From assembly GCF_002156965.1 (NCBI RefSeq), contig NZ_CP021324.1, positions 126,988-158,987 on the forward strand: a stretch of 32,000 nucleotides of DNA, written 5' to 3'. Numbering within the stretch: the first letter of the stretch is position 1; every line of letters starts with the position of its first letter. Under the pieces are notes generated by a model, which was not told the DNA's origin, did not search any database, and was given only the letters and a program-made list of their open reading frames with translations. The stretch comes from Candidatus Nitrosomarinus catalinensis. GTDB taxonomy: Archaea; Thermoproteota; Nitrososphaeria; Nitrososphaerales; Nitrosopumilaceae. Positions 1 to 32,000 of this stretch are shown in pieces. The translations under genes were made by a program, and so were the position numbers.

Positions 1-925
1 TCTAGGAGTTGGATTTGGTGATGAAGTTATTATTCCTACATTCACTTTTTCAGCAACTGCTGATGCTGTTGAATATTGTAATGCGAAGCCTATTTTTACA
101 GATGTTGATATGGATTCATTTAACATCCTTTCAAATGAAATTAAAAAGAAAATTACAAAAAGAACAAAAGCAATTGTAGTTGTTCATTATGGTGGTCAAT
201 CTTGTGATATGACTGAAATTTTAAAAATCAGTAAAGAAAAAAATATTCCTGTAGTTGAAGATTGTGCACATGCATTAGGTTCAACATATGGTAAAAAAAA
301 ATGTGGAACTATTGGAGATGTAGGATGTTTTAGTTTCTATCCTACAAAAATTATAACTACTGGAGAAGGAGGAATGGTCACTACTAATAATATTGAATTA
401 TTTAAAAAAATTAAATCTCTTCGTTCACATGGTATGAATATTTTACCTTCTGAACGTGAGAAAAAAGCTAGTTGGGAATATGATATAGTTGAATTAGGAT
501 TTAATTATAGATTAGATGAAATTCGCTCTGCACTAGGTTTTTCACAATTAAAAAGACTAAGTGAAATTAATAAGCACAGAAAAATGATTGCAAAAAAATA
601 TTCACAATTATTGAATAATGTTAAAGGAATTATTATACCTGTTACCAAAAATAATCGTAATCATATTTTTCACCTTTATTCCATTAAAGTAGACAAAACT
701 TATTCTTTAACAAGAGATGAATTATTTGAAAAATTATATTCAAAACATATAGGAACAAGTGTTCAGTATAAACCCCTTCATTTAATGACCTATTATAAAA
801 AAAAATACAATCTAAAGAAATCTAATTTTCCAAATGCTAATTTACTAGTAAAACAAATTCTTTGCTTACCAATTTATCCACAAATGACTGATAAAGAAAT
901 TAAATATGTGACATCTCAATTCTAA
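1..925 (+). CDS. DegT/DnrJ/EryC1/StrS-family PLP-dependent sugar aminotransferase (PseC/LegC-like), 5'-truncated by the window edge
   Basis: Frame 2 is open from nt 2 (LGVGFGDEVIIPTFTFSATADAVEYCNAKPIFTDVD...), so the Met at 110 is internal. Family motifs are present: EDCAHALGS, FSFYPTKIITTGEGG (PLP lysine context) and LRSHG. Confidence 0.85.
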   Translation, partial: LGVGFGDEVIIPTFTFSATADAVEYCNAKPIFTDVDMDSFNILSNEIKKKITKRTKAIVVVHYGGQSCDMTEILKISKEKNIPVVEDCAHALGSTYGKKKCGTIGDVGCFSFYPTKIITTGEGGMVTTNNIELFKKIKSLRSHGMNILPSEREKKASWEYDIVELGFNYRLDEIRSALGFSQLKRLSEINKHRKMIAKKYSQLLNNVKGIIIPVTKNNRNHIFHLYSIKVDKTYSLTRDELFEKLYSKHIGTSVQYKPLHLMTYYKKKYNLKKSNFPNANLLVKQILCLPIYPQMTDKEIKYVTSQF

Positions 926-1061
926 TTTATTAAAAGATCAAGCGTTATCTCTTTAAAAATTCCCAAAAATGATACTTGAATAAATAAAATATGTAGTAAA
1001 AAACTTGAAATGGAAAAGATTTTTTACTATAATTCAAATATTAGCAAAAATTATTTGTTTT

Positions 1062-2000
1062 ATGGCAAAGATTGGTTTTGTAGGATGTCACGAAATAAGT
1101 TGGTTTTGCTTGAAAAAAATATGCCAATTATCTAAAGAACATAAAGATGAGATGGTAGTTGTTTACAATTTAAATGAGGAAGAAAGCAAAAAACATTCAA
1201 GTTATTTCAATTTTGATTCATTAAAAAAAGAATTTGATTTTAATTTGAAATACATTTCAAATATTACAGATAGAGACAATTTAGAATTTTTGAAAAACTC
1301 TGGATTAGATGTACTTTTTATAATTGGATGGCATAAGATAGTACCTCAAGCAGTAATAGACACTGCAAAAATATGTTTAGGAATTCATTCTTCAGAACTC
1401 CCTAGAGATAGAGGTTCATCTCCAATAAATTGGCAAATTATAAAAGCTGAAGAGAAAGGTGGGGTTACTTTATTTCATTTAAGTGAAGGAGTAGATTCAG
1501 GACCAATTGTTGAAAGTACCAGTTATGATATTTCTGATGAAGACGATGTTAGAACAGTGTATTTTAAAGCAACAATCGCTTCAATCTCATTATTAGAAAA
1601 ACATTGGTCAAACATACACAATCTAGATGTTCCAAGTATCACACAAGATGAATCGCAAGCAACTTACAATGAAAGACGAAGGCCAAAAGATGGATTAATT
1701 GACTGGACTCAAAGTTCTAAGAAATGTTATGATTGGATTAGAGCAATAACGTTTCCATATCCTGGAGCATACACATACTGGAATAAGAAAAAAATCATAT
1801 TAATTTCGTCAAAAATAAGTAATATTCAAGGAACAAAACCTGGAGAAATTTTACAAGTGGGGGAGAAAATCATAGTTTCATCTGGAGATAATAGTTTAGA
1901 AATTTTATCATTACAAGTTGAAGGAGAGCCAATTTGCAATGCTAAATTATTTGTAGATTCATATAAAATACAAAGTGGGGATGTTTTTTCCAATTCATAA
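1062..2000 (+). CDS. Sugar-nucleotide/Fmt-like formyltransferase (N-terminal formyltransferase domain plus C-terminal Fmt-type domain)
   Basis: IHSSELPRDRGSSPINWQI matches the HxSLLPxxRG formyltransferase motif, and a downstream GVDSGPIV Asp motif is present. The track start at TTG 1005 adds 19 hydrophobic residues. ATG 1062 (MAKIGFVGCH) fits the family N-terminus better. Confidence 0.75.
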   Translation: MAKIGFVGCHEISWFCLKKICQLSKEHKDEMVVVYNLNEEESKKHSSYFNFDSLKKEFDFNLKYISNITDRDNLEFLKNSGLDVLFIIGWHKIVPQAVIDTAKICLGIHSSELPRDRGSSPINWQIIKAEEKGGVTLFHLSEGVDSGPIVESTSYDISDEDDVRTVYFKATIASISLLEKHWSNIHNLDVPSITQDESQATYNERRRPKDGLIDWTQSSKKCYDWIRAITFPYPGAYTYWNKKKIILISSKISNIQGTKPGEILQVGEKIIVSSGDNSLEILSLQVEGEPICNAKLFVDSYKIQSGDVFSNS

Positions 2001-2010
2001 ACAATTCAAA

Positions 2011-2673
2011 TTAGATTTTTTCAATATCTCGTAACACAATAAATGCTTCAGCATTCATTACACCTATAGAAGATCCCCAGAAATTTGAACGTGTAACAAT
2101 AGATTTATCAGAACGTGGATGTGGATATTCATGTATTTCATTTTTGTATATTTCAACAGCAGCAATTTTTTTCTTTAAAAATGGAGTTATTTCTACAAAT
2201 AAATTTGGTTTAAAACTTGCATTACCCCATTCAGTAGAAGATGGTGTTTCATAACAAATTAAGCGTTGAATGTTAGAATTTGGTGTAGGTCGTGCAGCTA
2301 TCAGAGTAATATCAAATATTTTTTTATGATCTTGATTTACATCACCCCAAAAATGAGTATAAATTGTATCGGGATTATATTCTTCAATTATTTTTTCTAA
2401 TTTTTTTGCTAAAACTAGAGATGATATAGTATCAAGTGTCTGATCACGATAATCTAAGAATTTAATTTTTTCAATTCCTAAAATAGTTGCTACTTTTTTT
2501 GCTTGATTTTTTCTCATTACAATGTTTTTTTTAGAATTACTTCTTGCCGATTCACCATCAGCAAAAATCACAACAAATACCTGATCACCGTTTTGAGAAT
2601 GTTTTACAATAGTACCGCCCAAACCTAAAGTTTCATCATCTGGATGTGCACAGACTACTAGAATTTTTTTCAT
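2011..2673 (-). CDS. PIG-L/LmbE-family N-acetyl-sugar deacetylase
   Basis: The N-terminal VCAHPDDETLGLGGT motif and the later VNQDHKK His/Asp motif are typical of the PIG-L family. The 220 aa size fits. Confidence 0.8.
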   Translation of the reverse strand: MKKILVVCAHPDDETLGLGGTIVKHSQNGDQVFVVIFADGESARSNSKKNIVMRKNQAKKVATILGIEKIKFLDYRDQTLDTISSLVLAKKLEKIIEEYNPDTIYTHFWGDVNQDHKKIFDITLIAARPTPNSNIQRLICYETPSSTEWGNASFKPNLFVEITPFLKKKIAAVEIYKNEIHEYPHPRSDKSIVTRSNFWGSSIGVMNAEAFIVLRDIEKI

Positions 2674-2696
2674 ATTCCTAGTTTAAGTTTCAATTG

Positions 2697-3728
2697 TTAA
2701 TAATTCTTTAAATCATCTTTTAAGTTGAGAATTTCTTTAGAAATTCGTTTTGCACCTAAACCATCAACAATTTCAAGTTTTTTTGTATAGTTAAGTTCCC
2801 CAGAAATTATAGAATCCAAGAAATTACAAAGTTTTTTATCTAAATTTTTGTCAGGTAATCCTAAATTCAAACCAACTTGCTTTTTCTCCCATTGTTGTGC
2901 AGTTTTTAATTGGTGTTTTACCTGACAAACTACAGCAAAGGGTACATGCATAGTAGCAAATTCATATGAAGTGATACCCCCAGAACATAAACCATATTCA
3001 CTTGATGCAATTTCTTGATACATGTTTTTTGTTTCTTTTATAATGTGAAGAGATTTAAAATTTTTTTTCAGATTATTTAGTTGTGATAATTTTGAACCAG
3101 GCCCTAAAATTATTTTAATTTTCAGTTTTTGTTGATATTTTTGTAAATTTTTTAAAAATATTCTTACAAGATTATGTTCATCAAAACCACCAAATGTAAC
3201 AAGTAGTTTGAATTTCTTTTTAGTAGGATCTTTTTTTAAAGAGAAATTTTTATGTAAAATTTGATAAGAAGGACCAGTAAAACATTTTGTTCCAAATTTA
3301 TTGTATAATATTTTATTTGAAAATCCTATATATCCATTAAAAATTAAATCAGCTGGAAAATCAATTTTTTCTAAATCCGAAATATAAATTACTTTAACAT
3401 AATTACGTAATTTTTTTACGTATCGTTTTTGTGTTTTATATTTATCAATAATTAAAATATTGATATTTTCTTTTTTAATTATATTGATAGTTTTTTGTAA
3501 ATCATCTTCAAAGTTTGAATTTTGTCTTAATGAAAAAATTTGTTTAAATCCTGAATTGATTATTGGTTTTTTTGCTTGACCATAATCTTCTACTAAAAAG
3601 AAAATATTGTTTTTACTTAATTCTTGTGCAAGGTTAATACATCTAAAAACATGTCCAAACCCTAATTGTTTATTTTTTGCTTGTCCTCCAGAGGTTCTAA
3701 ATAATATGTTTAGTTGTTGCTTTTTCAA
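2697..3728 (-). CDS. pseG: PseG-like UDP-sugar hydrolase / GT28-type glycosyltransferase fold protein
   Basis: The N-terminus ILFRTSGGQAKNKQLGFGHVFRCINLAQEL resembles the PseG R-x-D/G...G-x-GH-x-x-R-C motif. The C-terminal half has a GT-B nucleotide-binding look (CSGGITSYEF). It lies between a NeuB-like synthase and a deacetylase. Confidence 0.55.
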   Translation of the reverse strand: MKKQQLNILFRTSGGQAKNKQLGFGHVFRCINLAQELSKNNIFFLVEDYGQAKKPIINSGFKQIFSLRQNSNFEDDLQKTINIIKKENINILIIDKYKTQKRYVKKLRNYVKVIYISDLEKIDFPADLIFNGYIGFSNKILYNKFGTKCFTGPSYQILHKNFSLKKDPTKKKFKLLVTFGGFDEHNLVRIFLKNLQKYQQKLKIKIILGPGSKLSQLNNLKKNFKSLHIIKETKNMYQEIASSEYGLCSGGITSYEFATMHVPFAVVCQVKHQLKTAQQWEKKQVGLNLGLPDKNLDKKLCNFLDSIISGELNYTKKLEIVDGLGAKRISKEILNLKDDLKNY

Positions 3729-3749
3729 ATGTATTTAACAGAAATTACT

Positions 3750-4754
3750 CTATCTTATATCCTTCCATCTAATTGATTCGTCCATTGATATTTTTCGAGT
3801 TGTTTTTTTTCCTAAAATTTTATTAAAAAATTTTGGCTCTATTCCTGTGGCCGGACGTTTAATTGATAACATGTCAAGTGTTAATTTAACACCTTTTGGA
3901 ATTGGTATACTTGCAGTAACAGAACGTCGTGCCAGAGTTTTGGTGTTCATTTCTGATGGTTGACAGGATTTAATTCCACTACCAATCAATTTTTCAACAA
4001 TGCGTATGTTTGTTATTAGATTTTTTAATTCTTTAGGGTTGGAAGAGATTGAATGATCTGGTCCACTCATTTTTTTATCTAAAGTAAAATGTTTTTCAAT
4101 TAGTTTAGCACCTCTTGCTACTGCTGCAAATGAAACTAATTCGTTATCCCCATTATCAGAAAAACCAATTGGATATGGAAATTTTTTTTGTAGTTGATTA
4201 ATAGATGAAAGATTTACTTCCTCTGTAGGCGCAGGATATGAAGAAATACTATGCATTATCATGATTTTTTTATTTTTTGTAGATTTGATAGTTTTTAGCG
4301 CATCAGATATCTCATTCATATTTGACATTCCTGTGGAAATAATCATTGGTTTCATTTTGGATGATGCATATTTTATCAATGGTAAATTAGTTAAATCACC
4401 TGAAGCAATTTTAAATGCAGGCACATTAAGTTTAGAAAGTAAATCGACAGAATCATTGCTAAATGGAGTAGATAAAAAAATTATTTTTTTACTTTTAGCA
4501 TATTTTGATAACTCTGTAAATTCACTATCTATTAACTCAAGTTTTTTGAAAAGTTTAAAATAATCAGATTTTTTTGCAATAAAATTTTCTGTTTTAAAAG
4601 TTTGAAATTTTATTGCATCAGCACCACATTTTTGTGCAGTATTGATTAATTTTTTAGCAATATTGATATCGCCATTATGATTTAGACCAGCTTCGGCAAT
4701 AATAAAAACTGGAGAATCTTCACCGACAATTTTTTTTGAGATTCGAATTTTCAT
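3750..4754 (-). CDS. neuB: NeuB/PseI/LegI-family nonulosonic acid synthase with C-terminal SAF domain
   Basis: Motifs IIAEAGLNHNGD, GADAIKFQTF, STGMS and IEKHFTLD are present. A C-terminal SAF-like segment (RRSVTASIPIPKGVKLTLDMLSIKRP) follows. The usual G-x-SDH-T motif reads GFSDNG here. Confidence 0.85.
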   Translation of the reverse strand: MKIRISKKIVGEDSPVFIIAEAGLNHNGDINIAKKLINTAQKCGADAIKFQTFKTENFIAKKSDYFKLFKKLELIDSEFTELSKYAKSKKIIFLSTPFSNDSVDLLSKLNVPAFKIASGDLTNLPLIKYASSKMKPMIISTGMSNMNEISDALKTIKSTKNKKIMIMHSISSYPAPTEEVNLSSINQLQKKFPYPIGFSDNGDNELVSFAAVARGAKLIEKHFTLDKKMSGPDHSISSNPKELKNLITNIRIVEKLIGSGIKSCQPSEMNTKTLARRSVTASIPIPKGVKLTLDMLSIKRPATGIEPKFFNKILGKKTTRKISMDESIRWKDIR

Positions 4755-4838
4755 ATTTATGTTATCACTTGATGGTAATTTAATGATCCTTTATTAATTA
4801 AATACTGAAAAATAAAATAATCAAAAAATAGAGGAAAA
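4755..4838. promoter_or_regulatory. Divergent A/T-rich intergenic region (likely archaeal TATA/BRE promoters for the neuB-like operon and the GNAT/radical SAM/phosphonate genes)
   Basis: An 84-nt gap separates divergently oriented starts. It has several TATA-like boxes (TTTAATGA, TTATTAATTAAATA, AAATAAAATAA). No experimental support. Confidence 0.25.
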
Positions 4839-5258
4839 TTGTTGGGTATAAAACTTCGTCAAGCGGAAAAAAGAGATTGGGATTTAATTTTAGATCTTCG
4901 TAACGCATCATACAAGTTTTTTTACAAACAAAATGAACCAATTTCACATAATGAGCACTACAAATACATGGAAAATCAAATCAAAAACAATAACTTTCAT
5001 CAATGGATAATTACTCATAATAACGAGGATGCAGGATATGTAAGAATTTTGGATTCTGATGTAAGTATAATGGTAGATAAAGAATATCAAAATAAAGGAA
5101 TTGCATCAATTGCATTATTTTTACTGGAAAAAGAAGCAAAAACATTAGGAATTAAAAAATTAGTAGCTTTAGTTGCACCTGAGAATAAAAGTAGTCAAAA
5201 AATTTTTCAAAAAAATAATTATATTCTGAAATTGAATTTATTTGAAAAAGATCTTTAA
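4839..5258 (+). CDS. pseH: GNAT-family N-acetyltransferase, PseH-like
   Basis: IKLRQAEKRDWDLILDLRN... resembles the PseH N-terminus (LR..xxxDxxxxxxWRN). The GNAT acetyl-CoA loop YQNKGIAS (Q/R-x-x-G-x-A/G) is present. The start is TTG and no in-frame ATG lies nearby. Confidence 0.6.
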   Translation: MLGIKLRQAEKRDWDLILDLRNASYKFFYKQNEPISHNEHYKYMENQIKNNNFHQWIITHNNEDAGYVRILDSDVSIMVDKEYQNKGIASIALFLLEKEAKTLGIKKLVALVAPENKSSQKIFQKNNYILKLNLFEKDL

Positions 5259-5305
5259 TGAGTCAATATTCAAAAGAAATCACATATTTATTTATAATAT
5301 AACAA

Positions 5306-6364
5306 ATGAGATTCCATATGCAACCAAAGGCTAACATTTTTCAAGGATATACTGAGTTTCATAATGAACATTATTACAAATGGGAAAAAGCTCAATCTCA
5401 AAAGTATTTCGAATACAGAAAAAAATGGGTAGAAAATGCAGACAAACTAATTATTGAAAAATATCCGCTACATTTGGACATAGGAATTTCTAATGTTTGT
5501 AATCTAGAATGTACATTTTGTGCAAGAACAATTAAAGTTCAAAAAGATGATTGGAGGAAAGTCATGCATATGGATATCAATTTATTTAAAAAAATTATTG
5601 ATGAAGCTGTTGAATTAGGTACCTATTCAATTAATATGAATTTGTTATGTGAGCCTTTAATTCATCCTAAACTATTAGAAATGATCAAGTATGCAAAAGA
5701 AAAAGGAATTATTGATGTTCATTTTCATTCGCATGGAGGTTTGTTAAATGAAGAAAAAGCTAATTTATTATTAGATTCTGGATTGGACAAACTTTTCTTT
5801 TCAATTGATTCTCCTTATAAGGATAAATATAATAAAATTCGAGTTTTATCTGATTTTGATAATGTAATTGCAAATTTAAAAAGATTTAAAGAATTAAGAG
5901 ATGCAAGGGGACAACTTAATCCAATGATAAGAGTCAGTATGATCCAATTTCCAGACATTGAAGAACAAGAATTAATTGATGCAAAGAAATTCTTTTTGCA
6001 ATTTGCAGATGCAGTTGGATTTCAACAATACGTTGATCCACATAGAGAAATTGGTAAAGATAGAACTTATCCATCAGAATATAAATCAAAATTTGTTTGC
6101 CAACAGCCTTTTACACGCCTTTCAATAATTGAGGATGGTAGGGTATCACCTTGCTGTAATGATTATGATCAAGAACTGATAATTGGTGATGTAAGTAAAC
6201 AGAGTTTACAAGAAATTTGGGAATCAAATGAACTAGCTCAATTTAGAGATGTTATGAAAAAAGGGGATTTTTATAAGATTCATGCTTGTGCTAATTGTGA
6301 GATGGCAGTAAATGCAGACGAAGATAAACAAACTCCCATACAAAAATTGGAACCTACTATTTAG
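5306..6364 (+). CDS. Radical SAM protein with C-terminal SPASM-type auxiliary cluster domain
   Basis: CNLECTFC is the CxxxCxxC radical SAM motif. The C-terminal Cys-rich region (CQQPF...GRVSPCCNDY...LQEIWES...ACANCE) is typical of SPASM/twitch domains. Confidence 0.8.
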   Translation: MRFHMQPKANIFQGYTEFHNEHYYKWEKAQSQKYFEYRKKWVENADKLIIEKYPLHLDIGISNVCNLECTFCARTIKVQKDDWRKVMHMDINLFKKIIDEAVELGTYSINMNLLCEPLIHPKLLEMIKYAKEKGIIDVHFHSHGGLLNEEKANLLLDSGLDKLFFSIDSPYKDKYNKIRVLSDFDNVIANLKRFKELRDARGQLNPMIRVSMIQFPDIEEQELIDAKKFFLQFADAVGFQQYVDPHREIGKDRTYPSEYKSKFVCQQPFTRLSIIEDGRVSPCCNDYDQELIIGDVSKQSLQEIWESNELAQFRDVMKKGDFYKIHACANCEMAVNADEDKQTPIQKLEPTI

Positions 6365-6400
6365 TTTACAAAAAATTCATTGGTATGAAAAAGAGATAAA

Positions 6401-7726
6401 ATGACTAAACCCAATATTTTATTTATTTTAATTGATTCTATGCGAGCGGATAAATTTTTTCCTAATAAAACACATTCACCATTTCAAAACTTAATTGATC
6501 AAGGTGCGTATTTTAAACAAAATATTTCCTCTTCTGACTACACACAAACTGGTATTGGGAGTATTTTTACTGGTTGTTATCCCTTTGATGCAGGATTAAA
6601 AGCACAAAATTATCAAAAATTATATTCTAAACAAACTAACTATATTGAATTTTTAAAACAAAATGGTTATCATGCTTATACAACAATGGCAGAATCAGTT
6701 TCGGAGTTAGGTTTTTCAAAATTATTTGATAATGCAGATCAATCATATCCAAATTCATTACGTCTATTTGATGGATTAGGAAAAAAAATTATTAGTTTTT
6801 TAAAATCAATAAGCTTAGAAAATCCCTGGTTTTATTTTATTCATTTAGAAGATCTTCATTTACCTGTAAGTTTACCATCAAAATATGAACATGTAAAATA
6901 TTCTGAAAGATATGATATTGCAATATCAGAAATTTATTCATGGATAAATAAAATGATTCAGTTAGTAGATCTTAAAAATACTCTAATTGTTATAACATCT
7001 GATCATGGTGACTATATCCCTTCAATCGATGACACCAAAAATTCAAATCAAAATATCTTGAGAACTAAATCTATAATTAGAAATAAAATCCCTTCACCCA
7101 TTTATGATAAAATTTCAATAACAAAACGTACTCTCACCAAGAATATTCAAAAACATAAAACTAAATCCAATTATGAAAAACGTGCAATTGACAGTAGAAC
7201 TGGAAAAAATCGTCATCTTTACGATGAAATAATTAGAACTCCATTACTTTTTTTTGGTTATGATATCAAACCAAAAAAAATTCTTGAACAACAAGTAAGG
7301 AGTATTGATATTTTTCCTACTATTTTAGATGTTATTGGTATTGATAAAATTAATTTCAATATTCATGGCCAAAGTCTTAAACCGTTATTAAACAATAAAA
7401 TCTTGCCAGAATTTCCAGTTTATCTAGAAAGTACTGTTTTTTCGACAGTACAAAAAAATGCTATTCCTCATTTGGGAATTCGAACTCCACAATTCAAATA
7501 TTTTAGAAGAGTAGATAATCCTAAAAAAAGTGTTCATCTTTATGATTTAATTAATGATCCATTTGAGGAGAATAATATTTTTTCAAAAAATGAAAAACTT
7601 ATTTTTGAAATGGAGAAAGAAATTTTAAAAATCAAAAAAAATAATTTTATGCCTAACCTAGAAGATCTTGATGATTTAGAAACAAAAAAAGTTGAAGATG
7701 AGTTAAGAAAACTTGGATATATTTAA
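6401..7726 (+). CDS. Alkaline-phosphatase-superfamily 'sulfatase-like' hydrolase/transferase with Thr at the nucleophile position
   Basis: ILFILIDSMRAD (metal Asp), ITSDHGD and the sulfatase-type spacing are present. The segment YTQTGIGSIFTGCYP aligns with sulfatase C-T-P-S-R-x-x-x-x-T-G-R-Y-P but places Thr where Cys/Ser (formylglycine) would be. No C/S-x-P-x-R motif exists. Confidence 0.8.
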   Translation: MTKPNILFILIDSMRADKFFPNKTHSPFQNLIDQGAYFKQNISSSDYTQTGIGSIFTGCYPFDAGLKAQNYQKLYSKQTNYIEFLKQNGYHAYTTMAESVSELGFSKLFDNADQSYPNSLRLFDGLGKKIISFLKSISLENPWFYFIHLEDLHLPVSLPSKYEHVKYSERYDIAISEIYSWINKMIQLVDLKNTLIVITSDHGDYIPSIDDTKNSNQNILRTKSIIRNKIPSPIYDKISITKRTLTKNIQKHKTKSNYEKRAIDSRTGKNRHLYDEIIRTPLLFFGYDIKPKKILEQQVRSIDIFPTILDVIGIDKINFNIHGQSLKPLLNNKILPEFPVYLESTVFSTVQKNAIPHLGIRTPQFKYFRRVDNPKKSVHLYDLINDPFEENNIFSKNEKLIFEMEKEILKIKKNNFMPNLEDLDDLETKKVEDELRKLGYI

Positions 7727-7797
7727 AAATTTTAATTAAATTAGATTTTTAATTATCAACATAACTATTTTTAAGCCCTAATCATCTTTTCTTATTA

Positions 7798-9159
7798 TTG
7801 GAAAATTCTTCAAATAATTTAAAAAGATCAGGATATAATTTTCTTAGTTTACTTAACGATATTAAACGTCGACCTGAGGATGCAGCTAATGAATTAGGTG
7901 TAGAAATTGAAGAAATTAATGCAATAATTGAAGGTAGAAAAGAAATTTCTTTTGAATTAATTTTAAAAGCAATTAGTATATGGCCAGTTAATCCAAGAGA
8001 TTTTTTTCTGATTAACGATGATTGTCCTAATGGAGTCAAAATAATGAGATCCAAAGAATCTATTCAATCTTCTAGGATTATGGATAGAGGTGGATTTCCA
8101 TACTATGAATACCGAGATACTGCTATGAGTAGTGTTTCATTATTTAGACCAGAATGGATTGAAGAACTTTGTTATGTTGACAACAATGATGCTGAAAACA
8201 CAAAAGTTCAATGGAATAAAGGACATTTCATGCATCAATTTACCTATTTTATCGGTGATGTAAATTATTATTATATTGGAGAAGATAATCAAAAAAAAGT
8301 TTTTGTCACAAAGACTGGAGATTCTGTATATGGAACTCCATTCAGACCTCATACTTTTACAACTAGAATAAATGCTGAAAAAAATGGATTAATTTTAGCA
8401 CTAACATATGGAAATAAAATTGCTGCAGATACACAGCAAGAATTATCTGCTATTGGTCCAGAATTAGGCATTCAATATCACCTAGATTTTGAAACTATAG
8501 AAAAAGCATTTTCATCCATACTTAAATTTAGTATTGATGCTGCAAGTATTTCAATTGAAGAATTATCAAATAGAACCGGTATTGAAGAATCAAGAATTAA
8601 TGAATTTTTAATTGGAACTTTCCCTGTCCCAGGATTTGATACAATCCAAAATCTTGCTAAAGCATTATCTATCAACTCTCGTGATTTATTACCTCCAGAT
8701 ATTATTGAAGATAAAATTTTACCAAAAACATTTACTGATTCTAAACGGTGGTATTACCCATCAGATTCTAAAGCTTATGAAATGATAGAATTATCTCAAT
8801 CTCGCAACCTTCCATTTTCTAAATCTTTAGAAATTAATATTTTAGAAGAATCAAATGATATTCTGGATCTTAAAGTTGGATTACATCAATGGCTTTATAA
8901 TATTGGCAAATCCCCTATTCGCTTGAATTGGAAATTAGGTGAAAAAATTTATCAAGAAAATATTTTACCAAATGATTCAGTTTACATTAAACCATTTGTA
9001 GAACATAGTATGAGAGGATCTGGAAAATTAATGGTTCTTAGAATTGGTGGCCGTATGACAGGAGATGCTCAAAGAGAATTTTCTAATCTTAGTAAACATG
9101 ATGCCCATAGAGCTATTAATGAAACTCAAATGTGGTTTGATGCTAAAACTGAGCATTAA
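7798..9159 (+). CDS. mpnS: MpnS/HEPD-family non-heme Fe(II) 2-hydroxyethylphosphonate dioxygenase (methylphosphonate synthase homologue, bi-cupin with two HTH-like subdomains)
   Basis: Long stretches match what I recall of Nitrosopumilus maritimus MpnS: NDIKRRPEDAANELGV, IWPVNPRDF, SSRIMDRGGFPYYEYRDTAMS, FRPEWIEELC, QWNKGHFMHQFTYFIG, LILALTYG, LKVGLHQWLYNIG, YIKPFVEH and LRIGGRMTGDAQRE. A 2-His-1-Gln triad is present (H143, Q147, H185). The start is TTG. The gene sits beside ppm/ppd/Fe-ADH. Confidence 0.85.
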   Translation: MENSSNNLKRSGYNFLSLLNDIKRRPEDAANELGVEIEEINAIIEGRKEISFELILKAISIWPVNPRDFFLINDDCPNGVKIMRSKESIQSSRIMDRGGFPYYEYRDTAMSSVSLFRPEWIEELCYVDNNDAENTKVQWNKGHFMHQFTYFIGDVNYYYIGEDNQKKVFVTKTGDSVYGTPFRPHTFTTRINAEKNGLILALTYGNKIAADTQQELSAIGPELGIQYHLDFETIEKAFSSILKFSIDAASISIEELSNRTGIEESRINEFLIGTFPVPGFDTIQNLAKALSINSRDLLPPDIIEDKILPKTFTDSKRWYYPSDSKAYEMIELSQSRNLPFSKSLEINILEESNDILDLKVGLHQWLYNIGKSPIRLNWKLGEKIYQENILPNDSVYIKPFVEHSMRGSGKLMVLRIGGRMTGDAQREFSNLSKHDAHRAINETQMWFDAKTEH

Positions 9160-9200
9160 GAATAACATTTAAGATAGAAAAATAAAAAATATTTGAAATT

Positions 9201-10304
9201 TTGAAAAAAAATCTAATAATTATTACAATTGATGGAGCTAGATTTGATAGGGCTAAACATTCTAAAATTTATAATAAAAACAACTCTGTTTTCTTGTCAC
9301 AATGTATTACTTATGGCCCACACACAATTGCAGCAATGCATGCAATTTTTAGTGGTAGTTATGGTAGTAGAACAGGAACAAATAGTTATTGGTCCACTTA
9401 TAAATTTAAAAAACAAGAATTTCATACTTTAACTGAATATTTGAGTGAAGAAAATTATTTTACTCATGCAGATATACATAGTGAAATTGTAATTCCTAAA
9501 CAAGGATTTGATATTTTTAATGTATATGATGAAAATGAAAATTTAACATTACGGCATTCAAAATTATTGGAAAAATTTTCTTCAGAGTTTAAATCTAAAA
9601 ATTTTTTCTTGTATTTACATTATGATAAAATTCATTCAGGCATTACAGAATCTGTTTTAAAAAAATTTGATAATTTTAGTAGTGAATATTTTAAAAACCA
9701 AGAAAATAATAAAAAAAATTATGATAAATTATTTTATGAATCTGAATTATATCTAGAACAAATATTTAATCAATTAGAATCTTTAAATCTTTTAAAAAAT
9801 TCCCTTGTACTTGTTCTTTCTGATCATGGGATTAGTGTTGGTGAAAAATTTGGTGAACGAGCTTATGGTGCATTTTGTTATGATTACACATTAAAGACAT
9901 TTTGTTATGTTTATAATTCTGAATTAAATTCTCGAGAAGTTCCAAATCAAGTAAGAACAGTTGATTTCATGCCTACAATCTTAGAATTACTACAAATTCC
10001 TTTAAAATCAAATTTTCAAATTCTTGATGGTGAGTCTTTGATTCCTCTCATTAAGGGTGAAAAATATGAAGAAAAAATTGCATTTTCTGAAACTGGAAAT
10101 CCATTAAAAGAAAATAAACCACCAAAAGAACCAAACACTAAATCTGTTCGTACTTCTGAATGGAAATTAATTTACAATACCTATGATAATACTAAAGAAT
10201 TATACAATTTACAATCTGATCCTGATGAGAAAGAAAATTTAGTTGGGACGAATTTGGAAATTGAAGAAATATTGTGGTTAGAATTACAAAAACATATGGT
10301 ATAA
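9201..10304 (+). CDS. Second alkaline-phosphatase-superfamily 'sulfatase-like' hydrolase/transferase with Thr nucleophile
   Basis: IIITIDGARFD and LSDHGIS are present. GPHTIAAMHAIFSGSYG aligns Thr with the sulfatase formylglycine position. The start is TTG. Confidence 0.75.
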   Translation: MKKNLIIITIDGARFDRAKHSKIYNKNNSVFLSQCITYGPHTIAAMHAIFSGSYGSRTGTNSYWSTYKFKKQEFHTLTEYLSEENYFTHADIHSEIVIPKQGFDIFNVYDENENLTLRHSKLLEKFSSEFKSKNFFLYLHYDKIHSGITESVLKKFDNFSSEYFKNQENNKKNYDKLFYESELYLEQIFNQLESLNLLKNSLVLVLSDHGISVGEKFGERAYGAFCYDYTLKTFCYVYNSELNSREVPNQVRTVDFMPTILELLQIPLKSNFQILDGESLIPLIKGEKYEEKIAFSETGNPLKENKPPKEPNTKSVRTSEWKLIYNTYDNTKELYNLQSDPDEKENLVGTNLEIEEILWLELQKHMV

Positions 10305-11039
10305 TTAAGAAAATAACTTTCTAGCGCGCTCTAAATCTTGAACTGTATCAATTTCACACCAATTCCCATTAATTTCTATAGGAGTAATGGAATTATTATT
10401 ATCTATTAAATCCTGTAACATATTTGTTAAATACCATTTTTTAATAATTTCTATTTTATTCTTAGATTTTTCTAAATTTGTATAATGTTTTAAAAATTCT
10501 TTTGATGCTTTTTGTGATAATTTAATTATTCCAATAAATTCACTAATTTTAAAATTATTTACTGGAGTTAGATTTTTCATAATTTTAAAAACTAAATTAT
10601 TTTTAATTAATACTAAATCTGCTTGTGAAATTGGATGTTCAGTTCTTCCAATATACTTTTTTTCCCAATCTGAATCTACTGCAATATTAAAATTATTCTC
10701 TGAATTAATAATTTTAGATATTACTTGATTATCAAATAAAACATCTGAAAATAAAATAAGTAATTCATCATTAAAATAATTTCGTCCCTCCATCAAACTA
10801 CCTAATTGTTCATGATTTTCATAAAAATTATCTTTCACATATTTTATTTTTTTTTCTAAAAATTTTTCATGATTTGGACCAGTAATTATGATAATTTCTG
10901 TTACTCCATTAGATTGAAGTAACTCTATTTGTCGTTTTAATATTGATTTTCCATTAATGTCTATCAATGATTTAGGCATTTTTTTTGTAAGGTTACCTAA
11001 TCTAGTACCATAACCTGCTGCAATTATTAATGCTTTCAT
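10305..11039 (-). CDS. Nucleotidyltransferase (LicC/PntC-like cytidylyltransferase fold), last gene of the ppm operon
   Basis: The N-terminal MKALIIAAGYGTRLG...PKSLI is the G-x-G-T-R-(L/M) NTP-transferase signature. It lies 6 nt downstream of ppd-beta on the same strand. Confidence 0.8.
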   Translation of the reverse strand: MKALIIAAGYGTRLGNLTKKMPKSLIDINGKSILKRQIELLQSNGVTEIIIITGPNHEKFLEKKIKYVKDNFYENHEQLGSLMEGRNYFNDELLILFSDVLFDNQVISKIINSENNFNIAVDSDWEKKYIGRTEHPISQADLVLIKNNLVFKIMKNLTPVNNFKISEFIGIIKLSQKASKEFLKHYTNLEKSKNKIEIIKKWYLTNMLQDLIDNNNSITPIEINGNWCEIDTVQDLERARKLFS

Positions 11040-11045
11040 GATTTT

Positions 11046-11594
11046 CTATATTGATTTTATTACTCTGTCTCTAATACTTTTAGGATTCCATGAAACCCTT
11101 TTACTTCTTTCTTTACTTGTAGATATTTTTATCAAAAGAAATATTGGCCCTTGTAATTTTTTAATATCTTTTAAAACTGATATTAATTTAGTTTTTGTTT
11201 GAATTACAAAAATTTTATAATTTGCAGTCTTTGCAATTTTTGCTAAATTTATTTGAGATGAATTTGTTGGTTGACTTCCTGTAGATTCATGACTATTGTT
11301 ATCAAATACTATATGTACCAAATTTTTTGGTTTTAAACTCCCAATTGTAACTAAAGATCCCAAATTCATTAAAATATTTCCATCACCATCAAAAACAAAA
11401 ATTTGTTTTTTAGGATTTTTTAATGCAATACCTAATCCAATTGAAGATGCTAATCCCATTGAACCAATCATGTAAAAATTTGATTCTTTATCATTTGTTT
11501 CAAATAAATCTCTACTCATAAACCCATTTGCTGACACAATGGGATTTTTACCAATGAATTTTCCAATTATTGTTACTGCTTCTTTTCTAATCAT
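11046..11594 (-). CDS. ppd: Phosphonopyruvate decarboxylase, beta subunit (TPP diphosphate-binding domain)
   Basis: GDGNILMNLGSLVTIGSLKPKNLVHIVFDNN is the GDG-X(24-27)-NN thiamine-diphosphate motif. It overlaps the alpha subunit by 8 nt (CATGATTAG). Confidence 0.85.
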   Translation of the reverse strand: MIRKEAVTIIGKFIGKNPIVSANGFMSRDLFETNDKESNFYMIGSMGLASSIGLGIALKNPKKQIFVFDGDGNILMNLGSLVTIGSLKPKNLVHIVFDNNSHESTGSQPTNSSQINLAKIAKTANYKIFVIQTKTKLISVLKDIKKLQGPIFLLIKISTSKERSKRVSWNPKSIRDRVIKSI

Positions 11595-12075
11595 GAAACA
11601 TTCTCCTGATTATGAGAGCACATGGCTTTTTTTCTTTTAATTGTTTTAAAGCCCAATCACACTTAACTTTCCAGTTTTTTTCTGTCAAAACTTGTGATTT
11701 TAATCCAATAATTTTTAATAATTCAGGTTGAATTTTACCAATTTTCAAATGTTCTGGAGCATCATCTGCAAGATATCCTCTCCATCCAATTAAAAAAATT
11801 AATGGAATTTCATAAAGTTGTATGAGGGAAGTGATAGTACTAATAGAATTAGCAAAACCTGCATTTTGCATAAAAACTAAAGAGTTACTTTTTGAAAGAC
11901 TCATTCCAGCTGCAATTCCTATTGCTTCTTCTTCTCTAGTTGCAATTATTGAATTATTATTTTTTAAACATTCATCAATAAAATGTTTTAATGTAGAATC
12001 GGGAACACCAACAAAATTTTCAATTTTTTTATTTTTTAAATAATGAAATATTTTTCGTTGTTCTTCTTCATTCAA
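11587..12075 (-). CDS. ppd: Phosphonopyruvate decarboxylase, alpha subunit (TPP pyrimidine-binding domain)
   Basis: GVPDSTLKHF...REEEAIGIAAG...MQNAGFANS...IPLIFLIGWRG...DAPEH resembles the ComD/Ppd N-domain. The TTG start overlaps the ppm stop (TTGA). Confidence 0.85.
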   Translation of the reverse strand: MNEEEQRKIFHYLKNKKIENFVGVPDSTLKHFIDECLKNNNSIIATREEEAIGIAAGMSLSKSNSLVFMQNAGFANSISTITSLIQLYEIPLIFLIGWRGYLADDAPEHLKIGKIQPELLKIIGLKSQVLTEKNWKVKCDWALKQLKEKKPCALIIRRMFHD

Positions 12076-12971
12076 TTTATGTAACCCATTTTTTTCAAAT
12101 CCCGCTCAATGTCTGATTCTTGTTTTTTAATTTCATACATTTCTTGAAGATGAAAAATTTTATCCATTGTTGTCATATTGGTTTCAACTTCACTAAGACT
12201 TTTTGCAGATGACAATTGTTTTAGATGTTCCATCATTGCCCAATGTGCTACTCTTAATGATTGATTTGCATAAATTACCATAGAGATTTTATTTTTTTGA
12301 AGTTCATCTATTGTAACAGTGGGATAAGTTGTAGGAATAGCAATTATAGGAATTTTTCCATCCCAAGAATTACAAAATTCAAAGATCTCTTTTGGAGAAT
12401 TTTTCTTAGAATGAATTAGTATTGCATCTGCACCTGCATTTTCATAAGCTGTTGCACGCTTTAATGCCTCCTTAATTCCTTGACCAGATATCAATGCTTC
12501 AATTCTAGCAATAATCATGAAGTTAGGATTATTTTTTGCTGTTTTTCCTGCAATTATTTTTGCAACAAAATCTTTTTCAGAAAGTAACTCTTGCTTACCA
12601 TCTTCAAGTAAGCTATTTTGTTTTGGAAAAATTTTATCTTCTATACATATTGCTGCAATTCCTGCTGATTCATATTTTTTCACTAAATGACTTACGTTGC
12701 TTGGACCACCAAAACCTGTATCACAATCTGCAATTATTGGTATTGAACATGCATCAGCCATACTGGATGCTGTAGAAAGAAATTCAGTCATAGTCAAAAT
12801 ACTTGCATCAGGTAATGCGTGAGTTGCAGAAATCGCAAAACTTCCTGCCCAAACAGCATCAAAATCACTTAATTCTACTAATTTTGCAGACATTGCATCA
12901 AAAGCGCCTGCAACCTTCAAAATTGGTTTCTCCTTTAATTTCGTGCGTAAAATATTTGCTCCTTCATTCAT
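12072..12971 (-). CDS. ppm: Phosphoenolpyruvate phosphomutase (PEP mutase)
   Basis: It has the isocitrate-lyase/PEP-mutase fold. CIEDKIFPKQNSL contains the EDK-X5-NS signature that separates true PEP mutases from other family members. ADCDTGFGG is also present. Confidence 0.92.
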   Translation of the reverse strand: MNEGANILRTKLKEKPILKVAGAFDAMSAKLVELSDFDAVWAGSFAISATHALPDASILTMTEFLSTASSMADACSIPIIADCDTGFGGPSNVSHLVKKYESAGIAAICIEDKIFPKQNSLLEDGKQELLSEKDFVAKIIAGKTAKNNPNFMIIARIEALISGQGIKEALKRATAYENAGADAILIHSKKNSPKEIFEFCNSWDGKIPIIAIPTTYPTVTIDELQKNKISMVIYANQSLRVAHWAMMEHLKQLSSAKSLSEVETNMTTMDKIFHLQEMYEIKKQESDIERDLKKMGYIN

Positions 12972-13034
12972 GTGAATCGTACTAATGTTACTGATGATTT
13001 AATCTATAATAACAGATCTTTTTAACACAATTAT
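12972..13034. promoter_or_regulatory. Divergent promoter region between the ppm operon (-) and the Fe-ADH gene (+)
   Basis: A 63-nt A/T-rich gap separates the two starts. The TATA-like AATCTATAATAA (about 13001-13012) lies about 25-30 nt upstream of the GTG start at 13035. TTTAAT/ATTAAA on the other strand lies upstream of ppm. Confidence 0.3.
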
Positions 13035-13979
13035 GTGTGGAGTATAAAACAACCTTCAAAAATAATTTTTGGAGAGAACTCGGTACGAGAGTTTACATTT
13101 CCTGAGAAATGTTTAATCATTACTTCTAAAGGGGCAAAATCTAGGGGTTGGTTAGATTATTCCGGATTAAATAATCAATTAATTTTTGAGAATATTGAAT
13201 CAAATCCTTCTATAGAAACAACTAAAGAAATAATTTCAAAATTTCAAAATTCTGATTTTACTCATGTTGTTGGAATGGGTGGGGGTAGTTCAATGGATGT
13301 AGCTAAATACTGTGCATTTAAAATGAATAAATTAAAAATTATGATACCGACCACTTTTGGCAGTGGAAGTGAAGTGACTAGAATTTCGGTTCTAAAAGTT
13401 GATGGTAAGAAAAGAAGTTTTCATGACGATAAATTATTTGCAGATATTGCAATAATTGATTCTCATTTCTTAGAAAACACTCCTGATTTAATACGGAAAA
13501 ATTCATTTGTTGATGCATGTGCTCAATGTACTGAAGCATATGATAGTAAAAATTCTAATTATTATACAAAATTTCTTTGTGAAAAAGCATTTGATCTTTT
13601 GGAGAGTGGATTAAATTCAAATAATTCTAAAAAAATTGTATTGGGATCTTTGATTTCTGGATTAGGATTTGGTAATTCATCTACAACTTTGGGACATGCT
13701 TTATCTTATGTTTATTCTAATGAAGGTTATTCTCACGGTCATGCATTAGCTTTTACTACTTTAATTTCTCATAAATTCAATAATTCTAAATTCTTTAAAA
13801 GATTTACCTCATTAATCCAAAAATTAAATTTTGAAAGAATTCATCTAAATGAAAATTCTGATTTTGCATCTGAAATAATTTATCAAGATAGAAAGCATTT
13901 AGATAACAATCCGAAATCCATATCAAAATCAGATATCTCTAATCTATTACAAGAAATTGAAAAAATTAATTTAATTTAA
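13035..13979 (+). CDS. Group III iron-containing alcohol dehydrogenase (phosphonoacetaldehyde reductase candidate, giving 2-hydroxyethylphosphonate)
   Basis: GMGGGSSMDVAKY is the GGGSxxDxAK motif. His-rich metal motifs are present (GHALSYVYSNEGYSHGHALAF). The start is GTG. Context is divergent from ppm-ppd. Confidence 0.8.
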   Translation: MWSIKQPSKIIFGENSVREFTFPEKCLIITSKGAKSRGWLDYSGLNNQLIFENIESNPSIETTKEIISKFQNSDFTHVVGMGGGSSMDVAKYCAFKMNKLKIMIPTTFGSGSEVTRISVLKVDGKKRSFHDDKLFADIAIIDSHFLENTPDLIRKNSFVDACAQCTEAYDSKNSNYYTKFLCEKAFDLLESGLNSNNSKKIVLGSLISGLGFGNSSTTLGHALSYVYSNEGYSHGHALAFTTLISHKFNNSKFFKRFTSLIQKLNFERIHLNENSDFASEIIYQDRKHLDNNPKSISKSDISNLLQEIEKINLI

Positions 13980-13989
13980 TAAAAATTTT

Positions 13990-15984
13990 TTATGGTTGAC
14001 ATAATTGAACAAAAATAAATTCTATTGGATTTAAAATTTCTGAATTATATTCCCTAATTTCTCTTAACATTTTATTCAAGATTTTACTTATAAGATTATC
14101 ACCAATGCATGAATCTGTTACTGTATTTTTCATTATTTCTGTATTCGTGAAATTTGAACTATATGGAATACTTCCTTTAAAGTTAGAATTTGAAATTTTT
14201 GAATTTGAAAAATCCACGTACGTCATAATCCCTTTTTGTAAATTACTTTCATCTATTTCCATGGAAATCATTTTTGCATGTGAAAAATCCGTCTTTGATA
14301 AATTTAATTGAGACCATTTTGCATTATTTACTTTAGAATAGCGTAAATCTACTTCAATTAAATCTGAATCCAATATTATTGAATTTTTTAAATTTGAATG
14401 GTAAAGTGTACTTTGGCTAAAATTTGTATTTTTAATTATAATATTTTCAAAGTTTGATCCTCTGATAATTGTTTTTTCAAAGTTTGAATCATGAATACTA
14501 GAATTCATAAAACTACTATATCTTAATTCGGCATTTTCAAAGTTTGAATCATGAATTTCAGTATTATCTAAATTCACATTAACTAAATTTGTATTTTTAA
14601 ATTTGGAGTTACTAATTTTTGAATTTGAAAAATCCACATTTGTTAGTCTAGAATTGTCAAAGTTTACATTTTCAATATATGTTGATGATAAATTTGCAAA
14701 TGCAAGATCTACATTACTAAAATCAAGATCTGTTAAATTACAACCAGATAAATTTATTCTGGGTGATGGTTCAGCATTACAATCGTTATTTGATATATTA
14801 TCTAAAATAATATTGTTAGGTAAAATTCGATAAATTTTTCCATCAATTATTGATACAATATACATAAAACCATCTGGACCAAATTCAATATCTGTAATTC
14901 CTCTAAATCCCATTCCAAATGTAATTTCATTTAGAGAATCACCACCGTTTGCAACAAAGTCTTTCAATTGTGGATTTTTAAAAACAAATCCAGTTCTATC
15001 TTCATTTAATTTGAATTCATAAATAAATCCGTTTAAAAAATCACCTACAAAAACTGATTCTTTATAATTACTAAATAATAAATTTGAAGGGAATGCTATT
15101 GCCGTTGGAGATACTGTAAGTTCCCAACTAAATTCTGGATCACTATATTTGTAATCTTTAAACTGCGGTAACTTTTTTATTTCATTAGATTGTGCTGGTC
15201 CCGTAATTGGATCCCATCCACTGTTGAATTTATGTTCTACCAAATTTATTTCATCAAACATTTTATCATTATTTTCAGTATCCCACAATTCTCCAGTAAC
15301 TGGATCAATGGCTATTCCAAAACTATTTCTAATTCCAATTGCATAATATGGATCATTTGAATTAACATCAAAAATTATACTTGTATTATTTGAAAATCCT
15401 GTATGAAAATTTTGCAATATTCCTTTTTCGTCTGCATCTCCAATAATTGCATAAATTTTATTATCTAATCCTTTTGCAAACACTCCTGCATTATGAACAC
15501 CTCTATCTCCAAATGGTAGATTCTTTATTAAAGAAAAATCTTCTAATTTTTCTCCACTCCAATTTGCTTTATAGATACGATTTCCAATTACTGAATTTGA
15601 TATGGGATCTTTTTCTGTTAGAAAAAAATACACTGTCGATTCTGAAGAAATAACTCCTAGTAGTCCTCTTTCTGCTATATTACTCACATTAAACTTTTTT
15701 ATTGGTTCATCTTGTAATACTCCATTTTTGATTAATCTAACATTACCTGAATTTTTTTCTAAAATTATGATATCTTCTCCCACAAAAGTCATTGTAGTTG
15801 GCCATTCTAATCCTTCAACATATTCTTCAACTACAAAATTTGCATCTTTCACTATTGGAAAATCTTTATTTTGGATTAATTGATAATCTGATTCTTGTGC
15901 TGGATTTTCCTCACTAAATACTGGGGAAATTAATGTAGTTACTAATACAATTGAAATAATAAATGTAAAATATTTCATATTCAA
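13990..15984 (-). CDS. Secreted protein: signal peptide, then a glucose/sorbosone-dehydrogenase-like (GSDH) beta-propeller, then a roughly 215-aa pentapeptide-repeat domain
   Basis: The N-terminus MNMKYFTFIISIVLVTTLISPVFSEE looks like a signal peptide. GSDH-like motifs are present: GLEWPTTMTF, ERGLLGV, YAIGIRNSFGIAIDPVTGELWDTEN, FDEINLV..FNSGW and FGPDGFMYIV. The C-terminal half is continuous A(D/N)LxX-type pentapeptides (NLSGCNLTDLDFSNVDLAFANLSS...). Confidence 0.8.
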   Translation of the reverse strand: MNMKYFTFIISIVLVTTLISPVFSEENPAQESDYQLIQNKDFPIVKDANFVVEEYVEGLEWPTTMTFVGEDIIILEKNSGNVRLIKNGVLQDEPIKKFNVSNIAERGLLGVISSESTVYFFLTEKDPISNSVIGNRIYKANWSGEKLEDFSLIKNLPFGDRGVHNAGVFAKGLDNKIYAIIGDADEKGILQNFHTGFSNNTSIIFDVNSNDPYYAIGIRNSFGIAIDPVTGELWDTENNDKMFDEINLVEHKFNSGWDPITGPAQSNEIKKLPQFKDYKYSDPEFSWELTVSPTAIAFPSNLLFSNYKESVFVGDFLNGFIYEFKLNEDRTGFVFKNPQLKDFVANGGDSLNEITFGMGFRGITDIEFGPDGFMYIVSIIDGKIYRILPNNIILDNISNNDCNAEPSPRINLSGCNLTDLDFSNVDLAFANLSSTYIENVNFDNSRLTNVDFSNSKISNSKFKNTNLVNVNLDNTEIHDSNFENAELRYSSFMNSSIHDSNFEKTIIRGSNFENIIIKNTNFSQSTLYHSNLKNSIILDSDLIEVDLRYSKVNNAKWSQLNLSKTDFSHAKMISMEIDESNLQKGIMTYVDFSNSKISNSNFKGSIPYSSNFTNTEIMKNTVTDSCIGDNLISKILNKMLREIREYNSEILNPIEFIFVQLCQP
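14125..14765 (-). repeat. Coding tandem repeat (pentapeptide-repeat array) with exact internal DNA duplications
   Basis: An exact 23-mer TTTTCAAAGTTTGAATCATGAAT occurs at 14474-14496 and 14534-14556 (60-nt offset, or 4 pentapeptides). An exact 24-mer AATTTTTGAATTTGAAAAATCCAC occurs at 14194-14217 and 14614-14637 (420-nt offset). Confidence 0.85.
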
Positions 15985-16058
15985 TGAATTTCTATATTTC
16001 CATCCATTTAAAAATCTAAAATTTATTAAGGCTTGTTTAAAATATATTCAATTCTCAC

Positions 16059-17066
16059 TTATAACCTATTTTTTATAAAATCAATTGCATCTACTGGACT
16101 TGGATTTACCTTATCTAATATTGATTTGTAAATTGAAACATAGTCACAAAAGTATATCATATTAATTAATTTTGATAAAATATTTCCGTAATCTGATTCA
16201 ATTTTATAATATTCAATTTCTTTTTGATCAAAAAATTCTTCAATAATTTTCCATCTTTCTTTTGTCTTGATATAATCATCTTTACCTTGAATTAAAATTG
16301 GCTTAAATTCTGTTTCTTTTTTCCATGAAACAATTCCATTATGACATGCTTCAATAATATCTTCTGCAGATGCATGAATTTTTGAATTTTCCTGTAAGGA
16401 ATTTTTAAATCTTATGGCAACAGGTTCCAAACCCCATGGATAATAAATTAAAGGACTCTTATCGATCCATTTTGCTAACGATATTGCAGAATTTTCTTTT
16501 GTTAAATTAAGTGATGAAATTTTTTTATTTTGTATTGTTAATTTTTTTATTGCATTTTCAACATCTTCATTCTTAATTAATAAAAATGGTTGTAAAATTT
16601 TAATAATTCCAAATAAAAATGCTGGAAATGATGCACGAGGAGAATGTTTCATTTCAATTTTTTTGTGAGTAATTTTATTTTCAAAACAAAATTTTTCCAT
16701 TTTACCCCCTCCTGAAAATGCAATAATTTTTGAAGATGATTTCATTGCATGTTTTAGAACAATTAAACTCTCTTCAGTATTTCCTGAAACACTAGTAATT
16801 ACAGTCAAACTTTTTGAATTTACTGTTTGTGGAAGTAAATACCCTTTTACAACATCAACATGAATATTTGTTTTCGATAAAATTGCTGAAAATATATCTC
16901 CAATTGCTCCAGAACCTCCCATTCCTGCAAAAACTACATGTGAAATTTCTCCAAACTCTATATCTGCGATTTGTTTTTCATACTCATTTTTTGCCATTTT
17001 TGGCCATAAATCATATGTTTCATACATTTTTTTTGTATCATATTTTTGAATTGTTGAAATATCCAA
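16059..17066 (-). CDS. Archaeal bifunctional phosphoglucose/phosphomannose isomerase (SIS domain)
   Basis: FAGMGGSGAIGD, ITSVSGNTEE and a C-terminal PGI/PMI-type domain are present. The 335 aa size is typical of the crenarchaeal-type PGI/PMI family. Confidence 0.75.
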   Translation of the reverse strand: MDISTIQKYDTKKMYETYDLWPKMAKNEYEKQIADIEFGEISHVVFAGMGGSGAIGDIFSAILSKTNIHVDVVKGYLLPQTVNSKSLTVITSVSGNTEESLIVLKHAMKSSSKIIAFSGGGKMEKFCFENKITHKKIEMKHSPRASFPAFLFGIIKILQPFLLIKNEDVENAIKKLTIQNKKISSLNLTKENSAISLAKWIDKSPLIYYPWGLEPVAIRFKNSLQENSKIHASAEDIIEACHNGIVSWKKETEFKPILIQGKDDYIKTKERWKIIEEFFDQKEIEYYKIESDYGNILSKLINMIYFCDYVSIYKSILDKVNPSPVDAIDFIKNRL

Positions 17067-17152
17067 TTATTTTAATTAAACATCTACAATAAAATATCTA
17101 TCTACAAAATACTATCAGTTGATTTTTAAAAACCTTATTTTTTTGATATTGT

Positions 17153-18199
17153 ATGGAAAATGTAACTGATTTACGAACTGTAGAATGGAAAAATAATAAA
17201 GTAATAATGATCGAACAAACAAAACTCCCTAACGAATTAATTTTTGTAGAATATGATGATTTTAATCAAGTTGCAAATGCCATTAAGACTTTGATAGTTA
17301 GAGGAGCTCCTGCAATTGGTGTCTCTGGTGCATTTGGATTAGGATTAGCAGCTTTACAAAGTAAAGCAACTACAAAAGAACAATTATTATCTGATTTAGA
17401 AGATGCAAGAAAAATCCTTTTTGCAACTAGACCAACTGCCGTAAATTTGGGTTGGGGATTAGAAAAAATTATGAATGTTGCAAAAATTGGAGAAACTGCA
17501 GAACAAATTCGTGAATTAGTAATTTCTACTGCTAAAAAAATGGCTGATGAAGATATTGAAATCAACAAGTCAATGGGGAAAAATGGCTCTGTACTTTTTG
17601 ATGATAATGATACTATAATGACTCATTGTAACGCAGGTGCATTAGCTACTGTTGCATATGGAACTGCATTAGGTGTTATTAGAGCAACTAGAGAAAGTGG
17701 AAAAAATGTTAAAGTAATTGCAACTGAAACAAGACCAATTCAACAAGGTTCGCGATTGACTGCATTTGAATTAAAACATGATGGATTTGATGTTAGTTTA
17801 GTTCCTGATACTGCAGTTGGCTACTCAATGGCAAATGGATTGGTAAACAAAGTTGTAGTTGGTGCTGATAGAATTGTAAAAACTGGTCATGTTTTTAATA
17901 AAATTGGAACATATCAGGTAGCAACAATGGCAAAACAACATGGGATTCCATTTTATGTTGCAGCTCCATTATCCACAATAGACATGGAAACAAAAGCTGA
18001 AGATGTAATTATTGAAATGAGAAAAGGAAGTGAGGTTACTGGAATTGGTGATAAAAAAACTGCTCCTGATGATATTGGAGTAATTAATCCTGCATTTGAT
18101 ATGACTCCTCCTGAATTAATTGCTGGAATTATTACTGAAAAAGGCGTGGCTACCGCACCATTTGAAGAATCTCTAACAAAATTATTCCAAGCTAATTAA
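17153..18199 (+). CDS. mtnA: eIF-2B alpha/beta/delta-like isomerase, MtnA type (S-methyl-5-thioribose-1-phosphate isomerase family)
   Basis: Motifs LIVRGAPAIGV, TRPTAVNL, THCNAGALAT, ETRPIQQGSRLTAFEL and GADRIV..G.VFNKIGTYQVA are present. Confidence 0.75.
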   Translation: MENVTDLRTVEWKNNKVIMIEQTKLPNELIFVEYDDFNQVANAIKTLIVRGAPAIGVSGAFGLGLAALQSKATTKEQLLSDLEDARKILFATRPTAVNLGWGLEKIMNVAKIGETAEQIRELVISTAKKMADEDIEINKSMGKNGSVLFDDNDTIMTHCNAGALATVAYGTALGVIRATRESGKNVKVIATETRPIQQGSRLTAFELKHDGFDVSLVPDTAVGYSMANGLVNKVVVGADRIVKTGHVFNKIGTYQVATMAKQHGIPFYVAAPLSTIDMETKAEDVIIEMRKGSEVTGIGDKKTAPDDIGVINPAFDMTPPELIAGIITEKGVATAPFEESLTKLFQAN

Positions 18200-18238
18200 T
18201 ACAAAGTTTTTATTGTTTTTCAAATTTTAGTATAAAAT

Positions 18239-18880
18239 ATGAGTACAGTCTCTCCTAACGCAATCGAAGAATCTTTGAAACAATGTATGGATCCTGAAGT
18301 TCCTTTAAACATTGTAGAAATGGGACTGATTTATGGAATTGATGTTAAAGAAAATAATGATGTAGATATCAAAATGACGATGACTACTCAGGGTTGTCCT
18401 TTACATGAAACTTTAGTTGCAGATGCAACAAGATTTGCAAAAAAAGTTCCAGGTGTTAATAATGTCAATATTGAGATCGTATGGGAACCTGCATGGACAA
18501 TGGATAAAATGACTGAAGAAGGAAAACTCAAAATTAAAGAAATGGGAGCTGCAGGATTAAACACTCCCGCACCAATTAATTATGAAACTGCCTTACCTCA
18601 GGGAGTTGGAAAATTAGTACAACAAGAAGATGGTTCAATGGTATTAGCTAATGAACATGAACAAGGATTTATGGTAAATCAGGCAATTGTTGATTTCTGG
18701 AAATCTTGTAATGGTCAACGTAAAGTAACAGATCTTGTAGAAGTTTTTGCTAATCAAACTGGCTTACAAAGAAATCAAGTTGAAAAAGAGGTAATGCAAT
18801 TATTACAACAATTGCGTGATGGTGGATTAATTGCGATTGCAGGGCAACCAGATCAACCAAATGTTGAATTTAAAAAATAA
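18239..18880 (+). CDS. Fusion protein: N-terminal DUF59/MIP18 (SufT/PaaD-like Fe-S assembly) domain plus C-terminal PqqD-like (RRE-type) domain
   Basis: The N-domain has DPEVPLNIVEMGLIYGIDV...TMTTQGCPL. The C-domain has FMVNQAIVDFWKSCNGQRKVTDLVEVFANQTGLQRNQVEKEVMQLLQQLRDGGLI, which has the PqqD family pattern. Confidence 0.7.
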   Translation: MSTVSPNAIEESLKQCMDPEVPLNIVEMGLIYGIDVKENNDVDIKMTMTTQGCPLHETLVADATRFAKKVPGVNNVNIEIVWEPAWTMDKMTEEGKLKIKEMGAAGLNTPAPINYETALPQGVGKLVQQEDGSMVLANEHEQGFMVNQAIVDFWKSCNGQRKVTDLVEVFANQTGLQRNQVEKEVMQLLQQLRDGGLIAIAGQPDQPNVEFKK

Positions 18881-18925
18881 ATTGTAAGAATTTAGTTTTT
18901 AACTAACTATTATCAAATTATTCTT

Positions 18926-19069
18926 ATGTCTAAAGAAGAACATAATAAAATTGCAAAGGTAGAGAATTTAATTTGGGAAATTGCGCAAACCTTACAACCC
19001 AATTCAATAATTCAACTTGAAAAAATAGAAAAAATTAAAAAAGATTTGTTAAAAACCTTTGATTATTAA
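18926..19069 (+). CDS. Candidate small ORF (47 aa, helical, charged), not in the supplied track
   Basis: ATG at 18926 to TAA at 19067-19069 gives MSKEEHNKIAKVENLIWEIAQTLQPNSIIQLEKIEKIKKDLLKTFDY. It fills the otherwise empty 190-nt gap upstream of the ebo-like operon. No homology was recognised. Confidence 0.25.
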   Translation: MSKEEHNKIAKVENLIWEIAQTLQPNSIIQLEKIEKIKKDLLKTFDY

Positions 19070-19073
19070 TAAA

Positions 19074-19901
19074 ATGAAACTTGGATTTAGTGTAAATGCA
19101 TTTTCTAATTACACTTTATTAGATGCCATTGAAAAAATATCAAAAACTGGATATGATGGGGTTGAAATTGTTCTAGACATACCTCATGTTTTTTTACCTA
19201 TAACTATGGAAAAAATTGCTCAAATTAAACAATCTTTAATTGTAAATAACGTAAATGTAACAAATCTTAATTCTAACACTGTTCTTGGTTGGTCAAAAAA
19301 TTTTTCTGGAGAAAAATTTGAACCATCATTATCAAATACTAATGAAAAATTTCGAAAATGGAGATTAGAATACACTAAACAATCTATCGATCTTGCTGAA
19401 AATCTTAATTGTAAATCTATTTCTATCACATCTGGTATTCAAGATTTAAAAAATTCTCAATTATGTTTAGATCTTTTTTATGATTCTTTAATTCAAATTA
19501 GTCAGTATGCCGAAAAAAAAAATATTTTAATTGGAATTGAATATGAACCTGGTCTTCTAATAGATAATTCTAATAAAGTATGGAATTTAATTTCTAAAGA
19601 TTTTAAAAATCTTGGATTAAATCTTGATACCTGTCACGCTGCAGTTAATGAAGAAAATCTATCTGATATAATTCAAAAGTTTGGTAAAAAAATTATTCAT
19701 ACTCATATTAGTGATTGTAAAAATAACATTCATTATCATTTATTGCCCGGTGAGGGAGAAATTGATTTCAAAAAATTATATGATTCTTTAAATTACATTA
19801 GTTATTCTGGATTTCTTACTGCAGAATTATACACTTATTATCAATCTCCTGAAGATGCCGCGTCAAAGGCTTTTAATTATTTAAAAAATTTAATCAAATA
19901 A
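19074..19901 (+). CDS. Xylose-isomerase-like TIM-barrel protein (sugar phosphate isomerase/epimerase family, EboE-like), copy 1
   Basis: Metal-ligand pattern of the AP-endonuclease-2/xylose-isomerase TIM family: GIEYEPG, NLDTCHA, HTHISD and TAELY. The start is placed at ATG 19074 (MKLGFSVNAF) rather than TTG 19059, by analogy with the paralogue at 20705. Confidence 0.75.
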   Translation: MKLGFSVNAFSNYTLLDAIEKISKTGYDGVEIVLDIPHVFLPITMEKIAQIKQSLIVNNVNVTNLNSNTVLGWSKNFSGEKFEPSLSNTNEKFRKWRLEYTKQSIDLAENLNCKSISITSGIQDLKNSQLCLDLFYDSLIQISQYAEKKNILIGIEYEPGLLIDNSNKVWNLISKDFKNLGLNLDTCHAAVNEENLSDIIQKFGKKIIHTHISDCKNNIHYHLLPGEGEIDFKKLYDSLNYISYSGFLTAELYTYYQSPEDAASKAFNYLKNLIK

Positions 19902-19902
19902 A

Positions 19903-20703
19903 TTGAAATTCATTGATCCTCATATCCACATGTATTCTAGAACTACTGATGATTATCAAAAAATGGCCTTATCTGGAATTAAAGCAGTAATTGAACCATC
20001 CTTTTGGTTAGGTCAAGAACGTACATCTTATGAAACTTTAAAAGATTATTGGGAATATATTATAACTTTTGAACATAATAGGGCTGCTGAATTTGGTATT
20101 GATCATTATTGTGCAATTTCTATTAACCCAAAAGAAGCAAATAATAAAAAATTTGCAAATGATTCATTAGAAATTATTGAAGATTTTCTTGTTAGGGATA
20201 ATGTAATTGCTTTAGGTGAAATAGGTTTTGATTCAATGACTAAACAGGAAGAAGATATTTTTAGAAAACAACTGATATTGGCTGATAATCTAAAAATTCC
20301 TATTATAATACACACACCACATGTGAATAAACTTGAAGGAACAAAGAAAACTTTTGAAATAATTGATGAATTACAAATCGAACAATCACGAATAATCTTA
20401 GATCATAATAATGAAGAAACTATTGAATTATCTCTTTCATATGATGTTTATTCTGGAATTACTGTTTATCCAAATACAAAATTAAGTCCTTTTCGTGCTG
20501 TAAATATATTAAAAGAATTTGGTACTGATAAAATTTTGATAAATAGTTCTGCAGATTGGGGCGTATCTGATCCATTAAGTGTTCCTAAAACTGCTCTTGA
20601 AATGAATTCAAATGGATTCAGTGAAAAAGAAATTGAAAAAGTTTTGTTTTTAAATCCAAATACTTTTTTTAAACAATCTAAAAATTACCGTTCTCTTGAA
20701 TAA
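19903..20703 (+). CDS. TatD-family metal-dependent hydrolase (EboB-like)
   Basis: The N-terminal FIDPHIHM gives the HxH motif. ALGEIGFD, IIIHTPH and ILINSSADWG are present. The TTG start is 1 nt after the preceding stop. Confidence 0.75.
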   Translation: MKFIDPHIHMYSRTTDDYQKMALSGIKAVIEPSFWLGQERTSYETLKDYWEYIITFEHNRAAEFGIDHYCAISINPKEANNKKFANDSLEIIEDFLVRDNVIALGEIGFDSMTKQEEDIFRKQLILADNLKIPIIIHTPHVNKLEGTKKTFEIIDELQIEQSRIILDHNNEETIELSLSYDVYSGITVYPNTKLSPFRAVNILKEFGTDKILINSSADWGVSDPLSVPKTALEMNSNGFSEKEIEKVLFLNPNTFFKQSKNYRSLE

Positions 20704-20704
20704 A

Positions 20705-21532
20705 ATGAAACTTGCATTTAGCTCAAATGCATATAGAAATTATTCCATTGAAGACTGTATTGATTCAATTCATTTTGCTGGTTATGATTCAATAGAAATT
20801 ATGTGTGATGTGCCTCATGCTTTTCCTCCTCTTCCCAATGAAAAAATTCAATCAATTCATAATTCTCTTAAAAAAAATTCTATGTCTATTTCAAATCTAA
20901 ATGGATTTATGATGACTGCTATAGATGATTTTCATCATCCATCTTGGATTGAAGAATCCAAAACATATAGACAAAAAAGAATAGATCATACTAAAAATTG
21001 TTTATACTTAGCTAGTTTACTGGGTGCAAAATCTGTTTCTACAGAACCTGGTGGTCCTAAAACAAATCAATCATCTGAAAAAGAATTAGAAATTTTTCAA
21101 GAGGGTTTACTTGAAGTTCTACCTTTAGCTGAAGATTTGGGTGTCCATTTACTTATAGAACCTGAACCTGAATTATTAATAGAAAATTCAAGTCAATTTG
21201 TTAGATTTATTGAAAAGTTCGATTCAAAATATTTAGGGTTAAATTTTGATATCGGACATTTTTTTTGTGTAAATGAAGATCCTGAAAAATTAATTATTAA
21301 TTTACATGATTACATCAAGCATATTCATTTAGAAGATATTGCATATTCAAAAAAACATCATCATTTAATTCCTGGTCATGGCGCAATTGATTTTAAAAAA
21401 TTTTTTACTTCATTAAATTCTATTAATTATACTGGATATGTTACGGTTGAACTTTATCCTTATCAAAATAATCCTCAAGATGCAGCAATAGAATCTATGA
21501 CCTATCTAAAATCTTTAATTGAAAATGTTTAA
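20705..21532 (+). CDS. Xylose-isomerase-like TIM-barrel protein (EboE-like), copy 2
   Basis: LLIEPEPE, NFDIGHF, HIHLEDI and TVELY are present. It is the same length (275 aa) and architecture as 19074-19901. Both share the start context AATAAAATGAAACTTG.ATTTAG. Confidence 0.75.
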   Translation: MKLAFSSNAYRNYSIEDCIDSIHFAGYDSIEIMCDVPHAFPPLPNEKIQSIHNSLKKNSMSISNLNGFMMTAIDDFHHPSWIEESKTYRQKRIDHTKNCLYLASLLGAKSVSTEPGGPKTNQSSEKELEIFQEGLLEVLPLAEDLGVHLLIEPEPELLIENSSQFVRFIEKFDSKYLGLNFDIGHFFCVNEDPEKLIINLHDYIKHIHLEDIAYSKKHHHLIPGHGAIDFKKFFTSLNSINYTGYVTVELYPYQNNPQDAAIESMTYLKSLIENV

Positions 21533-22364
21533 GGAATATTTACAACTGATAAGACTTCCTGGTATTTTTACAGCATTTAGTAATGTTTTGGTAGGTTACT
21601 TTTTTTCATTCACATTTAATTCTGAAATATTTCTTTTACCCTATCTTCTTACTACTTCAGGCATGTTATTTTGTTCAGGCATGATTTTTAATGATTATTT
21701 TGATTATGATCTTGATAAAAAAGAAAGATCATTAAGGCCTTTAGCTTCAGGAAAAATTTCAAAAAAAAATGCATTATTAATTGGATTCATTTTTCTCATA
21801 ATGGCAAATATTTCTGCTTCATTTCTTGGATTTGACTCATTAATTATTTCATTAATTTTAACATGTGCAATATTATTTTATAATTTTAAATTAAAATCTA
21901 TTTCATTCTTAGGGATTATTAATTTATCAATAATTAGAATGTTAAATATTTTATTAGGATTCTCAATTATTGGTATTTCTTTTCAATATATTCAATATTT
22001 GATCCCTTTAGGAATTTTTGTCTTTGGAATTAGTATACTTGCTAAAAATGAAGTAAAATCAAATCAAATAATTTATAAAAAATTGAATAAAATTATGATT
22101 ATTACTACTATTGCATGTGTATCTATTTTCGTAGTTAATAATTTTCAATTTGAATCATTACTATTTTTAGGATTATTTTCTTCTTTATCTCTATATTCTT
22201 TGTTTTTTAAAAAAATTCAAAATCAAATTACATTTCAATTACTATTAATTATTTTATTAGATTCTATCATAATTTCATTTTTTGTACCTTTACAATTTCC
22301 TATCTTTGTATCGTTACTAATTTTACCTGCATATGCTATATCAAAAAAATTGTATCTAACATAA
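21519..22364 (+). CDS. UbiA-superfamily membrane prenyltransferase-like protein (EboC-like)
   Basis: It is polytopic and hydrophobic. The first Asp-rich motif and following loop are intact: NDYFDYDLDKKERSLRPLASGKIS. No second DxxxD motif is visible. It overlaps the upstream gene by 14 nt. Confidence 0.75.
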   Translation: MKMFKEYLQLIRLPGIFTAFSNVLVGYFFSFTFNSEIFLLPYLLTTSGMLFCSGMIFNDYFDYDLDKKERSLRPLASGKISKKNALLIGFIFLIMANISASFLGFDSLIISLILTCAILFYNFKLKSISFLGIINLSIIRMLNILLGFSIIGISFQYIQYLIPLGIFVFGISILAKNEVKSNQIIYKKLNKIMIITTIACVSIFVVNNFQFESLLFLGLFSSLSLYSLFFKKIQNQITFQLLLIILLDSIIISFFVPLQFPIFVSLLILPAYAISKKLYLT

Positions 22365-22406
22365 TTGAAATGGGTTTATTTCTATCTAATTTTTATACTA
22401 ATTATG

Positions 22407-23705
22407 AAAAAATTAATTGTTTTAGATATTGTGGGTTTATCAAAAAAACAATATACTGAAATAAAACCTCAAAATATTTCTAAAATTTTAGAAATGGGTT
22501 CTGTTTCTTCGTTTAAACCTTCTTTTCCTGCAGTTACATGTAGTGTTCAAGCATCAATTTTTTCTGGAACTTATCCTTCTGAACATGGAATAATATCTAA
22601 TGGATACTATGACCAAATTTTGAAGCATGTGTCTTTTTGGGAACAATCATCTGATTTAGTAAATTCACCTAGAATTTGGGATACATTAAAAAAAAAATTA
22701 CCTGACTTCAAATCTGGATTGTTATTTTTACAAAATTCCCTTTATGCTAACTCTGATGTAGTAATCACTCCAAAACCTATTCACCTTGATGATAAAATGA
22801 TTATGTGGTGTTATTCTAAACCAGAAAATTTTTATGAAAAAATTAGTGAATCTATTGGTAATTTTGATCTTAAATCCTATTGGGGTCCATTTTCATCGAT
22901 ACAATCTAGTACTTGGATAATTAATTCAGCAAAAAAAACTATTGAGACTCATAAACCTGATCTTTTGATTATTTATCTTCCACACCTTGACTACACTTCT
23001 CAAAAATTTGGTCCTGACAGTGATGAATTCAAAGACAGTGTAATGGAATTAGATAATCTATTGGGTGATTTTTCACTCTTTTTGAATCAAGAATTTAATG
23101 ATGAATATGAAATTATTATTTTATCTGAGTATACTTTTAATTCAGTCAGTAAATCTATTTCCCCGAATTTAATCTTACGACAAGCTGGATTACTTTCTAC
23201 TAGAAGAATTGAAGGAAAAGATTACATCGATTATGAATTTAGTAAAGCATTTGCAATGGTTGATCATCAGATTGCTCATATTTACATTAATCCTGGTTAT
23301 GAGGATGAGGTTTATCAAATTCTAAAAAATAAAAATTTAGGAATAATTTTGGACTCAAAATTACAAAAGGAATTAAAAATCAATCATCAAAAAAGTGGAA
23401 ATTTAATTTTATGCGCTAATACTGATTCATGGTTCAATTATTATTGGTGGGATGATGTCAAATATGCACCTGATTTCACATTTTCTGTAGATATTCATAG
23501 AAAACCCGGTTATGATCCACTGGAATTATTTTTTGATTTTAAAACTAAACAAATATCCCATGATACTTCGTTAATAAAAGGCTCACATGGATTAATTCCA
23601 ACAGATGATAATCTACCTCTAATTGGAACTTCATTTAATTCGAATCTTGATAAAATAGTATCTGCTATAGACATAAAACAGTTAATTGAGAATTTTTTTA
23701 AATAA
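22407..23705 (+). CDS. Nucleotide pyrophosphatase/phosphodiesterase (NPP, alkaline-phosphatase superfamily, EboF-like)
   Basis: LIVLDIVGLS (metal Asp) is present. FPAVTCSVQASIFSGTYPSEHGIISN matches the NPP Thr-nucleophile motif, and YLPHLDY is present. The start is placed at ATG 22407 (MKKLIVLD), since TTG 22365 adds a 14-aa hydrophobic extension. Confidence 0.75.
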   Translation, partial: KKLIVLDIVGLSKKQYTEIKPQNISKILEMGSVSSFKPSFPAVTCSVQASIFSGTYPSEHGIISNGYYDQILKHVSFWEQSSDLVNSPRIWDTLKKKLPDFKSGLLFLQNSLYANSDVVITPKPIHLDDKMIMWCYSKPENFYEKISESIGNFDLKSYWGPFSSIQSSTWIINSAKKTIETHKPDLLIIYLPHLDYTSQKFGPDSDEFKDSVMELDNLLGDFSLFLNQEFNDEYEIIILSEYTFNSVSKSISPNLILRQAGLLSTRRIEGKDYIDYEFSKAFAMVDHQIAHIYINPGYEDEVYQILKNKNLGIILDSKLQKELKINHQKSGNLILCANTDSWFNYYWWDDVKYAPDFTFSVDIHRKPGYDPLELFFDFKTKQISHDTSLIKGSHGLIPTDDNLPLIGTSFNSNLDKIVSAIDIKQLIENFFK

Positions 23706-23708
23706 AAA

Positions 23709-24719
23709 TTATTTATTTGCAGTAATTATCACTTTAATTCTTTTTTTACCTTTTTTTGCAATTTTTATACCTTTTACTGCATCTTCAATTTTAAATTCAT
23801 GAGTGATAAATTTTTTTAATTTAATTTTATTTTTTGAAATAAAATTCATTGCATCAAAAAAATTATTATTTGTAGCAGAATAACTGGTAATTATTTTAAT
23901 TTCTTTAGAATAAATTAACGACATGTCTAATTTGATTATTGAATTTTCTCTAGGTTCTCCAAAAAATAATATTGTTCCACCTTTTCTTAATACATTTACA
24001 GCTACATTAACGCATGTTATATCGTGATTTGCAATTATACATAAATCAATTTTTTCATTATATTTTTTAAATTCTGTATTTTTAAAATTTAAAAAATTCT
24101 TGCCTAATTTTTCATTTTTTCCAAATTTTTTTCTAAAATCATCATTATCAACAATTGTTGTTTTAAGTCCATTTTGCTTAGCAATTATTGAATGAAAAAT
24201 TCCTATTAATCCAAACCCAAATATCATTATTGAATCATTTCTTTGTACATGAATTTTTTTCCATGCTCTTAAACAACATGCTAAAGGTTCTATCAGAGTT
24301 GCTTCATTAAACGACATTTTTTCTGGAATTTTAAAAATTCCCTTTTTTTGAATTATCCAATTTGAAATTTTAAATTTTTCTGCTAATCCACACGGATTAA
24401 TTTCTTCAGTAAATTTTTCACACATTGTTTCATTTCCATGTAAACAATAATGACAATTTTCACATGGACAATGATGATTGATAATTATTTTCTCTCCTAT
24501 TTGATAATCTTTAATTTTTTTACCAATTTGTGAGACTATTCCTGAAATTTCATGACCTATTTTATGAGTAGGTTTTGATGATTTTTCAAAAATATTTCCA
24601 ATATCTGAACCACAAATACCACATGCTTTTAATTTGACAATAATTTCATCTTCTCCACAAGTTTCTTCTTTATGATTTTCTATTACTGGTACTTTTGCTT
24701 TGATTGAAACTACTTTCAT
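23709..24719 (-). CDS. Zinc-dependent medium-chain alcohol/polyol dehydrogenase
   Basis: ACGICGSD and GHEISG are catalytic zinc motifs. CPCENCHYCLHGNETMC is the structural zinc lobe. A Rossmann motif (FGFGLIG) is present. Confidence 0.85.
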   Translation of the reverse strand: MKVVSIKAKVPVIENHKEETCGEDEIIVKLKACGICGSDIGNIFEKSSKPTHKIGHEISGIVSQIGKKIKDYQIGEKIIINHHCPCENCHYCLHGNETMCEKFTEEINPCGLAEKFKISNWIIQKKGIFKIPEKMSFNEATLIEPLACCLRAWKKIHVQRNDSIMIFGFGLIGIFHSIIAKQNGLKTTIVDNDDFRKKFGKNEKLGKNFLNFKNTEFKKYNEKIDLCIIANHDITCVNVAVNVLRKGGTILFFGEPRENSIIKLDMSLIYSKEIKIITSYSATNNNFFDAMNFISKNKIKLKKFITHEFKIEDAVKGIKIAKKGKKRIKVIITANK

Positions 24720-24763
24720 AATTTAATTCCTAATTGCTTGTATAAATTCTCAATTCATCTAAT

Positions 24764-25411
24764 TTAAAATATATAATTTGAGTTTGCACCATCAAAATTT
24801 ATTGTTACACCTGAAAGATATTTGATATCGTTTTCAATAATTGCTTTCACAAAATTTCCAATCTCTTCAGGTTTTCCAAGTCTTTTCATTGGTAATGTTT
24901 TCTCAAATTCCTCTACATTTTCAATAAGCTCTTGAGTTCTATCTGTGTTAATTGGTCCTGGTGCAATATTGATACAACTAATATTATTTTGAGCATATTC
25001 TTTACTCAAAACTTTGAAAACTTCTGAAAATGCTGCTCTATATGCTGACGAAATAATTAATTTTTCATTTGGTTCTTTTATTACATTTGAGCTAATCAAA
25101 AATATGTATCCTCCATCATTTAGTTTGATATTTTGTAATATGGTAACAAATCCTAGAAATAATTGATTGTGATACTTATTCCAATCTTCTTCAGTAACTG
25201 TTGAAAATGGTTTTGGTTTTGGACCTCCGGTATTTAGAATTAAGATATCTGTTTCATTATTTATTTTCAAAAATTCTTTGACACTATTCAAATTTGATGT
25301 ATCGATATCTTTTTGAGAAGTTGCAAAAACATCAATATCTATTGTTTTTAAAGAATCTGAAATTGCTTTTCCAATCCCACGAGAACCACCCAAAACTATT
25401 GCTTTAGTCAT
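24764..25411 (-). CDS. Short-chain dehydrogenase/reductase (SDR), atypical active-site motif
   Basis: GGSRGIG is the TGxxxGIG-type motif, with LNTGG and NIAPGPINTD also present. The expected S...YxxxK reads SSAYRAAF, with no Lys at +4. Confidence 0.75.
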   Translation of the reverse strand: MTKAIVLGGSRGIGKAISDSLKTIDIDVFATSQKDIDTSNLNSVKEFLKINNETDILILNTGGPKPKPFSTVTEEDWNKYHNQLFLGFVTILQNIKLNDGGYIFLISSNVIKEPNEKLIISSAYRAAFSEVFKVLSKEYAQNNISCINIAPGPINTDRTQELIENVEEFEKTLPMKRLGKPEEIGNFVKAIIENDIKYLSGVTINFDGANSNYIF

Positions 25412-25459
25412 AATATTACAAAAATTTTAGTCATAATTAAATTTCATTATTGCACAAAA

Positions 25460-25621
25460 TTAGAATTTTGAGGCCTTAGAAAAAGTTGGAACATATTTTT
25501 CATCCTTATTTACAAATATTTTCAAATGCTTTTTACACAAATTTCTATTCTCTTTAAAACTAATTTTAACAGTTTGTATGGCTTTTTCTTTACATTCTGA
25601 AATACTGCACTGCAATATCAA
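25460..25621 (-). CDS. Candidate small Cys-rich ORF (53 aa, possible zinc-binding), not in the supplied track
   Basis: Hand translation gives (TTG)ILQCSISECKEKAIQTVKISFKENRNLCKKHLKIFVNKDEKYVPTFSKASKF*. The pattern is C-x4-C...C-x2-H. Only TTG starts are available. It lies in a 294-nt gap upstream of the SDR gene on the same strand. Confidence 0.2.
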   Translation of the reverse strand: MILQCSISECKEKAIQTVKISFKENRNLCKKHLKIFVNKDEKYVPTFSKASKF

Positions 25622-25705
25622 AAATTAATGGTATTTGTTAATAAAACTTTGAAATAATGTAATTACCTTACTAACTTTTTTATCGCTGTAATTCATTGAA
25701 AAATT

Positions 25706-25915
25706 ATGAATGATGATGAAAAAGGAAAAGAATTTCTAAAATTAATAGATGAACAAAATACATTACAATGGAATATTGTTGCCAAATTATCCTCTTTAAT
25801 TAAATCTGAATGGAATTCTCCAGAATTAAAAACTGAAGTTGAAAATTTGGTTAAAGATCATTATAAAATTACAAAGGATCTCAATAGCTTAGACAATAAT
25901 GACAGTATCTTATAA
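25706..25915 (+). CDS. Small hypothetical protein (69 aa, acidic, helical)
   Basis: It has an ATG start and sits in otherwise non-coding space. It overlaps the 3' end of ctaB by 6 nt in convergent orientation. No recognisable family. Confidence 0.35.
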   Translation: MNDDEKGKEFLKLIDEQNTLQWNIVAKLSSLIKSEWNSPELKTEVENLVKDHYKITKDLNSLDNNDSIL

Positions 25916-26851
25916 TGCAGAGTCTACCATTAATGCAATAAATAATACAGCCAAATATGGACTTGAAAACTTAAACAATGTCCATGCAGCTGTCTCCATT
26001 GGTTTTACTGTAACCCAAACTGATAATCCTAACATTAGTGCTCCTGATGCAATTGCAGTCCACAAATAAACATCACCTACCATATTTTCACCATTTTCAG
26101 TTGTGATGAAAAATGGTGCAATTGAAAATAATACCATGACAACTGTTGATAATGCAATAGCTCTTGCTGATGTTTTTTCTGATTGTACTGCAGTTAACAT
26201 TGGAACATTTACTTTGTTATAATCTTCTTTGAAATGTAATGTTAAAGCCCAAATATGCATTGGAATCCAAATAAACACTAATCCAGCCATTGCAAGACCC
26301 ATTGTCCATAAATCTGACATAGTTACTGCTACCCAACCAATCATTGGAGGCGAACCTCCACATAGTCCTCCTAAAATAATATTGGTTCTAGAATTTCGTT
26401 TTAGCACATATGAATAAACAATAATGTTGTTTACTAATGCAAATGCAATGAAAATTGTTGCCCATATTCCTTGCTCTAATGTTGTAGTAAATGAAATTGC
26501 AAAAGCCAATACCAATGATATGCCTGCCAATGCCAATCCAAAATTTCTTGCTTTAACTGCAGGGTAAATTCTCTTTGATGGAAGGGGTCTATCTTTTGTT
26601 CTTTCCATGATTGCATCAATATCTCTATCGTGATAGTTTGTCAAAGTATTAGCTGCTGCAGAACCTGCTGCAACTGAAAATAACATTAATGCCCAAGTCT
26701 CAATTGAAATTGGAATATTGTAAATATTTGATGCTGTCAATGCTGCACCAAATGCAGTAAATACCAGTAGATACCAAATTTTTGGTTTTGTTAATTCATA
26801 ATAAACTGCGACTCTTGAACCAGTTGTCTGTTCTTGCAATGTATTATTCAC
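25910..26851 (-). CDS. ctaB: Protoheme IX farnesyltransferase (heme O synthase)
   Basis: It is a UbiA-family membrane protein with NYHDRDIDAIMERTKDRPLPS (motif 1) and FKEDYNKVNVPML (the CtaB-type second motif). The GTG start overlaps the Lrp stop. Confidence 0.85.
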   Translation of the reverse strand: MNNTLQEQTTGSRVAVYYELTKPKIWYLLVFTAFGAALTASNIYNIPISIETWALMLFSVAAGSAAANTLTNYHDRDIDAIMERTKDRPLPSKRIYPAVKARNFGLALAGISLVLAFAISFTTTLEQGIWATIFIAFALVNNIIVYSYVLKRNSRTNIILGGLCGGSPPMIGWVAVTMSDLWTMGLAMAGLVFIWIPMHIWALTLHFKEDYNKVNVPMLTAVQSEKTSARAIALSTVVMVLFSIAPFFITTENGENMVGDVYLWTAIASGALMLGLSVWVTVKPMETAAWTLFKFSSPYLAVLFIALMVDSAL

Positions 26852-27311
26852 CAGTATTTGATGGCATATATGGCATTGCTTTCGTTCGTGATTTCATCTC
26901 GATAAATGACTCTGATGATTGAATTCCTTCAACCCTTCCAATTTTCTCTGAAACCATTTTGTGCATTTGATCCAATGATCTTGAATACATTGTTACTAAA
27001 ATGTCAAATCTACCTGTAACTTCTGCAACTTCTCTAACTCCATCAATTTTGAATAATTGTTCAATAACATTATCTCTTTGTTTGGTATCGATATTAATTC
27101 CAGTTAATGCTTTTACTTCATAACCTAATTCTGCATCATTAACATCTATGGTAAAACGTTCAATCAATTTTCTTTTTACTAATCTTTTGATTCTTGAATA
27201 CACTACTGATGAGTTAACATCTATTTTTTTTGATAATCGTGGAACTGAAATTGAAGCATCATTTGATAATTCTGATAATATCTGTAAGTCTAAATCATCA
27301 ACTTTTGTCGT
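26844..27311 (-). CDS. Lrp/AsnC-family transcriptional regulator (HTH plus RAM/ACT-like domain); the annotated start is too short and the true start is non-canonical or mutated
   Basis: The track ORF (GTG 27203) lacks the HTH. The frame stays open upstream to 27311 and encodes TTKVDDLDLQILSELSNDASISVPRLSKKIDVNSSVVYSRIKRL, a complete Lrp HTH. The first codon after the in-frame TAG (27314-27312) is ACG (27311-27309). No ATG, GTG or TTG occurs in that extension. Confidence 0.7.
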   Translation of the reverse strand, partial: TTKVDDLDLQILSELSNDASISVPRLSKKIDVNSSVVYSRIKRLVKRKLIERFTIDVNDAELGYEVKALTGINIDTKQRDNVIEQLFKIDGVREVAEVTGRFDILVTMYSRSLDQMHKMVSEKIGRVEGIQSSESFIEMKSRTKAMPYMPSNTGE

Positions 27312-27381
27312 CTAAAACACCTAAACCGATGTGGATTTCTGGTTCTTATAAAGTTATTATTGTAAAAATTACAATTAATTT

Positions 27382-28458
27382 CTAAATTTTACCTTTTTTG
27401 TATAACATTTCTGCTAAAAGAACAGCTCCTTTTGCAGAACCCATTTTCTTGTTGTGTGAAAATAGCATGTATTTCAAACCATTATCAAATAATTCTTCTT
27501 TTTCAACTCTTCCAATTGTTGTAGTCATTCCATCACCTACAGTTCTTTCCATTCTAGGTTGTGGCCTTGTTGGATCTTCGTGAAATGCATAGTAATCTTT
27601 AGGAGCAGAAGGTAATCCTAATACTGAGATGTCTTTGTTACTTTGATTGTAAGTTTCTTTAGCTTTTGAAGGATCAATTTCTTTTGTTGTTTCTACAAAA
27701 ACTGATTCAGTATGACCATCAATTACTGGAACTCTAGTGCAAGTACAACTAATTCTAATATCTGCATCTATGATTTTACCATCAACTAGTTTTCCTAAAA
27801 TTTTTCTCGTTTCTAATCTAACTTTTCCTTCTTCTTTTGGAATATATGGTAAAATGTTATCTGTAATTCCCATTGCTGAAACACCTGATTTTCCTCCACC
27901 AGAAATTGCTTGCATTGAAGTCATCATAACTTTTTTTGCTCCATATTGTTCAAGTAGTGGTTTTAGTGTAATTGCTAATCCTGTAGTGGTACAATTTGGT
28001 AGTGGTGCCACAAATCCTTTCCAGTTACGATTTTTCTTTTGAGTCTCTAATAATTCAGTTTGTTCATCGTTAATTCCTGGAATGAGAATTGGAACATCAT
28101 CTTCGTATCTATATGCAGAGCTAGTTGAAACTACTGGTAATTCTGCTGCCATTTTAGTCTCAATGTCTATTGCAGCTTGTGATTCTACTGCTGAGAATAC
28201 CAAGTCTAATTGTGATGTATCTAATTCGTCCACTTTCTTAACCGTCATTGATTTGATATATTCTGGGATTTCTCCGCCTACATCCCACATGATAATTCCT
28301 CCTTCATTTCTAATAGCCTCAAGATAATTTTTACCTGCAGAACGTTCTGAAGCTGCAATTTGAGTCACCTCAAACCATGGATGATCATTTAATGATTGTA
28401 CAAATTCTTGACCTACTGAACCTGTAACCCCTATAATTGCAACTTTTTTCTTCTCCAT
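27382..28458 (-). CDS. asd: Aspartate-semialdehyde dehydrogenase (archaeal type)
   Basis: KVAIIGVTGSVGQEF is the Rossmann motif and PNCTTTGL holds the active-site Cys. A C-terminal dimerisation domain is present. The start is placed at MEKKKVAIIG (28458) rather than 28482. Confidence 0.85.
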   Translation of the reverse strand: MEKKKVAIIGVTGSVGQEFVQSLNDHPWFEVTQIAASERSAGKNYLEAIRNEGGIIMWDVGGEIPEYIKSMTVKKVDELDTSQLDLVFSAVESQAAIDIETKMAAELPVVSTSSAYRYEDDVPILIPGINDEQTELLETQKKNRNWKGFVAPLPNCTTTGLAITLKPLLEQYGAKKVMMTSMQAISGGGKSGVSAMGITDNILPYIPKEEGKVRLETRKILGKLVDGKIIDADIRISCTCTRVPVIDGHTESVFVETTKEIDPSKAKETYNQSNKDISVLGLPSAPKDYYAFHEDPTRPQPRMERTVGDGMTTTIGRVEKEELFDNGLKYMLFSHNKKMGSAKGAVLLAEMLYKKGKI

Positions 28459-28541
28459 AATGTGAAAATAGATCTGTTTCAATTAATAATCGTTTATAGA
28501 ATTACCAAAACATACTAAATTAGCCAATTCTATTTTGAACT
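28459..28541. promoter_or_regulatory. Divergent promoter region between asd (-) and the cobalamin operon (+)
   Basis: An 83-nt A/T-rich gap holds CGTTTATAGAAT (TATA-like on both strands) at about 28491-28502. Confidence 0.25.
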
Positions 28542-29624
28542 GTGAAAATAAACACAAAATCATCTATTCGTAGACATTCTCCTGTAATTCATGGAGGAAA
28601 AATTCCTTCAAAAAATAGCGATCAGATAATTATTGATTTTAGTTCAAATATTACTCCTTTAGGAATTCCAAATTCCGTAAAATCAATAATTAAAAAAAAT
28701 TTGGATAAAGTTCAATTTTATCCAGATCCATATTCAGAAACTGTAATTTCAAGTTTAGAAAAATATACTCATTTATCTAAATCAAATATTATTGTTGGAA
28801 ATGGTGCAATTGAAATCCTCTATAATTTTTGTTATGCATTTTTATCAAAAACAACTAAAGTATTAATTCACGTTCCAACATTTCAAGAATATGAAACAGC
28901 AGTCAAACTAAATGACTGTAAAATTTCATATTTTAAATCATTAAATCTGTCTACTGACATAGATTCATTTATTTCACAAATTCCAAAAAATGGATGCATT
29001 TTTTTATGTAATCCTAACAATCCTACTGGAGAATTACTATCAAAAAAAGAATTATTGTCTATAATTCTTAAAGCAAAAAAATTAAAAACTTTAGTTTTCA
29101 TTGATGAATGTTTTATTGAATTAGTTCCTGATTCCAATGAATCTGTAATATCATATGTAAAAAAATATGATAATCTTTTCATCCTAAGATCTTTAACTAA
29201 ATCATTTGGTTTGCCTGGAATAAGAATTGGATATGCTTGTGGTTCTAAAGAAATAATTAAAATCTTACAAAAAATAAAAATCCCATGGAGTGTAAATTCT
29301 TTGGCACAAGATGCTGCAAATGAAGTAATTAAAAATAAATCTCATATCAATAAATCTAATTTAATAATTAAAAAAGAATTAAAATATTTGAATAATTCAA
29401 TTTCTTCTATTAACGGATTTGAATGTATTCCATCTTCGACTAATTTTATTTTAATTAAAACAAAATATAATTCGACAAAATTACAAACAAAATTATTAAA
29501 AAATAAAATTTTAATTCGTGATTGTAAAAATTTTAGAGGATTAGATGAACATTATATTCGAATAGCAGTAAAATCCCATAAAGATAATGTCAAATTAGTT
29601 TCTGCATTGGAGAAGATTAAATGA
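28542..29624 (+). CDS. cobD: Class I/II aminotransferase-fold L-threonine-O-3-phosphate decarboxylase (CobD/CobC type)
   Basis: The N-terminal HGG motif (VIHGGKI) is present. LRSLTKSFGLPGIRIGY holds the PLP lysine, and CNPNNPTG is present. It is operonic with cobQ/cbiB/cobS. The start is GTG. Confidence 0.75.
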   Translation: MKINTKSSIRRHSPVIHGGKIPSKNSDQIIIDFSSNITPLGIPNSVKSIIKKNLDKVQFYPDPYSETVISSLEKYTHLSKSNIIVGNGAIEILYNFCYAFLSKTTKVLIHVPTFQEYETAVKLNDCKISYFKSLNLSTDIDSFISQIPKNGCIFLCNPNNPTGELLSKKELLSIILKAKKLKTLVFIDECFIELVPDSNESVISYVKKYDNLFILRSLTKSFGLPGIRIGYACGSKEIIKILQKIKIPWSVNSLAQDAANEVIKNKSHINKSNLIIKKELKYLNNSISSINGFECIPSSTNFILIKTKYNSTKLQTKLLKNKILIRDCKNFRGLDEHYIRIAVKSHKDNVKLVSALEKIK

Positions 29625-30460
29625 AATCATTAATGATTCAAGGAACTTCTTCAGGTGCTGGAAAAACAACATTAGTTGCTGCCTTGTGTAGAATCTTCTC
29701 AGACAAAGGCTATCGAGTTGCTCCATTCAAATCTCAAAATATGTCTAATTTTGGATATATTACACCAGATTTTGAAATTTCTCGTGCTCAAGTGATTCAA
29801 GCTTTTGGTGCACGTTGTAATATTACACCAGATTTGAATCCAATTTTATTAAAACCAGTTGGAAATTATTCTAGTGTTGTTTATTTGAATGGCAAGCGAT
29901 TTAAAAAAATGCATGCAAAAGAATACTATGAAAAGTTTGTAAATTCTGAAGGTATGAAATTAGCCTCAAAATCTTTAAAGACTTTACAAAAAGATTTTGA
30001 TTTGGTAATTATGGAAGGTGCAGGTTCACCTGCAGAAATTAATTTACAAAAATATGATATTGCAAATATGAAAATGGCTAAAAAAGCAAATGCAAATGTG
30101 TTGTTAGTAACTGACATTGATAAAGGAGGTTCTTTTGCAAGTTTAGCTGGAACAATGGCTCTCATTGAAAAAAAATATCAAAAATTAGTTAAAGGCTTTA
30201 TTTTTAATAAATTTCGTGGAGACATTGATGTTTTAAAACCTGGTTTTAAAAAATTAAAAACCATTACACAGGTTCCTGTAATTGGAACAATTCCATTAAT
30301 CCCACTTAACTTACCTGAAGAGGATTCTCTTAATTCAAATCCTAAAGATATTGTTTGGAATAAAAAAAATATACAAAAAATTGATAACGAACTGAACAAA
30401 TTATCAAAAATTGTTAAATCAAATATTGATATTAATTCAATTGAGAAAATGTTACAATGA
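29621..30460 (+). CDS. cobQ: Cobyric acid synthase CobQ/CbiP, synthetase (ATP-binding) domain only; glutamine amidotransferase domain absent
   Basis: MIQGTSSGAGKTTLVAALCRIF..GYRVAPFKSQNMS...SRAQVIQA..., EGAGSPAEINL, TDIDKGGSFA and NKFRGD are present. The protein ends at 279 aa, after the PEEDS loop and a short conserved tail (NIDINSIEKML). The start is an ATGA overlap with cobD. Confidence 0.8.
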   Translation: MKSLMIQGTSSGAGKTTLVAALCRIFSDKGYRVAPFKSQNMSNFGYITPDFEISRAQVIQAFGARCNITPDLNPILLKPVGNYSSVVYLNGKRFKKMHAKEYYEKFVNSEGMKLASKSLKTLQKDFDLVIMEGAGSPAEINLQKYDIANMKMAKKANANVLLVTDIDKGGSFASLAGTMALIEKKYQKLVKGFIFNKFRGDIDVLKPGFKKLKTITQVPVIGTIPLIPLNLPEEDSLNSNPKDIVWNKKNIQKIDNELNKLSKIVKSNIDINSIEKMLQ

Positions 30461-31428
30461 TTATTGAGTCAATCGCTATCATTGGTTTTGCAATATTACT
30501 TGATTTGAAATTTGGAGATCCTAAAAACCGTTATCATCCAACAGCTTGGATAGGAACATTCATTGCAAAATTAACTACTATTACAAAAAATCAAAACTCA
30601 ACATTTGAAAAAATTGGAGGCATGATAATGATAATGATTATTTCTAGTGTAGTCATTTTATTGTTGTCTGGTCTAAATTTTGGAATCTCTTTGATTTCTG
30701 TTGATTACATTTCATTAATTTTATCAGTAGTCATAGGTGCATTATTGCTCAAAACAACTATTGCAATTCGTGGAATGGAAAAACATGCAATTAGTGTACT
30801 AGATTCATTGGAGAGTAATGATCTCGATTTAGCTAGAAATTATTTGTCAATGATTGTAAAACGAAATACCACAAAATTGGACAAAAACCACGTACTTTCA
30901 GGCGTACTTGAAAGTATTAGTGAAAATACTGTTGATGGGATTACTGGACCAATGTTTTACTATGCCTTTTTTGGTTTATTTGGTGCATTTGTCTATAGAA
31001 TTATCAATACTGCAGATTCAATGGTTGGATACAAAAATGATATTTTTAAAAATTTAGGATGGTTTACAGCTAAATGTGATACAATCTTAAACTATATTCC
31101 ATCTCGACTTACAGGATTAATTATGGTTATTTCAGCAGCTATTTTACAAAATAATTGGAAAAATTCTTACAAAGTAATGATTCGAGATGGTAAAAAAACT
31201 GAAAGTCCTAATGCTGGATATCCGATGGCTGCATTAGCTGGTGCTTTAGAAACTAAATTTGAAAAAATCAATCATTACAAGCTAGGTGATGGGGAAATTA
31301 TACTAACAAAGGATCATGTTTTATCTGCAATTAAAATTATGAAGTTGACATCAATTCTTTTCTTTGGAATTATTACTATTCCAATAATTTTTGTTTTATC
31401 TATACTTGGATGGTGGCTTTATGTTTAA
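30457..31428 (+). CDS. cbiB: Adenosylcobinamide-phosphate synthase (CbiB/CobD family membrane protein)
   Basis: ILLDLKFGDP..RYHPTAWIG, SENTVDGITGPMFY and NAGYPMAALAGAL are family motifs. It has a 4-nt overlap with cobQ. Confidence 0.85.
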   Translation: MIIESIAIIGFAILLDLKFGDPKNRYHPTAWIGTFIAKLTTITKNQNSTFEKIGGMIMIMIISSVVILLLSGLNFGISLISVDYISLILSVVIGALLLKTTIAIRGMEKHAISVLDSLESNDLDLARNYLSMIVKRNTTKLDKNHVLSGVLESISENTVDGITGPMFYYAFFGLFGAFVYRIINTADSMVGYKNDIFKNLGWFTAKCDTILNYIPSRLTGLIMVISAAILQNNWKNSYKVMIRDGKKTESPNAGYPMAALAGALETKFEKINHYKLGDGEIILTKDHVLSAIKIMKLTSILFFGIITIPIIFVLSILGWWLYV

Positions 31429-32000
31429 AGAAATTGGTTCAGTTTTTTCTTTTTTAACTATTATACCATCATCGAATTCAACATTAGATGAAACTGCAAA
31501 ATACATGTATCTCTTTCCTGTTGTAGGAATAATAATTGGTATTTTAGTTGGTGGTTTTGGTTTTGGTTTATCTTTTCTTTTGGATCCAATACTAGTTAGT
31601 TTTCTTGTAGTTACATCTATTGCAATTTTAACAGGAATTCATCATGCTGATGGTTTAGCTGATTTTGCTGATGGTTTAATGGTAAAAGGAACTAAAGAGA
31701 AAAAACTTAACGCAATGAAGGATCTTTCTACAGGTTCTGCGGGAGTTGTCTCGCTTGTTTTGTATCTTATTGGATTAGTTGTTACAATTTCACTTACAAC
31801 TGGATTTGATTTGTTTAAGGCAATTTTGATTAGTGAAATTTTAGCAAAATTCTCTATGGTTTTATTGGCAAGTTTGGGAAATTCTGCATCAGTAGGCTCG
31901 AATTCATCCTTCATTCAAACTATGAAGGATAAGAAAAAATTGATGCTAGCATTTCTAATTATGATTATTCCTGTTGCTTTACTTGGTGAAACAACTGGAC
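31421..32000 (+). CDS. cobS: Adenosylcobinamide-GDP ribazoletransferase (cobalamin synthase), 3'-truncated by the window edge; not in the supplied track
   Basis: ATG 31421 overlaps the cbiB stop by 8 nt. Hand translation gives MFKEIGSVFSFLTIIPSSN...LFPVVGIIIG...GIHHADGLADFADGLMVKG...KDLSTGSAGVV..., and the HxDGLxDxxDG motif is diagnostic of CobS. The frame is open to the window end. Confidence 0.85.
   Translation, partial: MFKEIGSVFSFLTIIPSSNSTLDETAKYMYLFPVVGIIIGILVGGFGFGLSFLLDPILVSFLVVTSIAILTGIHHADGLADFADGLMVKGTKEKKLNAMKDLSTGSAGVVSLVLYLIGLVVTISLTTGFDLFKAILISEILAKFSMVLLASLGNSASVGSNSSFIQTMKDKKKLMLAFLIMIIPVALLGETTG

What the first reader, a model, noticed from the sequence alone, without database searches (positions are those of the whole stretch)
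5306..13979. Complete 2-hydroxyethylphosphonate-derived phosphonate cluster embedded in surface-glycan genes
All four committed steps are encoded together:
- PEP mutase with the EDK-X5-NS signature (12072-12971).
- Split TPP-dependent phosphonopyruvate decarboxylase (11046-12075).
- Fe-alcohol dehydrogenase (13035-13979), giving 2-HEP.
- An MpnS/HEPD-family dioxygenase (7798-9159).

Around them are a nucleotidyltransferase, two Thr-type alkaline-phosphatase-superfamily enzymes and a radical SAM/SPASM protein. Immediately upstream lie nonulosonic-acid sugar genes.

This is the architecture described for Nitrosopumilus maritimus methylphosphonate synthesis (Metcalf et al. 2012). There the small C1 phosphonate is thought to be esterified to an exopolysaccharide, which would be the source of the marine aerobic methane precursor. 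The acceptor, the transferase and the roles of the accessory genes remain unresolved, so any variant cluster is informative.
Basis: partly seen in the sequence, partly recalled or inferred. Interest (0 to 1): 0.85.

Follow-up and report, generated by a model that had tools for sequence, protein, structure and literature searches.

The report
Archaeal phosphonate cluster with switched dioxygenase
This is a marine ammonia-oxidising archaeon's copy of the known methylphosphonate gene cluster, but its key enzyme carries the two residues that normally mean "makes hydroxymethylphosphonate", so this common ocean lineage may not supply the methane precursor it is credited with.

Summary
The core, 6401-13979, matches the Nitrosopumilus maritimus SCM1 methylphosphonate (MPn) cluster gene for gene. 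It sits at the same chromosomal site, next to PGI/PMI and MtnA, below pseudaminic-acid-type sugar genes. The flanks are 85-92% identical to Nitrosopumilus MAGs, so the source is an uncultured Nitrosopumilaceae archaeon.

Two corrections:
- **Radical SAM/SPASM gene (5306-6364).** It belongs to the sugar module. Its homologues sit in NeuB/CMP-sugar clusters of Nitrosopumilus and Pelagibacter that show no phosphonate genes, and its model is BtrN-like.
- **Dioxygenase (7798-9159).** It is closest to NmMpnS (E 2.7e-163) and keeps the His-Gln-His iron triad. However, it has Tyr157/Gly179 where MpnS requires Phe162/Ile184. Tyr/Gly is the published class II HEPD signature.

All 120 nearest homologues lack the Phe/Ile pair. 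The 120 nearest to NmMpnS all have Phe/Ile or Phe/Val. The Tyr/Gly clade is monophyletic (200/200) and nested inside the MpnS radiation. Two of the only eight clade-diagnostic columns are these specificity sites.

Best reading: PEP to 2-HEP to hydroxymethylphosphonate plus formate, not MPn, followed by CMP activation and transfer to a glycan. The product is inferred, not measured.

The parts
6401..7726 (+). Sulf1: soluble sulfatase-fold (alkaline-phosphatase superfamily) protein with a Thr48 nucleophile (TQTGIGSIFTG). It has no formylglycine motif and carries a conserved C-terminal ...VEDELRKLGYI tail.
   Evidence: PF00884 E 9.2e-28. Thr48 aligns to the catalytic Cys/Ser of sulfatases 6hr5 and 6pt6. 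It is 40% identical to the SCM1 gene at the same position.
7798..9159 (+). 2-HEP dioxygenase of the MpnS/HEPD bicupin family, 453 aa with a TTG start. It has the His-Gln-His iron triad plus the class II HEPD Tyr/Gly pair.
   Evidence: E 2.7e-163 to 6b9s (MpnS) and 4.4e-82 to 6b9r (HEPD). Marker pattern is HQYGH. It falls in a monophyletic Tyr/Gly clade.
8224..8352 (+). Active-site stretch of the dioxygenase. Codons: H143 (8224-8226), Q147 (8236-8238), Y157 (8266-8268; Phe162 in NmMpnS), G179 (8332-8334; Ile184 in NmMpnS), H185 (8350-8352).
   Evidence: Direct translation gives NKGHFMHQFTYFIGDVNYYYIGEDNQKKVFVTKTGDSVYGTPFRPHTF.
9201..10304 (+). Sulf2: second soluble sulfatase-fold protein, with a Thr42 nucleophile (TIAAMHAIFSG). 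It lies next to the dioxygenase in most of the thaumarchaeal loci examined.
   Evidence: PF00884 E 2.5e-20. Thr is conserved in 9 of 10 orthologues/paralogues, including SCM1, and aligns to the sulfatase Cys at profile level. It is 59% identical to the SCM1 copy.
10305..11039 (-). LicC/PntC-like nucleotidyltransferase. Probable CMP activation of the phosphonate.
   Evidence: PF12804 and PF00483. Best solved relative is 6pd1, annotated 'Nucleotidyl transferase/aminotransferase, class V' (which I recall as the T. denticola PntC fusion), E 2.4e-14, followed by 2ggo and then LicC 1jyk.
11046..11594 (-). Phosphonopyruvate decarboxylase beta half (TPP-binding C-terminal domain). It overlaps the alpha half by 8 nt.
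   Evidence: TIGR03297 positions 172-340, E 3.5e-52. It is 76% identical to SCM1.
11587..12075 (-). Phosphonopyruvate decarboxylase alpha half (TPP N-terminal domain). It overlaps PepM by 4 nt.
   Evidence: TIGR03297 positions 2-152, E 6.2e-32. It is 81% identical to SCM1.
12072..12971 (-). PEP mutase. The EDKIFPKQNS motif at residues 111-120 corresponds to window 12612-12641 on the minus strand.
   Evidence: PF13714 E 3.7e-57. 5unc E 5.9e-75. Motif confirmed. It is 79% identical to SCM1 PepM.
13035..13979 (+). Fe-dependent alcohol dehydrogenase (PhpC/Pdh type) that reduces phosphonoacetaldehyde to 2-HEP. It is divergently transcribed from PepM across a 63-bp gap.
   Evidence: PF00465 E 2e-27. 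Metal ligands D160, H221 and H234 are kept, with Gln164 at the second His position. It is 72% identical to the SCM1 copy.
2..6364 (.). Adjacent pseudaminic-acid-type nonulosonic-acid module. This is the probable glycan context, not part of the phosphonate pathway. Genes: PseC-like (2-925+, cut by the window start), formyltransferase (1005-2000+), PIG-L deacetylase (2011-2673-), PseG (2697-3728-), NeuB (3750-4754-), GNAT (4839-5258+), BtrN-like radical SAM/SPASM (5306-6364+).
   Evidence: PseG 167.9 bits against a cut-off of 153.55. Model pLDDT 93.7, best fold match BtrN 4m7t.

Best explanation
Window 6401-13979 is the phosphonate cassette of an uncultured marine Nitrosopumilaceae archaeon. It is orthologous in position and gene order to the N. 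maritimus SCM1 methylphosphonate cluster.

**Steps supported by sequence homology to characterised enzymes**
- PepM converts PEP to phosphonopyruvate.
- The split Ppd decarboxylates it to phosphonoacetaldehyde.
- The Fe-ADH reduces that to 2-hydroxyethylphosphonate (2-HEP).

**Inferred step: the product of the dioxygenase**
- The enzyme binds Fe(II) through His143/Gln147/His185 and cleaves the C1-C2 bond of 2-HEP.
- The two residues that hold the Gln in place in MpnS (Phe162, Ile184) are Tyr157 and Gly179 here. This is the class II HEPD state.
- The methylphosphonate radical is therefore expected to rebound onto Fe(III)-OH, giving hydroxymethylphosphonate (HMP) plus formate. In MpnS it instead abstracts H from formate to give methylphosphonate plus CO2.

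**Inferred downstream steps**
- The LicC/PntC-like nucleotidyltransferase activates the phosphonate as a CMP conjugate.
- The two soluble Thr-nucleophile alkaline-phosphatase-superfamily proteins move the phosphonyl group onto a sugar or glycan, probably through a covalent phosphonyl-Thr intermediate. The neighbouring pseudaminic-acid-type module likely builds that glycan.

The enzyme belongs to a large, purely environmental thaumarchaeal clade. That clade arose from within Phe/Ile MpnS enzymes and switched both determinants.
For: **Cluster identity**
- The core is colinear with SCM1 (L051) and with Nitrosopumilus loci L013 and L014.
- It sits at the same site beside PGI/PMI, MtnA and SufT. 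Those flanks are 85-92% identical to Nitrosopumilus MAGs.
- The flanks also carry archaeal-type Asd, archaeal-type PGI and cobalamin genes.

**Marker residues**
- Direct translation shows H143, Q147, Y157, G179 and H185.
- Published criteria are MpnS = H148/Q152/F162/I-or-V184/H190 and HEPD = A/Q152, I/Y162, E/G184 (PMC9381506 Table S2).
- A Tyr-Gly motif is described as 'diagnostic of class II HEPD' (PMC8976061).

**Clade pattern**
- Of the 120 nearest homologues, 113 are Y/G, 6 are F/G, 1 is F/Q and none is F/I.
- The 120 nearest to NmMpnS are 118 F/I and 2 F/V.
- Across 110 full-length family representatives, 76 are F/I, 19 are Y/G and mixed states are rare. The two sites are coupled.

**Phylogeny**
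- The Y/G clade is monophyletic in 200 of 200 bootstraps. 'All F/I monophyletic to its exclusion' was recovered in 0 of 200.
- In a wider midpoint-rooted tree its sister is the thaumarchaeal F/I clade. Seven further outgroup layers follow, all F/I apart from single L/F and F/L sequences, before any other Y/G sequence appears.

**Where the divergence is concentrated**
- Only 8 of 457 columns are fixed differently between the two thaumarchaeal clades.
- These include positions 162 and 184, plus 182. By my arithmetic, the chance that both named sites fall among 8 of 457 is about 3e-4.

**Modular divergence from SCM1**
- Early genes are conserved: PepM 79%, PpdA 81%, PpdB 76%, FeADH 72%.
- Late genes are not: dioxygenase 55%, Sulf2 59%, NTP transferase 47%, Sulf1 40%.

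**Downstream enzymes**
- The NTP transferase's best solved relative is 6pd1, which I recall as the T. denticola PntC fusion.
- Thr sits at the nucleophile position in both sulfatase-fold proteins.
Against: - No product was measured, and no enzyme of this clade has been assayed.
- As I recall it, the Tyr/Gly-to-Phe/Ile rule comes from mutating S. albus HEPD into an MpnS (Born et al. 2017). I could not open that paper, and I know of no reciprocal test in an MpnS scaffold.
- Overall the protein is far closer to NmMpnS than to any characterised HEPD, and the cluster is otherwise the MPn cluster.
- No HMP-specific tailoring gene (HMP dehydrogenase or aminotransferase, as in argolaphos or phosphinothricin clusters) is present.
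- Sulf2 and the NTP transferase do not split by Y/G versus F/I type.
- The transferase role of the sulfatase-fold proteins and the CMP activation rest on family analogy only.
- The trees are neighbour-joining, not maximum likelihood.
Confidence: 0.6

Rival explanations
1. It is a genuine methylphosphonate synthase. Other residues of the MpnS scaffold keep Gln147 on the iron despite Tyr157/Gly179, and the cluster makes MPn esters exactly as in N. maritimus.
For: - It is closest to NmMpnS (E 2.7e-163, against 4.4e-82 for HEPD).
- It is nested in the MpnS radiation.
- The cluster is colinear with SCM1 and shows no HMP-tailoring genes.
- JGI labels clade members 'methylphosphonate synthase'.
- Qin et al. 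2020 treated deep-marine thaumarchaeal lineages as mpnS.
Against: - Both published MpnS determinants are tested here and not met.
- They changed in concert to exactly the class II HEPD residues and are then conserved in 113 of 120 relatives. This points to selection for a different state, not drift.
- They are two of only eight clade-diagnostic columns.
- The database names come from the sources' own annotation, not from any functional test.
Confidence: 0.28
2. The enzyme gives a mixture of HMP and MPn, or acts on a different substrate such as CMP-2-HEP or a glycan-bound 2-HEP ester, so the free-acid HEPD/MpnS dichotomy does not apply.
For: - A subclade carries the half-switched F/G state (6 sequences) and SAR202 relatives carry Y/I. 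This suggests intermediate phenotypes exist.
- A nucleotidyltransferase is always adjacent. From my own knowledge, fosfomycin biosynthesis uses cytidylyl-2-HEP as a substrate.
Against: - From the literature as I recall it, NmMpnS and HEPDs act on free 2-HEP.
- Apart from the two determinants, much of the protein is conserved with NmMpnS: 145 columns are identical and conserved in both clades.
Confidence: 0.1
3. The two sulfatase-fold proteins are hydrolases that trim or recycle phosphonate esters, rather than transferases that install the phosphonate on a glycan.
For: - The closest solved relatives are all hydrolases: sulfatases at E down to 1.2e-41, and phosphonate monoester hydrolases at about 1e-20.
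- Neither protein has the membrane domain typical of phosphoethanolamine transferases or LtaS (sequence inspection).
Against: - The formylglycine motif is replaced by Thr in both paralogues and in SCM1. In this superfamily that goes with phosphoryl rather than sulfuryl chemistry (established knowledge).
- They are conserved, biosynthesis-linked partners of the dioxygenase in the thaumarchaeal loci examined.
- No other candidate transferase is present in the core.
Confidence: 0.3

Closest known systems
Nitrosopumilus maritimus SCM1 methylphosphonate cluster (Metcalf et al. 2012; locus L051 = CP000866 134143-155516)
   Same: - The gene order and orientation are identical: Sulfatase-dioxygenase-Sulfatase-NTP transferase-PpdB-PpdA-PepM-FeADH.
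- Ppd is split in both, the Fe-ADH is short (311-314 aa) in both, and nonulosonic-acid genes lie upstream in both.
- The 2-HEP-forming enzymes are 72-81% identical.
   Different: - The dioxygenase is only 55% identical and carries Tyr/Gly instead of Phe162/Ile184.
- Late genes are much more diverged, at 40-59% identity.
- The window has a GSDH-pentapeptide gene inserted after the Fe-ADH. It lacks SCM1's Rieske, Lactamase_B_3, CBS, GT2 and sulfotransferase genes.
Class II HEPD (2-His-1-Gln hydroxyethylphosphonate dioxygenases, e.g. S. albus HEPD 6b9r and argolaphos AlpG)
   Same: - Same His-Gln-His triad and the diagnostic Tyr/Gly pair.
- Same substrate family.
   Different: - The window protein matches 6b9r far more weakly (E 4.4e-82) than NmMpnS (E 2.7e-163).
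- It is phylogenetically separate. The window clade is nested among Phe/Ile MpnS sequences, so the Tyr/Gly state was acquired secondarily.
- There is no HMP dehydrogenase or aminotransferase nearby. The context is cell-surface glycan, not antibiotic biosynthesis.
'Deep marine thaumarchaeotal mpnS lineages' of Qin et al. 2020 (PMC7490402)
   Same: - These are environmental thaumarchaeal MpnS homologues.
- They form lineages distinct from those of cultured coastal and terrestrial AOA.
   Different: - That study read them as MPn synthases and a deep-ocean methane source. The accessible text does not discuss the specificity residues.
- I could not verify that their lineages are identical to the Tyr/Gly clade.
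PntC/LicC phosphonate and phosphocholine cytidylyltransferases (6pd1, 1jyk)
   Same: 6pd1 (which I recall as the PntC fusion) is the best solved relative and LicC (1jyk) the third. The gene sits next to Ppd, as in many phosphonoglycan clusters.
   Different: - Similarity is low (E 2.4e-14).
- The expected substrate lacks the amine of 2-AEP or choline.
- The protein is a stand-alone 244 aa, not a fusion.
BtrN / DesII / BlsE carbohydrate-modifying radical SAM enzymes (relevant to ORF 5306-6364)
   Same: - It has the CX3CX2C motif plus a C-terminal auxiliary-cluster (twitch/SPASM) domain.
- The best fold match is BtrN 4m7t, E 1.1e-15.
   Different: - Identity is only 14-17%.
- It has five C-terminal Cys (265, 283, 284, 328, 331).
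- The substrate is unknown, and the gene sits in nonulosonic-acid clusters.

Membership tests
PEP mutase (PepM/Ppm) | EDK-X5-NS active-site motif | tested here: met
   EDKIFPKQNS at residues 111-120.
PEP mutase (PepM/Ppm) | Score above the TIGR02320 equivalog cut-off | tested here: inconclusive
   304.2 bits against a cut-off of 319.55. It is still the best-scoring family, ahead of phosphonopyruvate hydrolase at 255 bits. The protein is 79% identical to SCM1 PepM.
PEP mutase (PepM/Ppm) | Adjacent phosphonopyruvate decarboxylase to pull the unfavourable equilibrium | tested here: met
   PpdA overlaps the PepM stop by 4 nt.
Methylphosphonate synthase (MpnS, EC 1.13.11.73) | 2-His-1-Gln iron triad (H148, Q152, H190 in NmMpnS) | tested here: met
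   H143, Q147 and H185.
Methylphosphonate synthase (MpnS, EC 1.13.11.73) | Phe at position 162 | tested here: not met
   Tyr157. Criterion from PMC9381506 Table S2.
Methylphosphonate synthase (MpnS, EC 1.13.11.73) | Ile or Val at position 184 | tested here: not met
   Gly179. Criterion.
Methylphosphonate synthase (MpnS, EC 1.13.11.73) | Converts 2-HEP to methylphosphonate plus CO2 | not testable with these tools
   Needs an enzyme assay with 31P-NMR.
Class II HEPD (EC 1.13.11.72, 2-His-1-Gln type) | His-Gln-His triad with the Tyr/Gly pair | tested here: met
   Pattern HQYGH. The motif is called diagnostic in PMC8976061.
Class II HEPD (EC 1.13.11.72, 2-His-1-Gln type) | Groups phylogenetically with characterised class II HEPDs | tested here: not met
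   The window clade is nested among F/I MpnS sequences. SaHEPD and the other Y/G representatives lie eight nodes away.
Class II HEPD (EC 1.13.11.72, 2-His-1-Gln type) | Converts 2-HEP to hydroxymethylphosphonate plus formate | not testable with these tools
   Needs an enzyme assay.
N. maritimus-type phosphonoglycan cluster | Gene content and order Sulf-dioxygenase-Sulf-NTPtr-PpdB-PpdA-PepM-FeADH beside surface-sugar genes | tested here: met
   Direct comparison with SCM1 locus L051 and with L013/L014.
S1 formylglycine sulfatases | C/S-x-P-x-R formylglycine motif | tested here: not met
   No such motif in either protein. Thr48 and Thr42 occupy the nucleophile position.
Anaerobic sulfatase-maturating enzyme (considered for radical SAM 5306-6364) | A co-encoded sulfatase substrate carrying the Cys/Ser-x-P-x-R motif | tested here: not met
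   The neighbouring sulfatase-fold proteins are Thr-type. The best NCBIfam score is 108.6 bits against a cut-off of 380, to an unrelated maturase. Homologues sit in NulO sugar clusters.
Phosphonopyruvate decarboxylase (TIGR03297) | The two halves together cover the whole profile | tested here: met
   The alpha half covers profile positions 2-152 and the beta half 172-340 of 360. Each half alone falls below the full-length cut-off, as expected for a split enzyme. SCM1 is split the same way.

The most novel reading that the evidence does not exclude
The thaumarchaeal 'mpnS' lineage that is common in ocean metagenomes, and that IMG annotates as methylphosphonate synthase, is not an MPn synthase. 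It is a secondarily evolved HEPD that arose from within MpnS by switching Phe162 to Tyr and Ile184 to Gly. If so, these archaea decorate their surface glycans with hydroxymethylphosphonate. Gene-based estimates of archaeal methylphosphonate supply, and hence of aerobic methane supply, would be inflated. HMP esters would be an unrecognised pool of marine phosphonate.
Probability: 0.5. Interest if true: 0.8.

Novelty: new variant of a known kind. Interest (0 to 1): 0.62.

Why it matters
Methylphosphonate made by marine archaea is the leading explanation for methane supersaturation in oxygenated seawater. Surveys count 'mpnS' homologues to map that potential. One reports mpnS in up to 7.7% of the mesopelagic community and links phosphonate and MPn production potential to Thaumarchaeota (PMC9381506). 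Another calls deep thaumarchaeal lineages a methane source for deep water (PMC7490402).

This window belongs to a large thaumarchaeal clade. Its 120 nearest clusters stand for 819 member sequences, against 398 for the 120 nearest to NmMpnS (a rough comparison only). In that clade both residues that define MPn synthesis have flipped to the HEPD state.

If the published rule holds, part of the counted 'MPn potential' actually makes hydroxymethylphosphonate. C-P lyase does not turn that compound into methane.

The clade would also be a natural experiment in which product specificity was re-switched inside one enzyme scaffold. A single heterologous assay would test it.

Tried and rejected
**Papers I could not open**
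- I tried to read Born et al. 2017 (DOI and PMC5901744) and Metcalf et al. 2012 (PMC3466329). Neither is held.
- The marker rule is therefore cited from PMC9381506 Table S2 and PMC8976061. The mutagenesis result rests on my memory of the abstract.

**Hypotheses rejected**
- *The radical SAM/SPASM is an anaerobic sulfatase-maturating enzyme for the two neighbouring sulfatases.* Both are Thr-type with no C/S-x-P-x-R motif. The radical SAM gene's homologues live in nonulosonic-acid clusters that show no phosphonate genes.
- *The Fe-ADH (314 aa) is truncated.* The length is conserved in SCM1 (311 aa) and in L043, L044 and L048.
- *The source is SAR11, given about 27% GC.* The flanks are Nitrosopumilus-like at 85-92% identity, with archaeal-type Asd and PGI. 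A Y/G-clade contig carries fibrillarin.

**Searches that led nowhere**
- The GTDB species-representative scan found no close genome. The best hit is 61% identical, in a Marine Group I single-cell genome.
- I looked for genes that co-vary with Y/G versus F/I type. Sulf2 and the NTP transferase do not split by type, and no HMP-tailoring gene recurs.
- The window has no tRNA genes and no Rfam matches.
- Literature searches for a thaumarchaeal HEPD or HMP found nothing beyond PMC9381506. That paper lists marine hepD only in Pelagibacterales plus one Prochlorococcus.

Full report
**1. What is in the window**

Family searches confirm the assignments:
- Radical SAM + SPASM protein, 5306-6364.
- Two sulfatase-fold proteins, 6401-7726 and 9201-10304.
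- A 453-aa protein with a central HTH-like segment, 7798-9159.
- A nucleotidyltransferase, 10305-11039(-).
- TPP_enzyme_C (11046-11594, -) and TPP_enzyme_N (11587-12075, -). These match the two halves of the phosphonopyruvate decarboxylase model TIGR03297.
- PEP_mutase, 12072-12971(-), E 3.7e-57.
- Fe-ADH, 13035-13979.

Further checks on individual genes:
- PepM carries EDKIFPKQNS at residues 111-120. Its best solved relative is a PEP mutase, 5unc, E 5.9e-75. It scores just under the NCBIfam equivalog cut-off, 304.2 against 319.55 bits.
- The 453-aa protein matches N. maritimus methylphosphonate synthase (6b9s) at E 2.7e-163. It matches S. albus HEPD (6b9r) at 4.4e-82 and HppE at 7.8e-08.
- Upstream genes are PseC-like (cut by the window start), a formyltransferase, PIG-L, PseG (above cut-off), NeuB and a GNAT. 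This is a pseudaminic-acid-type nonulosonic-acid pathway.

**2. Whose genome, and is it the N. maritimus architecture?**

The flanking genes place the window in Nitrosopumilaceae.
- MtnA is 85-90% identical to Nitrosopumilus sp. MAG chromosomes. The SufT/PqqD fusion is 87-92% identical and an SDR 83-84% identical.
- The flanks also carry archaeal-type Asd, archaeal-type PGI/PMI and cobalamin genes.

I recovered the real SCM1 locus through its MpnS protein (L051 = CP000866 134143-155516).
- Its order is Sulfatase(454)-MpnS(457)-Sulfatase(374)-NTP transferase(247,-)-PpdB(182,-)-PpdA(162,-)-PepM(299,-)-FeADH(311,+).
- The window matches this order gene for gene. Both have NeuB/CMP-sugar genes upstream.
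- In the Nitrosopumilus MAG loci (L013, L014, L022), as in the window, PGI/PMI, MtnA and SufT follow downstream. In SCM1, five other genes separate the Fe-ADH from PGI/PMI.
- A near-identical contig exists in a JGI metagenome (L043, 97% identical, colinear over 20 kb).

The short Fe-ADH and the split Ppd are normal for this cluster.

**3. The radical SAM/SPASM gene is not part of the phosphonate module**

- It is absent from SCM1, from L001, and from other phosphonate loci of the same dioxygenase clade (L044, L048).
- Its homologues, at 34-79% identity, sit among NeuB, CTP_transf_3, DegT and epimerase genes. This holds in a Nitrosopumilus MAG (two copies, L049), in a 70-kb marine contig and in Pelagibacter (L050). 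No phosphonate genes appear in the fetched stretches.
- An AlphaFold model built on 31 sequences has pLDDT 93.7. It is closest to BtrN (4m7t, E 1.1e-15). SuiB, BlsE, MoaA, anSME and DesII follow.
- It cannot be a sulfatase maturase for its neighbours, because they lack the formylglycine motif (section 6).

I assign it to the sugar module. The phosphonate module starts at 6401.

**4. The dioxygenase carries HEPD determinants in an MpnS scaffold**

In NmMpnS numbering, the alignment gives His148, Gln152, Tyr162, Gly184 and His190. In the window protein these are H143, Q147, Y157, G179 and H185, at codons 8224-8352.

Published criteria separate the two enzymes at exactly these sites:
- MpnS has F162 and I/V184. 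HEPD has I/Y162 and E/G184 (PMC9381506 Table S2).
- 'Tyr-Gly ... diagnostic of class II HEPD' (PMC8976061).

From my memory of Born et al. 2017, which I could not open, Phe162 and Ile184 pin the iron-binding Gln. Mutating the Tyr/Gly of S. albus HEPD to Phe/Ile turned it into an MpnS.

**5. This is a clade property, not an oddity of one sequence**

Marker states by neighbourhood:

| Set | Marker states |
|---|---|
| 120 nearest database clusters to the window protein | 113 Y/G, 6 F/G, 1 F/Q, none F/I |
| 120 nearest to NmMpnS | 118 F/I, 2 F/V |
| 110 full-length representatives at 50% identity | 76 F/I, 19 Y/G, 15 other |

- Several members of the window's clade are named 'methylphosphonate synthase' by JGI. 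One NCBI member is a Thaumarchaeota MAG protein. One contig carries fibrillarin, an archaeal gene.
- In the 50%-identity library, the best hit to the window protein is an F/I sequence (P0121, 59% identical), and no closer Y/G representative is listed. Coarse clustering and KO annotation probably merge the two types.
- Among GTDB species representatives, almost every locus is F/I. Only a Marine Group I single-cell genome (L001, 61% identical) and a Pyrinomonadaceae MAG are Y/G. Three SAR202 loci are Y/I.

Neighbour-joining trees place the clade inside the MpnS radiation:
- The Y/G clade is monophyletic in 200 of 200 bootstraps.
- 'All F/I sequences monophyletic to its exclusion' was never recovered, 0 of 200.
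- In a wider midpoint-rooted tree its sister is the thaumarchaeal F/I clade that includes NmMpnS. Seven further outgroup layers follow, all F/I apart from single L/F and F/L sequences. Only then does the branch holding SaHEPD and the other Y/G sequences appear.

The Tyr/Gly state here is therefore secondary, arising from within MpnS.

The divergence is concentrated at the specificity sites:
- I compared 121 Y/G with 120 F/I thaumarchaeal sequences. Only 8 of 457 columns are fixed differently: 120, 162, 182, 184, 422, 427, 438 and 448.
- A further 145 columns are conserved and identical in both clades.
- Two of the eight are the specificity determinants, and a third lies two residues from position 184. 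By my arithmetic, both named sites would fall among 8 of 457 by chance about 3e-4 of the time.

The cluster is also modular relative to SCM1:

| Gene | Identity to SCM1 |
|---|---|
| PpdA | 81% |
| PepM | 79% |
| PpdB | 76% |
| Fe-ADH | 72% |
| Sulf2 | 59% |
| Dioxygenase | 55% |
| NTP transferase | 47% |
| Sulf1 | 40% |

The enzymes that make 2-HEP are conserved. The dioxygenase and the downstream genes are much more diverged.

**6. Accessory enzymes**

- *NTP transferase.* Its best solved relative is 6pd1 (E 2.4e-14), annotated 'Nucleotidyl transferase/aminotransferase, class V'. I recall this as the Treponema denticola PntC fusion. 2ggo and then LicC follow. This fits nucleotidyl (CMP) activation of the phosphonate.
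- *Sulfatase-fold proteins.* Both keep the metal ligands: D11/D12 near the N-terminus and a DHG motif. Thr sits where sulfatases have the formylglycine Cys/Ser, as T48 in TQTGIGSIFTG and T42 in TIAAMHAIFSG.
  - This is supported by pairwise and profile alignments to solved sulfatases, and by conservation in 9 of 10 orthologues including SCM1.
  - Neither has an N-terminal signal or membrane domain.
  - In this superfamily a Thr nucleophile goes with phosphoryl transfer (established knowledge). I therefore infer phosphonyl transfer to a sugar or glycan. Hydrolysis remains a live alternative, because all close solved relatives are hydrolases.
- *Fe-ADH.* It keeps D160, H221 and H234, with Gln164 at the second His position. 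This satisfies the three-residue PhpC criterion of PMC9381506.

**7. Most likely mechanism**

- PEP to phosphonopyruvate (PepM).
- To phosphonoacetaldehyde (PpdA/B, translationally coupled through 4-nt and 8-nt overlaps).
- To 2-HEP (Fe-ADH).
- To hydroxymethylphosphonate plus formate (Tyr/Gly dioxygenase).
- To a CMP conjugate (NTP transferase).
- To a glycan ester (Sulf1/Sulf2), probably on the pseudaminic-acid-type glycan encoded next door.

The first three steps rest on strong homology. The product of the fourth step is an inference from residue markers. The last two steps are by analogy.

**8. Rivals**

- (a) It is still an MpnS. This is supported by overall similarity, by the unchanged cluster and by the absence of HMP-tailoring genes. 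It is weakened by failure of both defining residues and by their concerted, conserved switch.
- (b) The enzyme gives mixed products or uses an activated substrate. F/G and Y/I intermediates do exist.
- (c) The sulfatase-fold proteins are hydrolases.

**9. Novelty**

- The cluster type is known (Metcalf 2012).
- Distinct deep-marine thaumarchaeal 'mpnS' lineages have been noted and read as MPn sources (PMC7490402).
- Marine hepD has been reported only from Pelagibacterales and one Prochlorococcus (PMC9381506).
- I found no accessible report that a thaumarchaeal lineage carries HEPD determinants. I could not read Born 2017 or its supplement, where this may have been seen.

I rate it a new variant of a known kind. 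Interest is moderate to high because a single assay would test it, and because it bears on how 'mpnS' counts are used in the marine methane question.

Noticed in passing
window 5306-6364 (+); L049 6403-7449 and 11707-12750; L050 8001-9014: A conserved family of radical SAM/SPASM(twitch) proteins of about 348 aa. It has CX3CX2C at residues 65-72 plus Cys265, 283, 284, 328 and 331. It is embedded in nonulosonic-acid (NeuB/CTP_transf_3/DegT) clusters of both Nitrosopumilus and Pelagibacter. The model has pLDDT 93.7 and its best fold match is BtrN. This is probably an uncharacterised radical sugar-modifying step in marine NulO biosynthesis.
   Followed up: partly
window 13990-15984 (-): A 664-aa fusion of a glucose/sorbosone-dehydrogenase beta-propeller (GSDH, residues 59-385) with a long pentapeptide-repeat region (about residues 400-640). 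It is inserted between the Fe-ADH and PGI/PMI. It is present in L043 but absent at this position in SCM1 and in Nitrosopumilus loci L013/L014.
   Followed up: partly
window 19059-24719: An ebo-like gene set: xylose-isomerase-like TIM barrel, TatD, a second TIM barrel, an EboC-like UbiA prenyltransferase (143 bits, below the NCBIfam cut-off of 250) and an NPP-type phosphodiesterase, plus a Zn-ADH. It lies between SufT/PqqD and an SDR that are directly adjacent in Nitrosopumilus L013/L022, so it looks like a second insertion. Homologues at 42-76% identity lie near the MpnS clusters of groundwater Thaumarchaeota (L002; L004 has only three of them).
   Followed up: partly
window 29621-30460 (+): The CobQ (cobyric acid synthase) ORF is only 279 aa. 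It matches profile positions 1-248 of 480, which is the ATPase half. CbiB starts 4 nt before its stop. No glutamine-amidotransferase half is visible in the window, so the gene is either split or truncated.
   Followed up: no
window 7688-7726 (C-terminus of Sulf1); L051 8546-9910; L044 6531-7928; L048 5473-6915: The Sulf1 paralogue group, but not Sulf2, ends in a conserved acidic/basic tail ...KK(V/I)EDEL(R/K)KLGY(I/L). Sulf1 also has an insertion of about 60 residues after the DHG metal motif. The function of either feature is unknown.
   Followed up: no
P0061, P0066, P0078, P0082, P0086, P0089 (F/G); L024, L026, L029 (SAR202, Y/I): Half-switched marker states exist. One thaumarchaeal subclade has Phe162/Gly184, together with GHFQHQVTYF and GDSNYG changes. 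SAR202 Chloroflexota enzymes have Tyr162/Ile184. These are natural intermediates for testing which residue controls the product.
   Followed up: no
window 1005-2000 (+) and 2011-2673 (-): An ArnA/Fmt-like formyltransferase and a PIG-L-family de-N-acetylase sit inside the pseudaminic-acid-type module. This suggests an N-formylated rather than N-acetylated nonulosonic acid.
   Followed up: no

What the first reader, a model, noticed from the sequence alone, without database searches (positions are those of the whole stretch)
7798..9159. MpnS homologue carries HEPD-type second-sphere residues (Tyr/Gly instead of Phe/Ile), so the product may not be methylphosphonate
The ORF has the unusual 2-His-1-Gln iron triad: GHFMHQF gives H143 (8224-8226) and Q147 (8236-8238), and PFRPHTF gives H185 (8350-8352). 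The spacing is identical to N. maritimus MpnS H148/Q152/H190, a constant offset of 5 with no gaps needed.

As I recall Born et al. 2017 (Science), two Gln-adjacent residues decide the outcome. In MpnS they are Phe162 and Ile184. In Streptomyces albus HEPD they are Tyr163 and Gly184, and the Y163F/G184I swap converts HEPD into an MPn synthase.

In this ORF the gaplessly aligned positions are Tyr157 (TAT, 8266-8268, in FIGDVNYYY) and Gly179 (GGA, 8332-8334, in GDSVYGTPF). That is the HEPD signature in an otherwise MpnS-like thaumarchaeal protein. The enzyme may therefore make hydroxymethylphosphonate plus formate, or a mixture. If so, not every thaumarchaeal 'mpnS' cluster is a methane-precursor source.
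Basis: partly seen in the sequence, partly recalled or inferred. Interest (0 to 1): 0.9.

Follow-up and report, generated by a model that had tools for sequence, protein, structure and literature searches.

The report
Archaeal MpnS-like enzyme with HEPD signature
A marine ammonia-oxidising archaeon carries a gene that databases call methylphosphonate synthase, the enzyme that makes the precursor of oceanic methane. The two residues known to decide the product are in the state of the sister enzyme that makes hydroxymethylphosphonate, so this widespread clade may not supply a methane precursor.

Summary
ORF 7798-9159 (453 aa) has the H143/Q147/H185 iron triad. Tyr157 and Gly179 align without gaps to Phe162/Ile184 of N. 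maritimus MPnS (6B9S) and to Tyr163/Gly184 of S. albus HEPD (6B9R).

It is not a one-off.
- All 120 nearest database homologues (60-97% identity) lack Phe/Ile. 114 are Tyr/Gly, and several are named "methylphosphonate synthase" by JGI.
- They form a clade with 99% bootstrap support, nested among Phe/Ile sequences. It is 49% identical to its nearest MPnS-type relatives (54.5% for the query against NmMPnS) and 35% to classical class II HEPDs.
- In a scan of all 453 columns, only Tyr157, Val177 and Gly179 separate the clade from Phe/Ile enzymes and also match the HEPD consensus.
- These residues persist through synonymous codon changes. A clade-specific Arg183 is unexplained.

The host is Nitrosopumilus-like, and the gene cluster (PepM, Ppd, Pdh, nucleotidyltransferase, sulfatase-like genes) matches Phe/Ile clusters. 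In an arbitrary metagenome sample, 21 of 117 such genes were this type.

My best reading, at about 0.55, is that the enzyme makes hydroxymethylphosphonate plus formate. The product cannot be tested in silico. I found no open-access paper reporting this clade.

The parts
7798..9159 (+). MPnS/HEPD-family non-haem Fe(II) oxygenase, 453 aa (HTH-like domain + cupin, repeated twice). Member of the Tyr/Val/Gly/Arg clade.
   Evidence: 6b9s E = 2.7e-163; 6b9r E = 4.4e-82; HTH_26/HTH_19; AF2 model, best Foldseek hits 6b9t/6b9s at 54-55% id
8224..8226 (+). His143, iron ligand (= MPnS His148)
   Evidence: invariant in 38/38 clade sequences
8236..8238 (+). Gln147, iron ligand of the 2-His-1-Gln triad (= MPnS Gln152)
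8350..8352 (+). His185, iron ligand (= MPnS His190)
8266..8268 (+). Tyr157 (TAT), marker site 1. Phe162 in MPnS, Tyr163 in SaHEPD.
   Evidence: Tyr in 96% of the clade, 0% of Phe/Ile sequences, 100% of class II HEPDs. Codons TAT and TAC both used.
8326..8328 (+). Val177 (GTA), a third site that converges on the class II HEPD state. Met/Asn/Cys in Phe/Ile enzymes.
   Evidence: Val in 96% of the clade, 2% of Phe/Ile, 76% of class II HEPD; GTA/GTT/GTG
8332..8334 (+). Gly179 (GGA), marker site 2. Ile184 in MPnS, Gly184 in SaHEPD.
   Evidence: Gly in 100% of the clade, 0% of Phe/Ile, 100% of class II HEPD. All four Gly codons used.
8344..8346 (+). Arg183 (AGA), clade-specific residue two positions before the His185 ligand. 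Role unknown.
   Evidence: Arg in 100% of the clade; Val/Thr/Ile in Phe/Ile enzymes; Ala in class II HEPD; 21/21 metagenome contigs; AGA/AGG/CGT/CGA; in a loop between strands 176-179 and 185-190 of the AF2 model
12072..12971 (-). PEP mutase (PepM), first step of phosphonate synthesis
   Evidence: PF13714, 3.7e-57; EDKIFPKQNS motif at residues 111-120
11046..12075 (-). Phosphonopyruvate decarboxylase as two ORFs: alpha 11587-12075 (TPP_enzyme_N) and beta 11046-11594 (TPP_enzyme_C)
   Evidence: 60-83% identical to the equivalents in other AOA clusters
13035..13979 (+). Fe-dependent alcohol dehydrogenase (phosphonoacetaldehyde reductase, Pdh/PhpC type) that would make 2-HEP
   Evidence: PF00465, PF25137
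10305..11039 (-). Nucleotidyltransferase, presumed to activate the phosphonate. The most divergent gene of the cluster.
   Evidence: NTP_transf_3, NTP_transferase; only 41-51% identical in other clusters
9201..10304 (+). Sulfatase-like (alkaline-phosphatase superfamily) protein directly downstream. No formylglycine motif.
   Evidence: about 60% identical to the gene in the same position in Phe/Ile loci; motif absent
6401..7726 (+). Second sulfatase-like protein directly upstream. No formylglycine motif.
5306..6364 (+). Radical SAM/SPASM protein
110..5258 (.). Nonulosonic-acid/glycan genes: DegT aminotransferase, formyltransferase, PIG-L deacetylase, GT28-like glycosyltransferase, NeuB, GNAT
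   Evidence: same order in L060

Best explanation
**What it is.** ORF 7798-9159 encodes an intact, catalytically competent Fe(II)/O2 oxygenase of the MPnS/HEPD family. It lies in the cell-surface phosphonate cluster of a Nitrosopumilus-like ammonia-oxidising archaeon.

**Pathway (inferred from gene content).**
- PepM, the split Ppd and the Fe-alcohol dehydrogenase next to it make 2-hydroxyethylphosphonate (2-HEP).
- This enzyme cleaves the C1-C2 bond of 2-HEP.
- The nucleotidyltransferase and the two sulfatase-like proteins then attach the C1 phosphonate to a glycan.

**Clade (shown here).** The enzyme belongs to a distinct, well-supported clade that branches among Phe/Ile (MPnS-type) enzymes. 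In this clade the two second-sphere residues next to the Gln ligand, and a third neighbouring site, have changed by point substitution to the class II HEPD state (Tyr157, Val177, Gly179). They have been held there by selection.

**Predicted chemistry (inferred).** Gly179 opens space beside Gln147 and Tyr157 offers it a hydrogen bond. As recalled for SaHEPD, the Gln ligand is then mobile and formate is not held in position to donate its hydrogen atom. The methylphosphonate radical would therefore rebound with the iron-bound hydroxyl. The predicted main products are hydroxymethylphosphonate plus formate, not methylphosphonate plus CO2.
For: - **Marker residues.** Verified by a gapless alignment to both solved enzymes.
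- **Experimentally characterised comparators.** Tyr/Gly enzymes make HMP: SaHEPD is deposited as hydroxyethylphosphonate dioxygenase (6b9r), and AlpG (Tyr158/Gly179) was assayed in vitro. The Phe/Ile enzyme NmMPnS makes MPn.
- **Field usage.** The field uses these residues as the classifier.
- **Family-wide covariation.** The two sites covary: 97 HQFIH against 27 HQYGH among 153 aligned sequences (150 50%-identity representatives plus the query and two references), with few mixed states.
- **Clade-wide conservation.** 114 of the 120 nearest homologues are Tyr/Gly and none is Phe/Ile. The clade has 99% bootstrap support. It is separated from classical class II HEPDs by splits with 73-89% support, with Phe/Ile lineages in between.
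- **No gene conversion.** Outside the three sites, every region of the protein is closer to the nearest Phe/Ile group than to class II HEPD. In cupin 1 the figures are 64% against 50%.
- **Column scan.** Only Tyr157, Val177 and Gly179 both distinguish the clade from Phe/Ile enzymes and match the HEPD consensus.
- **Purifying selection.** Synonymous codon turnover occurs at all of these sites across 24 loci.
- **Competence.** Ligands and the surrounding conserved residues are intact.
- **Substrate supply.** PepM with its EDKx5NS motif, Ppd and Pdh are adjacent, so 2-HEP is the expected substrate.
Against: - No member of this clade has been assayed.
- The published engineering result ran from HEPD to MPnS. 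I could not check whether the reverse substitutions in an MPnS scaffold give HMP, because Born 2017 is not held.
- The overall scaffold is MPnS-like (54.5% identity).
- The gene neighbourhood cannot be told apart from that of Phe/Ile clusters. No accessory gene family is specific to Tyr/Gly loci beyond a pentapeptide/GSDH gene seen only in close relatives (4 loci), and there are no HMP-processing enzymes.
- The invariant, clade-specific Arg183 near the His ligand is not part of the known model. It could hold Gln147 or formate in an MPnS-like geometry.
- A subclade has partly returned to Phe157/Asn177 while keeping Gly179.
Confidence: 0.55

Rival explanations
1. It is still a methylphosphonate synthase. 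In this scaffold other residues, for example Arg183, keep Gln147 and formate in the MPnS geometry, so Tyr/Gly does not change the product.
For: - It is closest to NmMPnS in sequence and fold.
- It has the same cluster architecture as Phe/Ile AOA clusters, including an approximately 60% identical downstream sulfatase-like gene.
- JGI names clade members methylphosphonate synthase.
- Arg183 is a clade-specific addition with unknown effect.
Against: - All 59 Phe/Ile sequences of the tree set and 93 F/(I,V) metagenome contigs keep those residues, while this clade has fixed Tyr and Gly.
- A neutral double change at exactly the two product-determining sites, plus convergence at Val177, held through 44% sequence divergence and synonymous turnover, is hard to explain without a functional shift.
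- Tyr/Gly enzymes that have been assayed make HMP.
Confidence: 0.25
2. It is a dual-product enzyme that releases both methylphosphonate and hydroxymethylphosphonate. An MPnS scaffold with HEPD second-sphere residues partitions the common late radical intermediate both ways.
For: - The sequence is hybrid: an MPnS-like backbone with HEPD-like markers.
- Natural mixed states exist in the family: Phe/Gly inside this clade, and Tyr/Ile in SAR202.
- From memory, the HEPD E176H variant (PDB 4yar is listed) makes both products.
Against: There is no direct evidence. Strict clade-wide conservation of all three sites suggests an optimised outcome rather than an intermediate one.
Confidence: 0.13
3. It performs a different reaction or uses a different substrate. 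Arg183 and the other clade-specific residues (Glu122, Ile303, Met445) would create a third outcome on 2-HEP or recognise another phosphonate.
For: Arg183 is invariant in the clade and essentially absent from both known functional classes.
Against: - The 2-HEP-forming genes are adjacent.
- Residues conserved across MPnS and HEPD are all retained.
- No extra enzymes accompany the Tyr/Gly type.
Confidence: 0.05
4. It is a chance resemblance, a sequencing error or a decaying gene.
For: None found.
Against: - The ORF is full length.
- Independent contigs 96-97% identical carry the same residues and, where the flanks were read (L060), the same gene order.
- 24 loci show the same four-residue signature with synonymous variation.
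Confidence: 0.01

Closest known systems
Nitrosopumilus maritimus methylphosphonate synthase (MPnS; PDB 6B9S/6B9T)
   Same: - Best sequence and fold match: E = 2.7e-163, 54.5% identity, Foldseek E about 1e-56.
- Same 2-His-1-Gln triad with the same spacing.
- Same host group (marine AOA) and the same cluster: PepM, split Ppd, Fe-ADH, nucleotidyltransferase, sulfatase-like genes.
   Different: - Tyr157/Gly179 replace Phe162/Ile184.
- Val177 replaces Met182.
- Arg183 replaces Thr188.
- It falls in a separate clade with 99% bootstrap support.
Streptomyces albus HEPD (class II HEPD; PDB 6B9R)
   Same: The 2-His-1-Gln triad, Tyr and Gly at the two marker sites, and Val at the third site.
   Different: - Only about 35% identical.
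- It lies on the far side of splits with 73-89% bootstrap support.
- Ala, not Arg, sits two residues before the His ligand.
- It is an actinobacterial natural-product enzyme, not part of an archaeal glycan-decoration cluster.
AlpG of the argolaphos pathway (class II HEPD with Tyr158/Gly179; shown to convert 2-HEP to HMP, PMC8976061)
   Same: It has the Tyr-Gly motif at almost the same residue numbers. It gives experimental proof that a Tyr/Gly enzyme makes HMP.
   Different: In Streptomyces, HMP is processed further by a dehydrogenase and an aminotransferase (AlpK/AlpL). No such genes are present here. I did not have the AlpG sequence for a direct comparison.
PhpD / class I HEPD (Streptomyces viridochromogenes; PDB 3G7D)
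   Same: Same overall fold and the same substrate, 2-HEP (Foldseek E about 7e-22).
   Different: It has a 2-His-1-Glu triad. By the Lockwood table, the Glu lies at the position where this protein has Gly179. Sequence identity is 16-18%.
HppE (fosfomycin epoxidase; PDB 1ZZ6, 5U55)
   Same: An HTH + cupin module and a distant homologue (E = 7.8e-08).
   Different: It has a single HTH-cupin unit, a different substrate and a different reaction.

Membership tests
MPnS/HEPD/HppE superfamily (HTH-like domain + cupin, non-haem iron) | Significant full-length similarity to solved members, and the same fold | tested here: met
   6b9s 2.7e-163; 6b9r 4.4e-82; HppE 7.8e-08; HTH_26/HTH_19; AF2 mean pLDDT 70; top Foldseek hits 6b9t/6b9s, then 6b9r, 3g7d, HppE
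Methylphosphonate synthase (EC 1.13.11.73), markers of Born 2017 as tabulated by Lockwood 2022 | 2-His-1-Gln iron triad (H148, Q152, H190) | tested here: met
   H143/Q147/H185, gapless alignment
Methylphosphonate synthase (EC 1.13.11.73) | Phe at position 162 | tested here: not met
   Tyr157; criterion
Methylphosphonate synthase (EC 1.13.11.73) | Ile (or Val) at position 184 | tested here: not met
   Gly179; criterion
Methylphosphonate synthase (EC 1.13.11.73) | Branches with characterised MPnS rather than with HEPD | tested here: met
   Nested among Phe/Ile sequences inside a 113-leaf group (bootstrap 73) that excludes all but 2 of the tree's other Tyr/Gly sequences, SaHEPD included. The immediate sister relations are weakly supported, at 8-45%. 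Identity by region is given.
Methylphosphonate synthase (EC 1.13.11.73) | Converts 2-HEP to methylphosphonate + CO2 | not testable with these tools
   Needs an enzyme assay
Class II HEPD (EC 1.13.11.72) | 2-His-1-Gln triad with Tyr at 162/163 and Gly at 184 | tested here: met
   The motif is called diagnostic in PMC8976061 and is used in Lockwood Table S2.
Class II HEPD (EC 1.13.11.72) | Common descent with characterised class II HEPDs (groups with SaHEPD) | tested here: not met
   35% identity. The protein is separated from them by Phe/Ile lineages. The Tyr/Gly state is independently derived or re-derived.
Class II HEPD (EC 1.13.11.72) | Converts 2-HEP to hydroxymethylphosphonate + formate | not testable with these tools
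   Needs an enzyme assay
Class I HEPD (PhpD type) | 2-His-1-Glu triad (Ala at 152, Glu at 184 in the Lockwood numbering) | tested here: not met
   Gln147 and Gly179; 16-18% identity to 3g7d

The most novel reading that the evidence does not exclude
A globally distributed clade of marine ammonia-oxidising archaea has re-evolved HEPD chemistry from an MPnS-type ancestor. It did so by changing exactly the residues that were engineered in the laboratory (Phe to Tyr, Ile to Gly), plus Met to Val, and by adding a clade-specific Arg. These archaea would decorate their surface glycans with hydroxymethylphosphonate rather than methylphosphonate. A sizeable share of the 'thaumarchaeal mpnS' signal in ocean surveys would then not be a methane precursor. 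That share was about 18% of such genes in an arbitrary sample of 117 contigs. AOA would also be a source of the hydroxymethylphosphonate found in marine high-molecular-weight DOM.
Probability: 0.45. Interest if true: 0.85.

Novelty: new variant of a known kind. Interest (0 to 1): 0.72.

Why it matters
**Link to marine methane.** Methylphosphonate made by marine archaea is the leading explanation for methane supersaturation in oxygenated seawater. Surveys count thaumarchaeal mpnS genes as MPn production potential.
- Qin 2020 reports new deep-water mpnS lineages and reads them as a methane source.
- Lockwood 2022 reports mpnS rising to 7.7% of the mesopelagic community and attributes the rise to Thaumarchaeota.

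**What this clade changes.**
- By the field's own residue criteria the clade would be hepD, not mpnS. JGI nevertheless names its members methylphosphonate synthase.
- 37-59% of read-length windows of this protein pass a 60% identity cut-off against Phe/Ile references.
- If the prediction holds, MPn and methane potential is overestimated.
- It would also point to an archaeal source for the hydroxymethylphosphonate reported in marine HMW DOM, which Prochlorococcus oxidises to formate rather than methane.

**Enzymology.** The clade is a natural replicate of the engineered product switch. It offers an unexplained extra residue, Arg183, to test.

Tried and rejected
- **Born et al. 2017.** It could not be read by DOI, PMC id or PubMed id. 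Peck 2015 is not held either. The mutational conversion and the Gln-mobility mechanism therefore rest on memory.
- **Literature searches.** Searches for residue names and for '2-His-1-Gln' found nothing useful. A search combining HEPD terms with AOA terms was too loose. The HEPD + Nitrosopumilus search returned only three papers, and none notes a Tyr/Gly archaeal clade.
- **Lockwood gene sheets.** The per-gene sheets are not held as text.
- **NCBIfam.** It has no model matching this protein.
- **Exact look-up.** The window's protein is not on record.
- **GTDB genome scan.** Only one Tyr/Gly genome turned up, SAG AC-665-F20 at 61% identity. No cultured carrier was identified.
- **Neighbourhood comparison.** Comparing 24 Tyr/Gly loci with 110 Phe/Ile loci found no accessory gene family specific to the Tyr/Gly type beyond a pentapeptide/GSDH gene seen only in close relatives (4 loci). 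Context neither supports nor excludes a product change.
- **Gene conversion from a class II HEPD.** Rejected, because cupin 1 outside the three sites is 64% identical to Phe/Ile neighbours and 50% to HEPD.
- **Promoter and terminator scan.** Results were at chance level, and the scan is not suited to archaea.
- **AF2 model.** Confidence is moderate (mean pLDDT 70) and no coordinates are returned, so the orientation of Arg183 could not be judged.
- **Rooting with class I HEPD.** Not attempted, because it is too distant (E about 1e-6).
Full report
**1.

ORF 7798-9159 (+) is an intact 453-codon reading frame with a TTG start.
- His143 CAT 8224-8226
- Gln147 CAA 8236-8238
- Tyr157 TAT 8266-8268
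- Gly179 GGA 8332-8334
- His185 CAT 8350-8352

A phmmer search of PDB sequences aligns the ORF to N. maritimus methylphosphonate synthase (6b9s, E = 2.7e-163). The offset is a constant five residues, with no gap across the N-terminal cupin. The ORF also aligns to S. albus HEPD (6b9r, E = 4.4e-82). Counting along those alignments gives H148/Q152/F162/I184/H190 for MPnS and H149/Q153/Y163/G184/H190 for SaHEPD.

**2. What the literature says about these residues**

I could not obtain Born et al. 2017. Two open papers show how the field uses its result.
- Lockwood et al. 2022 verified mpnS by H148/Q152/F162/I-or-V184/H190 and hepD by H148/A-or-Q152/I-or-Y162/E-or-G184/H190 (Suppl. Table S2).
- A 2022 Nature Communications paper calls the Tyr-Gly motif 'diagnostic of class II HEPD'. 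It shows that purified AlpG (Tyr158/Gly179) converts 2-HEP to hydroxymethylphosphonate.

By these published criteria the ORF would be filed as hepD, not mpnS. The statement that SaHEPD Y163F/G184I becomes an MPnS rests on my recollection of the Born abstract.

**3. It is a clade, not an exception**

- **Nearest homologues.** Of the 120 nearest homologues among 5.8 billion proteins (60-97% identity), 114 are H-Q-Y-G-H, 6 are H-Q-F-G-H and one is H-Q-F-Q-H. None has Phe/Ile. JGI names several of them 'methylphosphonate synthase'. NCBI lists one as a hypothetical protein of a Thaumarchaeota MAG.
- **Family-wide covariation.** Among 153 aligned sequences (150 representatives at 50% identity, plus the query and two PDB references), the two sites covary strongly: 97 HQFIH against 27 HQYGH, with few mixed states.
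- **Tree.** A neighbour-joining tree with 100 bootstraps puts the query in a 49-sequence clade (47 Tyr/Gly, 2 Phe/Gly; bootstrap 99). The clade is nested among Phe/Ile sequences, including NmMPnS. Classical class II HEPDs, including SaHEPD, lie outside a 113-leaf group (bootstrap 73) and a 131-leaf group (bootstrap 89). The immediate sister relationships are poorly supported (8-45%). Any rooting still needs at least two independent Phe/Ile-to-Tyr/Gly switches.
- **A second case.** A small Tyr/Gly group (P0171, P0174) is also embedded among Phe/Ile sequences.

**4. The switch is confined to the active-site strand and is under selection**

I scanned every column for residues at least 90% conserved in the clade and at most 5% frequent in the Phe/Ile group. 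Seven positions passed: Glu122, Tyr157, Val177, Gly179, Arg183, Ile303 and Met445.

Only Tyr157, Val177 and Gly179 also match the class II HEPD consensus, at 100%, 76% and 100%.

With those three sites removed, every region of the protein is closer to the neighbouring Phe/Ile group than to class II HEPDs:

| Region | Identity to nearest Phe/Ile group | Identity to class II HEPD |
|---|---|---|
| Whole protein | 49% | 35% |
| Cupin 1 | 64% | 50% |

The state therefore arose by point substitution, not by gene conversion. Within the clade, identity falls to 56%. Across 24 loci, Tyr is encoded by TAT and TAC, Val by GTA/GTT/GTG, Gly by all four codons, and Arg183 by AGA/AGG/CGT/CGA. That pattern is what purifying selection on the amino acids produces.

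Arg183 lies two residues before the His185 ligand. It is invariant in the clade and essentially absent elsewhere: Val/Thr/Ile in Phe/Ile enzymes and Ala in class II HEPDs. The known model does not explain it. The AF2 model (mean pLDDT 70) places it in a loop between strands 176-179 and 185-190 and does not settle its orientation.

**5. Host and context**

Core genes flanking the cluster (17153-18880 and 24764-30460) are 85-97% identical at protein level to those of Nitrosopumilus sp. genomes (L033, L014). The window has 27.4% G+C. The host is a Nitrosopumilus-like AOA.

The neighbours are as follows:
- PepM, with the EDKx5NS motif
- a split phosphonopyruvate decarboxylase
- an Fe-alcohol dehydrogenase
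- a nucleotidyltransferase
- two sulfatase-like proteins that lack the formylglycine motif
- a radical SAM/SPASM protein
- a nonulosonic-acid/glycan gene set

A 97%-identical homologue on a JGI contig has the same gene order.

In a scan of one genome per GTDB species, 59 loci encode relatives. All named Nitrosopumilus, Nitrosotenuis, Nitrosarchaeum and Nitrosopelagicus loci are Phe/Ile. Only the Marine Group I single-cell genome AC-665-F20 is Tyr/Gly.

I compared neighbourhoods of 24 Tyr/Gly loci with 110 Phe/Ile loci. Apart from a pentapeptide/GSDH gene seen only in close relatives (4 loci), no accessory gene family was specific to either type. Clusters are mosaic. One Phe/Ile contig (L086) has PepM, Ppd and Pdh 72-83% identical to the window's, but oxygenase, nucleotidyltransferase and sulfatase-like genes only 43-58% identical.

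**6. Most likely mechanism**

Shown here:
- The enzyme is intact and retains all ligands and family-invariant residues.
- It sits next to the genes that make 2-HEP.
- It carries the class II HEPD second-sphere configuration on an MPnS-derived backbone.

Inferred:
- It binds 2-HEP and O2 at the 2-His-1-Gln iron and cleaves C1-C2 to formate and a methylphosphonate radical, as in both known enzymes.
- With Gly179 leaving room and Tyr157 able to hydrogen-bond Gln147, the Gln ligand is not locked and formate is not held for hydrogen-atom donation. The radical then recombines with the iron-bound hydroxyl to give hydroxymethylphosphonate plus formate.
- The product is then activated and transferred to a surface glycan by the adjacent nucleotidyltransferase and alkaline-phosphatase-superfamily proteins.

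I put this at about 0.55. The rivals are:
- an unchanged MPnS, about 0.25
- a dual-product enzyme, about 0.13
- a different reaction shaped by Arg183, about 0.05

The main weaknesses are three. No clade member has been assayed. Only the HEPD-to-MPnS direction is known to me as tested. The gene context is the same as for Phe/Ile clusters.

**7. Comparison with known families**

The protein works like a member of the MPnS/HEPD family and belongs to that superfamily.
- It fails two of the residue criteria that define MPnS.
- It meets all residue criteria for class II HEPD but does not share that group's descent.

It is best described as a new variant: an archaeal, MPnS-derived lineage with the HEPD signature.

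**8. Novelty and importance**

In the open-access library I found no paper noting Tyr/Gly in a thaumarchaeal clade.
- Lockwood 2022 reports marine hepD only from Pelagibacterales and one Prochlorococcus.
- Qin 2020 treats the new deep-water thaumarchaeal mpnS lineages as MPn and methane sources.

I cannot exclude that the Born 2017 supplement or closed-access reviews mention it.

Of read-length windows of this protein, 37-59% pass a 60% identity threshold against Phe/Ile references, and 16% pass against classical class II HEPDs. Read-recruitment surveys would therefore tend to count it as mpnS. This is an inference about their pipelines, not a test.

Hydroxymethylphosphonate is reported in marine HMW DOM and is oxidised by Prochlorococcus to formate, not methane. 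An archaeal source would matter for both the phosphorus and the methane budgets. One enzyme assay would decide the question.

Noticed in passing
window 8344-8346 (Arg183): An Arg two residues before the His185 iron ligand is invariant in the Tyr/Gly clade. It appears in 49/49 tree sequences and 24/24 loci and is encoded by both Arg codon families. It is essentially absent from Phe/Ile MPnS-type enzymes (Val/Thr/Ile) and from class II HEPDs (Ala). The published product-control model does not account for it.
   Followed up: partly
proteins P0061, P0066, P0078, P0082, P0086, P0089 (relatives, 60-62% identical): A subclade inside the Tyr/Gly clade has Phe157/Asn177/Gly179/Arg183. Two of the three sites have returned to MPnS-like residues while Gly is kept. 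It may be an evolutionary intermediate or another product variant.
   Followed up: no
loci L028, L030, L035 (SAR202/Chloroflexota genomes); L078, L119, L152 (metagenome contigs): A third signature, Tyr157/Cys177/Ile179 (mixed Tyr + Ile), recurs in SAR202-type sequences. Its product is not predictable from the two-residue rule.
   Followed up: no
window 6401-7726 and 9201-10304; 5306-6364: Both 'sulfatase' ORFs lack the Cys/Ser-x-Pro/Ala-x-Arg formylglycine motif, so they are probably not true sulfatases. They may be phosphonate or phosphodiester transferases. A radical SAM/SPASM ORF of the kind that matures sulfatases nevertheless sits next to them.
   Followed up: partly
window 5300-13980 compared with L033 and L086: The phosphonate cluster is mobile and mosaic. 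In the closely related Nitrosopumilus sp. RIS_SAG_40 (L033), a Phe/Ile-type cluster sits between homologues of window genes 24764-25411 and 25910-26851, a different insertion point. In L086 the 2-HEP-forming genes are 72-83% identical to the window's, but the oxygenase, nucleotidyltransferase and sulfatase-like genes are only 43-58% identical.
   Followed up: partly
window 19059-23705: A second variable block holds two xylose-isomerase-like TIM barrels, TatD, UbiA and a type I phosphodiesterase. Among the loci fetched, its relatives occur only in two groundwater contigs (L002, L004). L004 is titled Patescibacteria but shows the same matches at near-identical percentages as the Thaumarchaeota contig L002, so it is probably misbinned.
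   Followed up: no
window 13990-15984 (-): A 664-aa protein combines a glucose/sorbosone dehydrogenase beta-propeller with pentapeptide repeats. It lies directly beside the cluster and was found only next to close relatives of this Tyr/Gly cluster (4 loci, against 0 Phe/Ile loci).
   Followed up: no
window 7798-9159, database annotation: NCBIfam has no model matching this family, and its best hits are spurious HTH matches. NCBI lists a clade member as a hypothetical protein, while JGI's KO-based naming calls clade members methylphosphonate synthase. Neither annotation looks at the marker residues.
   Followed up: yes

Follow-up and report, generated by a model that had tools for sequence, protein, structure and literature searches.

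Is the compact gene cluster of this ammonia-oxidizing archaeon (AOA) a version of the ebo cluster and, if so, what could it be making? The earlier note on the window (the whole stretch of 32,000 nucleotides analyzed here) had described five tightly coupled genes, encoding a TIM barrel (TIM1), a TatD hydrolase, a second TIM barrel (TIM2), a UbiA-like membrane protein and a nucleotide pyrophosphatase/phosphodiesterase (NPP). We have found all five ORFs on the plus strand as described, real, tightly packed and conserved. The gaps read off the sequence are 1 nt between TIM1 and TatD and 1 nt between TatD and TIM2, UbiA overlaps TIM2 by 8 nt if it begins at the ATG, as the NCBI protein P0001 does, and by 14 nt if it begins at the TTG, and NPP begins 39 nt past UbiA or, if a TTG start is used, directly abuts it. 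NPP is always preceded by a gap of 26-43 nt in the orthologous loci, so the ATG at 22404 is favored. The start of TatD must be the TTG at 19903, since a stop codon lies just 5' of it and the PHIH metal motif comes directly after it. What had been overlooked is a 47-aa ORF upstream and a Zn-dependent dehydrogenase (Zn-ADH) of the conserved neighborhood; the locus consists of six co-directional genes in one operon plus a linked dehydrogenase (Table 1).

Table 1. Genes of the ebo-like locus and its flank (positions in the window).
Gene	Position	Strand	Remarks
Small 47-aa protein NMSP_0162	18926-19069	+	First gene of the operon; ends 4 nt upstream of TIM1
TIM1 (TIMa family)	19074-19901	+	Pfam AP_endonuc_2, E 3.6e-34
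EboB-like TatD	19903-20703	+	Pfam PF01026, E 7.7e-16; TTG start
TIM2 (TIMb family)	20705-21532	+	Pfam AP_endonuc_2, E 4.2e-43
EboC-like UbiA	21525-22364 (ATG) or from 21519 (TTG)	+	Pfam PF01040, E 5.5e-22
EboF-like NPP	22404-23705 (ATG) or from 22365 (TTG)	+	Pfam PF01663 (Phosphodiest), E 4.1e-50
Zn-dependent medium-chain dehydrogenase (Zn-ADH)	23709-24719	-	Pfam ADH_N and ADH_zinc_N
Short-chain dehydrogenase/reductase	24764-25411	-	Pfam adh_short; upstream of Zn-ADH

As the reference ebo operon we have used that of Pedobacter alluvionis (locus L003), in which EboA, C, D and E pass the NCBIfam cut-offs. The TatD protein is 47% identical to the Pedobacter EboB over 259 aa (49% to the homologue of B. 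cereus, 46% to those of Streptomyces and Natronococcus), and the motifs that it has in common with EboB homologues include SRTTDDY, EPxFWLG, GEIGxD, DHNxEET and NSxADWGxSDPLxVP. On TIGR00010, the family of TatD exonucleases, it scores only 50 bits (cut-off 206), and its nearest solved structure is AF_1765, an uncharacterised protein. By its sequence, it is a clear EboB homologue and a predicted TatD-fold metallohydrolase. Equally clear is the homology of NPP to EboF, with 38% identity to the Pedobacter protein over 449 aa (43% to B. cereus, 37% to Natronococcus) and with EboF-family invariant motifs that include FPAVT, HxDY, SEY, DHQ, VDIH[RK]KPG[YF]DP and GSHG. It would be a phosphodiesterase or phosphatase of the alkaline phosphatase superfamily, and the predicted Thr nucleophile (FPAVT) is invariant among archaeal and bacterial EboF homologues. 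Both assignments, and the nucleophile, had been anticipated correctly.

The UbiA protein, 100% identical to P0001 from Ca. Nitrosomarinus catalina, is named DGGGP synthase at NCBI, a label that is probably wrong. Its top NCBIfam match is EboC (NF035940) at 143 bits (cut-off 250), followed by the next family at 70 bits, and the DGGGPS models give 54-60 bits against cut-offs of 296-353. EboC was also the best NCBIfam match of all seven archaeal homologues scanned (six linked to a cluster and a solitary gene of Nitrososphaeraceae), the archaeal orthologues scoring 133-190 bits on this model. The protein and archaeal DGGGP synthase both have the fold of the UbiA superfamily and a first Asp-rich motif, but in the protein the second Asp-rich motif is replaced by [KR]xE, while NDxxDxxxD, a C-terminal LD motif and a terminal T are found also in bona fide EboC. 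Among solved structures a DGGGP synthase comes closest, at only 41 bits. Placed in a tree, as the earlier note had suggested, all the cluster-linked EboC-like proteins form a single clade (91% NJ bootstrap) that leaves CtaB and a DGGGPS-like archaeal UbiA outside. These data indicate a clear EboC homologue and a putative membrane prenyltransferase of the UbiA superfamily. The AOA protein is strongly diverged (28-33% identity to the Pedobacter EboC, 34% to that of B. cereus, which owes its name to PGAP, and a score under the NCBIfam cut-off), so its acceptor and prenyl donor may differ.

The two TIM barrels are indeed paralogous (37-39% identity), but they are no local duplication, and to call the barrel duplicated, as the earlier note did, is misleading: each has separate orthologues in Bacillus and haloarchaea. 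Neither is the canonical EboE that had been proposed, since on the NCBIfam EboE model TIM1 scores 26 bits and TIM2 45 bits (cut-off 250), with a remote profile similarity in TIM2 only (91.5% hhalign probability against the long EboE, over 150 columns). Both are short and xylose-isomerase-like, and each belongs to an old family of its own, TIM1 to TIMa and TIM2 to TIMb. TIM1 shares 44% identity with the TIM that comes first in a plasmid cluster of B. cereus and 37% with the TIM encoded by the fourth gene in Natronococcus. For TIM2 the identities are 49% with the TIMb of B. cereus, 45% with that of Natronococcus and 48% with a TIM of Gemmataceae that sits in a MIPS-TIM-UbiA operon. In NJ trees, which are crude, the TIMa clade has a bootstrap of 78% and TIMb only 61%. 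The best NCBIfam matches of TIM1 are IolO, fructoselysine 3-epimerase and IolE, every one under its cut-off, and the acidic and His residues that are conserved as candidate metal ligands are kept; the enzyme probably depends on a metal and isomerises or dehydrates a cyclitol. TIMa or TIMb might stand in for the absent EboE, or might not.

The 47-aa protein at the head of the operon had no match in Pfam or NCBIfam. A profile search gave 211 homologues and, among the matches listed, 120 out of 120 are stand-alone proteins of 46-76 aa; across 34 aligned homologues H6, N14, L15, W17, E18 and A20 are invariant and P25 nearly so. Kinship with EboA was rejected (hhalign probability 0.1-0.2%). The AlphaFold2 model has two helices (mean pLDDT 85), a predicted helical hairpin, and the gene occupies the equivalent place in a further four divergent loci (L016, L020, L021 and L023). 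It may be an AOA-specific accessory. At the other end of the locus, Zn-ADH is convergent with NPP, 3 nt from its stop. Loci L019 and L020 carry a homologue (39-40% identical) that is co-directional with NPP and overlaps it by 4 nt, the NPP-TIM operon of L024 starts with a Zn-ADH, and in L021 and L023 there is none. Linkage in three of the five divergent AOA clades sampled makes it frequent, not universal. Its closest solved structures are ketose reductase and sorbitol, xylitol and L-arabinitol dehydrogenases, and it is a probable polyol-type accessory enzyme oxidising the cyclitol. The short-chain dehydrogenase appears beside it in the nearest relatives alone (L016 and L017) and in none of the more distant loci, which makes its membership of the system doubtful.

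Along the AOA lineages the linkage is kept, which supports the earlier note and is more than chance would give. The five-gene order is retained, among differing flanking genes, on contigs with a UbiA 86%, 52%, 46% and 41% identical to that of the window, and at 36% (L024) the set is divided into two divergent operons with an unrelated TIM barrel in the place of TIM1. No other member of the cluster is as constant as UbiA, in archaea and bacteria alike, and in several loci UbiA overlaps or abuts TIM2, which suggests translational coupling; the homologue of Nitrososphaeraceae stands unclustered. Neither EboD nor EboA, both already reported missing, was found in the window or in any related archaeal locus, and no MIPS (inositol-3-phosphate synthase) was seen either in the window or in the AOA loci examined.

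A way to approach the origin of the cyclitol is to look at the sister clusters outside the AOA. The cluster recurs on megaplasmids of the B. cereus group (NZ_CP045607.2), where plasmid p1 of B. cereus carries TIMa-TatD-TIMb-EboC-NPP-MIPS, with the UbiA gene called eboC by PGAP; the order of the first five is identical to that of the AOA, at identities by position of 44% (TIMa), 49% (EboB), 49% (TIMb), 34% (EboC) and 43% (EboF). In haloarchaea (Natronococcus, Haladaptatus and Haloferax volcanii pHV3) the gene set matches but the order differs, and the cluster usually adjoins MIPS, which lies within it in Natronococcus and Haloferax (a Gfo/Idh/MocA oxidoreductase is close by in Haladaptatus) and takes the place of EboD. 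This two-short-TIM, MIPS-linked variant of B. cereus and haloarchaea is the closest known relative of the AOA cluster, both being uncharacterised. Bacillus and Natronococcus also have a PQQ-dependent sugar dehydrogenase nearby; the AOA have no MIPS in the cluster but Zn-ADH instead, and the 47-aa protein in addition. Gemmataceae have an operon MIPS-TIMb-EboC-like. The Actinomycetota type (Streptomyces plasmid locus L028), that of the saccharoquinoline/thallusin producers (bioRxiv 10.64898/2026.05.21.724671), also has EboB and EboF homologues and no EboD, and obtains its cyclitol via MIPS and short TIM-barrel "isomerase/dehydratase" genes. Unlike the AOA, it retains both EboA and an EboE of the canonical long form; its short TIM is of a third family, TIMc (also in Pirellulaceae), and its EboC-like prenyltransferase is of the SCO3242 family. 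The haloarchaeal UbiA clusters with this family and not with the AOA, suggesting separate acquisition of the cluster by the two archaeal lineages. The canonical eboABCDEF of Bacteroidota, Cyanobacteria and eustigmatophyte plastids shares with the window adjacent, co-directional EboB, EboC and EboF homologues and a common logic (cyclitol, TIM-barrel tailoring, hydrolase, phosphohydrolase and membrane prenyltransferase). The window lacks its EboA, EboD (sugar-phosphate cyclase) and long EboE (380 aa), and has instead two short TIM barrels (~275 aa) of other families, along with the 47-aa protein and the Zn dehydrogenase; its EboC-like protein scores under the equivalog cut-off. The suggestion of inositol phosphate as a substitute for the cyclase product gains support from gene context, with MIPS inside the clusters of Bacillus cereus, Natronococcus, Haloferax volcanii, Gemmataceae and Streptomyces.

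The earlier view that ebo chemistry is unknown is outdated. EboD forms a deoxy-inosose. The core genes have been tied to thallusin and saccharoquinoline, thallusin needing each of eboB, C, E and F (EboE is essential for it in Stieleria); bacterial EboC enzymes from three phyla farnesylate or prenylate hydroxyquinaldic acids, deletions of the core abolish a secreted meroterpenoid, Actinomycetota have ebo clusters without eboD and with inositol genes, and ebo clusters were detected in two archaeal phyla (bioRxiv 10.64898/2026.05.21.724671; for thallusin, this single preprint without peer review is the source). We consider it reasonably probable that the cluster is the AOA version of an inositol-fed, cyclase-free ebo variant with a prenylated, cyclitol-derived metabolite as its product. 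The cyclitol would come from MIPS, which in AOA would have to be encoded outside the window, and not from EboD. Zn-ADH together with TIMa and TIMb, which have among their relatives IolE (an inosose dehydratase) and IolI (an inosose isomerase), might oxidise, isomerise or dehydrate the inositol ring to an intermediate that resembles a deoxy-inosose or is more dehydrated. The EboB-like metallohydrolase and the EboF-like phosphohydrolase, firm as homologues, would presumably perform the bacterial core steps, which in the thallusin model couple the cyclitol to L-aspartate to yield a hydroxylated quinaldic acid, and the membrane EboC-like enzyme would add the prenyl chain, farnesyl diphosphate being the substrate of bacterial EboC enzymes in vitro (bioRxiv 10.64898/2026.05.21.724671). 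The end product would be a small molecule akin to saccharoquinoline or thallusin, and no core membrane lipid. The absence of a canonical EboE (45 bits against 250) and of EboA counts against this reading, as do the strong divergence of the EboC-like protein, the lack of MIPS in the AOA loci examined, the two AOA clades of five without a linked Zn-ADH, the crude trees and the single preprint behind the thallusin link.

With EboE and EboA absent, the product could depart from thallusin, and a membrane lipid, in which UbiA ether-links a long prenyl chain directly to an inositol-derived ring and the resulting isoprenoid-cyclitol lipid, carrier lipid or novel head group stays in the membrane, is the alternative that survives best. 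It is the idea of the earlier note, although we regard it as unlikely and now as the less likely product. The UbiA superfamily does include lipid-building enzymes (among them the closest solved structure), an inositol supply is tied to the cluster in sister lineages, the MIPS of the Haloferax volcanii cluster (HVO_B0213) is an inositol-1-phosphate synthase placed under membrane-lipid biosynthesis in PMC8305020, and an isoprenoid-cyclitol compound was the original 2016 ebo proposal (PMC5133447). Against it are the prenylation of hydroxyquinaldic acids by EboC and the loss of a secreted product on deletion of the core (bioRxiv 10.64898/2026.05.21.724671), the low DGGGPS scores (cut-offs near 300) and the missing second Asp-rich motif of lipid prenyltransferases. 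Along these lines, the Nitrososphaeraceae homologue is unclustered, and the sister clusters found here in the B. cereus group, haloarchaea and Streptomyces are on plasmid-collection records, typical of accessory and not of core lipid metabolism.

We find it very improbable that the locus serves the catabolism or salvage of inositol or sugar phosphates, with Iol-like epimerases and dehydratases, a phosphatase and a dehydrogenase, and with UbiA as an unrelated neighbor or a DGGGP synthase: the TIM-barrel matches to IolO, IolE and sugar-epimerase models, the polyol dehydrogenase-like Zn-ADH and the NCBI name of UbiA would fit, but the Iol and epimerase matches are all far under their cut-offs, and UbiA, the most constant and apparently translationally coupled member, sits in the EboC clade and not with DGGGPS. 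AOA are, besides, chemolithoautotrophs with scant sugar catabolism. Least probable of all is a relic kept by linkage that makes no metabolite, for although the locus has only three of the six canonical ebo genes and the cluster has no cyclitol-forming gene (EboD, EboE, EboA and MIPS being the key components absent), the intact ORFs, the conserved candidate catalytic and metal-binding residues, the order and tight coupling kept across AOA clades at 36-52% UbiA identity and the hundreds of distinct metagenomic variants point to purifying selection on function.

Thallusin is a growth signal for seaweeds. Since the ebo cluster of bacteria is linked to thallusin by a 2026 preprint, and a stripped-down, conserved version of it is present in this marine archaeon, the abundant ammonia-oxidizing archaea may make a related prenylated, sugar-ring-derived compound.

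The five open reading frames of the earlier note lie on the forward strand, and their limits, Pfam domains and junctions agree with its description (see table). As read from the sequence, a single nucleotide separates TIM1 from TatD and TatD from TIM2 (TIM1 and TIM2 being the two short TIM barrels), the ATG start chosen by NCBI makes UbiA overlap TIM2 by 8 nt and a TTG start would lengthen this to 14 nt, and 39 nt lie between UbiA and NPP, the EboF-like gene. The G+C content of the window is low (about 25-34%), and its UbiA-like protein is 100% identical to one from the marine ammonia oxidizer Candidatus Nitrosomarinus catalina. The TatD gene can start only at the TTG at 19903, given the stop codon just 5' of it and the PHIH metal motif immediately 3'. 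For the EboB-like genes of other ammonia-oxidizing archaea (AOA; L016 8376-9179, and loci L020, L023 and L024), metagenome calls begin at an internal methionine (MYSRTTDDY) and lose the N-terminal HxH metal motif. Since tblastn homology reaches 5' of these called starts, the non-ATG start seems to be conserved and systematically miscalled.

Features of the window in its own coordinates, with domain matches and remarks
Feature	Coordinates	Strand	Domain match or remark
Surface-glycan island	110-4754		Typical genes: DegT-type aminotransferase, formyltransferase, PIG-L deacetylase, GT28-like glycosyltransferase, NeuB
Radical-SAM/SPASM protein	5306-6364		Resembles a sulfatase-maturating enzyme
Sulfatase-family protein	6401-7726		3' of the radical-SAM/SPASM gene
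HTH-containing protein	7798-9159		453 aa; between the two sulfatases
Sulfatase-family protein	9201-10304		3' of the radical-SAM/SPASM gene
Phosphonate set	10305-13979		The four genes that follow
Nucleotidyltransferase	10305-11039	-	
TPP-dependent decarboxylase, split	11046-12075	-	Phosphonopyruvate decarboxylase-like
PEP phosphomutase	12072-12971	-	
Fe-alcohol dehydrogenase	13035-13979	+	
GSDH protein	13990-15984	-	664 aa; fusion of glucose/sorbosone dehydrogenase (GSDH) domain and pentapeptide repeats
SufT/DUF59-PqqD protein	18239-18880	+	Unusual fusion of Fe-S assembly type and peptide-chaperone domains; directly 5' of the operon
NMSP_0162	18926-19069		47 aa; 4 nt 5' of TIM1; hypothetical protein (NCBI)
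TIM1	19074-19901	+	AP_endonuc_2, E 3.6e-34
TatD	19903-20703	+	TatD_DNase, E 7.7e-16
TIM2	20705-21532	+	AP_endonuc_2, E 4.2e-43
UbiA	21525-22364	+	UbiA, E 5.5e-22
NPP	22404-23705	+	Phosphodiest, E 4.1e-50
Zn-ADH	23709-24719	-	Dehydrogenase
CtaB	25910-26851	-	Heme O synthase, 229-240 bits, above cut-off; 2.2 kb downstream

A 47-aa open reading frame that had been overlooked, NMSP_0162, heads the operon. A profile search returned 211 homologues, and all of the matches listed (120/120) are stand-alone proteins of 46-76 aa. Their alignment has an invariant core, H-x7-NL-x-WE-x-A, and the AlphaFold2 model is a helical hairpin (mean pLDDT 85). The protein matched no Pfam, NCBIfam or EboA profile. We considered it as a possible remnant of EboA and rejected this, the EboA model being silent and the hhalign probability only 0.1-0.2%. 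Among the other genes of the window, the phosphonate set is reminiscent of the known Nitrosopumilus phosphonate pathway, and the SufT/DUF59-PqqD gene keeps its place beside the operon in the closest relatives (L016-18) and loses it in more distant clades.

As a reference for the ebo families we have used Pedobacter, for which a genome scan returned four loci with canonical eboABCDEF; NCBIfam confirmed this operon (EboA; EboC, 391 bits; EboD, PRK06203, 572 bits; EboE, 496 bits). The TatD protein is 47% identical to Pedobacter EboB over 259 aa, scores below the cut-off of the generic TatD exonuclease model (50 against 206 bits), and only TIM2 separates its gene from the EboC-like one. It has motifs in common with EboB, whose alignment contains the invariant SRTTDDY, EPxFWLG and NSxADWGxSDPLxVP. 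NPP is likewise a member of its family, being 38% identical to Pedobacter EboF over 449 aa and 43% to the Bacillus cereus protein; the invariant EboF motifs are FPAVT (with the Thr nucleophile), HxDY, VDIH[RK]KPG[YF]DP and GSHG.

The UbiA protein is more diverged (28-33% identity to Pedobacter EboC). Its 143 bits on the EboC model NF035940 lie under the cut-off of 250 bits and yet exceed the next family by a factor of two, and EboC was the best NCBIfam family for 7/7 archaeal homologues scanned (133-190 bits, all under the cut-off). Similarly low scores (146-153 bits) were obtained for the EboC-like genes of Pirellulaceae (L002) and of a Planctomycetota MAG (L001). These UbiA-like proteins and true EboC have the first Asp-rich motif in common, the second one replaced by [KR]xE, and a C-terminal LD motif with a terminal Thr. 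In a neighbor-joining (NJ) tree, crude and with few outgroups, all cluster-linked EboC-like proteins, including those of Pedobacter and B. cereus, formed a single clade (91% bootstrap) separate from CtaB and a DGGGPS-like protein. An unrelated archaeal UbiA (L008) retains an Asp-containing second motif and fell among the non-EboC proteins. The window UbiA lacks the second Asp-rich motif and scores well under the DGGGPS models, with 60 bits on NF009521 (cut-off 296) and 54 bits on NF009522 (cut-off 353). With scores this far from cut-offs near 300, the NCBI name "DGGGP synthase" is unsupported and likely a misannotation. The second UbiA-superfamily gene of the window, ctaB, has nothing to do with the cluster.

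The TIM barrels are a different matter, and here the ebo interpretation of the earlier note, which stands for EboB, EboC and EboF, does not hold. On the EboE model (NF035939, a barrel of about 380 aa, cut-off 250 bits) TIM2 scored 45 and TIM1 26 bits. TIM2 matched Pedobacter EboE at 24% identity over 152 aa (E about 1e-6 to 2e-6), and hhalign gave probabilities of 91.5% for TIM2 and 23.7% for TIM1. Judged by these profile and alignment scores, neither is a canonical EboE. Among NCBIfam and PDB entries, both are closest to epimerases, isomerases and dehydratases that act on sugars or inososes, and to uncharacterised archaeal proteins such as MJ1311. The two are paralogous, as had been noted (37-39% identical), but they belong to two families with orthologues elsewhere. 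TIM1 falls in the family that we call TIMa (44% to B. cereus, 37% to Natronococcus; NJ bootstrap 78%) and TIM2 in TIMb (49% to B. cereus, 45% to Natronococcus, 48% to Gemmataceae; 61%), assignments to which the best-match relations also lead. The duplication is therefore old and moves with the cluster across domains. The short TIMs of Streptomyces and Pirellulaceae form a third family (100% bootstrap), and the conserved acidic and His positions, putative metal ligands, are kept in all short TIMs compared. A frameshift breaks the TIMb gene of the Planctomycetota MAG into two ORFs (L001 9115-9989), probably an assembly error, since intact orthologues are abundant. Near the Gemmataceae operon (L026) lies a 388-aa TIM barrel that we considered as a canonical EboE; it had no BLAST similarity to the Pedobacter protein.

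The remaining ebo components appear to be missing. As the earlier note had stated, EboD and EboA are lacking: tblastn with the Pedobacter proteins gave no match in the window or in any of the AOA loci, and there was no DHQ_synthase domain among the window ORFs scanned. Long EboE is also absent from the window and from every AOA locus. Neither the window nor the 7-21 kb covered at each AOA locus contained an inositol-3-phosphate synthase (MIPS) domain.

A genome-contig scan with a single UbiA protein as query recovered no Nitrosopumilales; apart from one unrelated archaeal locus, its matches were bacterial. On contigs that encode UbiA homologues, the cluster is kept in related archaea, over a range of UbiA identity from 86% down to 36%, and the named carriers are all labelled Nitrosopumilaceae. 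Loci L016-18 (86%) match the window in gene order, with the small ORF and the convergent Zn-ADH/SDR pair also in place. At 52% (L020) the small ORF, TIM1, TatD, TIM2, UbiA, NPP and Zn-ADH are co-directional, the last two overlapping by 4 nt. The six genes found in the window are followed by an epimerase at 46% (L021/22) and by a CN-hydrolase at 41% (L023). The most distant locus (L024, 36%) has divergent operons, ZnADH-NPP-TIM and TatD-TIM2-UbiA, with TIM1 swapped for an unrelated TIM barrel. Since the flanking genes differ at every AOA locus, conservation applies to the linkage of these genes as such. A Nitrososphaeraceae homologue from a soil AOA (L014 6691-7608; 37% identity) is unclustered, with no TatD, TIM or NPP within 6-10 kb; it scores 190 bits on NF035940, above the marine proteins, and adjoins a MarC-family gene. 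In the 52% clade, EgtB-like (DinB_2/FGE-sulfatase) and EgtD-like (Methyltransf_33) genes lie 3' of the cluster (L019 3850-6197), which suggests ergothioneine-type thiol-histidine biosynthesis next door.

Searching plasmid records by tblastn revealed sister clusters outside the AOA. Plasmid p1 of B. cereus carries TIMa-TatD-TIMb-EboC-NPP-MIPS, the order of the window with orthologous TIMa and TIMb, and PGAP names its UbiA gene eboC. The order is TatD-TIMb-UbiA-TIMa-MIPS-NPP in Natronococcus, and in Haloferax volcanii pHV3 NPP and MIPS are divergent from TatD-TIMb-UbiA-TIMa. Haladaptatus has the same gene set with a Gfo/Idh/MocA oxidoreductase close by, MIPS being absent from this locus. A Streptomyces plasmid combines MIPS, an SCO3242-family prenyltransferase and a short TIM with EboA, EboB, EboE and EboF. 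Besides these plasmid records, a Gemmataceae-like locus has MIPS and an EboC-like gene on either side of a TIM2 orthologue, which shares 44-50% identity with the TIM2 proteins of AOA. MIPS is thus part of the cluster in B. cereus, Natronococcus, Haloferax, Gemmataceae and Streptomyces; the two-short-TIM variant of B. cereus and haloarchaea has the gene set of the window, whereas the AOA cluster contains no MIPS. The MIPS of H. volcanii (HVO_B0213) is listed under membrane-lipid biosynthesis in PMC8305020, the retrieved passages of which do not mention its neighbours. PQQ-dependent sugar dehydrogenases adjoin the variant in B. cereus and Natronococcus. The GSDH protein of the window was examined as their kin; it had no BLAST match to the B. 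cereus enzyme and is absent beside the cluster in relatives, so we take its proximity as coincidental.

An isoprenoid-cyclitol compound was proposed as product when the ebo operon was first defined, in 2016 (PMC5133447), and EboD makes a deoxy-inosose, as cited in a review (PMC12904256). According to a preprint of May 2026 (bioRxiv 10.64898/2026.05.21.724671), ebo genes are found in all confirmed producers of thallusin/saccharoquinoline and in no non-producer, deletion of eboB, C, E or F in Stieleria stops production, the quinoline core derives from L-aspartate and a cyclitol, EboC farnesylates hydroxyquinaldic acids, and Actinomycetota clusters have ino1-3 and no eboD. The same work, screening at a threshold of 1e-3, reports ebo clusters in two archaeal phyla, named in neither text nor supplement (bioRxiv 10.64898/2026.05.21.724671). 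Given the E ~1e-6 of TIM2 against Pedobacter EboE, the AOA cluster would probably pass this threshold, and the two phyla are plausibly, by our own reckoning, Thermoproteota (Nitrososphaeria) and Halobacteriota. We found no paper describing the archaeal or Bacillus architecture, or Nitrosopumilus with UbiA and TatD, and the saccharoquinoline and streptoquinoline papers contained no gene-cluster data. According to the preprint, no enzyme is known for oxidising saccharoquinoline to thallusin (bioRxiv 10.64898/2026.05.21.724671), which makes a laccase-like oxidase a candidate. Both H. volcanii pHV3 (L030 13149-14804) and the Streptomyces plasmid encode a multicopper oxidase within a few kb of the cluster, which on the latter is also flanked by a ScyD/ScyE-family protein (L028 14008-15486 and 3880-5079).

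The best-supported model is an inositol-fed variant of the ebo pathway. Homology, synteny and motif conservation are its observed basis, and from them we infer substrates, order of steps and product. Inositol phosphate would be supplied by MIPS, encoded within the cluster in four other lineages and presumably elsewhere in the AOA genome. A recruited dehydrogenase (polyol-type Zn-ADH in AOA, PQQ-type in Bacillus and Natronococcus, Gfo/Idh/MocA in Haladaptatus) together with TIMa and TIMb would convert inositol into a deoxy-inosose-like intermediate in place of the EboD product. EboB and EboF would carry out the conserved core steps, and EboC would prenylate the product in the membrane. As canonical EboE and EboA are absent and EboC has diverged, this product may differ from thallusin. 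Tentatively, marine AOA and haloarchaea might make either a thallusin/saccharoquinoline-like prenylated quinoline or a distinct, inositol-derived prenylated cyclitol, the short TIMs and a polyol dehydrogenase substituting for EboD, EboA and canonical EboE. That the product is instead a membrane lipid or head group seems rather unlikely, considering the biochemistry of bacterial EboC, the occurrence of clusters on megaplasmids and the lack of the lipid-type motif. A catabolic role, or a UbiA that is the DGGGPS of its annotation, is very improbable in view of the family scores and the constancy of the UbiA gene, and this same constancy and conservation make a decaying relic harder still to believe.

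If they do make such a compound by this route, some of the most abundant microbes in the ocean would be producers, so far unrecognised, of an algal morphogen or a metal-chelating signal, and the minimal ebo chemistry would comprise EboB, EboC and EboF plus interchangeable cyclitol-tailoring modules. The architecture separates these three invariant proteins from a replaceable cyclitol source and replaceable TIM-barrel tailoring enzymes, a split that helps to assign roles to the enzymes of this incompletely described pathway. The occurrence of the same variant in the genetically tractable H. volcanii (pHV3) and in B. cereus makes the question directly testable. Thallusin, a metal chelator, controls seaweed development at picomolar concentrations. 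Were the cluster active, the ocean-abundant thaumarchaeal ammonia oxidizers would gain a secondary-metabolite pathway of the thallusin-linked family, and the chemical interaction between archaea and algae would extend beyond vitamin B12.
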